Shown here in pieces: positions 1-32,000 of a stretch of DNA of 32,000 bases. The number at the start of each line of letters is the position of its first letter. Position 1 is the first letter of the stretch. The stretch comes from Nanobdellota archaeon (GTDB lineage Archaea > Nanobdellota > Nanobdellia > Nanobdellales > Nanobdellaceae). The notes beneath the pieces are model-generated. The model saw nothing but the letters and a program-made list of their open reading frames with translations. It had not been told where the DNA came from and ran no database searches. The DNA is taken from the NCBI GenBank assembly GCA_042850255.1, contig AP031373.1, positions 390,001 through 422,000 of the forward strand. Direction: 5' to 3'. The position numbers and the translations under genes were made by a program.

Positions 1-632
1 TTTCCATTGCCTAAGTTTACTAAATATACATCTACTGATTGGTATAATGTAATACTATTAACAAAATGACAAGGAACTATATTACATATAATTTCTCCAT
101 TATAATTTGTAGTACATATTTCATTTCCAGAAATATTTGTAGGGAATAAAAATACAAAAGATTCTTGGGCAGATGATTCATTTTCTAAACAAAAATTATA
201 TACAAAATAGTAAAAGTTAGAATAAAAATTTTCACATATTATTATATTTATATAATTTAATGAAAAATTTACAGAAATAGGATAACTAATTTTTTCACAA
301 TTTCCTATAAAGTTTAATATACCAAATGTATAATTTCCTACAGAAGCTCTAAATGGATAAGGAAATATAGCACATGTAGGCAATTCATTTTGATAATTGA
401 TAGTAAAATATTCTAATTTATTATAGGTTGTATAATATAAAGGATAACTAGGATAACCTAAACAATTTGGAGAGAATAAATCATATAAAATATCTTGAGA
501 GTATGAAAACTCATTTTTTTGAGCATAATTGTATAAATTTAAAGAAGAAAAAATGCTGGTTAATATTATAATACCTATTAAGAATGAAATAATTAGTATG
601 GTAGTAAATATTATAGAGAATTGATTCTTCAT
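1..632 (-). CDS. Pilin-signal-like Cys/Tyr/Asn-rich secreted protein, 3' end runs off the window (absent from ORF track)
   Basis: Hand translation of the minus strand from ATG 632-630 gives MKNQFSIIFTTILIISFLIGIIILTSIF... I checked every in-frame triplet down to position 3 and found no stop. The ATG overlaps the TGA of the upstream gene (ATGA, 629-632). It has the same MKNQ plus hydrophobic N-terminus as its neighbours. Confidence 0.6.
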   Translation of the reverse strand, partial: MKNQFSIIFTTILIISFLIGIIILTSIFSSLNLYNYAQKNEFSYSQDILYDLFSPNCLGYPSYPLYYTTYNKLEYFTINYQNELPTCAIFPYPFRASVGNYTFGILNFIGNCEKISYPISVNFSLNYINIIICENFYSNFYYFVYNFCLENESSAQESFVFLFPTNISGNEICTTNYNGEIICNIVPCHFVNSITLYQSVDVYLVNLGNG

Positions 633-1858
633 TGGTTAATACATTCATTTGGAGTTGGCGGAGTAATAGTTTCTGGACATTGGAATGGAGGTTGACATAC
701 AGGTTCTTGACATCCACAAAATACTCCACCTCCTAGGACACATTTTGAACAAACGTATGGATAATAGTCTATATATTGATAATTTACTATTATTTCATCA
801 TTATTTTCAGAATTACCATTACAGGTTATTCCACTCTGTGAAGAACATGAAGGTTTTTGTTGTGCTAAATTACAAGTATTAGATATAAGAGCTCCTGTAG
901 TGGCATTATAAATATATTGACAATCATAAATACAGTTTAAATATGCATTATATGTTATATTTTCATTATATACTACTGATGATATTGTTATAATTTGAGG
1001 AAATTCATTTCCATCATAATATACATTATATTGACTATCTGTACACGATATACTTACTACACATGCTATATTTCTATTTACACAAACCTGACATGGTATA
1101 TAACATTCATTTGGAGTTTGTATACTTTCACTACATTGTATATATGGATTTCCTGTAAATTCTTCAAATGCTTGGGCACTTATATCACTAGAATAACTAC
1201 CACTTAAAACATTTTGACAATCTTGAAATGATGTATATGGAAAAATAGTGTATGCAAATTGAACTCCTTCATTATATAGATAAAATGCAGGATTATTTAT
1301 TATATTTGCAGTTACTGCAAAGGGTATTAAAGATCCAGTACTACTACTATTAATTATTATATTTACTCCAGTAACTTGCACTGGAAAATCATAATTATAT
1401 TGTCCAGATGTTATTTCATTACAGTCTCCAATTATACCTGCTTCATAATTATCTGTAAATGTAAAATTAACATTATAAGGATAATATAAATTTAATTCAC
1501 TTAAGTCATTAAAGCTTGAATATAAATTAGCTTCATAGTCTCCAGTTAATAATCTATTAAAATAACCTAAAGCTTCATTACATGAAGGAGGAACTATACA
1601 GCCAGGTGGATAAGATGACCACTCTTGTTGGCCCCAGGAAGTTTCGCCAGCGAAATATGAGGTAGAATAAGATTGTTGTATAAAAGATGTATATAAATAT
1701 CCTAGAAAATAATCAGATATAGTATTTAAAGAATTATATCTTACAAATACCTGATTTTGTTGATACCTAAGAGATAATGTATAGAATGTTAATAATATAA
1801 TAATAATTATTATAGATAAAAATAAGATTACGTATATTATTTCTATCTGATTTTTCAT
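629..1858 (-). CDS. Large secreted/surface protein with pilin-type N-terminus, extremely Cys-rich
   Basis: 409-aa ORF. N-terminus is MKNQIEIIYVILFLSIIIIIILL. The mature part has 22 Cys by my count, is rich in Y/N/S/T/P/Q, has almost no K/R, and carries multiple N-x-S/T sequons. No family recognised. Confidence 0.65.
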   Translation of the reverse strand: MKNQIEIIYVILFLSIIIIIILLTFYTLSLRYQQNQVFVRYNSLNTISDYFLGYLYTSFIQQSYSTSYFAGETSWGQQEWSSYPPGCIVPPSCNEALGYFNRLLTGDYEANLYSSFNDLSELNLYYPYNVNFTFTDNYEAGIIGDCNEITSGQYNYDFPVQVTGVNIIINSSSTGSLIPFAVTANIINNPAFYLYNEGVQFAYTIFPYTSFQDCQNVLSGSYSSDISAQAFEEFTGNPYIQCSESIQTPNECYIPCQVCVNRNIACVVSISCTDSQYNVYYDGNEFPQIITISSVVYNENITYNAYLNCIYDCQYIYNATTGALISNTCNLAQQKPSCSSQSGITCNGNSENNDEIIVNYQYIDYYPYVCSKCVLGGGVFCGCQEPVCQPPFQCPETITPPTPNECINQ

Positions 1859-1860
1859 AA

Positions 1861-3063
1861 TTATATTTTAGAGTGAATATATAAAAGTATTAATATTATA
1901 GCTGTAACTACTATACCATGTATTATTCCTAATGCTAGTTGTATATTTGGTAAATAAAATATCGGTAATAAAAATTTATCCATATTTGGAGGCACTCCAA
2001 ATGCAGCTGCTTCCAATAATTCACCTAATATTAATTGAATTATAATTAATGTTCCAATAGTCATACCCAAAGCTTTTTTCAATATTTTTGGATGTTTTTT
2101 ATATAAATTATAATGTAATCCAGAGAAGAATGTAAAAAATGATATTAATATTCTAGTATGTAAGAAAAATGAATAATAGTCATCAAAAGTATAATAGAAT
2201 TCTCCAAATAAAATTATTAAGGAAAGTATAATTAATAAAAAATATACTGTAAAATTTTCTTGTTTATTTAGCATATTTCTATAGACTAATAAGTATATAA
2301 TAAATTCAAAAATTGATATAAATATTAATGAAAATATTGGATAAAATCTCCAATTGTTCGGATTATTATAAATAAATAGTGTAAAATAAATAGCTATAGA
2401 TATTTGGATTAAAATTACAATAAATATTGATATAAATAAATATTTCTTATATTTATTTATATTATTTAATTTAGTTAATGATACATATTCTCCTTCTTTA
2501 TAAATATTTATTAAAAATAATATTATTCCTAAAAATAATATAGATGATTCATATATAATCATAAAAATTAATGGATGAACTATTTTAATATAAGAAAATA
2601 TGCTCATCCAACTTGGAATAGTTACATCAATATCAACTTCATATATTTCAAAAATAGATTCGAAAAAATATGCAAATAAAAATAAGAATAATAAAATAAT
2701 ATATAGATATAAGGATTTTTTAGACAATTTTAATTTATTATTTACTAAAAAGTATCCTGCTATGAATGCAAAAAAATAAAAAAATATGTAGTTGGTTAAT
2801 AAAGCTGTAAGGAAGTCATATTTAATGTTTAATACAAATATTTCTATTATTATTATAAGATAAACGATCTTTAATAAATTATTTTTTGTATATTTTAATA
2901 GATATGGCATTAAAAATAAATAAATTATTCCAAATCCTATTATTAATATTTTAAAGTTCGAAATAAAAATATTATTATAAGTTAAGAATACAAATAATAT
3001 GAATACTAATAAATAAATAGTGTATATAATTACATTAATTTTGGATAAAGAATTCTTTACCAT
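1861..3063 (-). CDS. Polytopic integral membrane protein, unknown function
   Basis: 400-aa ORF made almost entirely of hydrophobic helices (I estimate 10 or more TM segments) with no soluble domain. It sits inside the operon: a 2-nt gap to the downstream gene and a 7-nt overlap with the upstream one. Confidence 0.6.
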   Translation of the reverse strand: MVKNSLSKINVIIYTIYLLVFILFVFLTYNNIFISNFKILIIGFGIIYLFLMPYLLKYTKNNLLKIVYLIIIIEIFVLNIKYDFLTALLTNYIFFYFFAFIAGYFLVNNKLKLSKKSLYLYIILLFLFLFAYFFESIFEIYEVDIDVTIPSWMSIFSYIKIVHPLIFMIIYESSILFLGIILFLINIYKEGEYVSLTKLNNINKYKKYLFISIFIVILIQISIAIYFTLFIYNNPNNWRFYPIFSLIFISIFEFIIYLLVYRNMLNKQENFTVYFLLIILSLIILFGEFYYTFDDYYSFFLHTRILISFFTFFSGLHYNLYKKHPKILKKALGMTIGTLIIIQLILGELLEAAAFGVPPNMDKFLLPIFYLPNIQLALGIIHGIVVTAIILILLYIHSKI

Positions 3064-4589
3064 ACTTTTAATATTGCTACTAAATATCCATTTGCATAAG
3101 GTACACTTGTTGGATAATAAAAGTCGTAAGTATATACATTTACTCCTGGTGGGACTGGATACCCTAAAGTTATACTATTTGATTGCTCTTGTGATATATA
3201 TGCATTCAATTCTATTTCTGTACCATATTTTGTTAAACAATAAACTCTAGCTTCTGCTATACCATTAGATCCGCTATGAGGATCCCAATATGCACCAGAA
3301 ATTATTATATAAGGTACTGAAGGATCTCTATCTAATATTGCCCACCTTGTTATATTAAATTGATATAATCCATAGCTGTAACATGCACCAGGATCGCAGT
3401 TTCCACCTACTAAATATACTAAAGGACATTGTTTTCCAACTATTGTACCGTTTATATCTTCTGTATTATTAAAAACGCCTTGTGGACAGTTGGTTCCATT
3501 ATATGTACATTCTGGGTCTGCTGCTAGAAATATATAATCTGGTTGTCCTGAAGAGTTTACATATGCTATATACAATCTTAGAACTTCGTGCCATGGATAA
3601 TCTATAAATACCTGTTGACATTCTTGTGGTATATACACAGTTCCTCTGTAAAAAGATCCTACAATATCGTTCAAATTATTCGATATTCCTAAATCATATG
3701 CTAGTAGATTTATATTCGTAGCAGTTTTATAAGCGGGAGGATTTACATAGTAATGACCTATACAATATTGATAAAGATTACATCCTCGGAAAAAAGACGG
3801 TAATTTTGTACTAGGAAATGCGGGTACCATATATCCTAAATATAAATCTTGAAAAAGAGCCCATTCTCCATTTGGACAATAAACTGACGCATTTGTAAAA
3901 TTATCACTTGGATATAAATCCGACAATGGTATACAAACATGTTCTTCTAAAGCAGATCCTGTGCATGTAGCCGGAGAATATAATGAACGTATACCCCAAA
4001 GATAACAGGAATCTTGTTGATGAAATGGAGCTGTAGCATTAACCCATCCAGCACCTTTTAATATTAAAAGTTTACCTGAAGGAGAAATTATTTCTGTAGT
4101 ATAATTATTAGTAAAGAAATATGTATAATTCCATTCATACCATTGTACTCCATTGCTATCGCTTGGCGGGTTTATTTGACAACTATCCCAATCATATGAG
4201 TTACCATTAAATAAAAACATTTGTACTAGCCATCCTGTAGCGGATGGCAGAAAATAAATAGTTAAATTCCACCTATCTCCATATATACTATTAAAATAGT
4301 TTGTTATATCTTGAGATATATTTGTGCATGTATATGAATTTATACAATAAGTATCATTTCCAGATGAGGACCAATAAGATAATAAAAAAGCATAAGATAA
4401 ATTTACCGTTTGATCATTTATATAAGGTAATAAAGTTACGCTATTTTGTATAGTAGATTCATATTGATTAACTGGTTGTGTTTGTTTGGAAATTGAATAA
4501 TTATAAGATAATAGAAAATATAATATAAAAGATAAAGATATTAAAGCAGCTATTATTATAAATAAAAGATAATTTATTTGACTCTTCAT
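3057..4589 (-). CDS. Large secreted/surface protein with pilin-type N-terminus, Cys/Tyr/Asn-rich
   Basis: 510-aa ORF. N-terminus is MKSQINYLLFIIIAALISLSFILYF. It has 16 Cys by my count, more than 10 N-x-S/T sequons, and is poor in charged residues. No family recognised. Confidence 0.65.
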   Translation of the reverse strand: MKSQINYLLFIIIAALISLSFILYFLLSYNYSISKQTQPVNQYESTIQNSVTLLPYINDQTVNLSYAFLLSYWSSSGNDTYCINSYTCTNISQDITNYFNSIYGDRWNLTIYFLPSATGWLVQMFLFNGNSYDWDSCQINPPSDSNGVQWYEWNYTYFFTNNYTTEIISPSGKLLILKGAGWVNATAPFHQQDSCYLWGIRSLYSPATCTGSALEEHVCIPLSDLYPSDNFTNASVYCPNGEWALFQDLYLGYMVPAFPSTKLPSFFRGCNLYQYCIGHYYVNPPAYKTATNINLLAYDLGISNNLNDIVGSFYRGTVYIPQECQQVFIDYPWHEVLRLYIAYVNSSGQPDYIFLAADPECTYNGTNCPQGVFNNTEDINGTIVGKQCPLVYLVGGNCDPGACYSYGLYQFNITRWAILDRDPSVPYIIISGAYWDPHSGSNGIAEARVYCLTKYGTEIELNAYISQEQSNSITLGYPVPPGVNVYTYDFYYPTSVPYANGYLVAILKVW

Positions 4590-5104
4590 CTTAAAATAAT
4601 ATATATTACTATTGCGCCTACAATTACGCCTATTGCTATATAAATGTATTCATAGTAATTAGATTTTTTTGTGGTAACCTGATTTGTATTAGTAGTAATA
4701 TTTAATGTTGTTGTATTTTCTATTATAAAATCTACATATGCGCTTTGTGGTATTAAACTAATAGGAGATATTAATGTACCATTTGGATATTCGCAATATG
4801 AAGCATTTATAGTATAATTACCAACTTCTATCGTTTTAATTACTGGAGTTAAATTATAATGTGCACAGAATGAATATTGACTAGGTACTAGATTATTATA
4901 ATAATCTATTGCATTAAATACATGCCCATCTACAATACAATATTGTCCAGATGAATTATAATAAAATTCTCCTCCTCCATATGTACAATATACTGCTAAA
5001 GGATTTCTTGTCGGATATATGAATTTTAAAAGCATCAAAATTGTTAAAATAATTAAGAAGTATTTTATTATTTTTTTAATCATTATATATTTATCAAAAG
5101 ACAT
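4586..5104 (-). CDS. Secreted tandem DUF333-like protein with C-terminal TM anchor
   Basis: 172 aa. It has an N-terminal hydrophobic signal. RNPLAVYCTYGGGEFYYNSSGQYCIVDGHVFNAIDYY resembles the DUF333 pattern (NPAxxYC..GG......G..C...dG). A second Cys pair follows (FCAH...YCEYPNGTLIS). The C-terminus is a TM helix ending in Arg. It is a paralogue of 5539..6390. Confidence 0.55.
   Translation of the reverse strand: MSFDKYIMIKKIIKYFLIILTILMLLKFIYPTRNPLAVYCTYGGGEFYYNSSGQYCIVDGHVFNAIDYYNNLVPSQYSFCAHYNLTPVIKTIEVGNYTINASYCEYPNGTLISPISLIPQSAYVDFIIENTTTLNITTNTNQVTTKKSNYYEYIYIAIGVIVGAIVIYIILR
4858..4961. repeat. 104-bp perfect repeat, copy 1 (inside DUF333-like gene)
   Basis: AATGTGCACAGAATGAATATTGACTAGG...CCAGATGAATTATAA is identical to 6171-6274. 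The flanking blocks (about 4770-4800 vs 6076-6110, and 4965-4995 vs 6278-6310) are similar but not identical. Confidence 0.85.
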
Positions 5105-5116
5105 ATATATAAATTT

Positions 5117-5542
5117 TTATTGATTATATGTAACATTTTCAGCTATTTCTGACGACGATGTTATATATATTATATTATTATCTTTCGCTATATATATATT
5201 ACCAGGGTCTAATAAAAAAGAAACAGGTTGATCATTATTATTTAATAATATAACCTGTTGGTAAAAGTTTATAGTATAATTTACATTATTATAATCGATT
5301 ATCAAATAATTATTATTAGAATATAATATAACATTATTTGGTACATTTATTTGTACATAATAATTTCCATAAGAATTTTCCATTGATATTGCAAGATTCT
5401 GTAAATTTTGTAAGAATATTTTAAACTGTTCTTCTTGTTGATTTTTTTGTACATTATAAGAATAACTAAAGTATATAGCAAAAGACAAACCTATAATTAT
5501 TAGTATTATGCCTACATTTAGAAAACTTATTTGATTTTTCAT
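5117..5542 (-). CDS. Small pilin-like protein
   Basis: 141 aa. N-terminus MKNQISFLNVGIILIIIGLSFAIYF is followed by a short beta-rich-looking domain. It has a 4-nt ATGA overlap with the upstream gene. Confidence 0.55.
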   Translation of the reverse strand: MKNQISFLNVGIILIIIGLSFAIYFSYSYNVQKNQQEEQFKIFLQNLQNLAISMENSYGNYYVQINVPNNVILYSNNNYLIIDYNNVNYTINFYQQVILLNNNDQPVSFLLDPGNIYIAKDNNIIYITSSSEIAENVTYNQ

Positions 5543-6390
5543 TTTAAATAGAATAGTAAAATAATTAAACCTACAATCATTACTACTATAGTAATTACTA
5601 CAGGTATTATATAACCACTATTGCTATTCGTACTTTCATTATTTATTCCTTCATTTTCAGTTATAATTTGATTTATTTGCTGATTTGCACTACTATTTGT
5701 TTGATTTACATATATACAAGTAAACTCTCCCAAACAATTTACTTCTACCTTATTAGGTGGTGGACAAGTTTCTAAAAAGTTTTGATATAATTGTTCTAAT
5801 GAATAATTTTGTGGACATAAATACCATGGGCTATAAGAACCATTACATGTGCCACATCCTATTTCTTCTTGATAATTATTAAGTATTTGGTAATATAAAG
5901 TTATATTTCCATTGTATAAACTATAAGGAATATAAGGAGGATTAAAGCATGGATAAACTACATTAGAACATTCTTCTACTTCCCATGGAGTATTTGGACA
6001 TTGTAATATATTAGAACAAGATATATTATTTGTTATAACATTTTCTTGCTGGTTAAATTCTGAAAATATTTGATATGGAGATATTAATGTACCATTTGGA
6101 TATTCACAATAATAATAAAATATTGTATAATTATCTATAGTTATATTCTCTTTTACTAAATTTAATCCAAAATGTGCACAGAATGAATATTGACTAGGTA
6201 CTAGATTATTATAATAATCTATTGCATTAAATACATGCCCATCTACAATACAATATTGTCCAGATGAATTATAAAAAAATATTCCTCCTCCATATATACA
6301 ATATAATTTATATATATCTTGAGAATGTAAATTGAATAAATAAGCTAAAATAATAATTAAAAAAAATAATAATAATACTTTTTTCATCAT
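5539..6390 (-). CDS. Secreted DUF333-like protein with extra Cys-rich region and C-terminal TM anchor
   Basis: 283 aa. Sec-type signal MMKKVLLLFFLIIILAYLF. The block YCIYGGGIFFYNSSGQYCIVDGHVFNAIDYYNNLVPSQYSFCAH is near-identical to 4586..5104. It ends with a C-terminal TM helix ending in Lys. Confidence 0.55.
   Translation of the reverse strand: MMKKVLLLFFLIIILAYLFNLHSQDIYKLYCIYGGGIFFYNSSGQYCIVDGHVFNAIDYYNNLVPSQYSFCAHFGLNLVKENITIDNYTIFYYYCEYPNGTLISPYQIFSEFNQQENVITNNISCSNILQCPNTPWEVEECSNVVYPCFNPPYIPYSLYNGNITLYYQILNNYQEEIGCGTCNGSYSPWYLCPQNYSLEQLYQNFLETCPPPNKVEVNCLGEFTCIYVNQTNSSANQQINQIITENEGINNESTNSNSGYIIPVVITIVVMIVGLIILLFYLK
6171..6274. repeat. 104-bp perfect repeat, copy 2 (inside DUF333-like paralogue)
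   Basis: Identical by eye to 4858-4961. It encodes SSGQYCIVDGHVFNAIDYYNNLVPSQYSFCAH in both genes. Confidence 0.85.
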
Positions 6391-8126
6391 GTATTTACAC
6401 CTACTACAGCATACATATCGCTTGGGAATGTACTTCCATATGGAGTACTAATTTCTGAAGCATAAGGAACATATAAATACCCGTTCTTCATCCAATATAC
6501 ACCAATACATGGTTGTCCAATTACCTGTGTACATTGTTGTGGGTTTTGGAAAAATTGAGCACATTCTTGTGGAGTTACATAATCTGGTGCCGCAGCATCT
6601 CCAGCTATTAAGATACATGCTGTTAAATCTCCCCATTGATTCTCTATTATCCAACATCCAGGTACCCCATATACTTCTTGACAAGTTTGTGAATTATCAT
6701 TAAATCCTACTAATAATGTAGCATGTCCTGCTTGCTGACCTTCTCCTAAATATCCTCCAATTACTAATGGTCCATAACACATTAAATCATATTTTATCTG
6801 AGTAGTATTATTAGGATTTGCAGATATTGGTACAATTTGTTGTGGATAATATAATGTATTAGATGTATCTTGACATGTATATCCACAAACATCTGATGAA
6901 TATGATAAAGCACTTGAAGGTGGTGTACATGATGCTAAAGTACCATCATATTTATTGTCTTCATTATCTAAGGATAATCCATATTGTTGTGCATATAATA
7001 AAGGATAATATATAGTACCACCATTACATCCAAATTGGTTTCCACTGCATATGCCGTTTTGTGAATTACAACATGTAGCTAATTGATATGCAGATGGATA
7101 TAGATCTTGATTTGGTTGATTGTTATATATCATATATGCAGAAATTATACCATTTCCTGTAGCAAATGCCCAACAGTCTCCACAATCTCCTTGATTTTGT
7201 ATTGGGGGTATATAGCTATTTCCGTTTATATCTCCCCAGAAGAAATATGACTGTCCGTTATATTGATATAGACAAGGACCGCTTGTATTTGGAGGTGGTA
7301 ATGGACTTGGACCTGGAGAAGGTCCAGGTGATGGAGAAGGTGATGGAGGTGGTGAAGGACTGGGAGAAGATTGAATATTTAATGTAAATGTAACAGATGC
7401 AGATTTGCTTTCATTATCTGTTGCATAATAAGTAATTGAATAAGAACCTGGAGATATTGAACTAGAAGTACTTATTGTAGATTGAATAGAACAGGAACTT
7501 GAAGTTATACAATATGTTGGGTTTATACTACAAGATATTCCTGAAGGAGCATTGCATGAAAAAGAAATATTATAATCTCCGTTCATAGATTCTTGTGCAG
7601 TTAATGATATAATAATATTATTTCCGGGTTGTAATGTAGCTTCTGATTGGTTTAAAGAAAGAAAAAGAGTATTTGATACAGGTTGATAACTTTGTTGTCC
7701 TAAATAAATTACTATACTAGTTGGAGAATTCTTTTTAACTGTTAAAGGTAATTCTTCATATGGCTCTCCATAGTACAAAGTATAATAATATCCAGAGTTA
7801 TAATACTGAATTAAATTATTGGAAGTATTTATATAAACACTGCATTCTGAAGTATAATTATAATAAGTATCATATACATAACAACTAATAGTATTTCCAT
7901 TCGCTGAAACATAATTTAAATATTTGTTTACCTTAAAATTAATATACATAGATGACCCTTCATTAGAATAGCATAATTGTTGTATAGTATTAAATAAGTT
8001 TTGACATTCTGATATGTCCATATAAACTTCCTGAGTTTGGTAGTTTATACTTGAAAACTTAAAATATAAAAATAGTGACAACCCAAAAACTATTATACTT
8101 AATATTATCCAAAACCATTTTTCCAT
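6387..8126 (-). CDS. Membrane-anchored papain-family (C1) cysteine peptidase with beta-sandwich-like domain and Pro/Ser linker
   Basis: 579 aa. N-terminal TM is MEKWFWIILSIIVFGLSLFLYF. A pilin-like small domain and a Ser/Thr-rich repeat-like domain follow, then the linker SSPSPSPPPSPSPSPGPSPGPSPLPPP (DNA about 7291-7370). The papain motifs are QNQGDCGDCWAF (Cys codon 7173-7175), GHATLLVGF (His codon 6723-6725) and IIENQWG. Confidence 0.75.
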   Translation of the reverse strand: MEKWFWIILSIIVFGLSLFLYFKFSSINYQTQEVYMDISECQNLFNTIQQLCYSNEGSSMYINFKVNKYLNYVSANGNTISCYVYDTYYNYTSECSVYINTSNNLIQYYNSGYYYTLYYGEPYEELPLTVKKNSPTSIVIYLGQQSYQPVSNTLFLSLNQSEATLQPGNNIIISLTAQESMNGDYNISFSCNAPSGISCSINPTYCITSSSCSIQSTISTSSSISPGSYSITYYATDNESKSASVTFTLNIQSSPSPSPPPSPSPSPGPSPGPSPLPPPNTSGPCLYQYNGQSYFFWGDINGNSYIPPIQNQGDCGDCWAFATGNGIISAYMIYNNQPNQDLYPSAYQLATCCNSQNGICSGNQFGCNGGTIYYPLLYAQQYGLSLDNEDNKYDGTLASCTPPSSALSYSSDVCGYTCQDTSNTLYYPQQIVPISANPNNTTQIKYDLMCYGPLVIGGYLGEGQQAGHATLLVGFNDNSQTCQEVYGVPGCWIIENQWGDLTACILIAGDAAAPDYVTPQECAQFFQNPQQCTQVIGQPCIGVYWMKNGYLYVPYASEISTPYGSTFPSDMYAVVGVNT

Positions 8127-8157
8127 ATATCTTTATAATGCTATATAATATAAAAAA

Positions 8158-8565
8158 TTATCCTTGTAGATTTATATATACATATTGTCCATTTGAGTAA
8201 ACTAATATATAATCACCTGGATTTATTGTATAATCACAGTTTTTAAATAGAACATTCGGATCTATACTTAAAATAGTATTTAATAAATCTTGACATGTAA
8301 ATGGGCTACCTTGGTAATTTATTAAATAACATAAACCAGATGCTTTTTTATCATAACAAGATATAACATCAAAAGCTACTGTATTCATAGAAGAAACATT
8401 TAATTCTACAACAGTTTGAGTATTGTTGTATGAAGGTAATGTATGATTTAAATAAGATGTAATATTTCCTTTAAAGTAATATATTATTCCTACAATAATT
8501 AATGTAGCAATTATCCCTATTATTATTAAAAATGTTAAATTTATAGGCATTTCCTGACTTTTCAT
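8158..8565 (-). CDS. Small pilin-like protein
   Basis: 135 aa. N-terminus MKSQEMPINLTFLIIIGIIATLIIVGIIYYF, then a small domain with 4 Cys. Confidence 0.55.
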   Translation of the reverse strand: MKSQEMPINLTFLIIIGIIATLIIVGIIYYFKGNITSYLNHTLPSYNNTQTVVELNVSSMNTVAFDVISCYDKKASGLCYLINYQGSPFTCQDLLNTILSIDPNVLFKNCDYTINPGDYILVYSNGQYVYINLQG

Positions 8566-8595
8566 ATTTTTAATATAATTCTTGTTAATTTATAA

Positions 8596-9078
8596 CTATT
8601 GCCATACAACTATCTGACTATTATTGTATATTATAAATATGCTTTCATATGGTATCAAAGTTTCATAATGACTTACTGGTAAATTAAAAATTAGATCATA
8701 AGGATTAAAGTTTGTATAATTTACTATAAAACTATATATAGTTGAAATGTTTAATACTACATCTTCATCTATATATACATCATAACATATACTAAATAAT
8801 CTATTAGTATTTATATTATTATTATAGCAATTTGCAACTAATCCTGCAAATTCAGAGTATATTTCATCTTTACTTTGATTTGTAAAAATGACATTTATTG
8901 CAGATGGATAATATTTTGCACATTCCGGGGAAAATCCACCTTCCGATATCAAAGTTTTACAATAATACAATTGAGAATTTGCAAAGAATTTTGTATATAT
9001 AATATCTAGTATTACAAATACTGATATTACTGCTATTATTATTATAAATATCGTATCTAGTGCAATATCATTCTTCAT
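8596..9078 (-). CDS. Small pilin-like protein
   Basis: 160 aa. N-terminus MKNDIALDTIFIIIIAVISVFVILDIIY, then a small Cys-containing domain. Confidence 0.55.
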   Translation of the reverse strand: MKNDIALDTIFIIIIAVISVFVILDIIYTKFFANSQLYYCKTLISEGGFSPECAKYYPSAINVIFTNQSKDEIYSEFAGLVANCYNNNINTNRLFSICYDVYIDEDVVLNISTIYSFIVNYTNFNPYDLIFNLPVSHYETLIPYESIFIIYNNSQIVVWQ

Positions 9079-9359
9079 ATATAACTAATATTACCTTCAT
9101 AAATATATATTATTCTGTATCCTTCAGGTATAATAATACCATCAATTGTACAATTCTGAACTAAATAAACTTTTTCATTTATCACTTTATAGTAACTCTC
9201 ATTATATAATTGATATAATTGATTACAATTTATAGACATTATATTATTACTATCTATATTATTTTTTAGATTAAATAAATATCTAAATGCAAAAAAAGTT
9301 GCTACTACTATTAATATAAAACTAATTATAGTCCAGTATATATATCCTTGACTCTTCAT
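9075..9359 (-). CDS. Small pilin-like protein
   Basis: 94 aa. N-terminus MKSQGYIYWTIISFILIVVATFFAF. It has ATGA overlaps with both flanking genes. Confidence 0.5.
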   Translation of the reverse strand: MKSQGYIYWTIISFILIVVATFFAFRYLFNLKNNIDSNNIMSINCNQLYQLYNESYYKVINEKVYLVQNCTIDGIIIPEGYRIIYIYEGNISYI

Positions 9360-11326
9360 AATTGTATTGTTGTTGGTAAATATGGGCCAAATATTGTATA
9401 AACTGCTATTATTCCTATTATTGAAAATATAAAATAAAATATAGTTCCAGTTATAAGATTTTTTCCTATATAATATGAAATCATTGTATTATCGAATCCA
9501 TACTTAATTCCTGCAGTCATAAAGGATGTTATAGCTACATATTCTATAAAAAATATTCCTATAATTGCCTCAAAATAAGTTGGTGGGATTAAATTATATA
9601 AATTAAATGTATTTACAACAAAGCTAACTAAACTAAATGATCCACCTAGTCCTAGTGATTGGCTTATCATTTGGAAAAAATAAGCAATTGCAAATAATAC
9701 AGAAACTATAGCATTATTGAATACAGTTACTAATGAAGAAATAAATGGAATTAAATCTCTAGAAGTCATATCTAACATACTAATAATTTCATTTAATATT
9801 TTTCTAATATTATATCTTATATTAATAACATTTTCTAAGTTATAGGATATATTATAAGTAATCTGAGATAAAGCTTCTGGACCCTTTACTATTGAGTATA
9901 CAATTAATTGCATAGTTTCTCTTATTAATTTAGATGGGTAATAATTTAGAGAACCAACTTTTTTATCAAATATTGATGATATCAAATCATAACCTTTTCT
10001 TAAATTATATAATGTTATTTTTAGAAATCTCTCCATTACTCCAGAAGATTTTATTATTTTATAATTTTCATAAGTTTTTTGTACAACAATTTCCATTGGA
10101 TATCCATCCTCTAAAAGTGATGCAAATTCATAAGTAACTATTGGAAACTCGTTTTCCATTTCTTCTATCTGATTTATTTTCTTTACCTTTTGAAAAGAAG
10201 TTAAATAATAGTAAGAACCTACTCCTAATCCTAATCCTAATGGTAGCATTAGTGTTAAAAATGAATAAACTATTGCCCTATCTTGATAAACTATATTAAG
10301 ATAACCATTTAAATCTCCCGGAGGTAAATATAGTATAGATAAAGATAAAGTAATTAGGTGATAAATTCCTATTATAGATAAAGAACCTAAGATTATAGAA
10401 ATAATAATAGCTGGAATTTCTTTATTTCCTACTTTAAATTTTCCTGGTTTTGGTAAATCTTTAGCTAATGATAGATCTGGTGTAGAAAAAGCAAATGGAT
10501 TTTTAGATAAAAGATTCTGAGCAATTAGAACTGTTATAATTGGTAGTATAATTATATAACTAAATGCTATAAAATAAAAACTTACAGTACTCAATAGAAA
10601 TACAGATAATATTGGTAGCATGATTAAACTTACTAATGGCATCATTACCAAAAATGATACAATAACTGTAGCAGGTTCTTTTAATTCATCTACATATGAT
10701 TGAGATTTTTCTAAAGATTTTTTTAGTATCCAATTTAATATTCTATCTACTATTTTATTTATTTCTTCTATAGAATTTTTATATTTAATATTTACTAAAT
10801 GAGTCATTGCATATACAAAATCTGGATTTAAATAGAACCATCTATATTGATAAAATTGTAATGCAGATTCTATATCTTTAAATCTATTTGTTTCTAAATC
10901 ATAAACTAATTTTTTGAAATCATCTGCTAATATGCCTTTCATATAGTATGCTACATATTGTATAGCTCCTTCTAAATTAGGATTTCTTTTTATATATAAT
11001 GCTAAATATAATATGATCCAAATAGCCTCAGAAGTTACCTGTATTTTTGCAATTTGTGTATAAAATATTGGATAATACATTAAATAAAAATCTAATATTA
11101 GTAAAGAAATAAACAAAGAAAAAGCTAATTGAAAGGATATAAAATTTAATACAAAAAATATAACTATAGAGAAGATAAGTAGTGATATAGTAGAAGAAAA
11201 TATTTTGTTAGGATCTGTATTTAATTTATTTAACCATAAATGGAAAGCATATATTTTATATAATCTATCTGGTGCTTTTAATTTTATTAAATTGAAATTA
11301 TTGTAAAAATATTCAAAAAAAGACAT
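9356..11326 (-). CDS. FlaJ/TadC/PilC-like polytopic membrane platform protein (two T2SS-F-like cytoplasmic domains)
   Basis: 656 aa. TM clusters alternate with two roughly 100-aa helical soluble segments. One starts at PIFYTQIAKIQVTSEAIW...NLEGAIQYVAYYMKGILADDFKKLVYDLETNRFKDIESAL. The other starts at EMENEFPIVTYEFASLLEDGYPMEIVVQKTY... Both follow the T2SSF pattern (x-lp-l-ll-G-sl-al, g-l-ef-i, g-al). Size and topology match archaeal FlaJ/TadC. The call rests on pattern recognition only. Confidence 0.6.
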   Translation of the reverse strand: MSFFEYFYNNFNLIKLKAPDRLYKIYAFHLWLNKLNTDPNKIFSSTISLLIFSIVIFFVLNFISFQLAFSLFISLLILDFYLMYYPIFYTQIAKIQVTSEAIWIILYLALYIKRNPNLEGAIQYVAYYMKGILADDFKKLVYDLETNRFKDIESALQFYQYRWFYLNPDFVYAMTHLVNIKYKNSIEEINKIVDRILNWILKKSLEKSQSYVDELKEPATVIVSFLVMMPLVSLIMLPILSVFLLSTVSFYFIAFSYIIILPIITVLIAQNLLSKNPFAFSTPDLSLAKDLPKPGKFKVGNKEIPAIIISIILGSLSIIGIYHLITLSLSILYLPPGDLNGYLNIVYQDRAIVYSFLTLMLPLGLGLGVGSYYYLTSFQKVKKINQIEEMENEFPIVTYEFASLLEDGYPMEIVVQKTYENYKIIKSSGVMERFLKITLYNLRKGYDLISSIFDKKVGSLNYYPSKLIRETMQLIVYSIVKGPEALSQITYNISYNLENVINIRYNIRKILNEIISMLDMTSRDLIPFISSLVTVFNNAIVSVLFAIAYFFQMISQSLGLGGSFSLVSFVVNTFNLYNLIPPTYFEAIIGIFFIEYVAITSFMTAGIKYGFDNTMISYYIGKNLITGTIFYFIFSIIGIIAVYTIFGPYLPTTIQL

Positions 11327-11331
11327 TATCT

Positions 11332-12078
11332 TTAGGATATGCTATTTAGCTGTGGATATGGTATATTTAATAAGAATTGACACAATGGTACTGGTGTGTT
11401 ACCATTCATATTTAATGCAGGACAGTTTCCTACAACGTATAATATTTCATTAGTAACATTCAGATTTAATGTACAGTTATAATTTGTATTATAATAGTCT
11501 AATACCTTTAGCAATGCTAAGAATACCTGATTTGTTATCCATGTTGGAGTTGTAGAAGAACAAGCTTGTGGTCCTGGATATAATAATTGTGATGGAGTAG
11601 AGAAATATATATTTTCTTGTAATGTTGTTGCGTTAAATATAGTAGCTGGTGAATAGTTACCAAATACCAATGAAGTAGCAGTTACAGAATCATACTGTAA
11701 ATTATCTATATAATTCTGACATTCTAGATACATACAATCTAGTGGAGATACAGGATATCCCTGGTATTCACACTGATTATTTCCTCCATATAATTGTAAT
11801 GCCACACTACATGGTACAGAATTTGCACATAAATAATAACCTGGTTGTGGCTCTACAATTCCATTTCCTATGCTTACATATTTTGAACAGAAATCTATAT
11901 AGCTATTTTGACATGCACTTACACATTCACTAACTGCTTGTTGTTTTTCTGTGTTAGAAATTTGAGAAATATGTGAAGCTTGTTGTTGAAATAATTTTAT
12001 TACTATTACTGCTACTACTAACATTATTATTATTACGAAGATCAATTCTACTGCCATATCTACAGCCCTCTTCTTCAT
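11332..12078 (-). CDS. Pilin-like protein with Class-III-signal-like motif (first gene of the array), Cys-rich
   Basis: 248 aa. MKKRAVDMAVELIFVIIIMLVVAVIVI resembles the archaeal class III signal pattern (basic, small residue, then x-S/M-x-E-L/F-hydrophobic). The mature part is Cys/Tyr/Asn/Pro-rich with sequons. Confidence 0.55.
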   Translation of the reverse strand: MKKRAVDMAVELIFVIIIMLVVAVIVIKLFQQQASHISQISNTEKQQAVSECVSACQNSYIDFCSKYVSIGNGIVEPQPGYYLCANSVPCSVALQLYGGNNQCEYQGYPVSPLDCMYLECQNYIDNLQYDSVTATSLVFGNYSPATIFNATTLQENIYFSTPSQLLYPGPQACSSTTPTWITNQVFLALLKVLDYYNTNYNCTLNLNVTNEILYVVGNCPALNMNGNTPVPLCQFLLNIPYPQLNSIS

Positions 12079-12100
12079 ACGATGATAAAGATATTTTGGT

Positions 12101-12110
12101 ATTTATAAAT
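12101..12110 (-). promoter_or_regulatory. TATA-like box for the 12078..1 array
   Basis: ATTTATAAAT is centred about 27 nt upstream of ATG 12078. The same geometry is seen at other operon heads in this window, which implies a leaderless or near-leaderless mRNA. Confidence 0.35.
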
Positions 12111-12113
12111 TTA

Positions 12114-12521
12114 TTAATAATGTATTATAAAAAGAAGCTCTTTACCTTCTATTAATTTTTCAATTATTTTTCTATTAATATCTCTAGCGCTTTTATTAGA
12201 GTATATTGCTAATGTTCTGTTATCTATATAATTACTTTTTCTTATTACTATACTTTTTTCATCTGATAATTTTAAATTTTTTGACCCGTATGCTATTAGA
12301 TTATCAATTAAATCATCCACCTTTATTTCTACTTTTATTCTTCCTTCATCTAATAAATATTCTTTTAGATCTAATGGTATATCTTTTACTGAATGAGTAG
12401 AGTTAATACCTATTATGCAATCTCCTCTCTCTGTTAAAAAATTTTCTTTTGTTATTTCTAAAGTAGATTTATGAGTTGCCTTAATTAACCTATCTCCCTT
12501 AGCACTTATTACTAATTTCAT
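12114..12521 (-). CDS. DUF371-family protein
   Basis: 135 aa. KATHKSTLEITKENFLTERGDCIIGINS matches the conserved DUF371 core (THxTTxEiTke..LT.RGDCIiGv) as I recall it. Confidence 0.5.
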   Translation of the reverse strand: MKLVISAKGDRLIKATHKSTLEITKENFLTERGDCIIGINSTHSVKDIPLDLKEYLLDEGRIKVEIKVDDLIDNLIAYGSKNLKLSDEKSIVIRKSNYIDNRTLAIYSNKSARDINRKIIEKLIEGKELLFIIHY

Positions 12522-13353
12522 TTAAGTATTCCAATATTCTTCTAGTTACATTTTTACCGACATATTTTTCAAATCCTTCATATTGAAATATATTATGTAC
12601 ATCTATAAGATAATAATTATCATCTTTTATTAATACATCATATGCAAATATTTGTAAATCTGCTTTTTCCATTATTTTATATCCTATTTCCTTTAATTCT
12701 TCATCTATTTCATAAGGTTTTCCATAGGCTCCTTGACTTATATTTCCTTTAAAATTATTTTCATTTATTCTTTGCATACCTCCAAAAGGTTCGTTAATGA
12801 ATATAACTCTAATATCTTTTTCATATGGTATATATTTTTGAAAGATCAAAAATCTAAGATTTCCTCTTTTATTTATTAAATAATCCTCTAAAAATCTATA
12901 TAATTCTTCTTCATTATTTATTTTATATACAAATTCTCCTCTATGTATCAATTGATGTTTTATTATCATTGGAAATCCTATTTTCTTAATTACATGTTCT
13001 ATATTATCTAAAGAATATATTTTAGCAAACTCTGGTATATTTACATATTTATATAATAGATGATAAAACATTGCTTTATACATTATAGTTTCCTTTACAT
13101 GTATTCTATTTACAACATTTTTTCCATTATCATATAAAAACTTAGCTAGTAGATGTGAATCGTAGGAAGCTGTTGCTCCGACGAAAAAATAATAAGTATC
13201 GTAATTTAGTATCTTGCTTTCTTCAAATGGAAATATTTCTATTTTATCCATTTCTAATATCTCTATATTATCAAAATTTCTTACCTCTTCCTTGATTCTT
13301 TTTATCCTATAATCGTCAATATCTTTTCTTATTAGTATAGCTATTTTGTTCAT
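12499..13353 (-). CDS. ATP-grasp fold ligase (RimK-like)
   Basis: 284 aa. An N-terminal pre-ATP-grasp region is followed by GFPMIIKHQLIHRGEFVYKINNEEEL, FIFQKYIPYEKDIRVIFI and a C-terminal YLIDVHN-type segment, typical of RimK/LysX/MptN-like ligases. The substrate cannot be assigned. Confidence 0.55.
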   Translation of the reverse strand: MNKIAILIRKDIDDYRIKRIKEEVRNFDNIEILEMDKIEIFPFEESKILNYDTYYFFVGATASYDSHLLAKFLYDNGKNVVNRIHVKETIMYKAMFYHLLYKYVNIPEFAKIYSLDNIEHVIKKIGFPMIIKHQLIHRGEFVYKINNEEELYRFLEDYLINKRGNLRFLIFQKYIPYEKDIRVIFINEPFGGMQRINENNFKGNISQGAYGKPYEIDEELKEIGYKIMEKADLQIFAYDVLIKDDNYYLIDVHNIFQYEGFEKYVGKNVTRRILEYLNEISNKC

Positions 13354-13403
13354 TTTAATATCTAATATAAAAAAATTATAAGTTTTTAATATAAATTAGG
13401 AAT

Positions 13404-13715
13404 ATGAGTAAAAAAAGTTCTAAGTCTACTAAAAAATCTTCTAAAGAAAAAAAGAATGTAAGAAAATTGAGGGATATTTCTGAAATAGATATAACCAAAC
13501 ATTATTTGGTACCAAAGCATGAATTATTATCTGAAGAAGAAAAACAAGAATTATTAAAGAAATATAATATTAGATTATCCGATTTACCAAGAATAAAGAT
13601 ATCGGATCCTGCTATAAAGAATTTAGGAGCAAAACCAGGAGATATAGTAAAAATAATTAGAAATTCACCTACTGCTGGGGAAAGTGTATATTATAGGGTT
13701 GTTGTTGAGGATTAA
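13404..13715 (+). CDS. rpoH: DNA-directed RNA polymerase subunit H (Rpo5)
   Basis: [69 protein letters not shown] is a canonical RpoH core. The ATG ORF adds a roughly 27-aa Lys/Ser-rich N-terminal extension. An in-frame TTG at 13467 would give a normal-length protein, so the start is uncertain. Confidence 0.85.
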
Positions 13716-13739
13716 ATTTATAAATATATTTTATAAATA

Positions 13740-15266
13740 ATGGTAAAAGTGGAAACAAATAATAACAATTATATTCTATTCTATAAATATTTGGAAGAAA
13801 ATGATTTGTTAGAGACACATCTAAGATCGTTCGAATATTTTGCAGATGTGGAAATGACAAAAATTGGAAGAGAATTGGGCAATTTTTCTCCAAGAATACT
13901 GCCATCTGGATTAAAAGATTTACAGTTTAAAATAGAAAAAATATGGTTAAGTAAAGCTGATTTCATGGAAAAAGAAGGAGTATCTAGATTAATATACCCA
14001 AATGAAGCGAGGATTAGAAATATAACATATTCTGGAATGGTTTATATGGAATTTTCAGTATTTGAAAATGAGTCTTTTAAAAGTAAATATCAAGTTGGAA
14101 TTGGAAGATTGCCTATAATGATAAGATCAAAATATTGTAATACTTATGGTTTATCTGAAGAAGAATTAATTAGAATAGGTGAAGATCCAGTAGATAGAGG
14201 TGGATATTTTATAATTAATGGAAGCGAAAAAGTAATTATTTTATCTGAAGAACTTGCTACTAATAGATTTTATGTACAAGAAGATTCTAGTCCTGTTAAA
14301 TATAGTGGATATTTATTATCCGAATCTTTAACATTACAAAAAGCACATAGATTAGAATTAATGAAGGATGGTATATTATATTTAACATTTGAAAGATATA
14401 GAAGGGTTCCTTTAATTCCATTATTAAAGGCTTTAGGTTTAGAAAAGGATGTAGAAATTGCTCAATTAATTAATGAAGATGACAATTTTGAAGAAACTTT
14501 TATTAATTTATTGGAATTTCAAGATATACAAGATAGAGACTCTGCAATATCATATTTAGCTGATAAATTAAAATTAACTGGTTCTCCAGAAGTAAAAAGA
14601 GAAAAATTATTGGGTATATTGGATACAGTTTTATTACCACATATTGGAACTTCTCAGGAAGATAGATTATGGAAAGCCTATAGTTTAGCAAAGATGGCTA
14701 GAAAATTATTATTATTAGCTCATGAAAAAATAGAAGAAGATGTAAAAGATCATTTTTCTAATAAAGTTGTTAGAACTCCTGGAGAATTGTTAAGAGAATG
14801 GTTTTTAATCACTCTAAGAACATTGATGAATGATGCAATGTATCAATATGAAAGATTAATAAGAAGAGGAAAAATACCTTCTTATAATTCTATATTTAGA
14901 TCAAAAATATTTACCGAAAGATTTGAATCTGCAATGGGTACTGGAAAATGGACTAGAAATAGAACTGGTATTTCTCAACAATTAGATAGAACAAATAAAA
15001 TTGCTGTATTATCTCATTTAACTAGAGTAGTTTCTTCTATATCTGAGGAAGCTGAATTATTAGAAGCTAGAATGGTTCATGGTACACATTGGGGCAGATT
15101 AGATTTAATTGAAACTCCAGAAGGTCATGAGACAGGATTAAGAAAAAATTTAACCATATTATCTAGAATAAGTTTTGAGGAAGTAGATAGAAACGAACTA
15201 TTAGATAAATTAAAAGATATCGGATTAAAGCCAATAGTTAAAAATATTTCTCATAAAGGAAAATAA
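13740..15266 (+). CDS. rpoB2: DNA-directed RNA polymerase subunit B'' (N-terminal part of split Rpo2)
   Basis: 508 aa with N-terminal RpoB motifs (GRLPIMIRSKYC, DRGGYFIINGSEKVII, SHLTRV, HGTHWGRLDLIETPEG). The stop is directly abutted by the next ATG. Confidence 0.9.
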   Translation: MVKVETNNNNYILFYKYLEENDLLETHLRSFEYFADVEMTKIGRELGNFSPRILPSGLKDLQFKIEKIWLSKADFMEKEGVSRLIYPNEARIRNITYSGMVYMEFSVFENESFKSKYQVGIGRLPIMIRSKYCNTYGLSEEELIRIGEDPVDRGGYFIINGSEKVIILSEELATNRFYVQEDSSPVKYSGYLLSESLTLQKAHRLELMKDGILYLTFERYRRVPLIPLLKALGLEKDVEIAQLINEDDNFEETFINLLEFQDIQDRDSAISYLADKLKLTGSPEVKREKLLGILDTVLLPHIGTSQEDRLWKAYSLAKMARKLLLLAHEKIEEDVKDHFSNKVVRTPGELLREWFLITLRTLMNDAMYQYERLIRRGKIPSYNSIFRSKIFTERFESAMGTGKWTRNRTGISQQLDRTNKIAVLSHLTRVVSSISEEAELLEARMVHGTHWGRLDLIETPEGHETGLRKNLTILSRISFEEVDRNELLDKLKDIGLKPIVKNISHKGK

Positions 15267-17066
15267 ATGGTTTACGAGGTTTATATTGATAGTATTTTTA
15301 TAGGTTATGTAGATGACGCAAATGATTTTATTGAAAAGTTTAAGGAACAAAGGAGAAAGGGTATAATACCAAATTTTATAAATATTTACTATGATGAAAA
15401 CAGGAAAATAATAGAAATAAATACTAGAAAAGGTAGGATATTAAGACCTTTAATTGTTGTTAAGGATGGGAAACCATTATTAACTCAAGAACATATAGAG
15501 AAATTAAAGAAAGGAGAATTAAAGTGGAGTGATTTAGAGAAAATGGGAATAATAGAATGGGTAGATCCTGCAGAAGAAGAGAATTTAAAAGTGGCTTTGT
15601 TTCCTGAAGATATTAAAGAAGATACAACACATTTAGAATTATCTGCACTAATAATATTTGGTATATCTACATCTTTAGTTCCATTTTCTAATAAAAATCA
15701 GTCTGCAAGATTAAATAGAGGTGTAAGACCTCAAAAACAGGCTCATGCTATATATACGTTAAATTTCTTTAATAGATTTGATACAGATATATCAGTTTCA
15801 TATTATCCACAACAACCAATTGTTAGAACATATTCTTATCCAATATTTTCTAAAGAATATTTAATTGGGCAAAATGTAATAATTGCTGTGATGACACAGG
15901 AAGGATATAATATAGAAGATGCTATAATTATGAATAAAGGATCAATTGATAGAGGATTATTTAGATCTGTATATTTAAGATCATATGAAGTTGAAAGATT
16001 AAGATATCCAGGTGGATTACAAGATGAAATTACAATACCAGATCCTTCTGTAGAATTATATAGAGGTAGAGATAAATATAAAAATTTAGAAGAAGATGGG
16101 ATTGTTGCTCTAGAATCTTATGTCAATCCTGAAGATGTTTTAGTTGGTAAAGTTTCTCCTCCAAGATTTATTGGATTAACATCTGAAAGCATAGCAACTG
16201 GTTTAAGGAAAAAAGATTCATCTTTAACTACTGGAGGAGAAGAAGGATGGGTTGATGCTGTTATATTAACAGAATCTTCAGATGGAAATCCTTTAATAAA
16301 AGTTAGATTAAGAGATTTAAGAATACCAGAATTAGGGGATAAATTTACTGTTAGACATGGACAGAAAGGTGTTTTAGGTATGATAGTTGACGAATCAGAT
16401 ATGCCATGGTCAACTTCTGGATTAAGACCTGATATAATATTTTCTCCAGCAGGTATTCCTTCAAGAGAAACTGTTGGATTATTATTAGAAGTACTTGGAG
16501 GTAAAGTTGGAAGTTTAAGTGGAAGATATATAGATGGTACTCCATGGTATGGCGAAAAGGAAGAAGATTTAAGAAAAGAATTATTATCTTTAGGCTTTAG
16601 GGAAGATGGAACAGAAACATTATATAATCCTTTAACTGGAGATGAGTTTAATGCTAAAATATTTATTGGAAGTATTTATTATTTAAGATTAAAGCATATG
16701 GCAAAAAATAAATTACAAGCAAGAGCTACAGGTCCTGTTACATTATTAACTAAACAACCTACTGAAGGAAAATCAAAGAAAGGAGGTTTAAGATTCAGTG
16801 AGATGGAGCATGAAGTTTTAGCTGCACATGGTGCTTCATATTTATTAAGGGAAATGTATTCTTATGATGATACCATCGTTTATGTTTGTGAAAATTGTGG
16901 ATCTCTTGCTGTTGAAGATAATATAAGAAATAGAGTTTATTGTCCTGTTTGTGGTGAAACTGAAAAAATTTCTAAATTAAAAGTATCTTATGGTTTCACC
17001 TTATTATTAAAAGAACTAATTTCTTTAGGTATTTGGCCAAGATTAAAGTTAAAATATAAGTTTTAA
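15267..17066 (+). CDS. rpoB1: DNA-directed RNA polymerase subunit B' (C-terminal part of split Rpo2)
   Basis: 599 aa with C-terminal RpoB motifs (GQNVIIAVMTQEGYNIEDAIIMNK, RHGQKGV, YYLRLKHMAKNKLQARATGP, GGLRFSEMEHEVL) and a C-terminal Zn ribbon CENCGS...CPVCG. Confidence 0.9.
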   Translation: MVYEVYIDSIFIGYVDDANDFIEKFKEQRRKGIIPNFINIYYDENRKIIEINTRKGRILRPLIVVKDGKPLLTQEHIEKLKKGELKWSDLEKMGIIEWVDPAEEENLKVALFPEDIKEDTTHLELSALIIFGISTSLVPFSNKNQSARLNRGVRPQKQAHAIYTLNFFNRFDTDISVSYYPQQPIVRTYSYPIFSKEYLIGQNVIIAVMTQEGYNIEDAIIMNKGSIDRGLFRSVYLRSYEVERLRYPGGLQDEITIPDPSVELYRGRDKYKNLEEDGIVALESYVNPEDVLVGKVSPPRFIGLTSESIATGLRKKDSSLTTGGEEGWVDAVILTESSDGNPLIKVRLRDLRIPELGDKFTVRHGQKGVLGMIVDESDMPWSTSGLRPDIIFSPAGIPSRETVGLLLEVLGGKVGSLSGRYIDGTPWYGEKEEDLRKELLSLGFREDGTETLYNPLTGDEFNAKIFIGSIYYLRLKHMAKNKLQARATGPVTLLTKQPTEGKSKKGGLRFSEMEHEVLAAHGASYLLREMYSYDDTIVYVCENCGSLAVEDNIRNRVYCPVCGETEKISKLKVSYGFTLLLKELISLGIWPRLKLKYKF

Positions 17067-19735
17067 TGATGACTGATATATTTCCAAAAAGAATTTCTGA
17101 AATACAATATTCTTTATTAAGTCCAGATGTTATAAGAAAGATATCAGTAGCTAAAATAATTGTTCCAGAATTATATGATGAAGATGGAACCCCAATAAGA
17201 GGTGGATTAATGGACTTAAGGTTGGGAGTAATAGATCCTGGATATGTATGTGAAACTTGTGGAAAAACTGTTGGAAAATGTCCTGGGCACTTTGGTCACA
17301 TAGAATTGGCAAGACCAGTTATCCATCCAGAATTTTTGCCAGTTGTAAAAGAATTAGTAAATGTTGTTTGCCATAAATGTGGAAAAGTAAAATTAACAAA
17401 AGAAGAAGCAAATTTTGCTTTAAATAGAATAGAAAAGTATATAAATCAGAAAAAATGGAATAGATTATATAGATTTATTACAAAGTTTGTATATTCTAGA
17501 GCTAAGAAGAGAAATAAGTGCCCACATTGTGGTTATGAAAATCCAAAGGTAGAATTTAGAAAACCTTATTATTTCTATGTAAAAGAACAAGAAAAAGAGA
17601 GAAAAATGTATCCAATAGAAATAAGATCAATATTTGAAAGAATACCCGATGTAGATTTATATTTAATAGGATTTCATCCATCTTTTGCAAGACCGGAATG
17701 GATGATATTAACAGTTTTACCAGTTCCTCCAGTTACTGTTAGACCTTCAATAGTATTAGAAACTGGGGAAAGAGCGGAAGATGATTTAACTCATAAATTA
17801 GTTGCAATTGTTAGATCTAATCAAAGATTAAAAGAAGCAATTACAACTGGTGCTCCTCAGGTTATTGTAGACGATTTATATGATTTATTGCAATATCACG
17901 TTATAACATATATTAATAATACACTACCAAATGTTCCAAAAGCTGAACATAGATCTGGAAAACCTTTAAAATCACTAGTAGAGAGAATATCTGGAAAAGA
18001 AGGAATAATAAGACATGATTTATTGGGAAAAAGATTAAACTTTAGTTCAAGAGCAGTTATTACTCCAGATACTAAAATTGGAATAAATGAAGTAGGAGTA
18101 CCAATATATGTTGCTAAAACATTGACAGTTCCTGAAAGAGTTACAGAATGGAATATTGAAAAAATGAAGGAGTATATATTAAATGGACCTGAGAAATATC
18201 CTGGTGCTAATTATGTAGTTTCTCCAGATGGTAGAAGAAGAGTTATAACTGAAGAAAATAAAGAAACTTTAGCATCCATGATAGAACCAGGTTGGATAGT
18301 TGAAAGACACTTAAGAGATGGGGATATTGTATTATTCTTAAGGTATCCTTCATTACACAGGCTATCAATGATGGCTCATTATGTTAAAGTATTACCTGGA
18401 AATACATTTAGGATAAATCCAATTGCTTGTAGACCATATAATGCAGATTTTGATGGAGATGAAATGAATTTATTTGTACCCAGAAGTGAAGAAGCTAGAG
18501 CAGAAGCTCAATTATTAGTAGAAATATCTAATAATTATATTACTCCAAGATATGGAGACTTTATTGTAGGAATGATACAAGAAATGATTACGGGATTATA
18601 TTCAATTACTCAAGATAATATTAATATTCCATTTAGTCTAGCATCTCAATTAGTTTATATGTCTAATGCAGATGAAAACGATTTAGAAAAATTATATAGA
18701 TTAATAGAAAATGCAAAAAAGGAAGGAAGAAGTTACCTAACTGGAAAAGAAATTGCATCAGTATTTTTACCAGATACTTTTAACTTTAAATCCGATAAAA
18801 TAGAAATAAAAGACGGAATGATAGTAAATGGATATTTAGATTCTAGTTTAATTAAAGCTGAAAAGGGTAAATTGTTTGTAGTATTATATAATTTATATGG
18901 AAAAGAATATGTAACTAGTTTATTACAAAAATATGGATTATTGGGTATATATTATCAGTACCTTAATGGATTGTCAATGTCAATTTCTGATTTTGATTTA
19001 TCAGAAGAAGCTAAAGAGGAAATAAAGAAAATAATGGAAGATACAAAAAGAGAGATTGATAATTTATATGAACAATTCAAGAATGGCACTTTAGAAAAAA
19101 TACCTGGAAGAACTTTACAAGAAACCTATGAATTAAAATCTATTCAAACAGTATCAGATAGTGTTACTAAAATTCAAGAAGTTCTAAGAAAATATATGAG
19201 AAAAGATACAGGTACATACTTATTATCTGTTACAGGGGCTAGAGGTGATTGGCAGAATGCAGTAAGAATGGTTGGTTCTTTAGGATTTCAAGCATTTAGA
19301 GGAAGATTTATAAACTTCGGATATAAGGGAAGGAACTTATCAATATTTGAAAAAGATGTTTATCATCCAAAATATCATGGATGGGTAATTAGTTCATATA
19401 GAGATGGATTACAACCTTGGGAAATGTTCTTCCATGCCTTACCAGGAAGAGATTCTTTAATGGATACTGCAATAAGAACTGCGCAATCTGGATATTTCTA
19501 TAGAAGATTAGTTTTAAGTTTATATGATACTCATGTAGAAGATGATTTAACTGTAAGAGATGCATATGGAAGAATAGTTCAATTTTTATATGGAGAGGAT
19601 GGAATTGCAGTTCATAAATCTATAAGTGGAAAATTAAATTTGGATGTATTGGCTCAACTTTTAAAATCTTCTGAAGAAAATAAAGAAAATGGAACTCCCA
19701 AAGAAAATAAAAGAAGAAGTAGAAAAAAGAAATAA
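17066..19735 (+). CDS. rpoA1: DNA-directed RNA polymerase subunit A' (Rpo1N)
   Basis: 889 aa with Zn motifs CETCG...CPGHFGHIEL, the catalytic NADFDGDEMN motif, and the SLHRLSMMAH segment. The ATG overlaps the rpoB' TAA by 1 nt. Confidence 0.95.
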   Translation: MMTDIFPKRISEIQYSLLSPDVIRKISVAKIIVPELYDEDGTPIRGGLMDLRLGVIDPGYVCETCGKTVGKCPGHFGHIELARPVIHPEFLPVVKELVNVVCHKCGKVKLTKEEANFALNRIEKYINQKKWNRLYRFITKFVYSRAKKRNKCPHCGYENPKVEFRKPYYFYVKEQEKERKMYPIEIRSIFERIPDVDLYLIGFHPSFARPEWMILTVLPVPPVTVRPSIVLETGERAEDDLTHKLVAIVRSNQRLKEAITTGAPQVIVDDLYDLLQYHVITYINNTLPNVPKAEHRSGKPLKSLVERISGKEGIIRHDLLGKRLNFSSRAVITPDTKIGINEVGVPIYVAKTLTVPERVTEWNIEKMKEYILNGPEKYPGANYVVSPDGRRRVITEENKETLASMIEPGWIVERHLRDGDIVLFLRYPSLHRLSMMAHYVKVLPGNTFRINPIACRPYNADFDGDEMNLFVPRSEEARAEAQLLVEISNNYITPRYGDFIVGMIQEMITGLYSITQDNINIPFSLASQLVYMSNADENDLEKLYRLIENAKKEGRSYLTGKEIASVFLPDTFNFKSDKIEIKDGMIVNGYLDSSLIKAEKGKLFVVLYNLYGKEYVTSLLQKYGLLGIYYQYLNGLSMSISDFDLSEEAKEEIKKIMEDTKREIDNLYEQFKNGTLEKIPGRTLQETYELKSIQTVSDSVTKIQEVLRKYMRKDTGTYLLSVTGARGDWQNAVRMVGSLGFQAFRGRFINFGYKGRNLSIFEKDVYHPKYHGWVISSYRDGLQPWEMFFHALPGRDSLMDTAIRTAQSGYFYRRLVLSLYDTHVEDDLTVRDAYGRIVQFLYGEDGIAVHKSISGKLNLDVLAQLLKSSEENKENGTPKENKRRSRKKK

Positions 19736-20777
19736 TGAAGAATTAAATAAGTTAGTAAAAGAATTTTATGAAAAGATGAAAGTAGATCCAGGAGAACCTG
19801 TTGGTATAGTAGCTGCTCAATCTATAGCAGAACCTACAACTCAGATGATATTAAGATCATTCCATTTCGTTGGTATATCTTCTTTACAAGTTTCATTAGG
19901 TTTACCAAGGATAATAGAAATAACTGATGCTAGAAAAAAGATAAAGCAAAAATATATGAAAATAAAATTGTTAGATGAATATAAAAATAATTTAGAAGTT
20001 GCTCAAAAAGTTGCTAAGGAGATAAAAGAATTAACATTAGAGGATTTAATATATGAAATTTCGTTAGATATATTTGAAAACAAAATAACAATAGTAATAG
20101 ATAAAGATAAATTAGATAGTGAAGATATTAGTATAGGTGAGTTGGTTAGGATATTGAAGAAAAAAATGAAGAAATATAAAGTAGAAAATAATAAGAATGA
20201 AATATATATAATTGCTGAAAAAGCAAGACCAAAAGATTTATATTTATTAAAAGAAAATATAAAGAAAATTTTAATAAAAGGAATAAGAGGAATAAAAGAT
20301 GCTACTATATATAGAGAAGGTGATGAATATGTTATATATACTATAGGATCAAATTTATTGGAAGTAATGAAGATACCAGAAGTAGATTATACTCAGGTTT
20401 ATACAAATGATATAAGAGAAATAGAAAAAATTTTAGGTATAGAAGCAGCTAGAAATGCTATACTATTAGAATTATCAAGATTATTTGAACAACAGGGGTT
20501 AAATGTAGATGTAAGACACTTTATATTAGTTGCTGATATATTAACTTGGCATGGAGTATATTTAGGAATAAATAGATATGGATTACATGCAGAAAAAGAA
20601 TCTGCATTATCAAAAGCAGCTTTTGAAACTCCAATTCCAATATTTGTAAGAGCTGCAATGATTGGAGAAACTGATGAAGTATTGTCGGGAATAGATAATG
20701 TAATTATAAATCAACCAATATTCTTGGGAACTGGTTTATATAACGTATATTATGTAGAAAAGGAGGATAAAAAATAA
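19689..20777 (+). CDS. rpoA2: DNA-directed RNA polymerase subunit A'' (Rpo1C)
   Basis: 362 aa. GEPVGIVAAQSIAEPTTQM is the trigger-loop region motif. The annotated ATG overlaps the rpoA' 3' end by 47 nt. The next in-frame Met is 28 codons downstream. Confidence 0.9.
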   Translation: MELPKKIKEEVEKRNNEELNKLVKEFYEKMKVDPGEPVGIVAAQSIAEPTTQMILRSFHFVGISSLQVSLGLPRIIEITDARKKIKQKYMKIKLLDEYKNNLEVAQKVAKEIKELTLEDLIYEISLDIFENKITIVIDKDKLDSEDISIGELVRILKKKMKKYKVENNKNEIYIIAEKARPKDLYLLKENIKKILIKGIRGIKDATIYREGDEYVIYTIGSNLLEVMKIPEVDYTQVYTNDIREIEKILGIEAARNAILLELSRLFEQQGLNVDVRHFILVADILTWHGVYLGINRYGLHAEKESALSKAAFETPIPIFVRAAMIGETDEVLSGIDNVIINQPIFLGTGLYNVYYVEKEDKK

Positions 20778-20802
20778 AAGTATTTTTTATAATTTTTATT
20801 AA

Positions 20803-21078
20803 ATGGTCACTTTTGATGATTTAAGGAAAATATTAGTGGAAGAAAAAAATAGAGTTATAATAGGTAGCAGAAGAACTATAAAGATGATAAAGAATGGGAA
20901 GGTAGAAAAAGTATTTTTAGCAAAAAATACACCTGAAGAAATAAAAAATGATATATTATATTATTCAAAATTGGGTAATTTTGAAGTAGAGGAATTAAAG
21001 TATACAAATGAAGAAATAGGGTTATTGTTGAAAAAGCCATTTAAAATTTCTGTTGTATCTATATTAAAGAATGGCTAA
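20803..21078 (+). CDS. rpl30e: Ribosomal protein L30e (eL30)
   Basis: 91 aa. The pattern [26 protein letters not shown]...YYSKL...[17 protein letters not shown] matches eL30. It occupies the canonical position after rpoA''. Confidence 0.8.
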
Positions 21079-21499
21079 TGGTCTGTTTGCTGCTAGGAAG
21101 TTATTAGAAAGAAGAAAGAAATTTAGATGGAGTAAAAAAGATTGGAAGAGAAAAATATTGAAATTAAAGGAAAAGTATGATCCATTGGAAGGATCTCCCA
21201 TGGCTTCCGGAATTGTATTAGAGAAAGTAGAAATAGAAAAAAGACAGCCTTATTCAGGTATGATAAAATGTGTAAAGGTACAGTTAAAGAAAAATGGAAA
21301 AATAGTAACTGCATTTGCTCCAGGAGATAAAGCTATAAAGTATATCGATGAGCATGATGAAGTATTAATAGTAGGTATAGGTGGACCAAAGGGAAGAACA
21401 ATAGGTTCAATTCCAGGAGTTAGATATAAGGTTGTATTAGTTAATGGACAACCATTAGAATTATTGAGGAAAGGAAAAATAGAAAAAGCTAGAAGATAG
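21071..21499 (+). CDS. rps12: Ribosomal protein S12 (uS12)
   Basis: 142 aa. [20 protein letters not shown]...[21 protein letters not shown]...[31 protein letters not shown] is the archaeal uS12 pattern. Its start overlaps the L30e end by 8 nt. Confidence 0.9.
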
Positions 21500-21555
21500 T
21501 ATTAACTATTAAGTAATATAAATATCTTTATATATATTTTTTATAATTATAATTA

Positions 21556-22365
21556 ATGGTATACGATCTTTTAGTTGGTTTGGGTTATTATATAGTTTTT
21601 TTAATAATATCTGTATTAATTGGAGCTCTAGTAGGATGGATAGTATATAAAATAGTAGAGTATGTAATAAAAAGGTACATAAATAAGGCATATGATAAAT
21701 TAAAAGAAACATTTTCTAAGGTACCATCCATTGATGTAGGAGCATTAGTATCATATGTAGTAGGAATAATAATAGGTATATATGTATTTAGTGCCATTAT
21801 GGGAATATTACCAAATATTGTAACTAGTACACAATTTTCATATATTAGCTATGTATATTCATTAACATCAACAGTAGCTTCTTACTTATTACAAATAGCA
21901 GCAGTAGTATTAGTAATTGCAGCAGGTGTAATATTCTCAGTATTCTTTACATCTTACATATATTTACTAGTTGAGGGATATAGTGAAAATGTAGCAGAAT
22001 TGTTAAGATTATTATTGTTCTTAGGATTAATATGGATTATAACTGTATATTCATTAAATCTATTAGGATTGGGATTAACATTGTTTAAAAATATAATTGG
22101 AGTATTTGTTGTATTATCAGTAGGTTTGATAGTAATGAATTATATAACAGATCATATTGATGAAAATGAATATTATAAGAATGTAAAACCATTTGTTCAA
22201 GTATTTATATATTCCTTATTTGTTATAAGTTCATTATCAATATTACTATTGGGATATTCTACAGTATCTGCAGAATTGCAAAATATATTTGCATGGGGCT
22301 TTGTAATATTATTTGTATTAGCTTTACTACCATTTGTAGTAAAGGCTATAAAAGAAGCACTATAG
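21556..22365 (+). CDS. Polytopic membrane protein, unknown function
   Basis: 269 aa with about 7 hydrophobic helices and no recognisable motif. It lies between rps12 and rps7. Confidence 0.5.
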   Translation: MVYDLLVGLGYYIVFLIISVLIGALVGWIVYKIVEYVIKRYINKAYDKLKETFSKVPSIDVGALVSYVVGIIIGIYVFSAIMGILPNIVTSTQFSYISYVYSLTSTVASYLLQIAAVVLVIAAGVIFSVFFTSYIYLLVEGYSENVAELLRLLLFLGLIWIITVYSLNLLGLGLTLFKNIIGVFVVLSVGLIVMNYITDHIDENEYYKNVKPFVQVFIYSLFVISSLSILLLGYSTVSAELQNIFAWGFVILFVLALLPFVVKAIKEAL

Positions 22366-22397
22366 ATTTTTAAATTATTTTTTAATAAGTTATTTTT

Positions 22398-23003
22398 ATG
22401 GTTGCAGATATTAATGATTTAAAATTCTTAGGTAGATGGAAATATGAAATAGATGTAGAGGATGATACATTAAAAGCATTTATGAATGTAAAATCTTATA
22501 TAGTTCCAAAAACAAATGGTAGGTATCAAAATAAAAGATTTGGAAGAAGAAATATACCAATTATTGAAAGATTTATAGGAAGATTAATGACTCCTGGACA
22601 TTTTGGAAGTAAACATAAATTTACATCATATTATGCTTCTGGAGAATATTATAAAAATTTAAAGATATTGATAAAAGTTTTTGAAATAATAGAAGAAGAA
22701 ACAAAACAAAATCCAATCAAAGTTTTAACAAAGGCAATTGAAAATGCTGCTCCAAGAGAAGAAATAACTAATATAGAAATGGGTGGTGCTAGATATCCTA
22801 AAGCAGTAGATATTGCTCCTTTAAGGAGAATTGATCTAGCTATAAGACATATTGTTTGGGGTGCCTATCATAGTTCTAGAAATAAGAGAGATATGGCAAG
22901 TGCATTAGCAAAAGAAATAATTGCAGCATATAAAAATTCTACAGAATCCTTTGCTATACAAAAGAAATTAGAATTAGAAAGACTAGCTTCATCTTCTAGA
23001 TAA
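22398..23003 (+). CDS. rps7: Ribosomal protein S7 (uS7)
   Basis: 201 aa. FLGRWKYEIDVEDDTLKAF..., IIERFIGRLM, NPIKVLTKAIENAAPREE, GGARYPKAVDIAPLRRIDLAIRHI and ERLASSSR together give the archaeal uS7 pattern. Confidence 0.9.
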   Translation: MVADINDLKFLGRWKYEIDVEDDTLKAFMNVKSYIVPKTNGRYQNKRFGRRNIPIIERFIGRLMTPGHFGSKHKFTSYYASGEYYKNLKILIKVFEIIEEETKQNPIKVLTKAIENAAPREEITNIEMGGARYPKAVDIAPLRRIDLAIRHIVWGAYHSSRNKRDMASALAKEIIAAYKNSTESFAIQKKLELERLASSSR

Positions 23004-23035
23004 TTTTTTTAAATATAAAATATTATTTTAAATAC

Positions 23036-23521
23036 ATGCCCTCTCGGAGTCTCCTTCCTAAAAAAGTATTTTTTACTTCAGGGATTGGGGTTGCAGAAGA
23101 TCCATTATTAAGTTTTGAATTTGCATTGAGAGATGCAAAAATAGAAAAATTTAATTTAGTTCCAGTTTCTAGCATAGCGCCTCCAAATATAAAAATAATA
23201 GATATAAATGAAGGATTAAAAAAATTAAAACCTGGTCAAATAGTATTTTGTGTTCTAGCTAGGTTTACTTCTAATGAGGAAGGAAAGGAGATATATTCTT
23301 CAGTAGGTGTAGCATTACCAAGGGATAAAAAATATAATGGATATTTTACAGAATATCACGGATACTATACTGGAAAGGAAGATGGATACGCAAAAAATAA
23401 AGCAGAATATATGTTAAAGACAGCATTTAATATTGAAGTAGAGAATAGTTTTGAGGTATTTAGAAAAACAAGGGTAGAAAAATATACAACAGTTGTATCT
23501 TCTGCAGTATTTATATTATAG
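23036..23521 (+). CDS. pdaD: Pyruvoyl-dependent arginine decarboxylase
   Basis: 161 aa. LPKKVFFTSGIGVAEDPLLSFEFALRDAKIEKFNLVPVSSIAPPN matches the PdaD N-terminal region, including the V-S-S self-cleavage site. Confidence 0.75.
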   Translation: MPSRSLLPKKVFFTSGIGVAEDPLLSFEFALRDAKIEKFNLVPVSSIAPPNIKIIDINEGLKKLKPGQIVFCVLARFTSNEEGKEIYSSVGVALPRDKKYNGYFTEYHGYYTGKEDGYAKNKAEYMLKTAFNIEVENSFEVFRKTRVEKYTTVVSSAVFIL

Positions 23522-24346
23522 ATTTTCAAATACCTTTTTATATATCTCTTTTAATTGATTTGGAATAACATGTGTATATATTTGTGTAATAGATAGTGAA
23601 CTATGTCCTAATAATTCTTGTATATATCTGATATCTATACCTTTTGATAATAATGTAGTTGCTAAAGAATGTCTCAATACATGGGGAGTAACTTTTTTAT
23701 TTATTCCAGCTTTTTTTGCAGTTTCCTTTATTATTCTTTCTACTTGTCTAGTAGATAATGGGAACAAATATTCTGTGTTTATATTATTAATATAATCTCT
23801 TATTTCATCTAATAATTCTTTTGGTAACGGTACTATTCTTTCTTTTCCACCTTTTCCGAATACTTTTACTAATCCTTCTTCAAATATTATATCAGATTTT
23901 TTTATCTTTACCAATTCAGATACTCTAACTCCAGTATAAAACAAAAATTTAATTATTAACTTATCTCTTTTATTACTTGCAGAATCTAGTAGTTTTTGGA
24001 ATTCTTCTATTGTTATAAATTTTGGCAATCTTTTATCTACTTTTGGCGCTTTTATTTGCTTTGCAAGATTTTCATTATCTAAAAATTTTAGAAACGATGA
24101 TATAGATCTTACATATAATCTCAAAGAATTAGAATCTAATCTTCTTTTTATTTTTGATTCCGCTAGAAATTTAAATATTATATTTTTATCTAAGGAACTT
24201 AAAGATTTTTGATCAAGATCCCAATAACCGTTATTTAATAAAAATTCTAAGAATTTTTTAATTATTAATGAATAAGTTTTTATCGTATTTTTTGATTTTC
24301 CTTGTATTTCTAACCATACTTTATATTCTTCGATAATATTATCCAT
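23516..24346 (-). CDS. xerA: Tyrosine recombinase XerA-like
   Basis: 276 aa. It has an N-terminal SAM-like core-binding domain, then TGVRVSEL, HVLRHSLATTLL and LLGHSSLSITQIYTHV, which supply the R-H-R-Y catalytic set. Confidence 0.85.
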   Translation of the reverse strand: MDNIIEEYKVWLEIQGKSKNTIKTYSLIIKKFLEFLLNNGYWDLDQKSLSSLDKNIIFKFLAESKIKRRLDSNSLRLYVRSISSFLKFLDNENLAKQIKAPKVDKRLPKFITIEEFQKLLDSASNKRDKLIIKFLFYTGVRVSELVKIKKSDIIFEEGLVKVFGKGGKERIVPLPKELLDEIRDYINNINTEYLFPLSTRQVERIIKETAKKAGINKKVTPHVLRHSLATTLLSKGIDIRYIQELLGHSSLSITQIYTHVIPNQLKEIYKKVFENL

Positions 24347-24367
24347 ATCTTAAGGGAATACTTTGTC

Positions 24368-24381
24368 ATATAAAAATTTTT
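24368..24381. promoter_or_regulatory. Palindromic TATA region likely serving xerA (minus) and the hairpin/sRNA transcript (plus)
   Basis: ATATAAAAATTTTT contains the palindrome AAAAATTTTT. Measuring about 26-27 nt from the TATA centre reaches 24399, the first nt of the GC-rich element, on the plus strand. On the minus strand it reaches about 24350, with the xerA ATG at 24346. Confidence 0.35.
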
Positions 24382-24398
24382 GAAGAATAATATATTAT

Positions 24399-24450
24399 CC
24401 CTGCCTGCCATGCACTAGGGATAAAATGAACTAGTACCTCCTGGCAGGGG
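24399..24450 (+). ncRNA. GC-rich structured element of unknown class, upstream of or fused to the C/D sRNA
   Basis: CCCTGCC (24399-24405) pairs with GGCAGGG (24443-24449). An inner helix forms between ACTAG and CTAGT around a 12-nt loop. An alternative hairpin pairs TATCCCT (24396-24402) with AGGGATA (24417-24423). It is a local GC island in an AT-rich genome. Confidence 0.3.
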
Positions 24451-24455
24451 AGAAA

Positions 24456-24504
24456 ATGATGTAGTTGGCTTGAATCTGAAAAATGATGACAACGGCTACG
24501 CTGA
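24456..24504 (+). ncRNA. C/D box sRNA (2'-O-methylation guide)
   Basis: Order of elements: C box ATGATGT (24456-24462); 13-nt guide AGTTGGCTTGAAT; D' box CTGA (24476-24479); C' box ATGATGA (24483-24489); 11-nt guide CAACGGCTACG; D box CTGA (24501-24504). This is the compact archaeal C/D architecture. Confidence 0.65.
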
Positions 24505-25231
24505 TTAATATTTAATTTGGCATTTTTCGCAATAGAAGTTTATTCTATTTCTTTTTCCACTTTTATTTATTTTTATTTTATTCCCGCAATAATAACAATA
24601 TCTTTTTCTATAACATAGTAAAATATCTTTTAATCTTTTATTTTCTTTTCTTATATTATAAAATTCTATCGAAAAATTTCTAACATTATTTAATAATTCT
24701 ATTAATTTTTCTTCAGGAATATTTTTTGAAATACTCTCTGGGATGTATTTTTGATCTAAATAAACTTTCAACTTTTATTATATTTCCCACACCTGGTAAT
24801 ATTTTCTGATCTAATAAATCATCGCATATATAATTTTCACTATTTTTTAAATATTCCAATACTGGTTTATAATCCCAATCTTTATCCAATATATCTCTAT
24901 AATCCTTTTCTATTTTATCTACTAAATTTATTGAACAATTATAGAAAAATAATTCATCATTTTCAAATTTTAATGCCAATCTAATATATTTATCATCTTT
25001 TTTCTTTATATTTATTGAATAGGATCCATACATTAGAAAATGTATTCTTAATATTTTACTATTATCTAGGTAAATTAATAATAATTTCCCATAAGAATCT
25101 ATATTTATTATTTTTCTATTTTTTATATCTTTTAAATTTATTTTCTTAGTATTTCCATAAGCATCTAATATTTCTTTTCCTATAAATATGTATAATTTAT
25201 CTAATATACTCCTCACTGATGGTCCTTCCAT
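24505..25231 (-). pseudogene. Fpg/Nei-family DNA glycosylase interrupted by a 1-nt frameshift
   Basis: ORF 24713..25231 carries a Nei-like N-terminus (MEGPSVRS) and the H2TH motif (LLDQKILPGVGNIIKVESLFRSKIHP). ORF 24505..24771, in another frame, carries ...SISKNIPEEKLIELL and the Fpg zinc finger CYYCG...RINFYCEKCQ. Deleting one G from GGG 24740-24742 gives the continuous reading KIHPESISKNIPEEK. Confidence 0.7.
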
Positions 25232-25318
25232 TATTTGAATATAAAAAATTGTTTAATAAATTCCTAACTTCTTCACTATACTTCTCATACATAGAAGAAT
25301 GAGAAGAAAATATATCTT

Positions 25319-25522
25319 CTAATAATTTTTATCATAATTATTATTCTTCATTATTTTAATAATTTCTTCTATATCTCCTAAATCTTTTTCCTCTTTTCTC
25401 CTTAAATATGTAAATATTTCATCAACTAATAAATATCCTAATTTGGCTACTTTTAATTTAATAGTTTTATTATTGATTTTAAGACTAATTTCGTTATATG
25501 GAATATTAATATCCCTAAACAA
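25319..25522 (-). CDS. 67-aa hypothetical; possibly a divergent, tail-less ribosomal stalk protein P1 (aL12) N-terminal domain
   Basis: It occupies the canonical P1 slot, 53 nt downstream of P0. It aligns weakly and colinearly with the archaeal P1 N-domain as I remember it: K15, I-N, K, G, VDE, and DIEEIIK against IDEVIEK. It lacks the acidic hinge and the GLxxLF tail. Confidence 0.3.
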   Translation of the reverse strand: MFRDINIPYNEISLKINNKTIKLKVAKLGYLLVDEIFTYLRRKEEKDLGDIEEIIKIMKNNNYDKNY

Positions 25523-25575
25523 TATACCAACTGATAGATAACCTTTAGTTAGTATTTATGTTTTTTAAAAATAAT

Positions 25576-26433
25576 TTAATTTCCTACCTTTTCCTTTAAT
25601 TTATTTGCAATGATATACGTATTCTTTAGTAATAATTTTATATTGTCTTTTGATGGTATTCCTTCCTTTATAGATAACTTTATAGTATTTTGATATGTTT
25701 TCTTCAACAATAATTTTATATTTTCTTTTGTTGGATATACTATTTGTATTGATAATGCTAAGGATTTTCTAAATGCAGATCTTAATTGTTCTATATAAGT
25801 TTCTAATGGTGTTGATAATATATCTTGAGTATATAATGTTTTTCCATCATATACTACTAATAATTTTACCTTTACTGGTATGGGTACTATATTAAATTTT
25901 TGGAATAGTGATACTAATCCTTCATCTACAGCTTGTCCTTTTTTAGCTACTACAACATCTTCTACAATTGCAATTTTTCCACCCTCTACTTTTGTTTTTA
26001 TATTATATTTCTTCAATTCTGTTAATACAGGACCTGGGGTTAAATTAGTAGGACCTGCTTTTATTACTACATCTTCTTCTAAAACATCTCCAACTCTTGC
26101 ACTTCTATAACTCTTATTTTCTTCTAATATTTTATTTAATACAAATGGATTTACTTCTTCTTTTGGTAATATTAACATTATAGTTATTCTTTTTTCATTT
26201 TCTAGTATATCTATCATCTTTTTCAAATTTTCATTATTTAATTTTTCTAAAGTTTTTATTAATAAGCTCTTTTTAACTACTTTTATATTAAATCCCATAG
26301 ATCTTAATTTTTTCCTTATTTCTTGTAAAGCACTTGTTGGTATATCCATTACATTAGCTATTCCTATTATTTTACTCTTTGATATTATATCATACAAATT
26401 ATTTACATAAACAATTTTTTGTTGAGATACCAT
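25576..26433 (-). CDS. rpl10: Ribosomal protein P0 (uL10), short form lacking the C-terminal acidic tail
   Basis: 285 aa. The N-terminal uL10 pattern is IIGIANVMDIPTSALQEIRKKLRSMGFNIKVVKKSL. The spine helices YPTKENIKLLLKKTYQNTIKLSIKEGIPSKDNIKLLLKNTYIIANKL match the P1-binding repeats of archaeal P0. The protein ends at KEKVGN. Confidence 0.85.
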   Translation of the reverse strand: MVSQQKIVYVNNLYDIISKSKIIGIANVMDIPTSALQEIRKKLRSMGFNIKVVKKSLLIKTLEKLNNENLKKMIDILENEKRITIMLILPKEEVNPFVLNKILEENKSYRSARVGDVLEEDVVIKAGPTNLTPGPVLTELKKYNIKTKVEGGKIAIVEDVVVAKKGQAVDEGLVSLFQKFNIVPIPVKVKLLVVYDGKTLYTQDILSTPLETYIEQLRSAFRKSLALSIQIVYPTKENIKLLLKKTYQNTIKLSIKEGIPSKDNIKLLLKNTYIIANKLKEKVGN

Positions 26434-26434
26434 T

Positions 26435-27088
26435 TTATAATATTCTAATAGAATCGCTCATTGTTAGCTTTAAATATATACTTCTAATGCTGTTTTTTCC
26501 TCCAGGTATTCTATTTAATAAGAAATCTATTACAGCATCAGCATTATCCTTAATATCTTCATATTTCATTTCTTCTGTACCTATTGGAATTCCAAAGGTT
26601 TTATGATTTTTTATTACAATCCTAACAATTTTTTGCATTCTTTCATATAAACTTCTTAATCCTTCTTGATTTACATTATCAGGAAATACCATACCATGTT
26701 TTGGGCTTGGCATTTTATTTTTGGTAGATAAAAATTTACCCATGTATCTACCCAAATCTGCCATTGTTGAAGCTTGTGCAACAAATATATAATATCTTCT
26801 AACTATTTTTTTGGTTTCCCTTTTATTTTCAGATAATTCTTTTAATTTATCCTTTACAATAACATAATCAAATATTTCTTTAGCAGGTTTTTCTAATTCT
26901 GGTCCTACAACTGCACATATTTTTATCTTTTTTCCTCTTCCTTTTGGTAATTCAAAATATTCTGTAAATCTATTTTCACTTTTATTTAGATCGTAATCTT
27001 TCTTTAAATTTACTATTAATTCTACTGTCTGTTTAAATTTTCTCTTTTTTGATTTCTCTATAAGAGATTGAATGCTTTTAACATCCAT
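26435..27088 (-). CDS. rpl1: Ribosomal protein L1 (uL1)
   Basis: 217 aa. KRKFKQTVELIVNLK, FELPKGRGKKIKICAV, YYIFVAQASTMADLGRYMGKFLSTKNKMPSP give the uL1 pattern. Confidence 0.9.
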   Translation of the reverse strand: MDVKSIQSLIEKSKKRKFKQTVELIVNLKKDYDLNKSENRFTEYFELPKGRGKKIKICAVVGPELEKPAKEIFDYVIVKDKLKELSENKRETKKIVRRYYIFVAQASTMADLGRYMGKFLSTKNKMPSPKHGMVFPDNVNQEGLRSLYERMQKIVRIVIKNHKTFGIPIGTEEMKYEDIKDNADAVIDFLLNRIPGGKNSIRSIYLKLTMSDSIRIL

Positions 27089-27126
27089 AGAAAGAAAAAA
27101 TAGGAAATATATTTAAAAATCTATAT

Positions 27127-27279
27127 TTATTTACCACTTAACATTTTTATTATATCCTGTAAATTATAACTTTTAGCTAGGTATTTTTTGATATAATATC
27201 TTATAATTAAATAAACAAATAAGATTGACACTACTATTCCAACTACAAATCCTATTAAAAAGCTTATTATATCAAACAT
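27127..27279 (-). CDS. Unannotated 50-aa single-TM small protein between rpl11 and rpl1
   Basis: Hand translation gives MFDIISFLIGFVVGIVVSILFVYLIIRYYIKKYLAKSYNLQDIIKMLSGK*. Its ATG overlaps the rpl11 TAA by 1 nt (TAATG). It is below the ORF-track length cutoff. Confidence 0.35.
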   Translation of the reverse strand: MFDIISFLIGFVVGIVVSILFVYLIIRYYIKKYLAKSYNLQDIIKMLSGK

Positions 27280-27758
27280 TATTTAATTAAATTATCATAT
27301 TTACCTTCATCTACTTCTTTTATAACTTCTTTTGGATTTTTTCCATTTACTGTTAATCCTAAAGATAAAGCAGTTCCAATTACCATTTTTACTGCAGATT
27401 TTAAATCATTTGTATTTAAATCTTTCATTTTCATCTTTGCAATTTTTACAATTTTTTCTAATGATATATCTCCTAATATTTCTGTTCCAGTAACTCTTTT
27501 TGCTACATCAATTCCAACTTCTTTTTTTAATAATGAAGATGTTGGAGGTAACCCTACTTCTATTTCATATTTTCTAGTATCAGTATCTACAATTATTTTT
27601 ACAGGAACTTGTAATCCTTTAAATTCTTTTGTAGCTTCATTAACTTTACTAATTACCTCTCCAACATTTAATTTTAATTGACTAAGTTTAGGTCCAATGT
27701 TTGGTCCAGGTTTAGCATTTCCACCTTCTACTAATAATTCTATTACTTCTTTTCCCAT
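27279..27758 (-). CDS. rpl11: Ribosomal protein L11 (uL11)
   Basis: 159 aa. LLVEGGNAKPGPNIGPKLSQLKLNVGEV, VPVKIIV and EVGLPPTSSLLKK give the uL11 pattern. Confidence 0.9.
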   Translation of the reverse strand: MGKEVIELLVEGGNAKPGPNIGPKLSQLKLNVGEVISKVNEATKEFKGLQVPVKIIVDTDTRKYEIEVGLPPTSSLLKKEVGIDVAKRVTGTEILGDISLEKIVKIAKMKMKDLNTNDLKSAVKMVIGTALSLGLTVNGKNPKEVIKEVDEGKYDNLIK

Positions 27759-27769
27759 TTACATACAAA

Positions 27770-27789
27770 TTTTAAAATATATTTTAAAA
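27770..27789. promoter_or_regulatory. Perfect 20-bp palindrome: symmetric bidirectional TATA promoter for rpl11 and secE
   Basis: TTTTAAAATATATTTTAAAA is its own reverse complement. Its centre (27779/27780) is equidistant, 21.5 nt, from the rpl11 ATG (27758) and the secE ATG (27801). Each half-site centre lies about 26-27 nt from the farther ATG. Confidence 0.45.
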
Positions 27790-27800
27790 CTTTAGTTATT

Positions 27801-27992
27801 ATGGGTATACTAGATACTATAAGAGAAATGAAAGATGTATATGATACTGCCACTAAACCGAAGTGGAATGATATAAAAAAATTAGTATATATAACTTTAT
27901 TGTTCTTTTTATTAGTTATGGTAATATCATTACCTATATTTATAAGTTTACAGTATAGTATATTGGTATGCCAATATACACCGTTGTTGTAA
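27801..27992 (+). CDS. secE: Preprotein translocase subunit SecE / Sec61-gamma
   Basis: 63 aa. ATKPKWNDIKKLVYITLLFFLLVMVISLPIFISL has the conserved KP motif followed by a single TM. It lies immediately upstream of spt5, as is canonical. Confidence 0.7.
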   Translation: MGILDTIREMKDVYDTATKPKWNDIKKLVYITLLFFLLVMVISLPIFISLQYSILVCQYTPLL

Positions 27993-28405
27993 CATCTGGA
28001 AAGGAAGAATTAGTAGCTGATATTATAGCAAGTGAAGCAAAAAAAAGAAATTTAGAGATATATTCTATATTGCAAATACCTGGAGTTAAAGGTTATATTT
28101 TTGTAGAAGCTGCAAATTCATTAGAAATTCAAAGAGCCATAATTGGAATAAGACATGCTAGAAAAGTAATGCCTCAAGAAGTTAATATAGAAGAACTAAC
28201 AAAATACTTCGAAGAAGAAAAGGTAGAGTTTAATATAGGAGATATTGTAGAAGTATTGTCTGGAGCATTTAAGGGAACAAAAGGAAAGATAGTAAATATG
28301 GATAATAAGAAAAATGAAGCTACTATAGAATTAATAGATGTACCAGTCCCATTACAATTAAATATACCAATAAATAATCTAAAATTAATAGAAAAATCTA
28401 AATAA
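27968..28405 (+). CDS. spt5: Transcription elongation factor Spt5 (archaeal NusG)
   Basis: 145 aa. The NGN domain starts MPIYTVVVTSGKEELVADII. The KOW motif is GDIVEVLSGAFKGTKGKIVNMD. Confidence 0.85.
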   Translation: MPIYTVVVTSGKEELVADIIASEAKKRNLEIYSILQIPGVKGYIFVEAANSLEIQRAIIGIRHARKVMPQEVNIEELTKYFEEEKVEFNIGDIVEVLSGAFKGTKGKIVNMDNKKNEATIELIDVPVPLQLNIPINNLKLIEKSK

Positions 28406-29474
28406 CTTCTATACCTAATTCGTTTTCCAATTTCTTTTGCTCTTCTGGTTTTGTTTCTTGTGGAGTTCCAGATTTTATTCCCAATATAAATGATGGTATA
28501 CTCTTTAATCTTGTAATTGTTAAAGATACTCTAATATAATTCTTTTTATCTTCTTCAAATGTAATTCCTTGTATTAATTTTGCTTTAGGATCTAATACAG
28601 ATTTTACAGTATCTAGTATTTTATTAATATCTGCAGGTGTAACATCTGGAGATGCTGTAATTCTGACTAATGCTGCTCCTGCTCCAGTAGCATCTACATC
28701 TATTAATGGATTATTTAATGCTCTCTGTACCGCCTCTGCAGCTTTGTTTTCTGAATTTGATTCTCCAGATCCAAATATACCATATCCAGCATTTGCTACT
28801 ATTGATTTGAAATCTGCGAAATCTACATTTATATAACCAGGTTTTGTTAGTAGTTCAGTTAAATCTTTTAAAGCATTTGCTAGTAAAGAATCTGCAACTT
28901 TAAATGCTTGCATTAATGGAATATTTGGATATAATTGTTGTAATTTATCATTAGGAATTATTATTAACAAATCTACATTTTTTTCCAATCTTTCTAAAGA
29001 ATATAAAGCATTATCCCATATATTTGCACCTTCTGCAGAGAAAGGCCATGTACATATTGCTATTGTTAATGCTCCCATCTTTTTTGCAATTTCTGCAATT
29101 ACGGAAACGGATCCCCCACCAGATCCTCCTCCTAGACCACAAGTTAAGAATACTACATCTGCACCTTCTAATGCTTTCTTTATTTCTTGTTCAGATTCTT
29201 TTGCAGCTTCTTCTCCAACTTTTGGATCTTTTCCAGCACCCAAACCTTTTGTTAATTGTTTTCCAATTAAAATTTTTTTATGTGCTTTTGTAATAAGTAA
29301 ATGTCTAACATCAGTATTAATTGCAATTAATTCAGGACCTTCTATACCCATACTATACAATGTAGATATTGTATTGCTACCCCCACCACCACATCCAACA
29401 ACTTTTATTCTCTTTGTAGCTTGTGCTAGATATTCTTCTAACTCTTTATCAAAAACTTCAATATTATCTGCCAT
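28398..29474 (-). CDS. ftsZ: Cell division GTPase FtsZ
   Basis: 358 aa. IKVVGCGGGGSNTI, AINTD, GLGAGKDPKVGEEAAKES, GADVVFLTCGLGGGSGGGS, IIPNDKL and NVDFADFKSIV are the FtsZ motifs. Confidence 0.9.
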   Translation of the reverse strand: MADNIEVFDKELEEYLAQATKRIKVVGCGGGGSNTISTLYSMGIEGPELIAINTDVRHLLITKAHKKILIGKQLTKGLGAGKDPKVGEEAAKESEQEIKKALEGADVVFLTCGLGGGSGGGSVSVIAEIAKKMGALTIAICTWPFSAEGANIWDNALYSLERLEKNVDLLIIIPNDKLQQLYPNIPLMQAFKVADSLLANALKDLTELLTKPGYINVDFADFKSIVANAGYGIFGSGESNSENKAAEAVQRALNNPLIDVDATGAGAALVRITASPDVTPADINKILDTVKSVLDPKAKLIQGITFEEDKKNYIRVSLTITRLKSIPSFILGIKSGTPQETKPEEQKKLENELGIEVI

Positions 29475-29570
29475 TAATCTTTTATAAAAATAAAATTAAT
29501 AAAATTATCTATTTTAGATAATCGATTTTGTATAATAATATATAAATTTTATTCTTAATTTCTTTCATTT

Positions 29571-30149
29571 ATGGTAAAATGGATTGAAATTGAATACCAA
29601 ATATATGATGAAAATGGTGCTTTAGTAGAAAAAACAAACGAACCTGTAATTTTACCTTTAGGGTATGGAATATTGAACAAAGAAATTGAAGAAAAATTAG
29701 CATCTTCTGAATTTGGAAAAGAATATAATTTCTTATTAAAAAGACCTTTTGGAGAAAGAAATCCAGATTTAGTGAAAATTATACCTATATCTGAATTTTA
29801 TAAGAGAAATATAAATCCTGTACCAGATTTAGTTGTAAATGTAGATGGAGCAATTGGAATTATAAGATCTGTAAATAGTGGAAGAGTTATTGTTGATTTT
29901 AATCACCCATATGCTGGTAAAGATTTACTATATGTAATAAAATTAAATAGAGAAGTTACAGATTTAAAGGAAAAAATTATTGGAATATTAAGTATTACTT
30001 ACAATATATCTAAAAATAATTTTGAAGTAAATATAGATGATAATAATAAAAAAATTGTTATTAATGTTAAAGATCTAAATTTAAGTAAGGAACAAAAAGA
30101 AATAATAAAAAAGTTTATACCTGAGATAAAAGATTATAATATAGAGTAG
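29571..30149 (+). CDS. FKBP-type peptidyl-prolyl cis-trans isomerase (SlyD-like)
   Basis: 192 aa. IEYQIYDENGALVE, VIVDFNHPYAGKDLLYVIKL is the FKBP/SlyD signature (vDfNHPLAGk.L.f). An IF-like insert lies between the two halves. Confidence 0.8.
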   Translation: MVKWIEIEYQIYDENGALVEKTNEPVILPLGYGILNKEIEEKLASSEFGKEYNFLLKRPFGERNPDLVKIIPISEFYKRNINPVPDLVVNVDGAIGIIRSVNSGRVIVDFNHPYAGKDLLYVIKLNREVTDLKEKIIGILSITYNISKNNFEVNIDDNNKKIVINVKDLNLSKEQKEIIKKFIPEIKDYNIE

Positions 30150-30221
30150 GGCCCGTAGCTTAGTTGGTAAAGCGTCGGGCTCTTAACCCGAAGATCGGGG
30201 GTTCGAATCCCCCCGGGCCCG
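30149..30221 (+). tRNA. tRNA-Lys (anticodon CUU), no encoded CCA
   Basis: Hand-folded cloverleaf. Acceptor GGGCCCG/CGGGCCC. D arm GCTT-AGTTGGTA-AAGC. Anticodon arm TCGGG-CTCTTAA-CCCGA. Variable loop AGATC. T arm GGGGG-TTCGAAT-CCCCC. Discriminator G. The first nt is the last nt of the upstream TAG stop. Confidence 0.9.
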
Positions 30222-30431
30222 GGTTCTTATTAAGGTTAAATAGAAAAAGGAATTTACGAGTATGTATATTAGAAGATTTTAAGGAATCCTATATCAAAAA
30301 TTATTAAAACATATAAGATTTCTTGTACTTACTATTAGATATAATAATTTTTTGGAAGTTTATAATCTATAATATGTATAATTAGTCAAAACATTTATTT
30401 GTTGTAATAACAATATTCTTTTATAATAAAG

Positions 30432-30920
30432 ATGGTAAAAACAGCAATAGATTATTCGCATTCAAATATTGAACCAAAATATGTATTTGCCTTAGTGTCT
30501 ACAGCAGATTCTATGATACCTAAATTATCTAATATGCTTATAAACCAATTAAGTATTAAACATTGGGCTAAACTTAGGAAAATAGAAAAGTCTCATTATG
30601 CCGATAAGTTTTTAAGAAAATGGGATGATATAAAAGAGATTTTATATAGGGTAGATATTAAATTTTATTTTGATGATATAATAAAACAAAATAAGGATAT
30701 AATAAATAATTCAACTGAAATTATAATTGATGATACTATATTTTCAAAGTATTTAAGAAAATATGAGGGAAAAGGAAAATTAATATTAGAAAAAGATGCG
30801 CAAGGATTTAGAAAGGCATTTATAGATTTAGCAGATAATATATGTAATATTGTTAGATGGTTATGGAACAAAAAAGATAATTATAAAAAACAAATAATAT
30901 TAGAAAAATTTATTAAATAA
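30432..30920 (+). CDS. Hypothetical protein
   Basis: 162-aa ORF with cytoplasmic-type K/E/I-rich composition. No motif recognised. Confidence 0.4.
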   Translation: MVKTAIDYSHSNIEPKYVFALVSTADSMIPKLSNMLINQLSIKHWAKLRKIEKSHYADKFLRKWDDIKEILYRVDIKFYFDDIIKQNKDIINNSTEIIIDDTIFSKYLRKYEGKGKLILEKDAQGFRKAFIDLADNICNIVRWLWNKKDNYKKQIILEKFIK

Positions 30921-30975
30921 CTCCACCTCCCATTTCATCGCCCCTCCCATATAGGGAGGCCCGCTCCGGGAGGTG
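30921..30975. ncRNA. GC-rich nested-hairpin element, candidate small structured RNA of unknown class
   Basis: An outer 8-bp helix pairs CACCTCCC (30924-30931) with GGGAGGTG (30968-30975). An inner 6-bp helix pairs CCTCCC (30943-30948) with GGGAGG (30954-30959) around ATATA, with an asymmetric internal loop. Minus-strand expression is favoured: a TATA palindrome lies about 27 nt upstream, and a T-run follows in the reverse complement. Confidence 0.3.
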
Positions 30976-30998
30976 TTAAATATAACTTTATATAGTTT

Positions 30999-31018
30999 AT
31001 AAACTTTATAAAGTTTAT
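30999..31018. promoter_or_regulatory. 20-bp perfect palindrome with central TTTATAAA, second unit of an 18-bp tandem repeat
   Basis: ATAAACTTTATAAAGTTTAT is self-complementary. Units AACTTTATATAGTTTATA (30984-31001) and AACTTTATAAAGTTTATC (31002-31019) match at 16 of 18 positions. TATAAAGTTTAT recurs at 31788-31799, where it is the vapBC TATA region. Confidence 0.35.
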
Positions 31019-31139
31019 CTAAATTCAAAATGCTTAACAGCGAGTCTTTTATAAAAACTGATGTGAACAATAATATAAATTTATATAATTAAATAACTTA
31101 TAGAATATATTTAGGAGATAATACACAGAAATTAGAAAA

Positions 31140-31508
31140 TTATTTATGCTTTTTATATTCTTTTAATAATTCTTCATCAAATGTTTCTAAATTTGTATTT
31201 AACCTTAAAGCGGTATGTAATATTATATAATCGTTAAATTCATCATAACTTTTTGGTTTATTATTTATTGAAAAAATTATATCTTCTATTGAATTATCTA
31301 CAAATTCTACTTCTTCAGAATATAATAGATCTTTTATTATTGATAAATCGATATTGCTTTTCTTTAATATATATGTTAATTCTAAAATAGTTACTGTAGT
31401 CATTATTATTTTATCATATTTATTTATTATTTCTACAGCTTTTTTATGATTAGTATCATTTTTAACTAAATATGAAAATATAACGTTTGTATCTAATATT
31501 GAAATCAT
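31140..31508 (-). CDS. vapC: PIN-domain toxin VapC
   Basis: 122 aa. It has the MISILDTNVIFSYL start typical of PIN domains plus downstream acidic residues. It overlaps the upstream antitoxin gene by 4 nt. Confidence 0.8.
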   Translation of the reverse strand: MISILDTNVIFSYLVKNDTNHKKAVEIINKYDKIIMTTVTILELTYILKKSNIDLSIIKDLLYSEEVEFVDNSIEDIIFSINNKPKSYDEFNDYIILHTALRLNTNLETFDEELLKEYKKHK

Positions 31509-31762
31509 TTCTTTTCTATTTTATTTGTTAGTTCATTTATTATTTCATTAATTTCCCTATCAATATCCATACTTTTTATATTTGTACTTTCTATTATTCC
31601 TTCTAAATCTTTTAACTTTTTTCTTTTAGGTATTATTTTTATTTCATTATTATCATAAATCACAATAACTTTATCACCAATTTTTATTCCTAGTTCTTCA
31701 GCTATAATTTTTGGTATAGTAATTTGATAATTCCTAGTAACTTTTACTTCTTGCATTATCAT
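31505..31762 (-). CDS. vapB: AbrB/SpoVT-family antitoxin VapB
   Basis: 85 aa. VKVTRNYQITIPKIIAEELGIKIGDKVIV is the swapped-hairpin AbrB motif. A TATA centre lies about 27 nt upstream of the ATG. Confidence 0.8.
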   Translation of the reverse strand: MIMQEVKVTRNYQITIPKIIAEELGIKIGDKVIVIYDNNEIKIIPKRKKLKDLEGIIESTNIKSMDIDREINEIINELTNKIEKK

Positions 31763-31883
31763 ATAATAGAAATTATTGATAGTAGTATATAAAGTTTATT
31801 GAATACCTCCTTTATCGTATAAATTTTTATATTATTAAATTTATAATATAATACTTAAATTATCAAAAAATCTTAATAATATT

Positions 31884-31949
31884 ATGAAATCTATTTCTCC
31901 AATAATAGCAACCGTTATACTAATTGTTATAGTAGTTGCAAATTTTTAG
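31884..31949 (+). pseudogene. Truncated or frameshifted canonical archaeal type IV pilin N-terminus
   Basis: MKSISPIIATVILIVIVVANF* matches the conserved archaeal pilin N-terminal pattern (K-x-[IV]SPVIAT[VI]LLI). The +1 frame continues LQIFRLVYVFLIDTLSGLFFF to the window end, which is a T10 run. Confidence 0.45.
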
Positions 31950-32000
31950 ACTAGTATATGTATTTTTAATAGATACACTTAGTGGATTATTTTTTTTTTT

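Follow-up and report, generated by a model that had tools for sequence, protein, structure and literature searches.

A window of 32,000 nucleotides of DNA from the tiny symbiotic Nanobdellota archaeon YN1 (the whole stretch that was analysed) carries at one end an array of 13 co-directional genes on the minus strand, numbered here g1 to g13. The ORF listing, combined with a script, reproduced exactly the arrangement, overlaps and gaps claimed in an earlier reading made from the sequence only. Proceeding from g1 to g13, the junctions measure 5, -4, -4, 30, 31, -4, -4, 12, -4, -7, 2 and -4 nt. Neighbouring genes overlap at 7 of the 12 junctions (six times by 4 nt and once by 7 nt), while the remaining gaps are 2-31 nt long. 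Database annotation describes all array products as hypothetical, and no mention of their locus tags was found in the literature searched. The genes are listed below; in N-terminal motifs, a slash separates positions -1 and +1.

11332 to 12078, minus strand: g1, 248 aa, 12 Cys, class III-type signal MKKRA/VDMAVEL and hydrophobic helix
9356 to 11326, minus strand: g2 (YN1_4460), 656 aa, predicted T2SSF/FlaJ/TadC-type platform protein, polytopic
9075 to 9359, minus strand: g3, 94 aa, pilin-like, MKS/QGYIYW, 2 Cys
8596 to 9078, minus strand: g4 (YN1_4440), 160 aa, pilin-like, MKN/DIALDT, 4 Cys
8158 to 8565, minus strand: g5, 135 aa, pilin-like, MKS/QEMPINL, 4 Cys
6387 to 8126, minus strand: g6, 579 aa, predicted membrane-anchored protein with an N-terminal module, Ig-like region, Pro/Ser linker and papain-type protease, 25 Cys
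5539 to 6390, minus strand: g7, 283 aa, Sec-type signal, Cys-rich ectodomain, C-terminal anchor and DUF333-like N-domain
5117 to 5542, minus strand: g8, 141 aa, pilin-like, MKN/QISFLN, 0 Cys
4586 to 5104, minus strand: g9, 172 aa, g7 paralogue, DUF333-like, C-terminal anchor
3057 to 4589, minus strand: g10, 510 aa, modular, MKS/QINYLL, 16 Cys
1861 to 3063, minus strand: g11, 400 aa, polytopic, about 11 TM segments, no Cys, His and Glu motifs conserved
629 to 1858, minus strand: g12, 409 aa, MKN/QIEIIY, 22 Cys
1 to 632, minus strand: g13, at least 210 aa (running off the window; 214-216 aa in relatives), MKN/QFSIIF, 8 Cys

The TATA-like box proposed ahead of the first ATG (12078) was found, together with two further boxes within the array.

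12102 to 12109, minus strand: TATA box TTTATAAA, at -31 to -24 relative to the g1 ATG, likely to drive a leaderless transcript
8588 to 8595, minus strand: TATA-like box TTATAAAT, at -30 to -23 relative to the g5 ATG, possible promoter inside the array
8147 to 8154, minus strand: TATA box TTTATATT, at -28 to -21 relative to the g6 ATG, probable promoter inside the array

Boxes like that of g1, at the same distance from the ATG, precede about 10 other genes of the window, which makes the g1 box a credible leaderless promoter that stands out from AT-rich noise. At least two promoters are likely to operate inside the array, and the boxes in front of g5 and g6 render a single transcript for all 13 genes doubtful. 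The array order is conserved in five Nanobdellales genomes, and the array is kept in both YN1 and N. aerobiophila.

Composition of the array products differs from that of the surrounding genes, as Cys accounts for 3.8% of their residues vs 0.48% in the rest of the window. Cys counts are even in array products, the protease g6 being the exception, and both features point to disulfide-rich proteins outside the cell. In Pfam and NCBIfam scans of the 13 YN1 products, Peptidase_C1 was the only model matched significantly; no match was obtained to T2SSF, pilin or Class_III-signal models, and none of the products matched DUF361 in Pfam. The lack of direct pilin and T2SSF matches in YN1 proteins speaks for the alternative of no assembly system at all, in which the N-termini would be uncleaved signal anchors, g2 a relic or repurposed T2SSF-like protein, and the array a cluster of anchored surface proteins (adhesins, protease). 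We regard this explanation as decidedly unlikely; the evidence bearing on it comes from the N-termini, the platform and related loci.

Seven of the 13 array products start with M-K-[NS]-[QD] followed by a hydrophobic helix, a start found in 0 of the 24 other genes of the window (Fisher p = 1.7e-4). The residue at -1 is A in g1, S in g3, g5 and g10, and N in g4, g8, g12 and g13, while Gln occupies +1 in six of the eight signal-bearing YN1 products. Among orthologues, position -1 is taken by G, A, S, N, T, L, V, E or Y, and Q at +1 is almost invariant. Non-canonical residues at -1 favour plain signal anchors, and cleavage may indeed not occur, since several of them (N, T, L, V, E, Y) fall outside the G/A/S accepted by known class III peptidases. 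However, canonical signals are retained by orthologues at the equivalent site: KG/Q for g5 (MAMKG/QEMPVNL in N. aerobiophila), KA/Q for g3 (MKA/QNIQ in N. aerobiophila) and RG/I for g1. The KRAVDMAVEL motif, from which the first gene product had been called pilin-like, corresponds in orthologues to KRS/IEMAVEL, RRG/IDMAVQL and KRG/IDMAVEL, with A, S or G at -1 across the family. Because these canonical forms occupy the same place, the short N-termini in YN1 are read as degenerate class III signals. All 35 homologues of g10 retain the M-K-[NS]-[QD] motif; in this family M1 is invariant, conservation is 90% or higher at K2, Q4, I5 and N6, and the opening 4-6 residues are more conserved than the remainder, beyond the need of a plain signal anchor. 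Judged from these comparisons, the YN1 N-termini are class III-signal derivatives whose cleavage is putative, in agreement with their initial description as pilin-like. BLAST paralogy among the pilin-like proteins appeared significant only without composition correction; with it, g7/g9 is the one pair in the array that stays significant.

The 656-aa product of g2 had been considered FlaJ/TadC-like. This assignment gains its support through the family, as g2 itself has no Pfam match. The profile of g2 homologues reached 1343 representatives, defining a large DPANN family to which g2 belongs over its entire length, with E values as low as 1e-280. PF00482 (T2SSF) was matched by 26 of 46 sampled family members (best E = 1.1e-10), and three checked members exceeded its gathering score. 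Two domains could be placed on g2 in this way.

10619 to 11008, minus strand: first T2SSF-like domain of g2, residues about 107-236, mapped through the alignment from T2SSF matches of homologues
9728 to 10129, minus strand: second T2SSF-like domain of g2, residues about 400-533, mapped from the T2SSF match in homologue P0040

Pfam scores used for the first domain were 36.2 bits in P0120, 42 bits in P0165 and 28.8 bits in P0153. The best PDB sequence match of g2 is GspF (E = 0.82), and the GspF/EpsF match falls in the second domain. The AF2 model of g2 has a pLDDT of 85 and a pTM of 0.82; Foldseek comparison of the full-length model with the PDB was uninformative (top probability 0.60, to the PilC model in 3jc8, E > 0.01). 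By transitive homology, g2 is predicted to be a platform protein of the FlaJ/TadC/T2SSF type. It contains no Cys, and the identity of 56-86% across the family with an intact two-domain architecture speaks against a relic.

A T2SSE/VirB11-type ATPase, whose gene normally adjoins that of the platform, is absent from the array and from 10 kb around it in the five Nanobdellales genomes, and no A24 class III signal peptidase (PibD/FlaK/EppA) is encoded within the window. FlaI is listed among the archaellum genes of YN1 (PMC11420986), and two nanoarchaea have been reported without an A24 peptidase (Makarova et al. 2016, PMC4858521). The latter report, and the lack of both ATPase and peptidase in cis, are again compatible with anchored proteins without an assembly system. 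Against this explanation, complete type IV filament (TFF) loci elsewhere contain homologous platforms. In the distant DPANN loci L011, L013 and L015, a T2SSE ATPase of 751-772 aa is encoded directly upstream of the platform homologue. Platform neighbours in L004, L011 and L013 bear canonical MKG/, RKG/ and KRG/Q signals, and include Cys-rich proteins of 351, 693 and 826 aa. The N-terminal 49 residues of g4 align with a protein that adjoins a platform gene in L004 and starts with canonical MKG/IALST (E = 3e-8). L004 has two platform genes and YN1 a single one.

The presence of large Cys-rich proteins that share the pilin-type signal with small pilin-like ones, noted initially, was borne out for g1, g10, g12 and g13. 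Homologues of g10 (40 in number) were found only in Nanobdellales, to which g4 is restricted as well. In the AF2 model of g10 (pLDDT 76.7), an N-terminal helix is followed by a flexible low-confidence linker and beta-rich domains, and the helix stands apart from the globular part, not packed as in structural pilins. The beta-rich domains of this model weakly resemble PA14 lectin adhesins, the top Foldseek matches being Flo1/Flo5 PA14 adhesins (E = 7e-4, TM 0.36; weak). An N-terminal module of about 100 residues is common to g10 and g12 (hhalign probability 88.6%, E = 2.6e-6), while such a module shared by g12 and g13 was unsupported by hhalign (29.7%). PDB sequence searches with g1 and g12 gave no match.

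The papain-fold protease of the sequence-only reading was confirmed as g6, in which the Pfam domain score of PF00112 is 66.1 bits vs a cutoff of 20.7.

6627 to 7217, minus strand: Peptidase_C1 domain of g6, residues 304-500, Pfam E = 6.4e-18, catalytic Gln, Cys, His and Asn present

Alignment to cathepsin H shows that the QGDCGDCWAF, GHA and ENQWG motifs are retained. From its domain and catalytic residues, g6 is predicted to be a real papain-type protease of family C1. Its N-terminus, MEKWFW, is without the K-x-Q motif. In three relatives (L009, L010 and L012), the protease domain is fused to a pilin-type N-part homologous to g8; no precedent for a protease module on a pilin-type N-terminus was found in the literature searched.

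Signals of small proteins that also occur on large functional ones, including the protease of these three relatives, invite comparison with the bindosome of Sulfolobus. Platform and small pilin-like proteins would then form a short pseudopilus embedded in the surface, holding lectin-like modules, Cys-rich modules and a protease as cargo in the envelope, with no long fibre. The layout of the g10 model, with a helix, a disordered linker and functional domains, resembles that seen in binding proteins of Sulfolobus and differs from a packed pilin, and a preprint (10.64898/2026.04.22.720090) reports that SPIII-tagged functional proteins occur widely among archaea. Yet the array encodes neither a solute-binding domain nor an ABC transporter, cargo genes in Sulfolobus sit outside the bas operon, and large adhesin-like or minor-pilin proteins are already common in true pilus loci (PMC4858521). 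Fibre and pseudopilus are indistinguishable by these sequence data, and we consider such display possible, but rather doubtful. The original statement that the locus follows bindosome logic and not that of a simple fibre was too sharp, as this logic cannot be told apart from that of ordinary archaeal type IV pilus loci encoding adhesins or minor pilins of large size, which are on record (PMC4858521).

Known systems were compared with the array. Among the closest are archaeal type IV filaments, especially the Epd or "system 1" type of Methanococcus maripaludis and DPANN (Makarova 2016; Sivabalasarma & Albers 2026 preprint). Like YN1, these have a T2SSF-type platform, and several small pilins in one cluster with larger SPIII proteins whose domains are of adhesin or sugar-binding type. 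Another common feature is that Gln occupies signal position +1, and distant loci homologous to the array have T2SSE beside the platform and, in L004, two platforms. The Epd type is further marked by a dedicated EppA peptidase and by two platform genes. In contrast to the Epd type, YN1 has one long two-domain platform undetected by Pfam, its locus is without an ATPase or dedicated peptidase and without DUF361 or Class_IIIsignal matches, and most signals have N, S or T instead of G at -1. Additional in YN1 are the type I proteins with likeness to DUF333, a pair of polytopic paralogues and the papain-type protease.

The bindosome system of Sulfolobus/Saccharolobus (BasABC pilin-like proteins, encoded together with the BasE ATPase and the BasF platform) was compared by architecture. 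Its cargo is made up of solute-binding proteins that carry class III signals and serve ABC transporters. The system shares with YN1 the small pilin-like proteins and platform, and large functional proteins that combine a pilin-type signal with the helix-linker-domain layout. It differs in that the YN1 cargo is not solute-binding, is encoded inside the locus and has no link to ABC transporters, and in that no BasE-like ATPase is present in cis. Pilus loci of Thermoproteales subclade 4E (Makarova 2016) resemble the array in that nearly all components have multiple conserved Cys, in large signal-peptide proteins read as adhesins or minor pilins, and in extra membrane proteins; they differ in having their own secretion ATPase and other pilin families. 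A MinD/ParA-type ATPase is encoded in subclade 4E loci, as it is in L004 and L013, whereas the YN1 array has no MinD/ParA gene. Bacterial modular pilins (PilB and PilC of Streptococcus sanguinis) and minor pseudopilins of the GspK type also put a pilin N-terminus on a lectin or adhesin module displayed on a filament, but they belong to another domain of life, show no sequence homology, and their G/F...E5 signal motif is missing in YN1.

Taken together, the array is probably a cryptic, strongly diverged locus for a type IV filament of the archaeal type IV pilus-like kind in Nanobdellales. As the locus then falls, though divergent, within the type IV filament superfamily, the earlier term "undescribed surface apparatus" is too strong. 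In the proposed mechanism, g2 would serve as the membrane platform with its two T2SSF-like domains. The products of g1, g3, g4, g5, g8, g10, g12 and g13 would insert into the membrane by means of the hydrophobic helix and the short basic M-[KR]-x leader that precedes it; this leader would represent a class III signal in degenerate form, its +1 position taken by Gln (or Asp), as is the case for pilins of the Epd type. The leader of 3-5 residues may be cut off by a class III signal peptidase whose gene lies elsewhere or is not yet recognisable, and a T2SSE-type ATPase encoded elsewhere may dock on g2 and drive the helices out of the membrane to build a pilus or a short pseudopilus. The core or a priming complex could consist of the small proteins (94-160 aa), while g1, g10, g12 and g13, with the protease in relatives, could act as modular pilins that place adhesin/lectin-like and proteolytic modules outside the S-layer. 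The analysis shows the gene structure, the homology of platform and signals, the conservation of the array and the intact catalytic residues of the protease; filament formation, signal cleavage, the ATPase partner and host-directed function are what we infer from these comparisons. Most probably, the system would recognise the glycosylated envelope of the host, adhere to it and attack it locally by proteolysis. The host-contact or feeding role suggested earlier stays conjectural.

Cultivated Nanobdellota (YN1, N. aerobiophila and YN4) display striking host-contact machinery in cryo-ET, and no genes have so far been assigned to their cone, portal, intercellular filament, nanotubes or second appendage type (PMC11420986, PMC11104419, preprint 10.64898/2026.06.04.730037). 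A platform with about eight pilin-signal proteins, some of them with adhesin-like or protease heads, makes the array a concrete candidate for host-contact structures. Earlier surveys could miss the locus because they took only recognisable signal peptides or TFF genes; its recognition as type IV filament-type gives 13-14 defined candidates. More speculatively, the array might encode parts of the Nanobdellales attachment organelle (cone lattice, portal, and intercellular filament or tube of 7-8 nm), of the rough 15-nm appendage or of nanotubes. Its occurrence in YN1 and N. aerobiophila, the Nanobdellales-specific g4 and g10, and the combination of many disulfide-rich extracellular proteins with a protease and a filament-assembly platform would fit this. 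However, the platform family is far wider in DPANN than the known cone organelle, and part of the tube is located in the cytoplasm of the host, which sets it apart from all known type IV filaments, so that we hold this assignment to be quite improbable. A fuller version of the scheme would have the locus build the rough 15-nm appendage or nanotubes, or the 7-8 nm cone filament, from proteins with degenerate [KR]-x/Q signals (x often Asn) under non-canonical or no processing, with an orphan ATPase encoded elsewhere, and bring lectin-like adhesins and the papain-type protease to the host envelope; this we regard as unlikely.

For the favoured type IV filament reading, the results disclose a platform family that extends across DPANN and is accompanied by pilin-signal proteins very rich in Cys. 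They also raise the question of how signals whose -1 residue is Asn, Thr or Leu are dealt with in a lineage in which no A24 peptidase has been found. The arrangement of a protease on a pilin, if real, would present an enzyme to the host surface in a new manner.

The remaining membrane proteins, g7 and g9 of type I and the polytopic g11, may be accessory membrane parts. As a candidate for a divergent prepilin peptidase g11 was rejected: its profile matched neither FlaK nor any PDB chain, and both the GxGD motif and a conserved first Asp are missing. In its paralogue g14, there is likewise no GxGD motif and no evidence of a prepilin peptidase. The products of g7 and g9, previously described as two tail-anchored DUF333-like paralogues, are true paralogues (E = 1e-37, composition-corrected). 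The combination of an N-terminal Sec-type signal and a C-terminal anchor, however, makes them type I membrane proteins, not strictly tail-anchored ones, and the relation to DUF333 stays below threshold. DUF333 (PF03891) scores 14.4 bits in g9 (E = 0.049) relative to a gathering threshold of 25 bits, and has no Pfam match in g7, where it appears only via orthologues. Among g9 orthologues, both matches are likewise sub-threshold, with 16.6 bits in L010 and 22.6 bits in L002 (E = 1.3e-4), the latter covering the whole 47-residue model.

The array is best explained as a cryptic type IV filament (TFF) locus, a reading that we regard as probable, and the platform in it is the 656-aa product of g2 (YN1_4460), earlier called FlaJ/TadC-like. 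The protein itself has no match in Pfam or NCBIfam, and its homologues, near or distant, have no precomputed Pfam domains, so that the assignment holds through the family and not by a direct match. Close homologues (56-86 % identity) are confined to Nanopusillaceae, and distant ones (25-32 %) come from Aenigmarchaeota, Diapherotrites and other DPANN. A profile built from 19 homologues retrieved 1343 cluster representatives at E <= 1e-3, of which 554 remained at E <= 1e-30; almost all have 620-750 aa and are matched over their full length. When 46 family members were scanned individually, 26 matched PF00482 (T2SSF; best E = 1.1e-10) and eight matched Spore_III_AB, which is related to T2SSF; three of ten re-checked members exceeded the gathering threshold. 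Projected through the alignment, the T2SSF domains fall on g2 residues 107-236 and 400-533. Against PDB sequences, the best match of the family profile was the cytoplasmic domain of GspF/EpsF, located within the second domain; although non-significant alone (E = 0.82), this is the right family. The AF2 model is confident and all-helical (pLDDT 85, pTM 0.82), and a Foldseek comparison with PDB structures gave no useful full-length match. Taken together, these results make g2 a divergent platform of the T2SSF/FlaJ/TadC type with two domains, distinct from the archaellum FlaJ listed elsewhere in the YN1 genome (PMC11420986).

Among distant DPANN loci of the same family, a T2SSE ATPase of 751-772 aa is encoded directly upstream of the platform homologue in L011 (Woesearchaeota), L013 and L015, and platform-gene neighbours in L004, L011 and L013 bear textbook class III signals, such as MKG/LSGYIL, MKG/IAWIIV, MRKG/ITTWL, KKRG/QELST and NKRG/QIEMS (the slash marks predicted cleavage). 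Because of this ATPase adjacency and these signals, the g2 family belongs to bona fide TFF loci. Signal-bearing neighbours in L004, L011 and L013 include large and extremely Cys-rich proteins (351, 693 and 826 aa, with 16, 38 and 58 Cys, respectively), and large disulfide-rich proteins with pilin signals are thus recurrent in these loci and not specific to YN1. The two giants are found in the following segments:

L013, 12361-16962, and L004, 1-9138: segments encoding the two giants (693 aa/38 Cys, 826 aa/58 Cys), whose class III signals are canonical

In one of these two loci, a Peptidase_M23 protein of 669 aa is encoded as well, and there is a second platform paralogue. L004 carries a ParA/MinD gene and a pair of platform paralogues, L013 likewise carries ParA/MinD, and the platform gene stands nearly on its own in two further loci, L006 and L014.

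The N-termini of several array products were described earlier as pilin-like, that of the first gene with a class-III-signal-like motif. Seven of them (g3, g4, g5, g8, g10, g12 and g13) start with M-K-[N/S]-[Q/D] and continue with some 20 hydrophobic residues; none of the 24 window genes outside the array has this motif (Fisher p = 1.7e-4). The start of g1 is MKKRA-VDMAVEL. In a g10 alignment of 36 sequences (the YN1 protein and 35 homologues, 49-74 % identical to it), M1 is invariant, conservation reaches 90 % or more at K2, Q4, I5 and N6, and all 35 homologues begin with M-[KR]-[NST]-[QD]. Orthologues from four other Nanobdellales genomes link this start to the canonical form. The g5 signal is MAMKG/QEMPV in N. 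aerobiophila, KS/Q in YN1 and KN/Q in another genome; that of g3 is KA/Q in N. aerobiophila; the -1 residue of g1 is A, S or G; and the N-terminus of g4 aligns with a canonical MKG/IALST protein of L004 (E = 3e-8). The YN1 motif therefore reads as a class III leader of three residues whose Gly at -1 would have drifted to Asn, Ser or Thr; in relatives, this residue can also be Leu, Val, Glu or Tyr, and the +1 Gln is nearly invariant. Gln at +1 is a feature of EppA-processed Epd pilins. The pilin-like character is upheld by orthologues with G, A or S at -1, and the YN1 motif is degenerate; signal cleavage, filament assembly, expression and localisation of the products are inferred. The A24 peptidases known so far tolerate G, A or S at -1. 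In two nanoarchaea, Makarova et al. did not find an A24 peptidase (PMC4858521). Any ATPase or signal peptidase of the system would act in trans.

The gene layout proposed from the sequence was reproduced, with the ORF list and a script agreeing on 13 minus-strand genes and their junctions: six of these overlap by 4 nt and one by 7 nt, and the others are gaps of 2-31 nt. The TATA-like box noted upstream of g1, TTTATAAA, is at -31..-24 relative to the start. It is credible, and fits leaderless transcription, since about ten other window genes have a TTTA[TA]A box starting 28-31 nt 5' of the ATG, which points to leaderless transcription as the norm in the YN1 genome:

TTTA[TA]A boxes, 28-31 nt before the ATG: upstream of g1, g6, 21556, 22398, 23036, 24346, 27088, 27758, 27968 and 31762

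Boxes 5' of g6 (-28) and g5 (-30) fall within the only two 30-31-nt gaps of the array, which therefore probably comprises at least three transcription units; co-directionality stands, but a single operon is improbable. Conservation in relatives was confirmed, the entire array having the same order and setting in five Nanobdellales genomes: YN1, N. aerobiophila MJ1 (approximately MJ1_0103-0115), one Nanopusillaceae MAG and two Nanopusillus MAGs. The shared setting runs from the RNA polymerase operon through RimK-type ATP-grasp and DUF371 genes to the array and then an arginase-family gene. Because the five genomes are close relatives, synteny alone is evidence of modest weight. Platform and pilin-like genes are strictly kept; protease architecture and the number of DUF333-like genes (one or two) vary. 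The RimK-type ATP-grasp and DUF371 genes (12114-13353, minus strand) overlap by 23 nt and are co-directional with the array, 35 nt upstream of g1, and are found in all five genomes.

Just past the position equivalent to the window left end, relatives have a paralogue of the conserved polytopic protein g11, so the array is probably 14 genes long:

1861-3063, minus strand: g11, 400 aa, with motifs containing His and Glu
L010, 20781-21818, and L012 (N. aerobiophila), 18401-19447: g11 paralogue, 345-348 aa, preceding the arginase-family gene on the other strand

His-containing transmembrane motifs are kept in both proteins. They were considered as A24 peptidases, and nothing linking either to A24 was found.

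The Cys-rich nature of the products was borne out, with Cys making up 3.8 % of residues in non-polytopic array products and 0.48 % in other window genes, an eight-fold difference. Over 629-12078, Cys counts of the products are even (2, 4, 4, 4, 8, 12, 14, 16, 22), with the sole exception of the protease (25, that is, 24 and the catalytic Cys), a pattern that fits disulfide-bonded extracellular proteins. The papain fold of the latter, g6, was likewise confirmed by a significant Peptidase_C1 domain with Gln/Cys/His/Asn residues intact, preceded by an Ig-like region and a Pro/Ser linker. Its gene is rearranged among close relatives:

6387-8126, minus strand: YN1, protease domain joined to the g6 N-module
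L009, 13135-15198; L010, 13135-15142; L012, 10917-12884: protease domain in a 502-528-aa protein with a pilin-type N-terminus (MKR[NYV]/Q...) homologous to g8, and the g6 N-module as a separate 140-146-aa gene
L002, 13201-14075: protease domain deleted

Paralogy of g7 and g9 (E = 1e-37) agrees with the earlier description, and each has a Sec-type signal besides its C-terminal anchor. Their DUF333 assignment is sub-threshold, with family matches that are consistent and all below the cutoff of 25 (14.4, 16.6 and 22.6 bits).

Homologues of g10 (n=40, including MJ1_0107 and Nst1_645) are all from Nanobdellales, and its N-terminal module of about 100 residues is common to g12 (hhalign 88.6 %). The AF2 model (pLDDT 76.7) shows a helix at 2-34, a low-confidence linker, and alpha/beta and beta-rich domains. 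Its best PDB folds are the lectin-type PA14 domains of flocculins from yeast (E = 7e-4, probability 0.9, TM 0.36), with MSCRAMM adhesins and a CBM ranking next, which weakly suggests that g10 may carry a glycan-binding adhesin module. The bindosome (Bas) logic of the sequence-only reading captures the presence of functional proteins bearing pilin signals, and this predicted helix-linker-domain layout supports it. The bindosome, however, is defined by solute-binding cargo, ABC transporters and an adjacent BasE ATPase, all absent from the YN1 array, and large adhesin-like minor pilins are already known from ordinary archaeal pilus loci; we consider a bindosome-like display system rather unlikely. 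The type IV filament reading also fits Jarett et al., who described several T4P-type systems under diversifying pressure in Nanoarchaeota (PMC6142677), and the sequence would accommodate either a fibre or a pseudopilus.

As to an undescribed apparatus, earlier work already covers TFF systems, functional proteins tagged with SPIII signals, and pilus components rich in Cys. What is new is a locus that escapes standard models (Peptidase_C1 of g6 apart) and is annotated as entirely hypothetical, its degenerate signal motif, a TFF-like locus with its ATPase not in cis, and a pilin-type N-terminus that carries a papain-type protease, seen in L009, L010 and N. aerobiophila. No mention of the array locus tags was found in the literature searched, and the N. 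aerobiophila surface-protein survey was limited to proteins with detectable signal peptides. YN1 is an obligate ectosymbiont of Sulfurisphaera ohwakuensis, with a cone-shaped attachment organelle and an intercellular filament without assigned genes (PMC11420986). Gaisin et al. described a 15-nm rough appendage without assigned genes and a 7-nm tube, and the YN4 study stated the nanotube genes as unknown. That the array builds such a host-interaction structure (the rough appendage, nanotubes or the 7-nm tube) is attractive but improbable.

Outside the array, the window (G+C about 25 %) is housekeeping in content: RNA polymerase operon, ribosomal proteins, FtsZ, NusG, Xer recombinase and VapBC, the last a PIN/MazE-type toxin-antitoxin pair at 31140-31762, near the right end. 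An Fpg/Nei-type DNA glycosylase (24505-25231, minus strand) is apparently split over two ORFs; a frameshift, loss of function as a pseudogene, or an error in sequencing might account for this:

24713-25231, minus strand: 172-aa ORF, Fapy_DNA_glyco domain, with H2TH present in its first half only
24505-24771, minus strand: 88-aa ORF, glycosylase zinc-finger-like C-terminus, in another frame and overlapping the 172-aa ORF by 59 nt

The first base of tRNA-Lys(CTT) (30149-30221) is also the final base of the stop codon of an FKBP-type gene.

Follow-up and report, generated by a model that had tools for sequence, protein, structure and literature searches.

The closest described counterparts of the locus analysed here are the Epd pilins of Methanococcus maripaludis (DUF361/'Class_IIIsignal', archaeal TFF system 1) and the substrates of the Sulfolobus peptidase PibD. 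Substrates of EppA carry the sequences KGQI, KGQV or RAQI, and EppA requires the Gln at position +1 (PMC4371748; PMC4187195); Gly at position −1 is described as 'absolutely critical' in the tested systems (PMC4471445). Predicted PibD substrates have leaders of as few as 3 residues, which the enzyme cleaves (Ng 2009, cited in PMC10117864). Two independent surveys detected no prepilin peptidase in Nanoarchaeota (PMC4471445; PMC4858521), the second of which includes Nst1 (Nanobsidianus, family Nanopusillaceae), and the published absence concerns N. equitans and Nst1, not YN1. A non-canonical −1 residue thus matters in a lineage in which no pilin-processing enzyme has been found so far.

We analysed a 32-kb window, the whole stretch of DNA considered here, from the Nanobdellota archaeon YN1 (Nanopusillaceae), a tiny parasitic archaeon, in which a sequence-only reading had noticed seven proteins that begin with M-K-[S/N]-[Q/D] followed by a hydrophobic helix. 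All seven starts were confirmed on the minus strand at 632, 1858, 4589, 5542, 8565, 9078 and 9359 (MKNQFSIIF, MKNQIEIIY, MKSQINYLL, MKNQISFLN, MKSQEMPIN, MKNDIALDT and MKSQGYIYW, respectively), and the hydrophobic stretch after each motif had a best 19-residue Kyte-Doolittle mean of 2.4–3.3. The start codons are unambiguous, and the 3-residue leader does not stem from misannotation, because no in-frame ATG, GTG or TTG lies between the preceding stop and any of the seven starts. Six of the products measure 94, 135, 141, 160, 409 and 510 aa, and the seventh, at the window edge, at least 210 aa; no similarity among them was detectable beyond the N-terminus, so the shared start is a module rather than the result of recent gene duplication. 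From composition, only 0.03 such starts would be expected among 36 genes (P(≥7) ~1e-15), and the motif was present in 7 of the 11 cluster genes and in 0 of the 25 genes elsewhere in the window (Fisher p = 4e-5). With the cross-genome definition M-x(0-2)-[KR]-x-[QD] plus helix, applied to eight Nanopusillaceae loci, positives made up 51 of the 92 ORFs within the cluster and none of the 96 ORFs beyond it. Chance is excluded as the source of the shared start.

A nucleotide-level effect, arising from AT-rich codon bias after ATG or from an A-rich initiation context of coupled or leaderless genes, is hardly credible as the source of the shared start. The genome has a G+C content of 25%, the motif is written in the codons AAA/AAG, AAT/AGT and CAA/CAG, and Gly can become Ser and then Asn by single transitions (GGT>AGT>AAT), so that AT pressure may have influenced the choice of residues in place of Gly. 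However, among 1125 ATGs on both strands of the window only seven are followed by K[SN][QD], exactly the seven gene starts, and other translationally coupled genes of the same operon lack the motif; moreover, a transmembrane helix always follows it, and at the protein level its K/R and Q persist across synonymous codon changes and K/R exchanges.

The seven genes are tightly coupled, with start and stop codons that overlap by 4 nt, and lie in one operon behind the gene of a 656-aa polytopic membrane protein (YN1_4460; 9356..11326, minus strand, as are all features below). YN1_4460 gave no direct Pfam or NCBIfam match, and GspF, its top match among PDB profiles, reached an E-value of only 0.8. 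Its assignment was instead made by transitive homology, from a profile of the 656-aa family to the members of that family and from these to Pfam T2SSF: the profile finds 1343 representatives, including two (P0165 and P0161; E about 1e-111 and 1e-116) that match T2SSF above the cut-off over two stretches each, and a further homologue (P0012) adjoins a T2SSE ATPase. Foldseek of the AF2 model (pLDDT 85) against the PDB returned no convincing PilC match (best 3jc8 PilC, probability 0.6, E 0.4). This chain of homology shows YN1_4460 to be a type IV pilus platform of the T2SSF/FlaJ/TadC type that Pfam misses. No pilin, class III or T2SSF model of Pfam or NCBIfam scored above threshold for any window protein.

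The operon opens upstream of the platform with a 248-aa Cys-rich candidate pilin (11332..12078), whose start, MKKRA|VDMAVELIF, presents a near-canonical class III site after a 5-residue leader, and which shows a faint, sub-threshold NCBIfam match to GspK. In its seven orthologues, −2 is always R, −1 is G, A or S (three, three and one), and +3 is always M. Downstream, the start of the 94-aa pilin-like protein (9075..9359; MKS|QGYIYW; MKNQ, MKLQ, MKAQ and MKGE in orthologues) overlaps the platform stop by 4 nt, followed by the pilin-like proteins of 160 aa (YN1_4440; 8596..9078; MKN|DIALDT) and 135 aa (8158..8565; MKS|QEMPIN), the latter with orthologues starting MKNQE, MAIKSQE, MAMKGQE and MAMKSLE. 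The next gene (6387..8126) encodes a 579-aa protein in which a leaderless pilin-like N-terminal helix (MEKWFW...) is joined by a Pro/Ser-rich linker to a papain-family Peptidase_C1 domain (Pfam E 6e-18). In six genomes this protease sits instead on a different protein with an MK(R)xQ start, and the N-terminal module of the 141-aa pilin-like protein (5117..5542; MKN|QISFLN) carries Peptidase_C1 in other genomes; the domain has been exchanged between two distinct N-terminal carriers. The 141-aa protein itself shows a faint NCBIfam match to the minor pilin ComGD (E 0.026, below the cut-off). The remaining motif-bearing genes encode pilin-like proteins of 510 aa (3057..4589; MKS|QINYLL; 16 Cys and 15 N-glycosylation sequons) and 409 aa (629..1858; MKN|QIEIIY; 22 Cys), and one that is cut by the window edge (1..632; MKN|QFSIIF; 214–216 aa in orthologues). 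The ectodomains are Cys-rich, sequon-rich and mutually unrelated, as expected of pilin heads.

Two further operon proteins, a Cys-rich surface protein of 283 aa whose N-terminus is Sec-like (5539..6390) and its 172-aa paralogue (4586..5104; 64% identity over 97 aa), both with a C-terminal transmembrane anchor, start with MMKKVLLLFF and MSFDKYIMIKK and lack the motif. These two bear on whether the seven proteins carry ordinary Sec (class I) signal peptides with a long h-region, cut by signal peptidase I after the hydrophobic stretch, with MK[SN]Q as a conserved n-region. Sec signals likewise place a positive n-region before a hydrophobic segment, and the ectodomains are clearly extracytoplasmic, but the true Sec-like proteins of the operon begin otherwise, the hydrophobic segments of the seven are of transmembrane length (20–25 residues), no small-x-small site follows them, and related proteins bear K-G| directly before the helix. 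In the AF2 model of YN1_4440 (pLDDT 86.6), one unbroken helix runs from residue 2 to residue 45 and packs onto a small globular alpha/beta head, as in pilins, although Foldseek of this model against the PDB gave no pilin-like match. We therefore regard the Sec reading as very unlikely.

Taking these observations together, we propose, with a probability of roughly 70%, that the seven proteins are type IV pilin-like subunits of the minor-pilin or pseudopilin type, and also surface-protein carriers, in a type IV filament system of the DPANN type in YN1, and that their common start is this lineage's version of the class III signal. The minimal cytoplasmic leader M-[KR]-x would keep the N-terminus inside, and the hydrophobic helix of ~20–25 residues that follows Gln +1 would first act as a membrane anchor, inserted N-in by SRP/Sec, and later serve as the assembly interface at the T2SSF-type platform. 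Assembly into a filament or pseudopilus, like processing of the leader, is a step that we infer.

To trace the origin of the signal, we counted residues by position over the N-termini of orthologues from eight Nanopusillaceae genomes, 53 in all. Position −2 was K or R in all 53, and +1 was Gln in 42 and Asp in 7, whereas −1 was N in 22, S in 15, L in 4, Y in 3, G, A, V and E in 2 each, and T in 1, so that Asn or Ser made up 70%. The leader measured 3 aa in 39 cases, 4 aa in 9 and 5 aa in 5. In four more distant loci with the same platform family (L004, L013, L016 and L017), −1 is Gly in 23 of 23 N-termini, often as M-K-G|, and the N-terminus of YN1_4440 aligns to MKG|IALST of a 165-aa homologue in L004. 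Because these relatives uniformly keep Gly, the motif is a derivative, particular to this lineage, of the EppA-type class III signal ([KR]-G|Q-I-S), in which the need for Gly or Ala at −1 has been relaxed in Nanopusillaceae, with Asn and Ser preferred, Leu, Tyr, Val, Glu and Thr tolerated, and K/R at −2 and Gln at +1 kept.

The resemblance to a class III signal that the sequence-only reading had remarked on is thereby strengthened by the operon with a platform homologue, by canonical M-K-G| or K-R-G|Q in relatives, by an EppA-like Q-[IVF]-[SNE] at +1 to +3 and by the helix and head predicted for one member, and its view of Asn and Ser at −1 as non-canonical is right. Asn and Ser are indeed preferred in Nanopusillaceae, but since orthologues also take L, Y, V, E, T, A and G, −1 looks like a relaxed position rather than a new fixed specificity. 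The 3-residue leader, which it had considered unusual, is not new, because PibD cuts such leaders (PMC10117864), and M-K-G is common in related DPANN loci; the novelty lies in the missing Gly/Ala at −1. To speak of a shared targeting or assembly code is fair, provided that this code is understood as a degenerate version of the usual pilin code. The change at −1 coincides with published searches of Nanoarchaeota in which neither a prepilin peptidase nor cognate pilins were found.

Removal of the leader is a separate question. Our working call is that no classical A24 prepilin peptidase with Gly/Ala specificity processes the seven proteins, and at slightly below even odds we favour a cut directly before Gln4 by an enzyme, either divergent or so far unrecognised, that would read K/R at −2 together with Gln at +1; that the 3-residue leader is never removed has a somewhat smaller, still substantial chance. 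We identified no prepilin peptidase candidate in the window or in the Nanopusillaceae cluster loci, and the only polytopic cluster protein weighed as an EppA-like candidate, the conserved 400-aa YN1_4370 (1861..3063; no Pfam or NCBIfam match), has invariant H302, T303, R304, H317, E348, E351, H382 and H397 but no invariant Asp. We also found no report in PMC10117864 or PMC4187195 that PibD tolerates Asn, Tyr, Leu or Glu at −1.

The lack of a detectable prepilin peptidase in Nanoarchaeota makes a signal-anchor that stays uncut a serious rival reading, a plausible one that we would nevertheless bet against. The class III signal would then be vestigial, no longer cleaved after loss of the A24 peptidase, and the proteins would persist as type II surface proteins, held N-in by a signal-anchor, or as pseudopilin-like machinery parts embedded in the membrane. 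K/R would be kept for the positive-inside rule, and Asn/Ser at −1 with Gln/Asp at +1 could be read as N-cap and first-turn residues of the anchor helix. In keeping with this, −1 is N, S, G or T, which we take to be good helix N-cap residues, in 40 of 53 N-termini, and L, Y, V or E in 11 of 53, bulky or charged residues at a place where every prepilin peptidase tested needs a small P1 residue, with which they are incompatible. Orthologues without any leader also exist, in two orthogroups: MEKWFW, residue 1 of which aligns to residue 5 of the orthologue MRNQ-VEKFLW in locus L003, and MNIAIEQ. On the other hand, Gln at +1 is stricter than a capping role needs and is the same residue that EppA requires, and the 248-aa gene upstream of the platform keeps canonical K-R-[GAS]| in all seven genomes, which suggests that some class III peptidase activity persists. 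To our knowledge, assembly of archaella needs archaellin processing in every archaeon studied. Relatives of YN1 make archaella (PMC11420986; PMC10117864), implying such processing, and the published peptidase absence does not extend to YN1 itself.

Alternatively, the cluster could build a different envelope structure, such as the cone-shaped attachment organelle of YN1, with a platform-like protein, no pilus-type filament, and the N-terminus as an anchoring or sorting tag. YN1 bears a large attachment organelle (PMC11420986), no secretion ATPase is encoded in the 32-kb window or adjoins the cluster in any Nanopusillaceae locus, and the cluster, whose synteny is kept in all Nanopusillaceae loci examined, includes a papain-like protease, large Cys-rich ectodomains and the conserved 400-aa membrane protein. 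However, we found no link between the cluster genes and the organelle, and in Woesearchaeota, Aenigmarchaeota and other contigs the platform family also stands beside classical pilin-like genes and a T2SSE ATPase. We consider such a structure improbable; it would not rule out a pilin-like assembly mechanism, and the two readings can hold together.

Among known systems, the Epd pilins share with the YN1 proteins K/R at −2, Gln at +1, a Q-[IV]-S-like start with the helix directly after it, and several genes clustered with TadC-type platform genes, and system 1 has been reported in DPANN. The Epd pilins, however, keep Gly/Ala at −1, have longer leaders and carry Glu at +5, and a dedicated peptidase, the 9-TM EppA, is often encoded in their locus, whereas in the YN1 cluster −1 is mostly Asn or Ser with almost anything possible, +5 Glu is absent and no EppA-like gene was found. 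According to PMC10117864 and PMC4187195, Sulfolobus PibD substrates likewise make do with a 3-residue leader and have their peptidase gene outside the pilin loci, but keep Gly/Ala at −1. The four more distant DPANN loci, of which L013 is from Woesearchaeota, have the same platform family of 650–700 aa, rows of small genes downstream and M-K-G leaders, with an adjacent T2SSE ATPase in L017, and differ in their invariant −1 Gly, compared with Gly in 2 of 53 and Ala in 2 of 53 N-termini in Nanopusillaceae. The protease fusion is reminiscent of modular type IV pilins such as Streptococcus sanguinis PilB, in which, according to PMC8179133, a functional module is joined to a pilin-type N-terminus; here the fusion is archaeal, the pilin is putative, and the protease domain occurs on two carriers.

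The seven N-termini of the form M-K-[S/N]-[Q/D] singled out by the sequence-only reading are all present at minus-strand starts in the window, each followed by a strongly hydrophobic segment (Kyte-Doolittle 19-mer means of 2.4–3.3). Their three-residue leaders, taken as the residues before the presumed cleavage site (marked here by a slash), are genuine, because no in-frame ATG, GTG or TTG lies between the start and the preceding stop in any of the seven. That the shared start is more than coincidence was borne out by the counts: K[SN][QD] follows 7 of the 1125 ATG triplets on both strands, these 7 being the seven gene starts, and amino-acid composition predicts 0.03 such starts per 36 genes. 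The motif opens 7 of 11 genes in the cluster versus 0 of 25 in the rest of the window, and the generalised motif with its helix, counted over eight Nanopusillaceae loci, opens 51 of 92 ORFs in the cluster versus 0 of 96 outside it. AT bias as the cause was rejected on these counts, and recent paralogy was rejected because the seven proteins have no detectable similarity past the N-terminus. Most of the seven ectodomains are Cys-rich (one has no Cys) and all carry N-glycosylation sequons, indicating that the protein bodies are extracytoplasmic. One N-terminal module common to otherwise unrelated ectodomains follows the pattern of pilins.

The window has a G+C content of 22–30% and carries archaeal housekeeping genes (rpoH, split rpoB, rpoA′/A″, ribosomal proteins, FtsZ and Spt5). 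Its 656-aa protein (9356–11326 (−)) is identical to the NCBI entry 'hypothetical protein YN1_4460 [Nanoarchaeota archaeon]'. The Nanobdellota member YN1 has been brought into culture as an ectosymbiont of Sulfurisphaera ohwakuensis; it bears archaellum-like filaments and a large organelle for attachment (PMC11420986). Its nearest database relatives are Nanopusillaceae, including Nanobdella aerobiophila. The motif-bearing genes lie in one minus-strand operon running from 12078 down to position 1, with start/stop overlaps of mostly 4 nt. It opens with a 248-aa protein bearing the near-canonical site MKKRA/VDMAVE, followed by the polytopic 656-aa membrane protein, three small MK[SN]x proteins of 94, 160 (YN1_4440, 8596–9078 (−)) and 135 aa, a 579-aa protein (6387–8126 (−)) in which a Pro/Ser linker joins an N-terminal helix to a Peptidase_C1 domain, a 283-aa Sec-type protein (5539–6390 (−)), a 141-aa MKNQ protein (5117–5542 (−)), a 172-aa paralogue of the 283-aa protein (4586–5104 (−)), a 510-aa MKSQ protein, a 400-aa polytopic membrane protein (YN1_4370, 1861–3063 (−)), a 409-aa MKNQ protein and a last MKNQ protein that runs past the window edge.

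The cluster was kept at the same site, beside RimK-DUF371 and the rpo operon, in every retrieved Nanopusillaceae locus. The RimK-like ATP-grasp and DUF371 genes lie immediately upstream on the same strand in all of these loci; in the window, where the region including the 248-aa gene is 11332–13353 (−), 35 nt separate that gene from DUF371. The 283-aa and 172-aa proteins are Cys-rich paralogues, 64% identical over 97 aa, with Sec-like N-termini and a C-terminal transmembrane helix plus basic tail; other genomes hold a single copy of this type, so that YN1 (and locus L008) has undergone a local duplication or rearrangement. Elsewhere in the window, an Fpg/Nei-type DNA glycosylase is apparently split (24505–25231 (−)) into a 172-aa ORF with the N-terminal and H2TH domains, the latter cut at profile position 57 of 93, and an overlapping 88-aa ORF in another frame with a CxxC...CxxC zinc-finger-like tail; the split may mark a pseudogene, or reflect a frameshift or an error in sequencing. 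Ordinary features, at 31140–31762 (−) and 23516–24346 (−), are a toxin–antitoxin pair (VapC-like PIN toxin, MazE/AbrB-type antitoxin) and a tyrosine recombinase resembling XerA.

All seven window proteins have Lys at −2 and six have Gln at +1, while position −1 reads N, N, S, N, S, N, S, with no Gly or Ala. Acidic +5 occurs solely in MKN/DIALD, the others reading QGYIY, QEMPI, QISFL, QINYL, QIEII and QFSII after the site. The likeness to K-G-Q-I-S drawn earlier was apt: Q-[IVF]-[SNE] is kept, and the substrates of M. maripaludis EppA, which requires the +1 Gln, read KGQI, KGQV and RAQI (PMC4371748).

The comparison covered 53 N-termini from seven orthogroups in eight Nanopusillaceae genomes. 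Canonical class III sites were judged by the core rule [KR][GA(S)] alone, since a six-residue FlaFind-type pattern missed even clear K-G/ proteins. Position −2 is always K (38) or R (15), 53 of 53 in all, and +1 is Q in 42, D in 7, I in 2, E in 1 and L in 1. At −1 we found N 22, S 15, L 4, Y 3, G 2, A 2, V 2, E 2 and T 1, Gly and Ala together making up 4 of 53. The −1 position is therefore indeed non-canonical, as had been claimed, and wider than the Ser or Asn of that claim. Single orthogroups hold up to five different −1 residues with a usually invariant +1. Position −1 is nevertheless biased rather than free, since N and S account for 70% versus a background of ~14%. Of the 15 Ser codons at this position 10 are AGT or AGC, and of the 22 Asn codons 21 are AAT, which fits a GGT>AGT>AAT path under AT pressure. 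Leaders have 3 residues in 39 sequences, 4 in 9 and 5 in 5 (for example MAIKS/Q, MKRY/Q and MIKN/Q). In all seven genomes, by contrast, the 248-aa gene upstream of the 656-aa gene has a leader of five residues, always R at −2, and no −1 residue other than G, A or S. Met1 of the 579-aa protein (MEKWFW...) aligns with residue 5 of an orthologue starting MRNQ-VEKFLW, indicating that this protein is leaderless in YN1 and most relatives, and one orthologue of the 160-aa protein begins MNIAIEQ, without Lys. What these comparisons show is an N-terminal module, M-[KR]-x-Q and then a helix of transmembrane length, conserved on unrelated extracellular domains.

The 656-aa protein gave no direct Pfam or NCBIfam match, and its best PDB sequence-profile match, GspF, was not significant (E 0.8). 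A profile built from 19 homologues reached 1343 cluster representatives, and a narrower alignment yielded 4 genome loci. Two full-length homologues, P0165 and P0161, which match the 656-aa family profile at E ~1e-111 and ~1e-116, match Pfam T2SSF (PF00482) above the curated cut-off (42 and 34 bits), in two stretches each, and three other full-length members gave weaker T2SSF matches. An AF2 model of the 656-aa protein (pLDDT 85) had nothing significant against the PDB in Foldseek, the sole thematically relevant match being PilC of 3jc8 (prob 0.6). Pilin-like genes adjoin the platform in all loci, and the homologue P0012 in locus L017 has a 751-aa T2SSE ATPase directly upstream and a row of K-G/ proteins downstream. 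No T2SSE ATPase was found in the window or near the cluster in any Nanopusillaceae locus. In L006, an Aenigmarchaeota contig, the platform homologue (2762–4321) stands alone; 6 kb off, on the opposite strand, lies a T2SSE ATPase that itself has weak or faint precomputed Pfam matches to PIN and STAND-type domains. By transitive homology and gene context, with no direct family match, we accept the 656-aa protein as a putative T2SSF-type pilus platform, in a co-transcription-like arrangement with the pilin-like genes.

Four distant loci with the same platform family, L004 (32% identity), L013 (Woesearchaeota), L016 and L017, served as an out-group. Small neighbours of the platform there start with MKG/IALS, MKG/LSLE, MKG/INLA, MSKG/LNAL, KKRG/QELS, NKRG/QIEM, MRKG/ITTW, MKG/IAGL and the like, with Gly at −1 in 23 of 23 and three-residue M-K-G leaders common. 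The L004 protein MKG/IALSTLAYMILAIISL... aligns with the 160-aa window protein MKND-IALDTIFIIIIAVISV..., which by sequence comparison shows the window motif to be homologous to canonical class III sites. The earlier interpretation is supported in part: the signal is of the class III pilin type, and its shortness is ordinary, three-residue leaders being already known. L004 itself carries two platform paralogues in tandem (1–9000 and 10001–16400), one of 669 aa cut by the locus edge and one of 696 aa, and behind each comes a separate row of M-K-G/ genes, with a ParA/MinD-type ATPase downstream.

An AF2 model of the 160-aa protein from an 11-sequence alignment (pLDDT 86.6) has a single helix over residues 2–45 and then a small alpha/beta domain, a predicted 'stick and head' layout. 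A Sec class I signal has an h-region of roughly 7–15 residues, then a small-x-small signal peptidase I site. This explanation of the N-termini is unlikely, as the hydrophobic segments span 20–25 residues, are continuous with the 44-residue helix and have no AxA-like site; in the model this helix packs on the head, which argues against a cleavable Sec signal. Neither the 160-aa protein nor its family gave a fold match in the PDB, sequence-profile matches being noise, and such absence is common for pilin heads. No pilin-related Pfam family matched the cluster proteins at E ≤ 0.1, and NCBIfam gave only faint, sub-threshold matches to minor (pseudo)pilins, ComGD (E 0.026) and GspK (E 0.46).

We infer that the N-terminal module would be inserted via SRP/Sec with the N-terminus inside, that assembly at the platform would use its helix as the interface, and that adhesive or enzymatic heads would be displayed, including a papain-family protease on such an N-terminus in six relatives. 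Cleavage before Gln4 would be consistent with the conserved +1 Gln, the determinant known from EppA, with the canonical site kept by the 248-aa gene upstream of the platform and with the archaella that relatives assemble; bulky or acidic −1 residues in 11 of 53 N-termini, the existence of leaderless orthologues and the lack of a reported peptidase for the phylum speak against classical cleavage. That a divergent or unrecognised enzyme cuts the leader has, in our judgement, a little under even odds. Asn or Ser at −1 with Gln or Asp at +1 would also suit a helix N-cap, by the general capping preferences of these residues, and a leader that is not cut at all is an alternative to which we give only a slightly lower chance, the small remainder falling to other outcomes.

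The only candidate for the cutting enzyme in the gene neighbourhood was the 400-aa protein, conserved inside the cluster in all Nanopusillaceae loci; no 9-TM EppA peptidase was found there. Peptidases of family A24 are marked by two conserved catalytic Asp, the second in a GxGD/GxHyD motif. The 400-aa protein was rejected as a hidden A24/EppA peptidase, having no invariant Asp in five orthologues and no GxGD/GxHyD motif. Its invariant polar residues in these orthologues (H302, T303, R304, H317, E348, E351, H382 and H397) fall in the last 100 residues; it had no Pfam or NCBIfam match, CPBP/Rce1-like motifs in the right order were not found by eye, and a homologue search, saturated by low-complexity candidates, returned the protein itself and one orthologue. 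This His/Glu/Arg-rich protein is a weak lead for a new leader-cutting enzyme, and the only one in the locus.

Taking these observations together, we speculate, with a probability of about one in three, that type IV filament-type structures arise in Nanopusillaceae with no classical prepilin peptidase involved. The M-K-x leader might stay in place throughout, or be genetically deleted in some orthologues; if true, this would be the first case of pilin-like subunits that function with such an uncleaved or deleted leader. Alternatively, K/R-x/Gln would be cut, whatever the P1 residue, by a new enzyme that is either non-A24 or extremely divergent. Filaments made without the classical peptidase would explain the failure to find pilins or a peptidase in nanoarchaeal genomes.

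The pilin-like carrier of the Peptidase_C1 (papain-family) domain varies between genomes. YN1 has it on the leaderless MEKWFW protein (6387–8126 (−)), attached by the Pro/Ser-rich linker. In six relatives the carrier is the MK(R)xQ protein called 'set E', which in YN1 corresponds to a protein of just 141 aa (5117–5542); comparison genes are L009 13612–14922, L011 13612–15198, L014 11376–12884, L015 7077–8546 and L003 8103–9611. On the pilin-type anchor of an obligate ectosymbiont, such a protease could act on the host envelope, and together with the large Cys-rich ectodomains it makes the cluster a candidate host-contact apparatus. The cluster likely supplies the missing pilin-like set and platform of Nanoarchaeota, a set that rule-based and HMM predictors miss because it has no Gly/Ala at −1 and a three-residue leader and because its platform is too divergent for HMMs. 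The Nanobdella surface study could not see proteins with unrecognised signal peptides; adding [KR]-x-Q plus helix to the predictors would recover such surface proteins. These proposals can be tested directly, since both YN1 (with Sulfurisphaera) and Nanobdella aerobiophila (with Metallosphaera) are in culture.

Our literature search returned no description of this cluster or motif. Archaeal class III signals require Gly/Ala at −1 preceded by a charged −2 residue (PMC4471445; PMC4187195), and mutational studies found the −1 Gly absolutely critical (PMC4471445). As relayed in PMC10117864, FlaK needs five leader residues, whereas PibD has predicted substrates with three-residue leaders and cuts engineered ones (Ng 2009). 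The Nanopusillaceae N-termini share the +1 Gln (42 of 53) with EppA-type (Epd, DUF361) pilins, but those have an acidic +5 and often a neighbouring 9-TM EppA, the former mostly and the latter entirely lacking for the window proteins. Two genome surveys describe Nanoarchaeota with secretion ATPases, some with archaella, in which neither a prepilin peptidase could be detected nor cognate pilins identified: Berry and Pelicic detected no such peptidase in Nanoarchaeota (PMC4471445), and Makarova et al. reported the A24 peptidase absent from two nanoarchaea (PMC4858521), one of them Nst1 (Nanobsidianus), a member of Nanopusillaceae. The YN1 paper likewise gives FlaBDEHIJF and no FlaK (PMC11420986). 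The link to this documented gap raises the interest of the cluster: the three-residue leader is a known feature, and the unusual part, the loss of Gly/Ala at −1, falls in exactly the lineage reported to be without a prepilin peptidase.

What the first reader, a model, noticed from the sequence alone, without database searches (positions are those of the whole stretch)
6387..8126. Papain-family cysteine protease built into the pilin-like locus
The C-terminal ~290 aa carry the complete C1 catalytic set in the right order: oxyanion Gln and nucleophile Cys in QNQGDCGDCWAF, His in GHATLLVGF, and Asn in IIENQWG. Upstream are an N-terminal membrane helix, a domain resembling the small pilin-like proteins, a Ser/Thr-rich beta-sandwich-like module and a 27-residue Pro/Ser linker. 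This is the architecture of an enzyme held away from the cell surface on a stalk. An extracellular papain-like protease coupled to a pilus-like assembly module is unusual for archaea. In a symbiont or parasite it could degrade a host S-layer or scavenge peptides.
Basis: partly seen in the sequence, partly recalled or inferred. Interest (0 to 1): 0.75.

Follow-up and report, generated by a model that had tools for sequence, protein, structure and literature searches.

The report
Tethered papain-like protease in pilus operon
A tiny parasitic archaeon (Nanobdellota strain YN1) encodes a genuine papain-type protein-cutting enzyme anchored to its surface inside a pilus-like gene cluster, next to a conserved partner gene, which makes it a testable candidate tool for cutting through its host's protein coat.

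Summary
ORF 6387..8126 (-) encodes 579 aa, identical to GenBank BFI73455.1, "hypothetical protein YN1_4420", of Nanobdellota archaeon YN1. Residues 280-579 are a real Peptidase_C1 domain: 66 bits against a cut-off of 20.7, with Q312, C318, H468, N496 and W498 in the papain columns and invariant in 24 homologues. The model is confident and matches cathepsins.

The gene lies in a tightly packed 12-gene operon. That operon holds a TadC-type platform protein, a canonical class-III-signal pilin candidate and several pilin-like proteins.

New points:
- Orthologues exist across Nanopusillaceae. The N. acidilobi one was listed as "Peptidase C1A" in a 2016 supplement but never discussed.
- YN1 carries a derived domain swap. 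Its catalytic domain sits on a different N-terminal carrier, and the ancestral carrier survives as a separate gene (5117..5542).
- The closest MAG has deleted the protease.
- Class-III-signal carrier plus C1 fusions also occur in other archaea.
- A DUF333 protein is encoded right after the protease in three of three outside loci, and it is fused at the propeptide position elsewhere. YN1's downstream gene is DUF333-like, so it is a candidate trans regulator replacing the missing propeptide.

The substrate is untested; host S-layer is one possibility. This is a new variant of known kinds, of moderate to high interest.

The parts
6387..8126 (-). CDS of the tethered C1A peptidase (579 aa), identical to BFI73455.1 'hypothetical protein YN1_4420'
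7689..8126 (-). N-terminal carrier module, residues 1-146: a hydrophobic helix (MEKWFWIILSIIVFGLSLFLYF) followed by a 4-Cys domain. It is orthologous to a separate 146-aa gene in Nanopusillus relatives. It has no class III cleavage motif.
   Evidence: 57-63% identity to the 146-aa genes of L001-L008 and 72% to the L061 orthologue. Only helix-level similarity to the w141 carrier: hhalign probability 12%.
7371..7688 (-). Ser/Thr-rich spacer with 4 Cys, predicted beta-rich, residues 147-252. It is absent from the Nanopusillus orthologues and present in the L061 MAG orthologue.
   Evidence: Weak Ig-like hits; pLDDT below 50; 63% identity to m256 over residues 1-242.
7290..7370 (-). 27-residue Pro/Ser linker, residues 253-279, encoded partly by a 12-nt tandem repeat
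6390..7289 (-). Peptidase_C1 catalytic domain, residues 280-579. It has 17 Cys, which fits 8 disulfides plus the free nucleophile, and no I29 propeptide.
7191..7193 (-). Gln312 codon (oxyanion hole, papain Q19)
7173..7175 (-). Cys318 codon (nucleophile, papain C25)
6723..6725 (-). His468 codon (general base, papain H159)
6639..6641 (-). Asn496 codon (papain N175). Trp498 lies at 6633-6635.
5539..6390 (-). w283 (YN1_4410): a type I membrane protein with a Sec-type signal, a DUF333-like N-domain, a Cys-rich stalk and a C-terminal TM helix. Its start overlaps the protease stop by 4 nt. It is a candidate trans regulator of the protease.
   Evidence: hhalign against bona fide DUF333 domains gives probability 93.7%, E = 1.8e-7. 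Orthologues score below the Pfam threshold. The C1-then-DUF333 gene pair is seen in L062, L063 and L064, and the two are fused in P0074-76.
5117..5542 (-). w141 (YN1_4400): a free-standing copy of the ancestral carrier module, which in orthologues is the N-terminus of the protease (MKNQISFLNV...)
   Evidence: 46-52% identity to residues 1-140 of the Nanopusillus proteases. AF2 pLDDT 86, with a helix over residues 7-56 plus a beta sheet. Homologous to carriers with KG|/KA| signals: hhalign probability 92.5%.
4586..5104 (-). w172: a truncated second DUF333-like paralogue with a C-terminal TM helix
9356..11326 (-). w656 (YN1_4460): a polytopic TadC/FlaJ-type platform protein
   Evidence: 77% identical to the 656-aa gene at the same position of the N. 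acidilobi locus. By gene order this is taken to be Nps_00520 (9 TMD, arCOG01814), which is 'Pilus assembly protein TadC', subclade 4F. Distant homologues hit Pfam T2SSF below threshold. No direct Pfam or PDB hit.
11332..12078 (-). w248: first gene of the cluster and candidate major pilin, with a class III signal (MKKRA|VDMAVELIFVIII here; MK(K/R)RG|IDMAV in relatives)
8158..9359 (-). Three small pilin-like genes: w135, w160 and w94. Each has a short charged leader, a Q or D, and then about 20 hydrophobic residues.
629..4589 (-). Distal genes of the operon. w510 and w409 are large Cys-rich proteins with pilin-like N-termini (MKSQ.., MKNQ..). w400 is a polytopic membrane protein with 0 Cys.

Best explanation
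YN1_4420 is a catalytically competent papain-family (C1A) cysteine peptidase displayed on the outside of the YN1 cell.

Shown:
- A complete, conserved catalytic apparatus and a papain fold.
- No propeptide.
- An N-terminal hydrophobic helix, then a small module, a beta-rich spacer and a 27-residue Pro/Ser linker ahead of the enzyme.
- Features expected of a secreted protein of an acidophile: 24 + 1 cysteines, 8 N-glycosylation sequons, no Arg and pI about 4.
- Translational coupling within an operon that encodes a TadC-type platform, a canonical class-III-signal pilin and at least 6 pilin-like proteins.

Inferred:
- The enzyme is delivered and positioned by this type-IV-pilus-like system. It could sit as a minor or tip subunit, or in a bindosome-like surface assembly. 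In YN1 specifically it may simply be held by its uncleaved anchor next to the machine. Either way it would act at the contact zone with the host.
- In orthologues the enzyme sits on a carrier module that is homologous, along its whole length, to carriers with canonical KG|/KA| class III signals. Carrier plus protease is therefore an old two-module design. YN1 has re-grafted the catalytic domain onto another operon-encoded carrier.
- The DUF333-like membrane protein encoded immediately downstream is proposed to control the enzyme in trans, as an inhibitor, an immunity factor or a folding helper. It would take the place of the absent I29 propeptide.

Most speculative: the substrate is a surface-layer protein, of the host or of YN1 itself, at the site where the attachment filament passes through.
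For: Enzyme:
- Pfam 66 bits against a cut-off of 20.7.
- Catalytic columns aligned to cathepsin H and L.
- Q312, C315, C318, H468, N496 and W498 are invariant in 24 sequences down to 19% identity.
- The AF2 catalytic domain averages about pLDDT 83.
- Foldseek top hits are cathepsins, Der p 1 and procerain, with TMt 0.70-0.77.
- dN/dS is 0.34 across seven Nanopusillus orthologues.

Extracellular location:
- The Cys count is odd (25), while every other predicted exported protein of the operon has an even count.
- The two polytopic membrane proteins have 0 Cys.
- The protein has 0 Arg and 8 sequons.

Operon:
- Gene spacings run from a 7-nt overlap to a 31-nt gap.
- TadC assignment.
- Class III signals.
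- Synteny is kept in 9 relatives.

Carrier:
- The w141 model has a 50-residue N-terminal helix plus a beta sheet at pLDDT 86.
- hhalign of w141 against carriers with canonical signals gives 92.5% over 121 columns.
- L062 is an operon of KG| proteins that includes VWA, C1 and C25-like fusions.

DUF333 link:
- The DUF333 gene follows the C1 gene in 3 of 3 outside loci.
- It is fused N-terminal to C1 in P0074-76.
- The w283 family against DUF333 gives hhalign 93.7%.

Biology:
- YN1 pushes a filament of about 6.6 nm through the host envelope. The proteins involved, and the way the host's outer layer is permeated, are stated to be unknown.
- In the related strain YN4 the filament displaces the host S-layer.
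Against: - The YN1 N-terminus (MEKWFW...) has no class III cleavage motif. Its module resembles the pilin-like carrier only over the helix, at hhalign probability 12%, and is modelled at pLDDT below 50.
- The w141 model has no significant match to any solved pilin. The best Foldseek E-value is 0.078.
- No assembly ATPase or A24 prepilin peptidase lies in the window. None is listed for N. acidilobi, and two nanoarchaea were reported to lack it.
- The N. acidilobi orthologue and all its operon neighbours went undetected in the proteome. The YN1 protein has only 10 Lys and 0 Arg, so if the orthologue is similarly poor in tryptic sites this says little.
- The nearest relative (TadC 86% identical) has deleted the catalytic domain and keeps only a 27-codon relic. 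The enzyme is therefore dispensable in at least one lineage.
- YN1 grows at pH 2-3. From general knowledge, that is below the usual working range of the Cys-His ion pair.
- There is no substrate evidence of any kind.
Confidence: 0.6

Rival explanations
1. House-keeping maturation protease. The enzyme trims or activates the operon's own exported proteins (pilin-like subunits, or the large Cys-rich proteins w510, w409 and w283), or remodels YN1's own S-layer where the cone and filament are inserted. It does not attack the host.
For: - The enzyme always sits in the same operon as its putative substrates.
[quoted passage not shown] They suggest these process or degrade pilins.
- In YN1 the cell's own S-layer is replaced by the cone at the organelle.
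- From general knowledge, Cwp84 of C. difficile is a C1A peptidase that matures an S-layer protein.
- Loss of the enzyme in a close relative is easier to tolerate for an accessory processing enzyme.
Against: - The catalytic domain accumulates amino-acid changes 8 times faster than TadC (dN 0.20 against 0.025) and at twice the rate of its own carrier. That pattern fits an interface with a variable external target better than a fixed internal one.
- No conserved cleavage motif is evident in the neighbouring proteins.
- A long flexible stalk is not needed to reach neighbours on the same membrane.
Confidence: 0.22
2. Nutritional exo-enzyme. A surface-bound protease digests environmental or host-surface proteins to peptides and amino acids for an organism that cannot make them. 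The pilus-locus position is incidental.
For: YN1 lacks most central metabolism and depends on host resources. Other archaeal C1 peptidases use ordinary Sec signals with Ig/PKD or Thr-rich stalks, which is typical of scavenging exo-enzymes.
Against: - The operon position is conserved in all Nanopusillaceae examined.
- Carrier plus C1 plus DUF333 is a conserved module in distant archaea.
- A cytoplasmic bridge to the host is observed, which makes external digestion less necessary.
- No peptide transporter is encoded nearby.
Confidence: 0.12
3. Non-catalytic or acid-silenced module. The papain fold serves as a binding or adhesion head, or is inactive at pH 2-3.
For: YN1 grows at pH 2-3. The propeptide that normally assists folding is absent. 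The gene was lost in a relative.
Against: All five catalytic-site residues are invariant across homologues that are only 19-48% identical. dN/dS is 0.34. The single unpaired Cys is the nucleophile.
Confidence: 0.05
4. The fusion of a small-protein gene to the protease domain is an assembly or frameshift artefact of this genome.
For: In eight relatives the 146-aa gene and the protease are separate genes.
Against: - The frame is open and continuous.
- An independent Logan assembly gives the identical sequence over 544 aa.
- The L061 MAG has the same N-module plus spacer in one gene, followed by a relic of the C1 C-terminus. The fusion therefore predates the split of the two lineages.
- The displaced ancestral carrier exists as a separate gene in both lineages.
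Confidence: 0.01

Closest known systems
Papain family, MEROPS C1A / Pfam PF00112 (cathepsins L, H, S and C, Der p 1, procerain)
   Same: Gln-Cys-His-Asn(-Trp) catalytic set in the canonical order. Two-lobe papain fold. The Cys aligned with papain C22 is conserved.
   Different: - No I29 propeptide.
- An extra Cys-containing insert between His and Asn (SQTCQEVYGVPGC).
- An insertion of about 40 residues after the Asn-x-Trp motif.
- 17 Cys.
- N-terminal membrane or pilin-like tether instead of a signal peptide plus prodomain.
- Sequence-isolated: only 4 of 1.84 billion representatives score E <= 1e-30.
Nps_00495 of 'Ca. Nanopusillus acidilobi' (arCOG03611, 'Peptidase C1A subfamily') and Nst1_643 of 'Ca. 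Nanobsidianus stetteri'
   Same: The catalytic domain is orthologous (about 42-48% identity). Same operon and same neighbours.
   Different: Those proteins carry the MK(K/R)xQLNLLS carrier and an Asn/Gln/Gly-rich linker. YN1 carries the a146-type module, a beta-rich spacer and a Pro/Ser linker, and keeps the old carrier as a separate gene. The orthologue appears only in a supplementary table and is not discussed in the paper.
Modular type IV pilins (S. sanguinis PilB/PilC; survey of more than 1,200 bacterial proteins, PMC8179133)
   Same: A functional module grafted through a linker onto a small N-terminal pilin module encoded in a pilus locus.
   Different: This case is archaeal and its module is a papain-type protease. 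The only peptidase-type signature named among the frequent bacterial architectures was IPR030392. Incorporation into a filament has not been shown here.
Sulfolobus bindosome (class-III-signal sugar-binding proteins assembled by Bas ATPase/TadC-like proteins)
   Same: An archaeal precedent for non-pilin functional proteins that use class III signals and a T4P-like machine to be positioned at the cell surface. It is mentioned; the details are from general knowledge.
   Different: The cargo there is a set of solute-binding proteins, not an enzyme. No Bas-type ATPase lies in this window.
Cwp84 of Clostridioides difficile, and the staphopain-staphostatin operons (general knowledge, not tested here)
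   Same: Cwp84 is a surface-associated C1A peptidase that acts on an S-layer protein. In the staphopain operons a papain-like protease gene is followed by the gene of its dedicated inhibitor.
   Different: Cwp84 has a propeptide and cell-wall-binding repeats. Staphostatins are cytoplasmic lipocalin-like proteins unrelated to DUF333.
Myxococcus Kil Tad pilus with interchangeable minor-pilin tips (PMC12075869)
   Same: A Tad-type pilus used at a cell-cell contact site against another microbe, with variable domains displayed by minor pilins.
   Different: It is bacterial, and no protease module is reported in the abstract. The likeness is analogy only.

Membership tests
Peptidase C1 (papain family, Pfam PF00112 / MEROPS C1A) | Profile match above the curated threshold | tested here: met
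   66.1 bits against 20.7, E = 6.4e-18, residues 304-500
Peptidase C1 (papain family, Pfam PF00112 / MEROPS C1A) | Catalytic Cys and His, in that order, in the homologous columns | tested here: met
   C318 and H468 aligned to the catalytic residues of cathepsin L and H. Both are invariant in 24 sequences.
Peptidase C1 (papain family, Pfam PF00112 / MEROPS C1A) | Oxyanion-hole Gln and orienting Asn (plus Trp) | tested here: met
   Q312, N496 and W498 are invariant
Peptidase C1 (papain family, Pfam PF00112 / MEROPS C1A) | Papain-like two-lobe fold | tested here: met
   AF2 pLDDT averages about 83 over residues 283-579. Foldseek probability 1.00, with TM 0.70-0.77 normalised to the target, against cathepsins and procerain.
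Peptidase C1 (papain family, Pfam PF00112 / MEROPS C1A) | N-terminal I29-type propeptide (typical of C1A, not strictly defining) | tested here: not met
   No I29 hit in Pfam. The linker abuts the mature-domain start (FFWGD...IPPIQNQG) in all 17 family members.
Peptidase C1 (papain family, Pfam PF00112 / MEROPS C1A) | Thiol-dependent, E-64-sensitive proteolysis | not testable with these tools
   Requires an enzyme assay
Archaeal type IV pilin / class III signal peptide protein | Short basic leader ending in [KR][GA(S)] before a stretch of about 20 hydrophobic residues | tested here: not met
   The YN1 protease begins MEKWFWII and has no such site. The motif is met by operon neighbour w248, with MKKRA|V here and MK(K/R)RG|I in relatives. 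It is atypical (MK(K/R)x|Q) in the orthologous proteases.
Archaeal type IV pilin / class III signal peptide protein | Long N-terminal alpha-helix packed on a beta-sheet head | tested here: inconclusive
   The ancestral carrier w141 is modelled with a helix over residues 7-56 plus 8 strands at pLDDT 86, but has no significant match to solved pilins. The YN1 protease's own N-module is modelled at pLDDT below 50.
Archaeal type IV pilin / class III signal peptide protein | Homology to proteins with canonical class III signals | tested here: met
   This holds for the w141 / orthologue carrier only: hhalign 92.5%, E = 4.7e-7, 121 columns, against the N-modules of P0063, P0071, P0207 and others. The a146-type module of YN1_4420 reaches only 12% probability.
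Archaeal type IV pilus-like system | TadC/FlaJ platform protein in the locus | tested here: inconclusive
   There is no direct Pfam, NCBIfam or PDB hit for w656. It is 77% identical to the 656-aa gene at the position of Nps_00520 (arCOG01814 = TadC), an equation that rests on gene order. Distant homologues hit T2SSF at 20.7, 17.7 and 11.6 bits against a cut-off of 25.2.
Archaeal type IV pilus-like system | VirB11/FlaI-type assembly ATPase and A24 prepilin peptidase | tested here: not met
   Neither is encoded in the 32-kb window. No A24 peptidase is listed for N. acidilobi. The whole YN1 genome could not be searched.
Modular pilin (pilin module + linker + functional module) | Incorporation of the protein into a filament | not testable with these tools
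   Needs imaging or biochemistry
DUF333 (PF03891), for the downstream partner w283 | Profile match above threshold | tested here: inconclusive
   w283 itself gets no hit. Its paralogue and orthologues score 14.4-22.6 bits against a cut-off of 25. Profile-profile comparison with bona fide DUF333 domains gives 93.7%, E = 1.8e-7.

The most novel reading that the evidence does not exclude
Carrier-borne C1 peptidase plus a membrane-anchored DUF333 partner is a conserved, undescribed archaeal two-gene module of type-IV-pilus-like operons. In Nanobdellota it would be the tool that locally opens the host's (or the cell's own) S-layer so that the attachment-organelle filament can reach the host membrane. 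DUF333 would act as a self-protecting inhibitor that replaces the papain propeptide.
Probability: 0.15. Interest if true: 0.85.

Novelty: new variant of a known kind. Interest (0 to 1): 0.62.

Why it matters
Nanobdellota such as YN1 build a large attachment organelle and push a filament through the host's envelope. The published work states that the proteins involved, and the way the host's outer layer is permeated, are unknown. This gene is annotated as 'hypothetical' in the YN1 genome. It gives a concrete, assayable and inhibitable enzyme that sits in the one operon combining a pilus platform, pilins and large variable surface proteins.

Independently of that, two regularities seen here appear undescribed in the searchable literature:
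- An old fusion of a class-III-signal carrier with a papain-type protease, found in several archaeal lineages.
- A tight genetic partnership between C1 peptidases and DUF333, a domain with no known function. It suggests a function for DUF333 as a regulator or prodomain surrogate.

The locus also shows module swapping between carriers, and loss of the enzyme in a sister lineage. Both are useful for asking whether the protease tracks host type.

Tried and rejected
- Direct Pfam and NCBIfam scans of the nine operon neighbours found nothing above threshold.
- Sequence and profile searches of PDB with the TadC-like, major-pilin-candidate and carrier families found only chance-level hits.
- The full-length AF2 model is unusable for residues 26-282.
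- hhalign between the YN1 N-module family and the w141 carrier family is weak: 12%, helix only. I therefore do not call the YN1 N-module a pilin.
- The sigma-70 promoter and terminator scan equals its shuffled controls and does not apply to archaea.
- Literature searches found no discussion of this enzyme. The terms tried were Nanopusillus + cysteine protease; Nanoarchaeota + papain; Nanobdella + S-layer + protease; and DUF333. The single DUF333 hit in a papain review is actually DUF3335.
- No chagasin, cystatin or I29 inhibitor was found in the operon.
- I considered and rejected an assembly artefact as the cause of the fusion.
- I considered a sortase-like transpeptidase role and dropped it for lack of any supporting feature.


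Full report
**Observation**

The minus-strand ORF 6387..8126 is a single 579-aa frame. It is identical to GenBank BFI73455.1, 'hypothetical protein YN1_4420 [Nanoarchaeota archaeon]', on a 773-kb contig. The neighbouring 656-aa and 141-aa proteins are YN1_4460 and YN1_4400. The window therefore comes from Nanobdellota archaeon YN1, an acidophilic obligate ectosymbiont or parasite of Sulfurisphaera ohwakuensis.

**Is it a papain-family peptidase?**

Yes.
- Pfam Peptidase_C1 scores 66.1 bits against a gathering cut-off of 20.7, E = 6.4e-18.
- phmmer against PDB returns 133 chains, essentially all papain-family enzymes. The alignments place Q312/C318 on Q19/C25 of cathepsin L, H468 on the catalytic His, and N496/W498 on Asn-x-Trp.
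- These residues are invariant in an alignment of 24 homologues that go down to 19% identity.
- An AlphaFold2 model is confident for residues 283-579, averaging about pLDDT 83. Its best Foldseek matches are cathepsins C, L, S, V and K, Der p 1 and procerain, at probability 1.00 and TM 0.70-0.77 normalised to the target.
- I could not extract coordinates, so the triad geometry itself was not measured.

There is no I29 propeptide. In every family member a low-complexity linker runs straight into the start of the mature domain.

The catalytic domain has 17 cysteines and the whole protein has 25. Every other predicted exported protein of the operon has an even number, and the two polytopic membrane proteins have none. 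This fits 12 disulfides plus one free thiol, the nucleophile. With 0 Arg, 10 Lys, pI about 4 and 8 sequons, the protein looks like an exported, glycosylated protein of an acidophile.

**Context**

Twelve genes, from 12078 down to 629 on the minus strand, are spaced from a 7-nt overlap to a 31-nt gap. Five junctions are 4-nt overlaps.

- The first gene (w248) has a class III signal: MKKRA|VDMAVELIFVIII here and MK(K/R)RG|IDMAV in relatives.
- The second gene (w656) gives no direct profile hit. It is 77% identical to the 656-aa gene at the same position of the N. acidilobi locus. By gene order I take that gene to be Nps_00520. The genome paper assigns Nps_00520 to arCOG01814, which is 'Pilus assembly protein TadC', subclade 4F, in the archaeal T4P census. 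Distant homologues of w656 hit Pfam T2SSF over nearly the full model, but below threshold.
- Six further proteins have a short basic leader, then Q or D, then about 20 hydrophobic residues.
- No assembly ATPase or prepilin peptidase is in the window. None is annotated in N. acidilobi. The census noted that two nanoarchaea lack a recognisable A24 peptidase, and that no pilins cognate to the nanoarchaeal 4F ATPase could be found. This operon supplies candidates for those pilins.

**Relatives and the domain swap**

The catalytic domain has orthologues at about 42-48% identity in 'Ca. Nanopusillus acidilobi', 'Ca. Nanobsidianus stetteri' and several Nanopusillus MAGs. All sit in the same syntenic operon next to the RNA polymerase genes. 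In N. acidilobi the orthologue is Nps_00495. Supplementary Data 1 of Wurch et al. 2016 lists it as 'Peptidase C1A subfamily', arCOG03611, with one TM segment, and it was not detected in the proteome. It is not mentioned in the text.

In those eight genomes the protease gene (483-536 aa) begins with its own carrier, MK(K/R)xQLNLLS..., followed by an Asn/Gln/Gly-rich linker. A separate 146-aa gene (M(E/D)(K/N)W(F/L)WI...) precedes it.

YN1 differs in three ways:
- Residues 1-146 of the protease are the orthologue of that 146-aa gene, at 57-63% identity.
- A beta-rich spacer and the Pro/Ser linker follow.
- The ancestral carrier survives as the free-standing gene w141 (5117..5542), at 46-52% identity to the orthologues' N-termini.

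The YN1 order is protease, DUF333-like w283, w141, then truncated DUF333-like w172. This looks like a tandem duplication of the two-gene unit followed by reciprocal domain loss. That reading is inference.

The arrangement is not an artefact. The nearest relative is MAG GCA_049974095.1, whose TadC is 86% identical. It has the same N-module plus spacer as a 256-aa gene, 63% identical over residues 1-242. That gene then stops, and a 27-codon out-of-frame relic of the C1 C-terminus follows (YYMKNGLLYIPYYNELPTLYGKTF against VYWMKNGYLYVPYASEISTPYGSTF). The fusion is therefore ancestral to both lineages, and the MAG later deleted the enzyme.

**Is the carrier pilin-like?**

The w141 model is confident (pLDDT 86). 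It shows a 50-residue N-terminal helix followed by an eight-stranded sheet, the general layout of type IV pilins. It has no significant Foldseek match in PDB, and the more sensitive libraries were unavailable.

A full scan of 1.84 billion representative proteins with the catalytic domain shows that the Nanopusillaceae enzymes are an isolated subfamily. Only 4 hits reach E <= 1e-30, and the next lie at 1e-26 to 1e-14.

Several of those next-best hits are also C1 peptidases with N-terminal carriers, and these bear canonical class III signals: MRKG|IAILTEIIL, MVKKA|FAPTTEGIL and MYKKA|IATEMLL. The last is from a Methanophagales MAG. Profile-profile comparison shows these carriers are homologous to the Nanopusillaceae carrier over 121 columns, at probability 92.5% and E = 4.7e-7.

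In locus L062 the gene sits in a run of at least nine proteins that all carry KG| signals. They include a VWA fusion and a C25-like peptidase fusion. Carrier plus C1 is thus an old, recurrent architecture of pilus-like operons. It is analogous to bacterial modular pilins and, in archaea, to the class-III-signal cargo of the Sulfolobus bindosome.

The a146-type module that YN1 now uses resembles the carrier only over the helix, at probability 12%. For YN1 itself, a plain membrane anchor beside the machine is at least as likely as incorporation into a filament.

**A partner gene**

In L062, L063 and the Methanophagales locus L064, the gene immediately after the C1 gene encodes a DUF333 (PF03891) protein. 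In L062 and L063, where the sequences were read, it has a Sec signal and a C-terminal TM helix. In L063 its start overlaps the protease stop by 4 nt.

In three longer proteins with bacterial-type Ig-like, fn3 or SLH domains, DUF333 (49-65 bits) is fused directly N-terminal to the C1 domain. That is the position a papain propeptide would occupy.

In YN1 the gene whose start overlaps the protease stop by 4 nt, w283, has the same layout. Its N-domain motif is NP.AVYC.YGGG...G.YC...DG..F.A.DYY, with YSFCAH a little further on. Its paralogue and orthologues hit DUF333 repeatedly just below threshold. The family matches true DUF333 domains at 93.7%, E = 1.8e-7, in hhalign.

I found no paper linking DUF333 to C1 peptidases. 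By analogy with propeptides and with protease-inhibitor operons, I propose that DUF333 controls the enzyme in trans. This is inference.

**Evolutionary rate**

Across seven Nanopusillus loci:

| Region | dN/dS | dN | dS |
|---|---|---|---|
| C1 domain | 0.34 | 0.20 | 0.58 |
| TadC | 0.11 | 0.025 | 0.24 |

The enzyme is under purifying selection, but it is one of the fastest-changing parts of the operon. Its synonymous divergence is unusually high, which hints at recombination or old alleles. [quoted passage not shown]

**Function**

- What is shown: a competent-looking C1A peptidase, exported and tethered, encoded within a TadC/pilin operon, with a conserved DUF333 partner.
- What is inferred: delivery by the pilus-like system and action at the host interface.

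The biological setting makes this attractive. YN1 has a cone-and-portal organelle, and a filament of about 6.6 nm reaches the host cytoplasm through the host S-layer. The authors state that the proteins and the mode of permeation are unknown. In strain YN4 the filament displaces the host S-layer. None of these papers mentions a protease.

Several points weigh against a required role:
- The enzyme was lost in a sister lineage.
- The N. acidilobi orthologue was not detected by proteomics. This is weak evidence if it shares the scarcity of tryptic sites seen in the YN1 protein.
- Growth at pH 2-3 is low for a Cys-His ion pair.
- There are no substrate data at all.

The rivals are self-maturation or own-S-layer remodelling, nutrient scavenging, a non-catalytic head, and an artefact. 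They are weighed in the structured fields.

**Verdict**

The finding is real and correctly interpreted at the family and architecture level. It is not unique to this genome, and the catalytic domain was already catalogued in a relative. The following appear to be undescribed:
- the carrier-protease design;
- its YN1-specific re-grafting;
- the DUF333 partnership;
- the link to an unsolved host-penetration problem.

I class it as a new variant of known kinds (C1A peptidase; modular pilin or bindosome-type cargo), with interest 0.62.

Noticed in passing
window 5539..6390 (-) and 4586..5104 (-); L062:9613-10539, L063:9791-10822, L064:9497-10180: A DUF333-domain membrane protein is encoded directly after the C1 peptidase gene in three unrelated archaeal loci. 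It is fused N-terminal to C1 in three other proteins. The YN1 and Nanopusillus downstream genes are DUF333-like (hhalign 93.7%). DUF333 has no known function.
   Followed up: partly
L061:8275-9134 (MAG GCA_049974095.1, Nanopusillaceae): The closest relative has the same N-module plus spacer as a 256-aa gene, but the catalytic domain is deleted. A 27-codon out-of-frame relic of the C1 C-terminus remains in the intergenic region.
   Followed up: yes
L062:3566-15253: An operon of at least nine proteins that all carry canonical KG| class III signals. It includes an 883-aa VWA fusion, the C1 fusion and a 688-aa protein with a weak Peptidase_C25 (gingipain-like) hit. It is a whole set of enzyme- or adhesin-bearing pilin-like proteins in an unidentified archaeon.
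   Followed up: partly
L001-L007 protease genes against the TadC genes: Synonymous divergence of the C1 domain (dS 0.58) is about 2.4 times that of the adjacent TadC gene (0.24) and twice that of the protease's own N-terminal carrier (0.30). This suggests recombination or long-lived alleles confined to the catalytic module.
   Followed up: no
window 629..12078 (-): Cysteine parity. All predicted exported proteins of the operon have even Cys counts (22, 16, 4, 0, 14, 4, 4, 2, 12). The two polytopic membrane proteins have none. Only the protease has an odd count (25).
   Followed up: yes
window 8127..8157 (-): The 31-nt gap upstream of the protease start contains TTTTTATATTATATAG about 20-30 nt before the ATG. 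This could be a TATA box for a leaderless internal transcript, but in a genome of about 25% G+C it may be chance.
   Followed up: no
window 1861..3063 (-) and L004:14483-15583, 17507-18577: A Cys-free polytopic membrane protein (w400) has a paralogue a few genes away in N. acidilobi. It has no recognisable family and always lies between the two large Cys-rich pilin-like proteins.
   Followed up: no
window 23516..24346 (-): A tyrosine recombinase (Phage_integrase, E = 1e-42; XerC/D-like) lies between a pyruvoyl-dependent arginine decarboxylase and an Fpg/Nei-like glycosylase gene.
   Followed up: no
window 12114..13353 (-): A RimK-type ATP-grasp ligase and a DUF371 protein overlap and sit directly upstream of the pilus-like operon on the same strand, divergent from the RNA polymerase operon. 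The pair is syntenic in all relatives, so the pilus operon might be co-transcribed with them.
   Followed up: no
window 7326..7359: The Pro/Ser linker is encoded partly by 2.8 copies of a 12-nt tandem repeat (AGGTGATGGAGA on the + strand). Its length could therefore vary between strains.
   Followed up: no

Follow-up and report, generated by a model that had tools for sequence, protein, structure and literature searches.

In eukaryotes, composite scaRNAs such as U85 carry methylation and pseudouridylation guide domains on one RNA. These scaRNAs belong to Cajal bodies, have a double-hairpin H/ACA domain nested inside the C/D domain, and have snRNAs as their targets. In Pyrococcus, the H/ACA guide Pab21/Pf1 constitutes the 5' end of a transcript that is annotated as the C/D RNA snoR9, RF00065 (PMC2377435, PMC4652768), and Northern blots show Pab21 in vivo both alone and joined to the C/D part. 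Archaeal H/ACA guides are described as having a lower stem of 7-9 bp, an ANA box 14-16 nt from the closing pair and a GA stem of 8-11 layers, the productive Pyrococcus guides having a GA stem of 10 layers (PMC4652768). Another H/ACA sRNA of this genus, Pab19 of P. abyssi, guides formation of 16S Psi1017 and is active in vitro.

Within the Nanoarchaeota, the guide RNAs of N. equitans include one stand-alone double-hairpin H/ACA RNA as well as tRNA-C/D dicistrons (Randau 2012). Randau 2012 does not provide a published H/ACA-C/D hybrid for this organism, since the H/ACA RNA described there stands alone. Among the C/D sRNAs of N. equitans, sRNA13 begins GAUGAUGU-AGGUGGCUUGACU-CUGA and sRNA18 carries AUACGGCUACC (Randau 2012 supplement). 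Mass spectrometry and RiboMeth-seq located two 2'-O-methylations in N. equitans 16S rRNA, Am1408 and Gm1508 (Seistrup et al. 2017, PMC5389701), which that study assigned to sR13 (D') and sR18, respectively, these being its names for sRNA13 and sRNA18. A putative sRNA of Nanopusillus acidilobi was proposed in the same study, with its D' guide directed to A1408 and its D guide to G1508 (PMC5389701, Suppl. Fig. S4). The main text of PMC5389701 makes no mention of an H/ACA hairpin.

The window analysed here is a stretch of 32,000 nucleotides that corresponds to positions 390001-422000 of the single contig of a 773-kb genome (23% GC), which was placed in the Nanopusillaceae (Nanoarchaeota). Positions 24398-24504 (+) of the window form a GC island, with 46% GC vs ~22% in the flanks, in agreement with the GC-rich 5' element of the original prediction, which had joined a hairpin of unknown class to a C/D sRNA. 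Both the hairpin and the C/D sRNA proved to be real, and 17-18 related genomes of the Nanopusillaceae have kept them. The segment as a whole is likely to be one composite guide RNA of ~107 nt that comprises an H/ACA module and a C/D module. The architecture of an H/ACA guide joined to a C/D sRNA is already known because Pyrococcus Pab21/snoR9 has the same layout, in which a single-hairpin H/ACA guide with a K-loop lies 5' and a C/D sRNA lies 3', both with targets in 16S rRNA; as for Pab21/snoR9, a single RNA molecule is predicted here. The two loci differ in target, as Pab21 is directed to 16S position 891 and the present hairpin is predicted to act on helix 34. In addition, Pab21/snoR9 comes from the Thermococcales, whereas the present locus is from the Nanoarchaeota and has an 8-layer GA stem and an AGA box. 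The resemblance to snoR9 is one of architecture only, and the RF00065 covariance model gave no match at E <= 10 in 24250-24650. If the reading is correct, the rare archaeal H/ACA-C/D fusion would be extended from the Thermococcales to the Nanoarchaeota, and a conserved "unknown hairpin" would be re-annotated as a predicted pseudouridylation guide.

The 5' hairpin and its predicted target in helix 34

The minimum free energy fold of the 5' hairpin contains a 7-bp helix (24399-24405 with 24443-24449) and an inner helix (24414-24418 with 24431-24435), although the fold of the single sequence is just weakly better than those of shuffled sequences (z = -1.7 to -2.3). An alignment was made of 17 hairpin sequences, 14 of them distinct, from five genera. 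The stems are paired in 98% of the alignment cells, compensatory changes are found in 5 of the 14 pairs, and the covariation score was reached by 0 of 500 shuffles. Both helices of the original prediction are thus borne out by the fold and by the compensatory changes that it had proposed to look for in homologous loci. The same prediction had also drawn a mutually exclusive hairpin between 24396-24402 and 24417-24423, which did not hold up; the pairing can be drawn, but it shows no compensatory change and is broken by substitutions in the relatives.

The alignment extends the lower stem to 9 bp, in which the 5' strand UCCCUGCCU (24398-24406, +) pairs with the 3' strand UGGCAGGGG (24442-24450, +). 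Pairing in this stem is kept in 96.8% of the cells, and four of its nine pairs have compensatory changes among the 14 distinct sequences, as in the series CCCUGCC/GGCAGGG, CCCUACC/GGUAGGG and CCCCACAUG/CAUGUGGGG. The 5-bp upper stem is formed by ACUAG (24414-24418, +) and CUAGU (24431-24435, +) and is 100% paired, with one pair changing from G-C to A-U. Its strands enclose a K-loop, G-GA-UAAAAU-GA-A (24419-24430, +), which is a presumed binding site for L7Ae and in which GGA and AUGAA are invariant. Across the alignment this apical loop has the format G-GA-N5-6-GA-A, the GA dinucleotides being invariant and the spacer variable in both sequence and length. Between the two stems lie the strands of a putative pseudouridylation pocket, GCCAUGC on the 5' side (24407-24413, +) and ACCUCC on the 3' side (24436-24441, +). 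These strands, GCCAUGC and (A/U)CCUCC, are nearly invariant in the 17 genomes, with an invariant CCUC, and are unpaired within the RNA, while the stems vary. Directly after the lower stem comes the ANA box AGA (24451-24453, +), which begins after 15 nt following the closing pair of the upper stem in all 17 genomes. In the genus of the source genome the box reads AGA; four other genera have ACA, and the genome of Nanobdella aerobiophila MJ1 has AUA.

Of 21 genomes of the order, 17-18 contain the hairpin, in one copy each, as determined with BLAST and with a covariance model built for it. At the level of the class, the covariance model matched in 16 of 151 sampled genomes, including the source genome, all of which belong to two families. 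Neither BLAST nor the covariance model found the hairpin outside those two families among the class genomes sampled, which include N. equitans.

The original prediction had stated that the 5' module possesses no H/ACA features. This statement does not stand, as the lower and upper stems, the K-loop, the ANA box and both pocket strands are all present, and the dimensions of the hairpin (a lower stem of 9 bp, an ANA box after 15 nt and a GA stem of 8 layers) agree with the published geometry of archaeal H/ACA guides. The 5' module is most likely an archaeal H/ACA guide for pseudouridylation, judging from these motifs and their conservation. Rfam H/ACA families gave no match to 24250-24650 even at E <= 10. 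A split tRNA half or a tRNA-like element was also considered for the module and rejected; it contains neither a D-loop nor a T-loop, which the original prediction had said correctly, and the sole match to the tRNA model in the window is at 30149-30221.

The pocket can form 6+6 bp with GAGGAGG-UG-CAUGGC in helix 34 of the organism's own 16S rRNA, leaving U1013 and G1014 unpaired. On the 5' side, GCCAUG is antisense to CAUGGC at 16S positions 1015-1020, and on the 3' side CCUCC together with U24442 is complementary to (A)GGAGG at 1007-1012. An rRNA site as good as this one was obtained with 4 of 5000 shuffled pockets, and 4 of 1500 did as well when rRNAs and tRNAs were searched together. The target site in helix 34 is conserved in every 16S sequence recovered from the relatives. 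We take U1013 to be the equivalent of U1052 of E. coli 16S rRNA (helix 34). The 5' hairpin is therefore a candidate guide for pseudouridylation of the A-site uridine in helix 34 of the Nanopusillaceae, beside the two methylations that were mapped experimentally in N. equitans.

The same uridine in an identical context, GAGAGGAGG-U-GCAUGGCC / GAGAGGAGG-U-GCAUGG, is the target of Pyrococcus Pab19, and the 3' guide of Pab19, CCCUCCU, has the core CCUCC(U) in common with the present hairpin. The two guides differ in their build. Pab19 is a stand-alone RNA whose 5' guide of 15 nt includes an extra stem-loop; it also has an AUA box and leaves a spacer of 3 nt unpaired. In the present hairpin the pocket is compact, with strands of 7 and 6 nt, and a C/D sRNA is joined to the hairpin. 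With regard to the enzymes, the genome encodes Cbf5 (DKCLD domain, 65 bits) and Nop10 (76 bits), as well as fibrillarin (286.6 bits). Gar1 gave no match in a six-frame Pfam search of the genome, a search that matched in only three of four archaeal control genomes.

Alternatively, the hairpin could be an accessory structure that belongs to the C/D sRNA and does not guide pseudouridylation, serving instead as a protective or processing hairpin at the 5' end, as an extra platform for L7Ae or as a stand-in for the missing terminal stem of the C/D module; the complementarity to helix 34 would then be fortuitous, or the hairpin would act on helix 34 only as a non-catalytic folding chaperone. Several observations are compatible with such a role or speak against a guide. 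The C/D module is nearly devoid of a terminal stem, Gar1 was not detected, and the ANA box is AGA (or AUA) rather than ACA in the genus of the source genome. The 8-layer GA stem lies at the low end of the published range and is shorter than the 10 layers of the productive Pyrococcus guides, while C24413 and A24436, which flank the upper stem on either side, are unpaired or form a non-canonical pair. Mismatches in the pocket are moreover tolerated in the copy of the hairpin in N. aerobiophila MJ1. An accessory hairpin would nevertheless not be expected to have its most conserved part in the pocket strands, nor a 6+6 bp match to 16S rRNA that leaves exactly U-N unpaired, which ~0.1-0.3% of shuffles equal. 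The fixed spacing of 15 nt before the ANA box and the targeting of the identical site by a proven Pyrococcus guide likewise argue for a guide, and the orthologous C/D sRNA13 of N. equitans works without any such hairpin, there being no H/ACA hairpin upstream of it. A purely accessory function is accordingly regarded as unlikely, and a pseudouridylation guide remains the preferred reading of the hairpin.

The copy in N. aerobiophila MJ1 (genome G005, L016:1501-1616) has mismatches in both pocket strands vs an unchanged 16S target, in addition to the AUA box and a U.U basal pair. Pseudouridylation by this RNA may be decaying in N. aerobiophila, which is a cultured species.

The C/D module and its predicted targets in helices 44 and 45

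The complete C-D'-C'-D sRNA that had been predicted at 24456-24504 (+) was recovered with its boxes exactly where they had been placed. Box C is AUGAUGU (24456-24462), with an unusual final U as in N. equitans sRNA13, and is followed by the 13-nt D' guide AGUUGGCUUGAAU (24463-24475) and an invariant box D', CUGA (24476-24479). Three nucleotides further on, box C' AUGAUGA (24483-24489), in which UGAUGA is invariant, precedes the 11-nt D guide CAACGGCUACG (24490-24500) and box D, CUGA (24501-24504), giving the layout AUGAUGU-13 nt-CUGA-3 nt-AUGAUGA-11 nt-CUGA. Boxes C and D were recognised both in the sequence and by Rfam. A scan with the Rfam models, which had been suggested along with the original prediction, matched C/D models end to end at 24452-24507, though below the gathering score: snoPyro_CD scored 33.2 bits vs a gathering score of 45 (E 2.8e-5) and sR28 scored 26.2 bits. 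A terminal stem for the module was considered and rejected, as conservation of the two flanking pairs is inconsistent.

Both guides and their target sequences had been read correctly in the original prediction, and the search that it had proposed for complementary sites located one in 16S rRNA for the D' guide (10 bp) and one for the D guide (8 bp, weak). The D' guide forms 10 contiguous Watson-Crick bp with positions 1373-1382 of the organism's own 16S rRNA, which places guide position 5 opposite A1375; 16 of 3000 shuffled guides did as well. Pairing of the D guide with GUAGCCGU(A) of 16S rRNA amounts to 8 bp in the source genome and 9 bp in relatives, and its position 5 is opposite G1461 in helix 45. 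Taken alone, the 8-bp match is not significant in the source genome, and an alternative site at 16S G546 is equally long. In E. coli numbering, UCAAG corresponds to 1406-1410 and AGC to 1507-1509 (Seistrup et al. 2017, PMC5389701), so that A1375 and G1461 are equivalent to A1408 in the decoding site of helix 44 and G1508 in helix 45, respectively.

Since the pairings of D' with A1408 and of D with G1508 coincide, the putative N. acidilobi sRNA and the present C/D module almost certainly belong to the same gene family. The present module has its box C (AUGAUGU) and its A1408-directed D' guide in common with N. equitans sRNA13, and the ACGGCUAC guide to G1508 matches the core of the D' guide of N. 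equitans sRNA18. The two guides reside on two separate stand-alone sRNAs in N. equitans, whereas both are on one sRNA at the present locus, and the D guide of N. equitans sRNA13 targets A1534 of the anti-Shine-Dalgarno sequence instead. Because its targets and sRNAs match the published nanoarchaeal ones, the C/D half of the locus is real, ordinary and essentially already published.

The best internal evidence for the C/D half is the co-variation of guide and target in the relative G013, where the target in helix 44 reads AUCAUGCCACC and the guide reads GGUGGCAUGAU, both having been altered together. In this genome 16S helix 44 has CAUCAUGCCACC in place of CGUCAAGCCAACC and the D' guide has GGUGGCAUGAUC in place of GUUGGCUUGAAN, changes that restore pairing to the same adenosine.

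Predicted transcription as one unit and the proposed mode of action

The original prediction had regarded the two modules as parts of a single transcription unit, and the spacing between them supports this. Box C begins 2 nt after the AGA box in the source genome; the 17 aligned genomes have 2-3 nt at this point, and the spacing in G013 and G019 is ~5 nt. A gap of 2 nt leaves no room for a second promoter, which argues that the modules are co-transcribed. A candidate TATA box, TATAAAAA, can be read at 24369-24376 (+), which places it ~25 nt before A24397. It is part of an AT-palindromic block, and ~20-30 nt separate this block from the ATG of the divergent gene xerA; it is plausible that this palindrome could serve both xerA and the guide RNA. 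Within the genus, ACTTTGTNATATAAAAATTTT of the block is conserved. The transcription start is counted as inferred, because the spacing between the TATA block and the hairpin is 8 nt longer in relatives of the genus than in the source genome. Downstream of the C/D module, a run of five T residues (24524-24528, +) is a possible archaeal terminator.

It is conceivable that the two modules are independent adjoining genes, each with its own promoter and ends, as the C/D orthologue in N. equitans stands alone with its own promoter and a form of Pyrococcus Pab21 exists without the C/D part. This arrangement is very improbable here, given that the space between the ANA box and box C is too short for a TATA box even in G013 and G019, that the modules are kept side by side in five genera, and that the same juxtaposition is found at a second locus. 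The composite RNA thus remains the preferred interpretation.

The locus is flanked on its left by xerA (23516-24346, -), which encodes a tyrosine recombinase (Pfam Phage_integrase, 146 bits) and is the divergent neighbour in every family member examined. The right-hand neighbour is an Fpg/Nei-like gene in convergent orientation, and its stop codon (24505-24507) abuts box D. The RNA element is not covered by any open reading frame. Despite the modest z-score of the single-sequence fold, the view that the element is a chance GC-rich sequence or a coding or regulatory part of a neighbouring gene, such as an xerA leader or an Fpg/Nei 3' UTR, has next to no probability and is effectively refuted by the alignment, by compensatory changes across 17 genomes, by the lack of an overlapping frame and by the persistence of the RNA in relatives that have not kept the downstream gene.

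The Fpg/Nei-type DNA glycosylase gene itself (24505-25231, -) is split into two overlapping frames, one of 172 aa with Fapy_DNA_glyco and H2TH domains and the other of 88 aa with a zinc-finger-like CxxC...CxxC tail. The split is due to a frameshift, to a pseudogene state or to a sequencing error, and the gene is missing from the equivalent position in the relatives.

In the scheme proposed for the composite RNA, transcription, the RNA ends, RNP assembly and the modifications are all predicted from sequence. Module 1 (24398-24453) would act as a single-hairpin archaeal H/ACA guide whose pocket holds GGAGG-UG-CAUGGC of 16S helix 34, and Cbf5-Nop10-L7Ae assembled on it would convert U1013 to pseudouridine. 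Module 2 (24456-24504) would be a C/D guide that places fibrillarin on A1375 and G1461 for 2'-O-methylation. The RNA may act as a fusion, may be cut into two RNAs, or may do both, as is the case for Pyrococcus Pab21; whether both RNPs fit together on one molecule with 2-3 nt between the ANA box and box C is uncertain. The combined output around the decoding centre would be Psi1052, Am1408 and Gm1508 in E. coli numbering.

A more tentative and rather doubtful idea is that the fusion itself is functional and not simply a tight packing of genes. The RNA would in that case form a tri-specific RNP that gathers three sites of nascent 16S rRNA, namely helix 34, helix 45 and the top of helix 44, with ordered release of these sites. 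If this were true, ordered release could set the timing with which the decoding centre folds in a lineage devoid of both the RsmA/Dim1 checkpoint and an anti-Shine-Dalgarno tail. In a broader version of this idea, the Nanopusillaceae may obtain the 3' ends of their H/ACA guides by way of an attached RNA that is processed. A search for an RsmA/Dim1 homologue in the genome found none, the sole match over the cut-off being a tRNA methyltransferase of the GCD14/Trm61 type and a second, weaker match falling below the cut-off. It has been proposed that sRNA binding around helices 44 and 45 replaces the RsmA/Dim1 checkpoint in nanoarchaea, and the predicted helix 34 guide would add a third arm to this idea. 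The predictions are directly testable, as N. aerobiophila MJ1 and N. acidilobi grow in co-culture.

The 3' end of the organism's own 16S rRNA is GGAUCUAGUU, without CCUCC. Throughout the family the 16S 3' end reads ...CUGCGGCUGGAUCUAGUU (244040-244081 of the source genome; also L025-L030, L032 and L067-L069), or GGAUCGCCCCCC in G013, and there is no CCUCC anti-Shine-Dalgarno sequence, while G020, a genome from another family of the same order that is probably N. equitans, keeps GGAUCACCUCC. Since the 16S rRNAs of the family end without CCUCC, translation initiation is suggested to be leaderless or otherwise independent of a Shine-Dalgarno interaction. At the orthologous locus of G013 (L054:1078-1230) the C/D module carries three guides, to helix 44, AGGAGGUGAGUG and to helix 45, which are separated by an extra CAGA/UGAUGA unit, and G019 keeps only the first two of these guides. 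The middle guide of G013 would fit either an anti-Shine-Dalgarno tail or 16S positions 1393-1400. These differences in G013 and G019 look like a turnover of guides linked to loss of the anti-Shine-Dalgarno sequence.

Similar hairpins elsewhere in the genome and in relatives

A whole-genome scan was carried out with a strict descriptor, which called for perfect stems, a K-loop and a correctly spaced ANA box, and which stand-alone H/ACA RNAs may have escaped. The scan returned four GC-rich hairpins from the genome, compared with none from the reversed-sequence control. All four adjoin another RNA, which is a C/D sRNA in two cases, a tRNA in one and the pre-16S leader in one, and the K-loop format of the 5' hairpin described above is shared by the three other H/ACA-like hairpins.

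The second H/ACA-C/D fusion is outside the window, at 223713-223817 of the contig. It consists of a hairpin, an ACA box and 2 nt, followed by AUGAGGA-guide-CUGA-AAA-AUGAUGA-guide-CUGA, and its pocket fits 23S U1983 with 5+5 bp, a match that 22 of 1500 shuffles equalled. At 288329-288473, an H/ACA-like hairpin has an ACA box that runs straight into tRNA-Ser(GGA) (288388-288473, ARAGORN), and cleavage by RNase P before the tRNA would create the 3' end of the H/ACA RNA. The hairpin at 242444-242520 has an ACA box and then a C-box-like AUGUAGA...CUGA, and is located ~90 nt upstream of the 5' end of 16S rRNA in the presumed pre-rRNA leader; its pocket is AT-rich. Searches for rRNA or tRNA targets of at least 9 bp found none for the hairpins at 288329 and 242444. 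Hairpins of the latter type are also located upstream of 16S rRNA in G017 and G013 (L055 ~1500-1570; L067 ~380-470).

Other arrangements of these elements were seen in relatives and elsewhere on the contig. In G019 (L056, G019:C17:100-300, -) an H/ACA hairpin with an ACA box is nested between the D' and C' regions of a C/D sRNA, a topology that makes it a different composite and is reminiscent of eukaryotic scaRNAs. At the end of the 1.6-kb contig G019:C35 (L015:1-60), the H/ACA hairpin is preceded directly by the C/D module in inverted orientation, a copy that is probably an assembly artefact. Finally, at 669896-670049 (-) the source genome contains three similar K-loop hairpins in tandem, GGCYCY-GA..GA-RGRGCC, each of which is followed by AUUUA.
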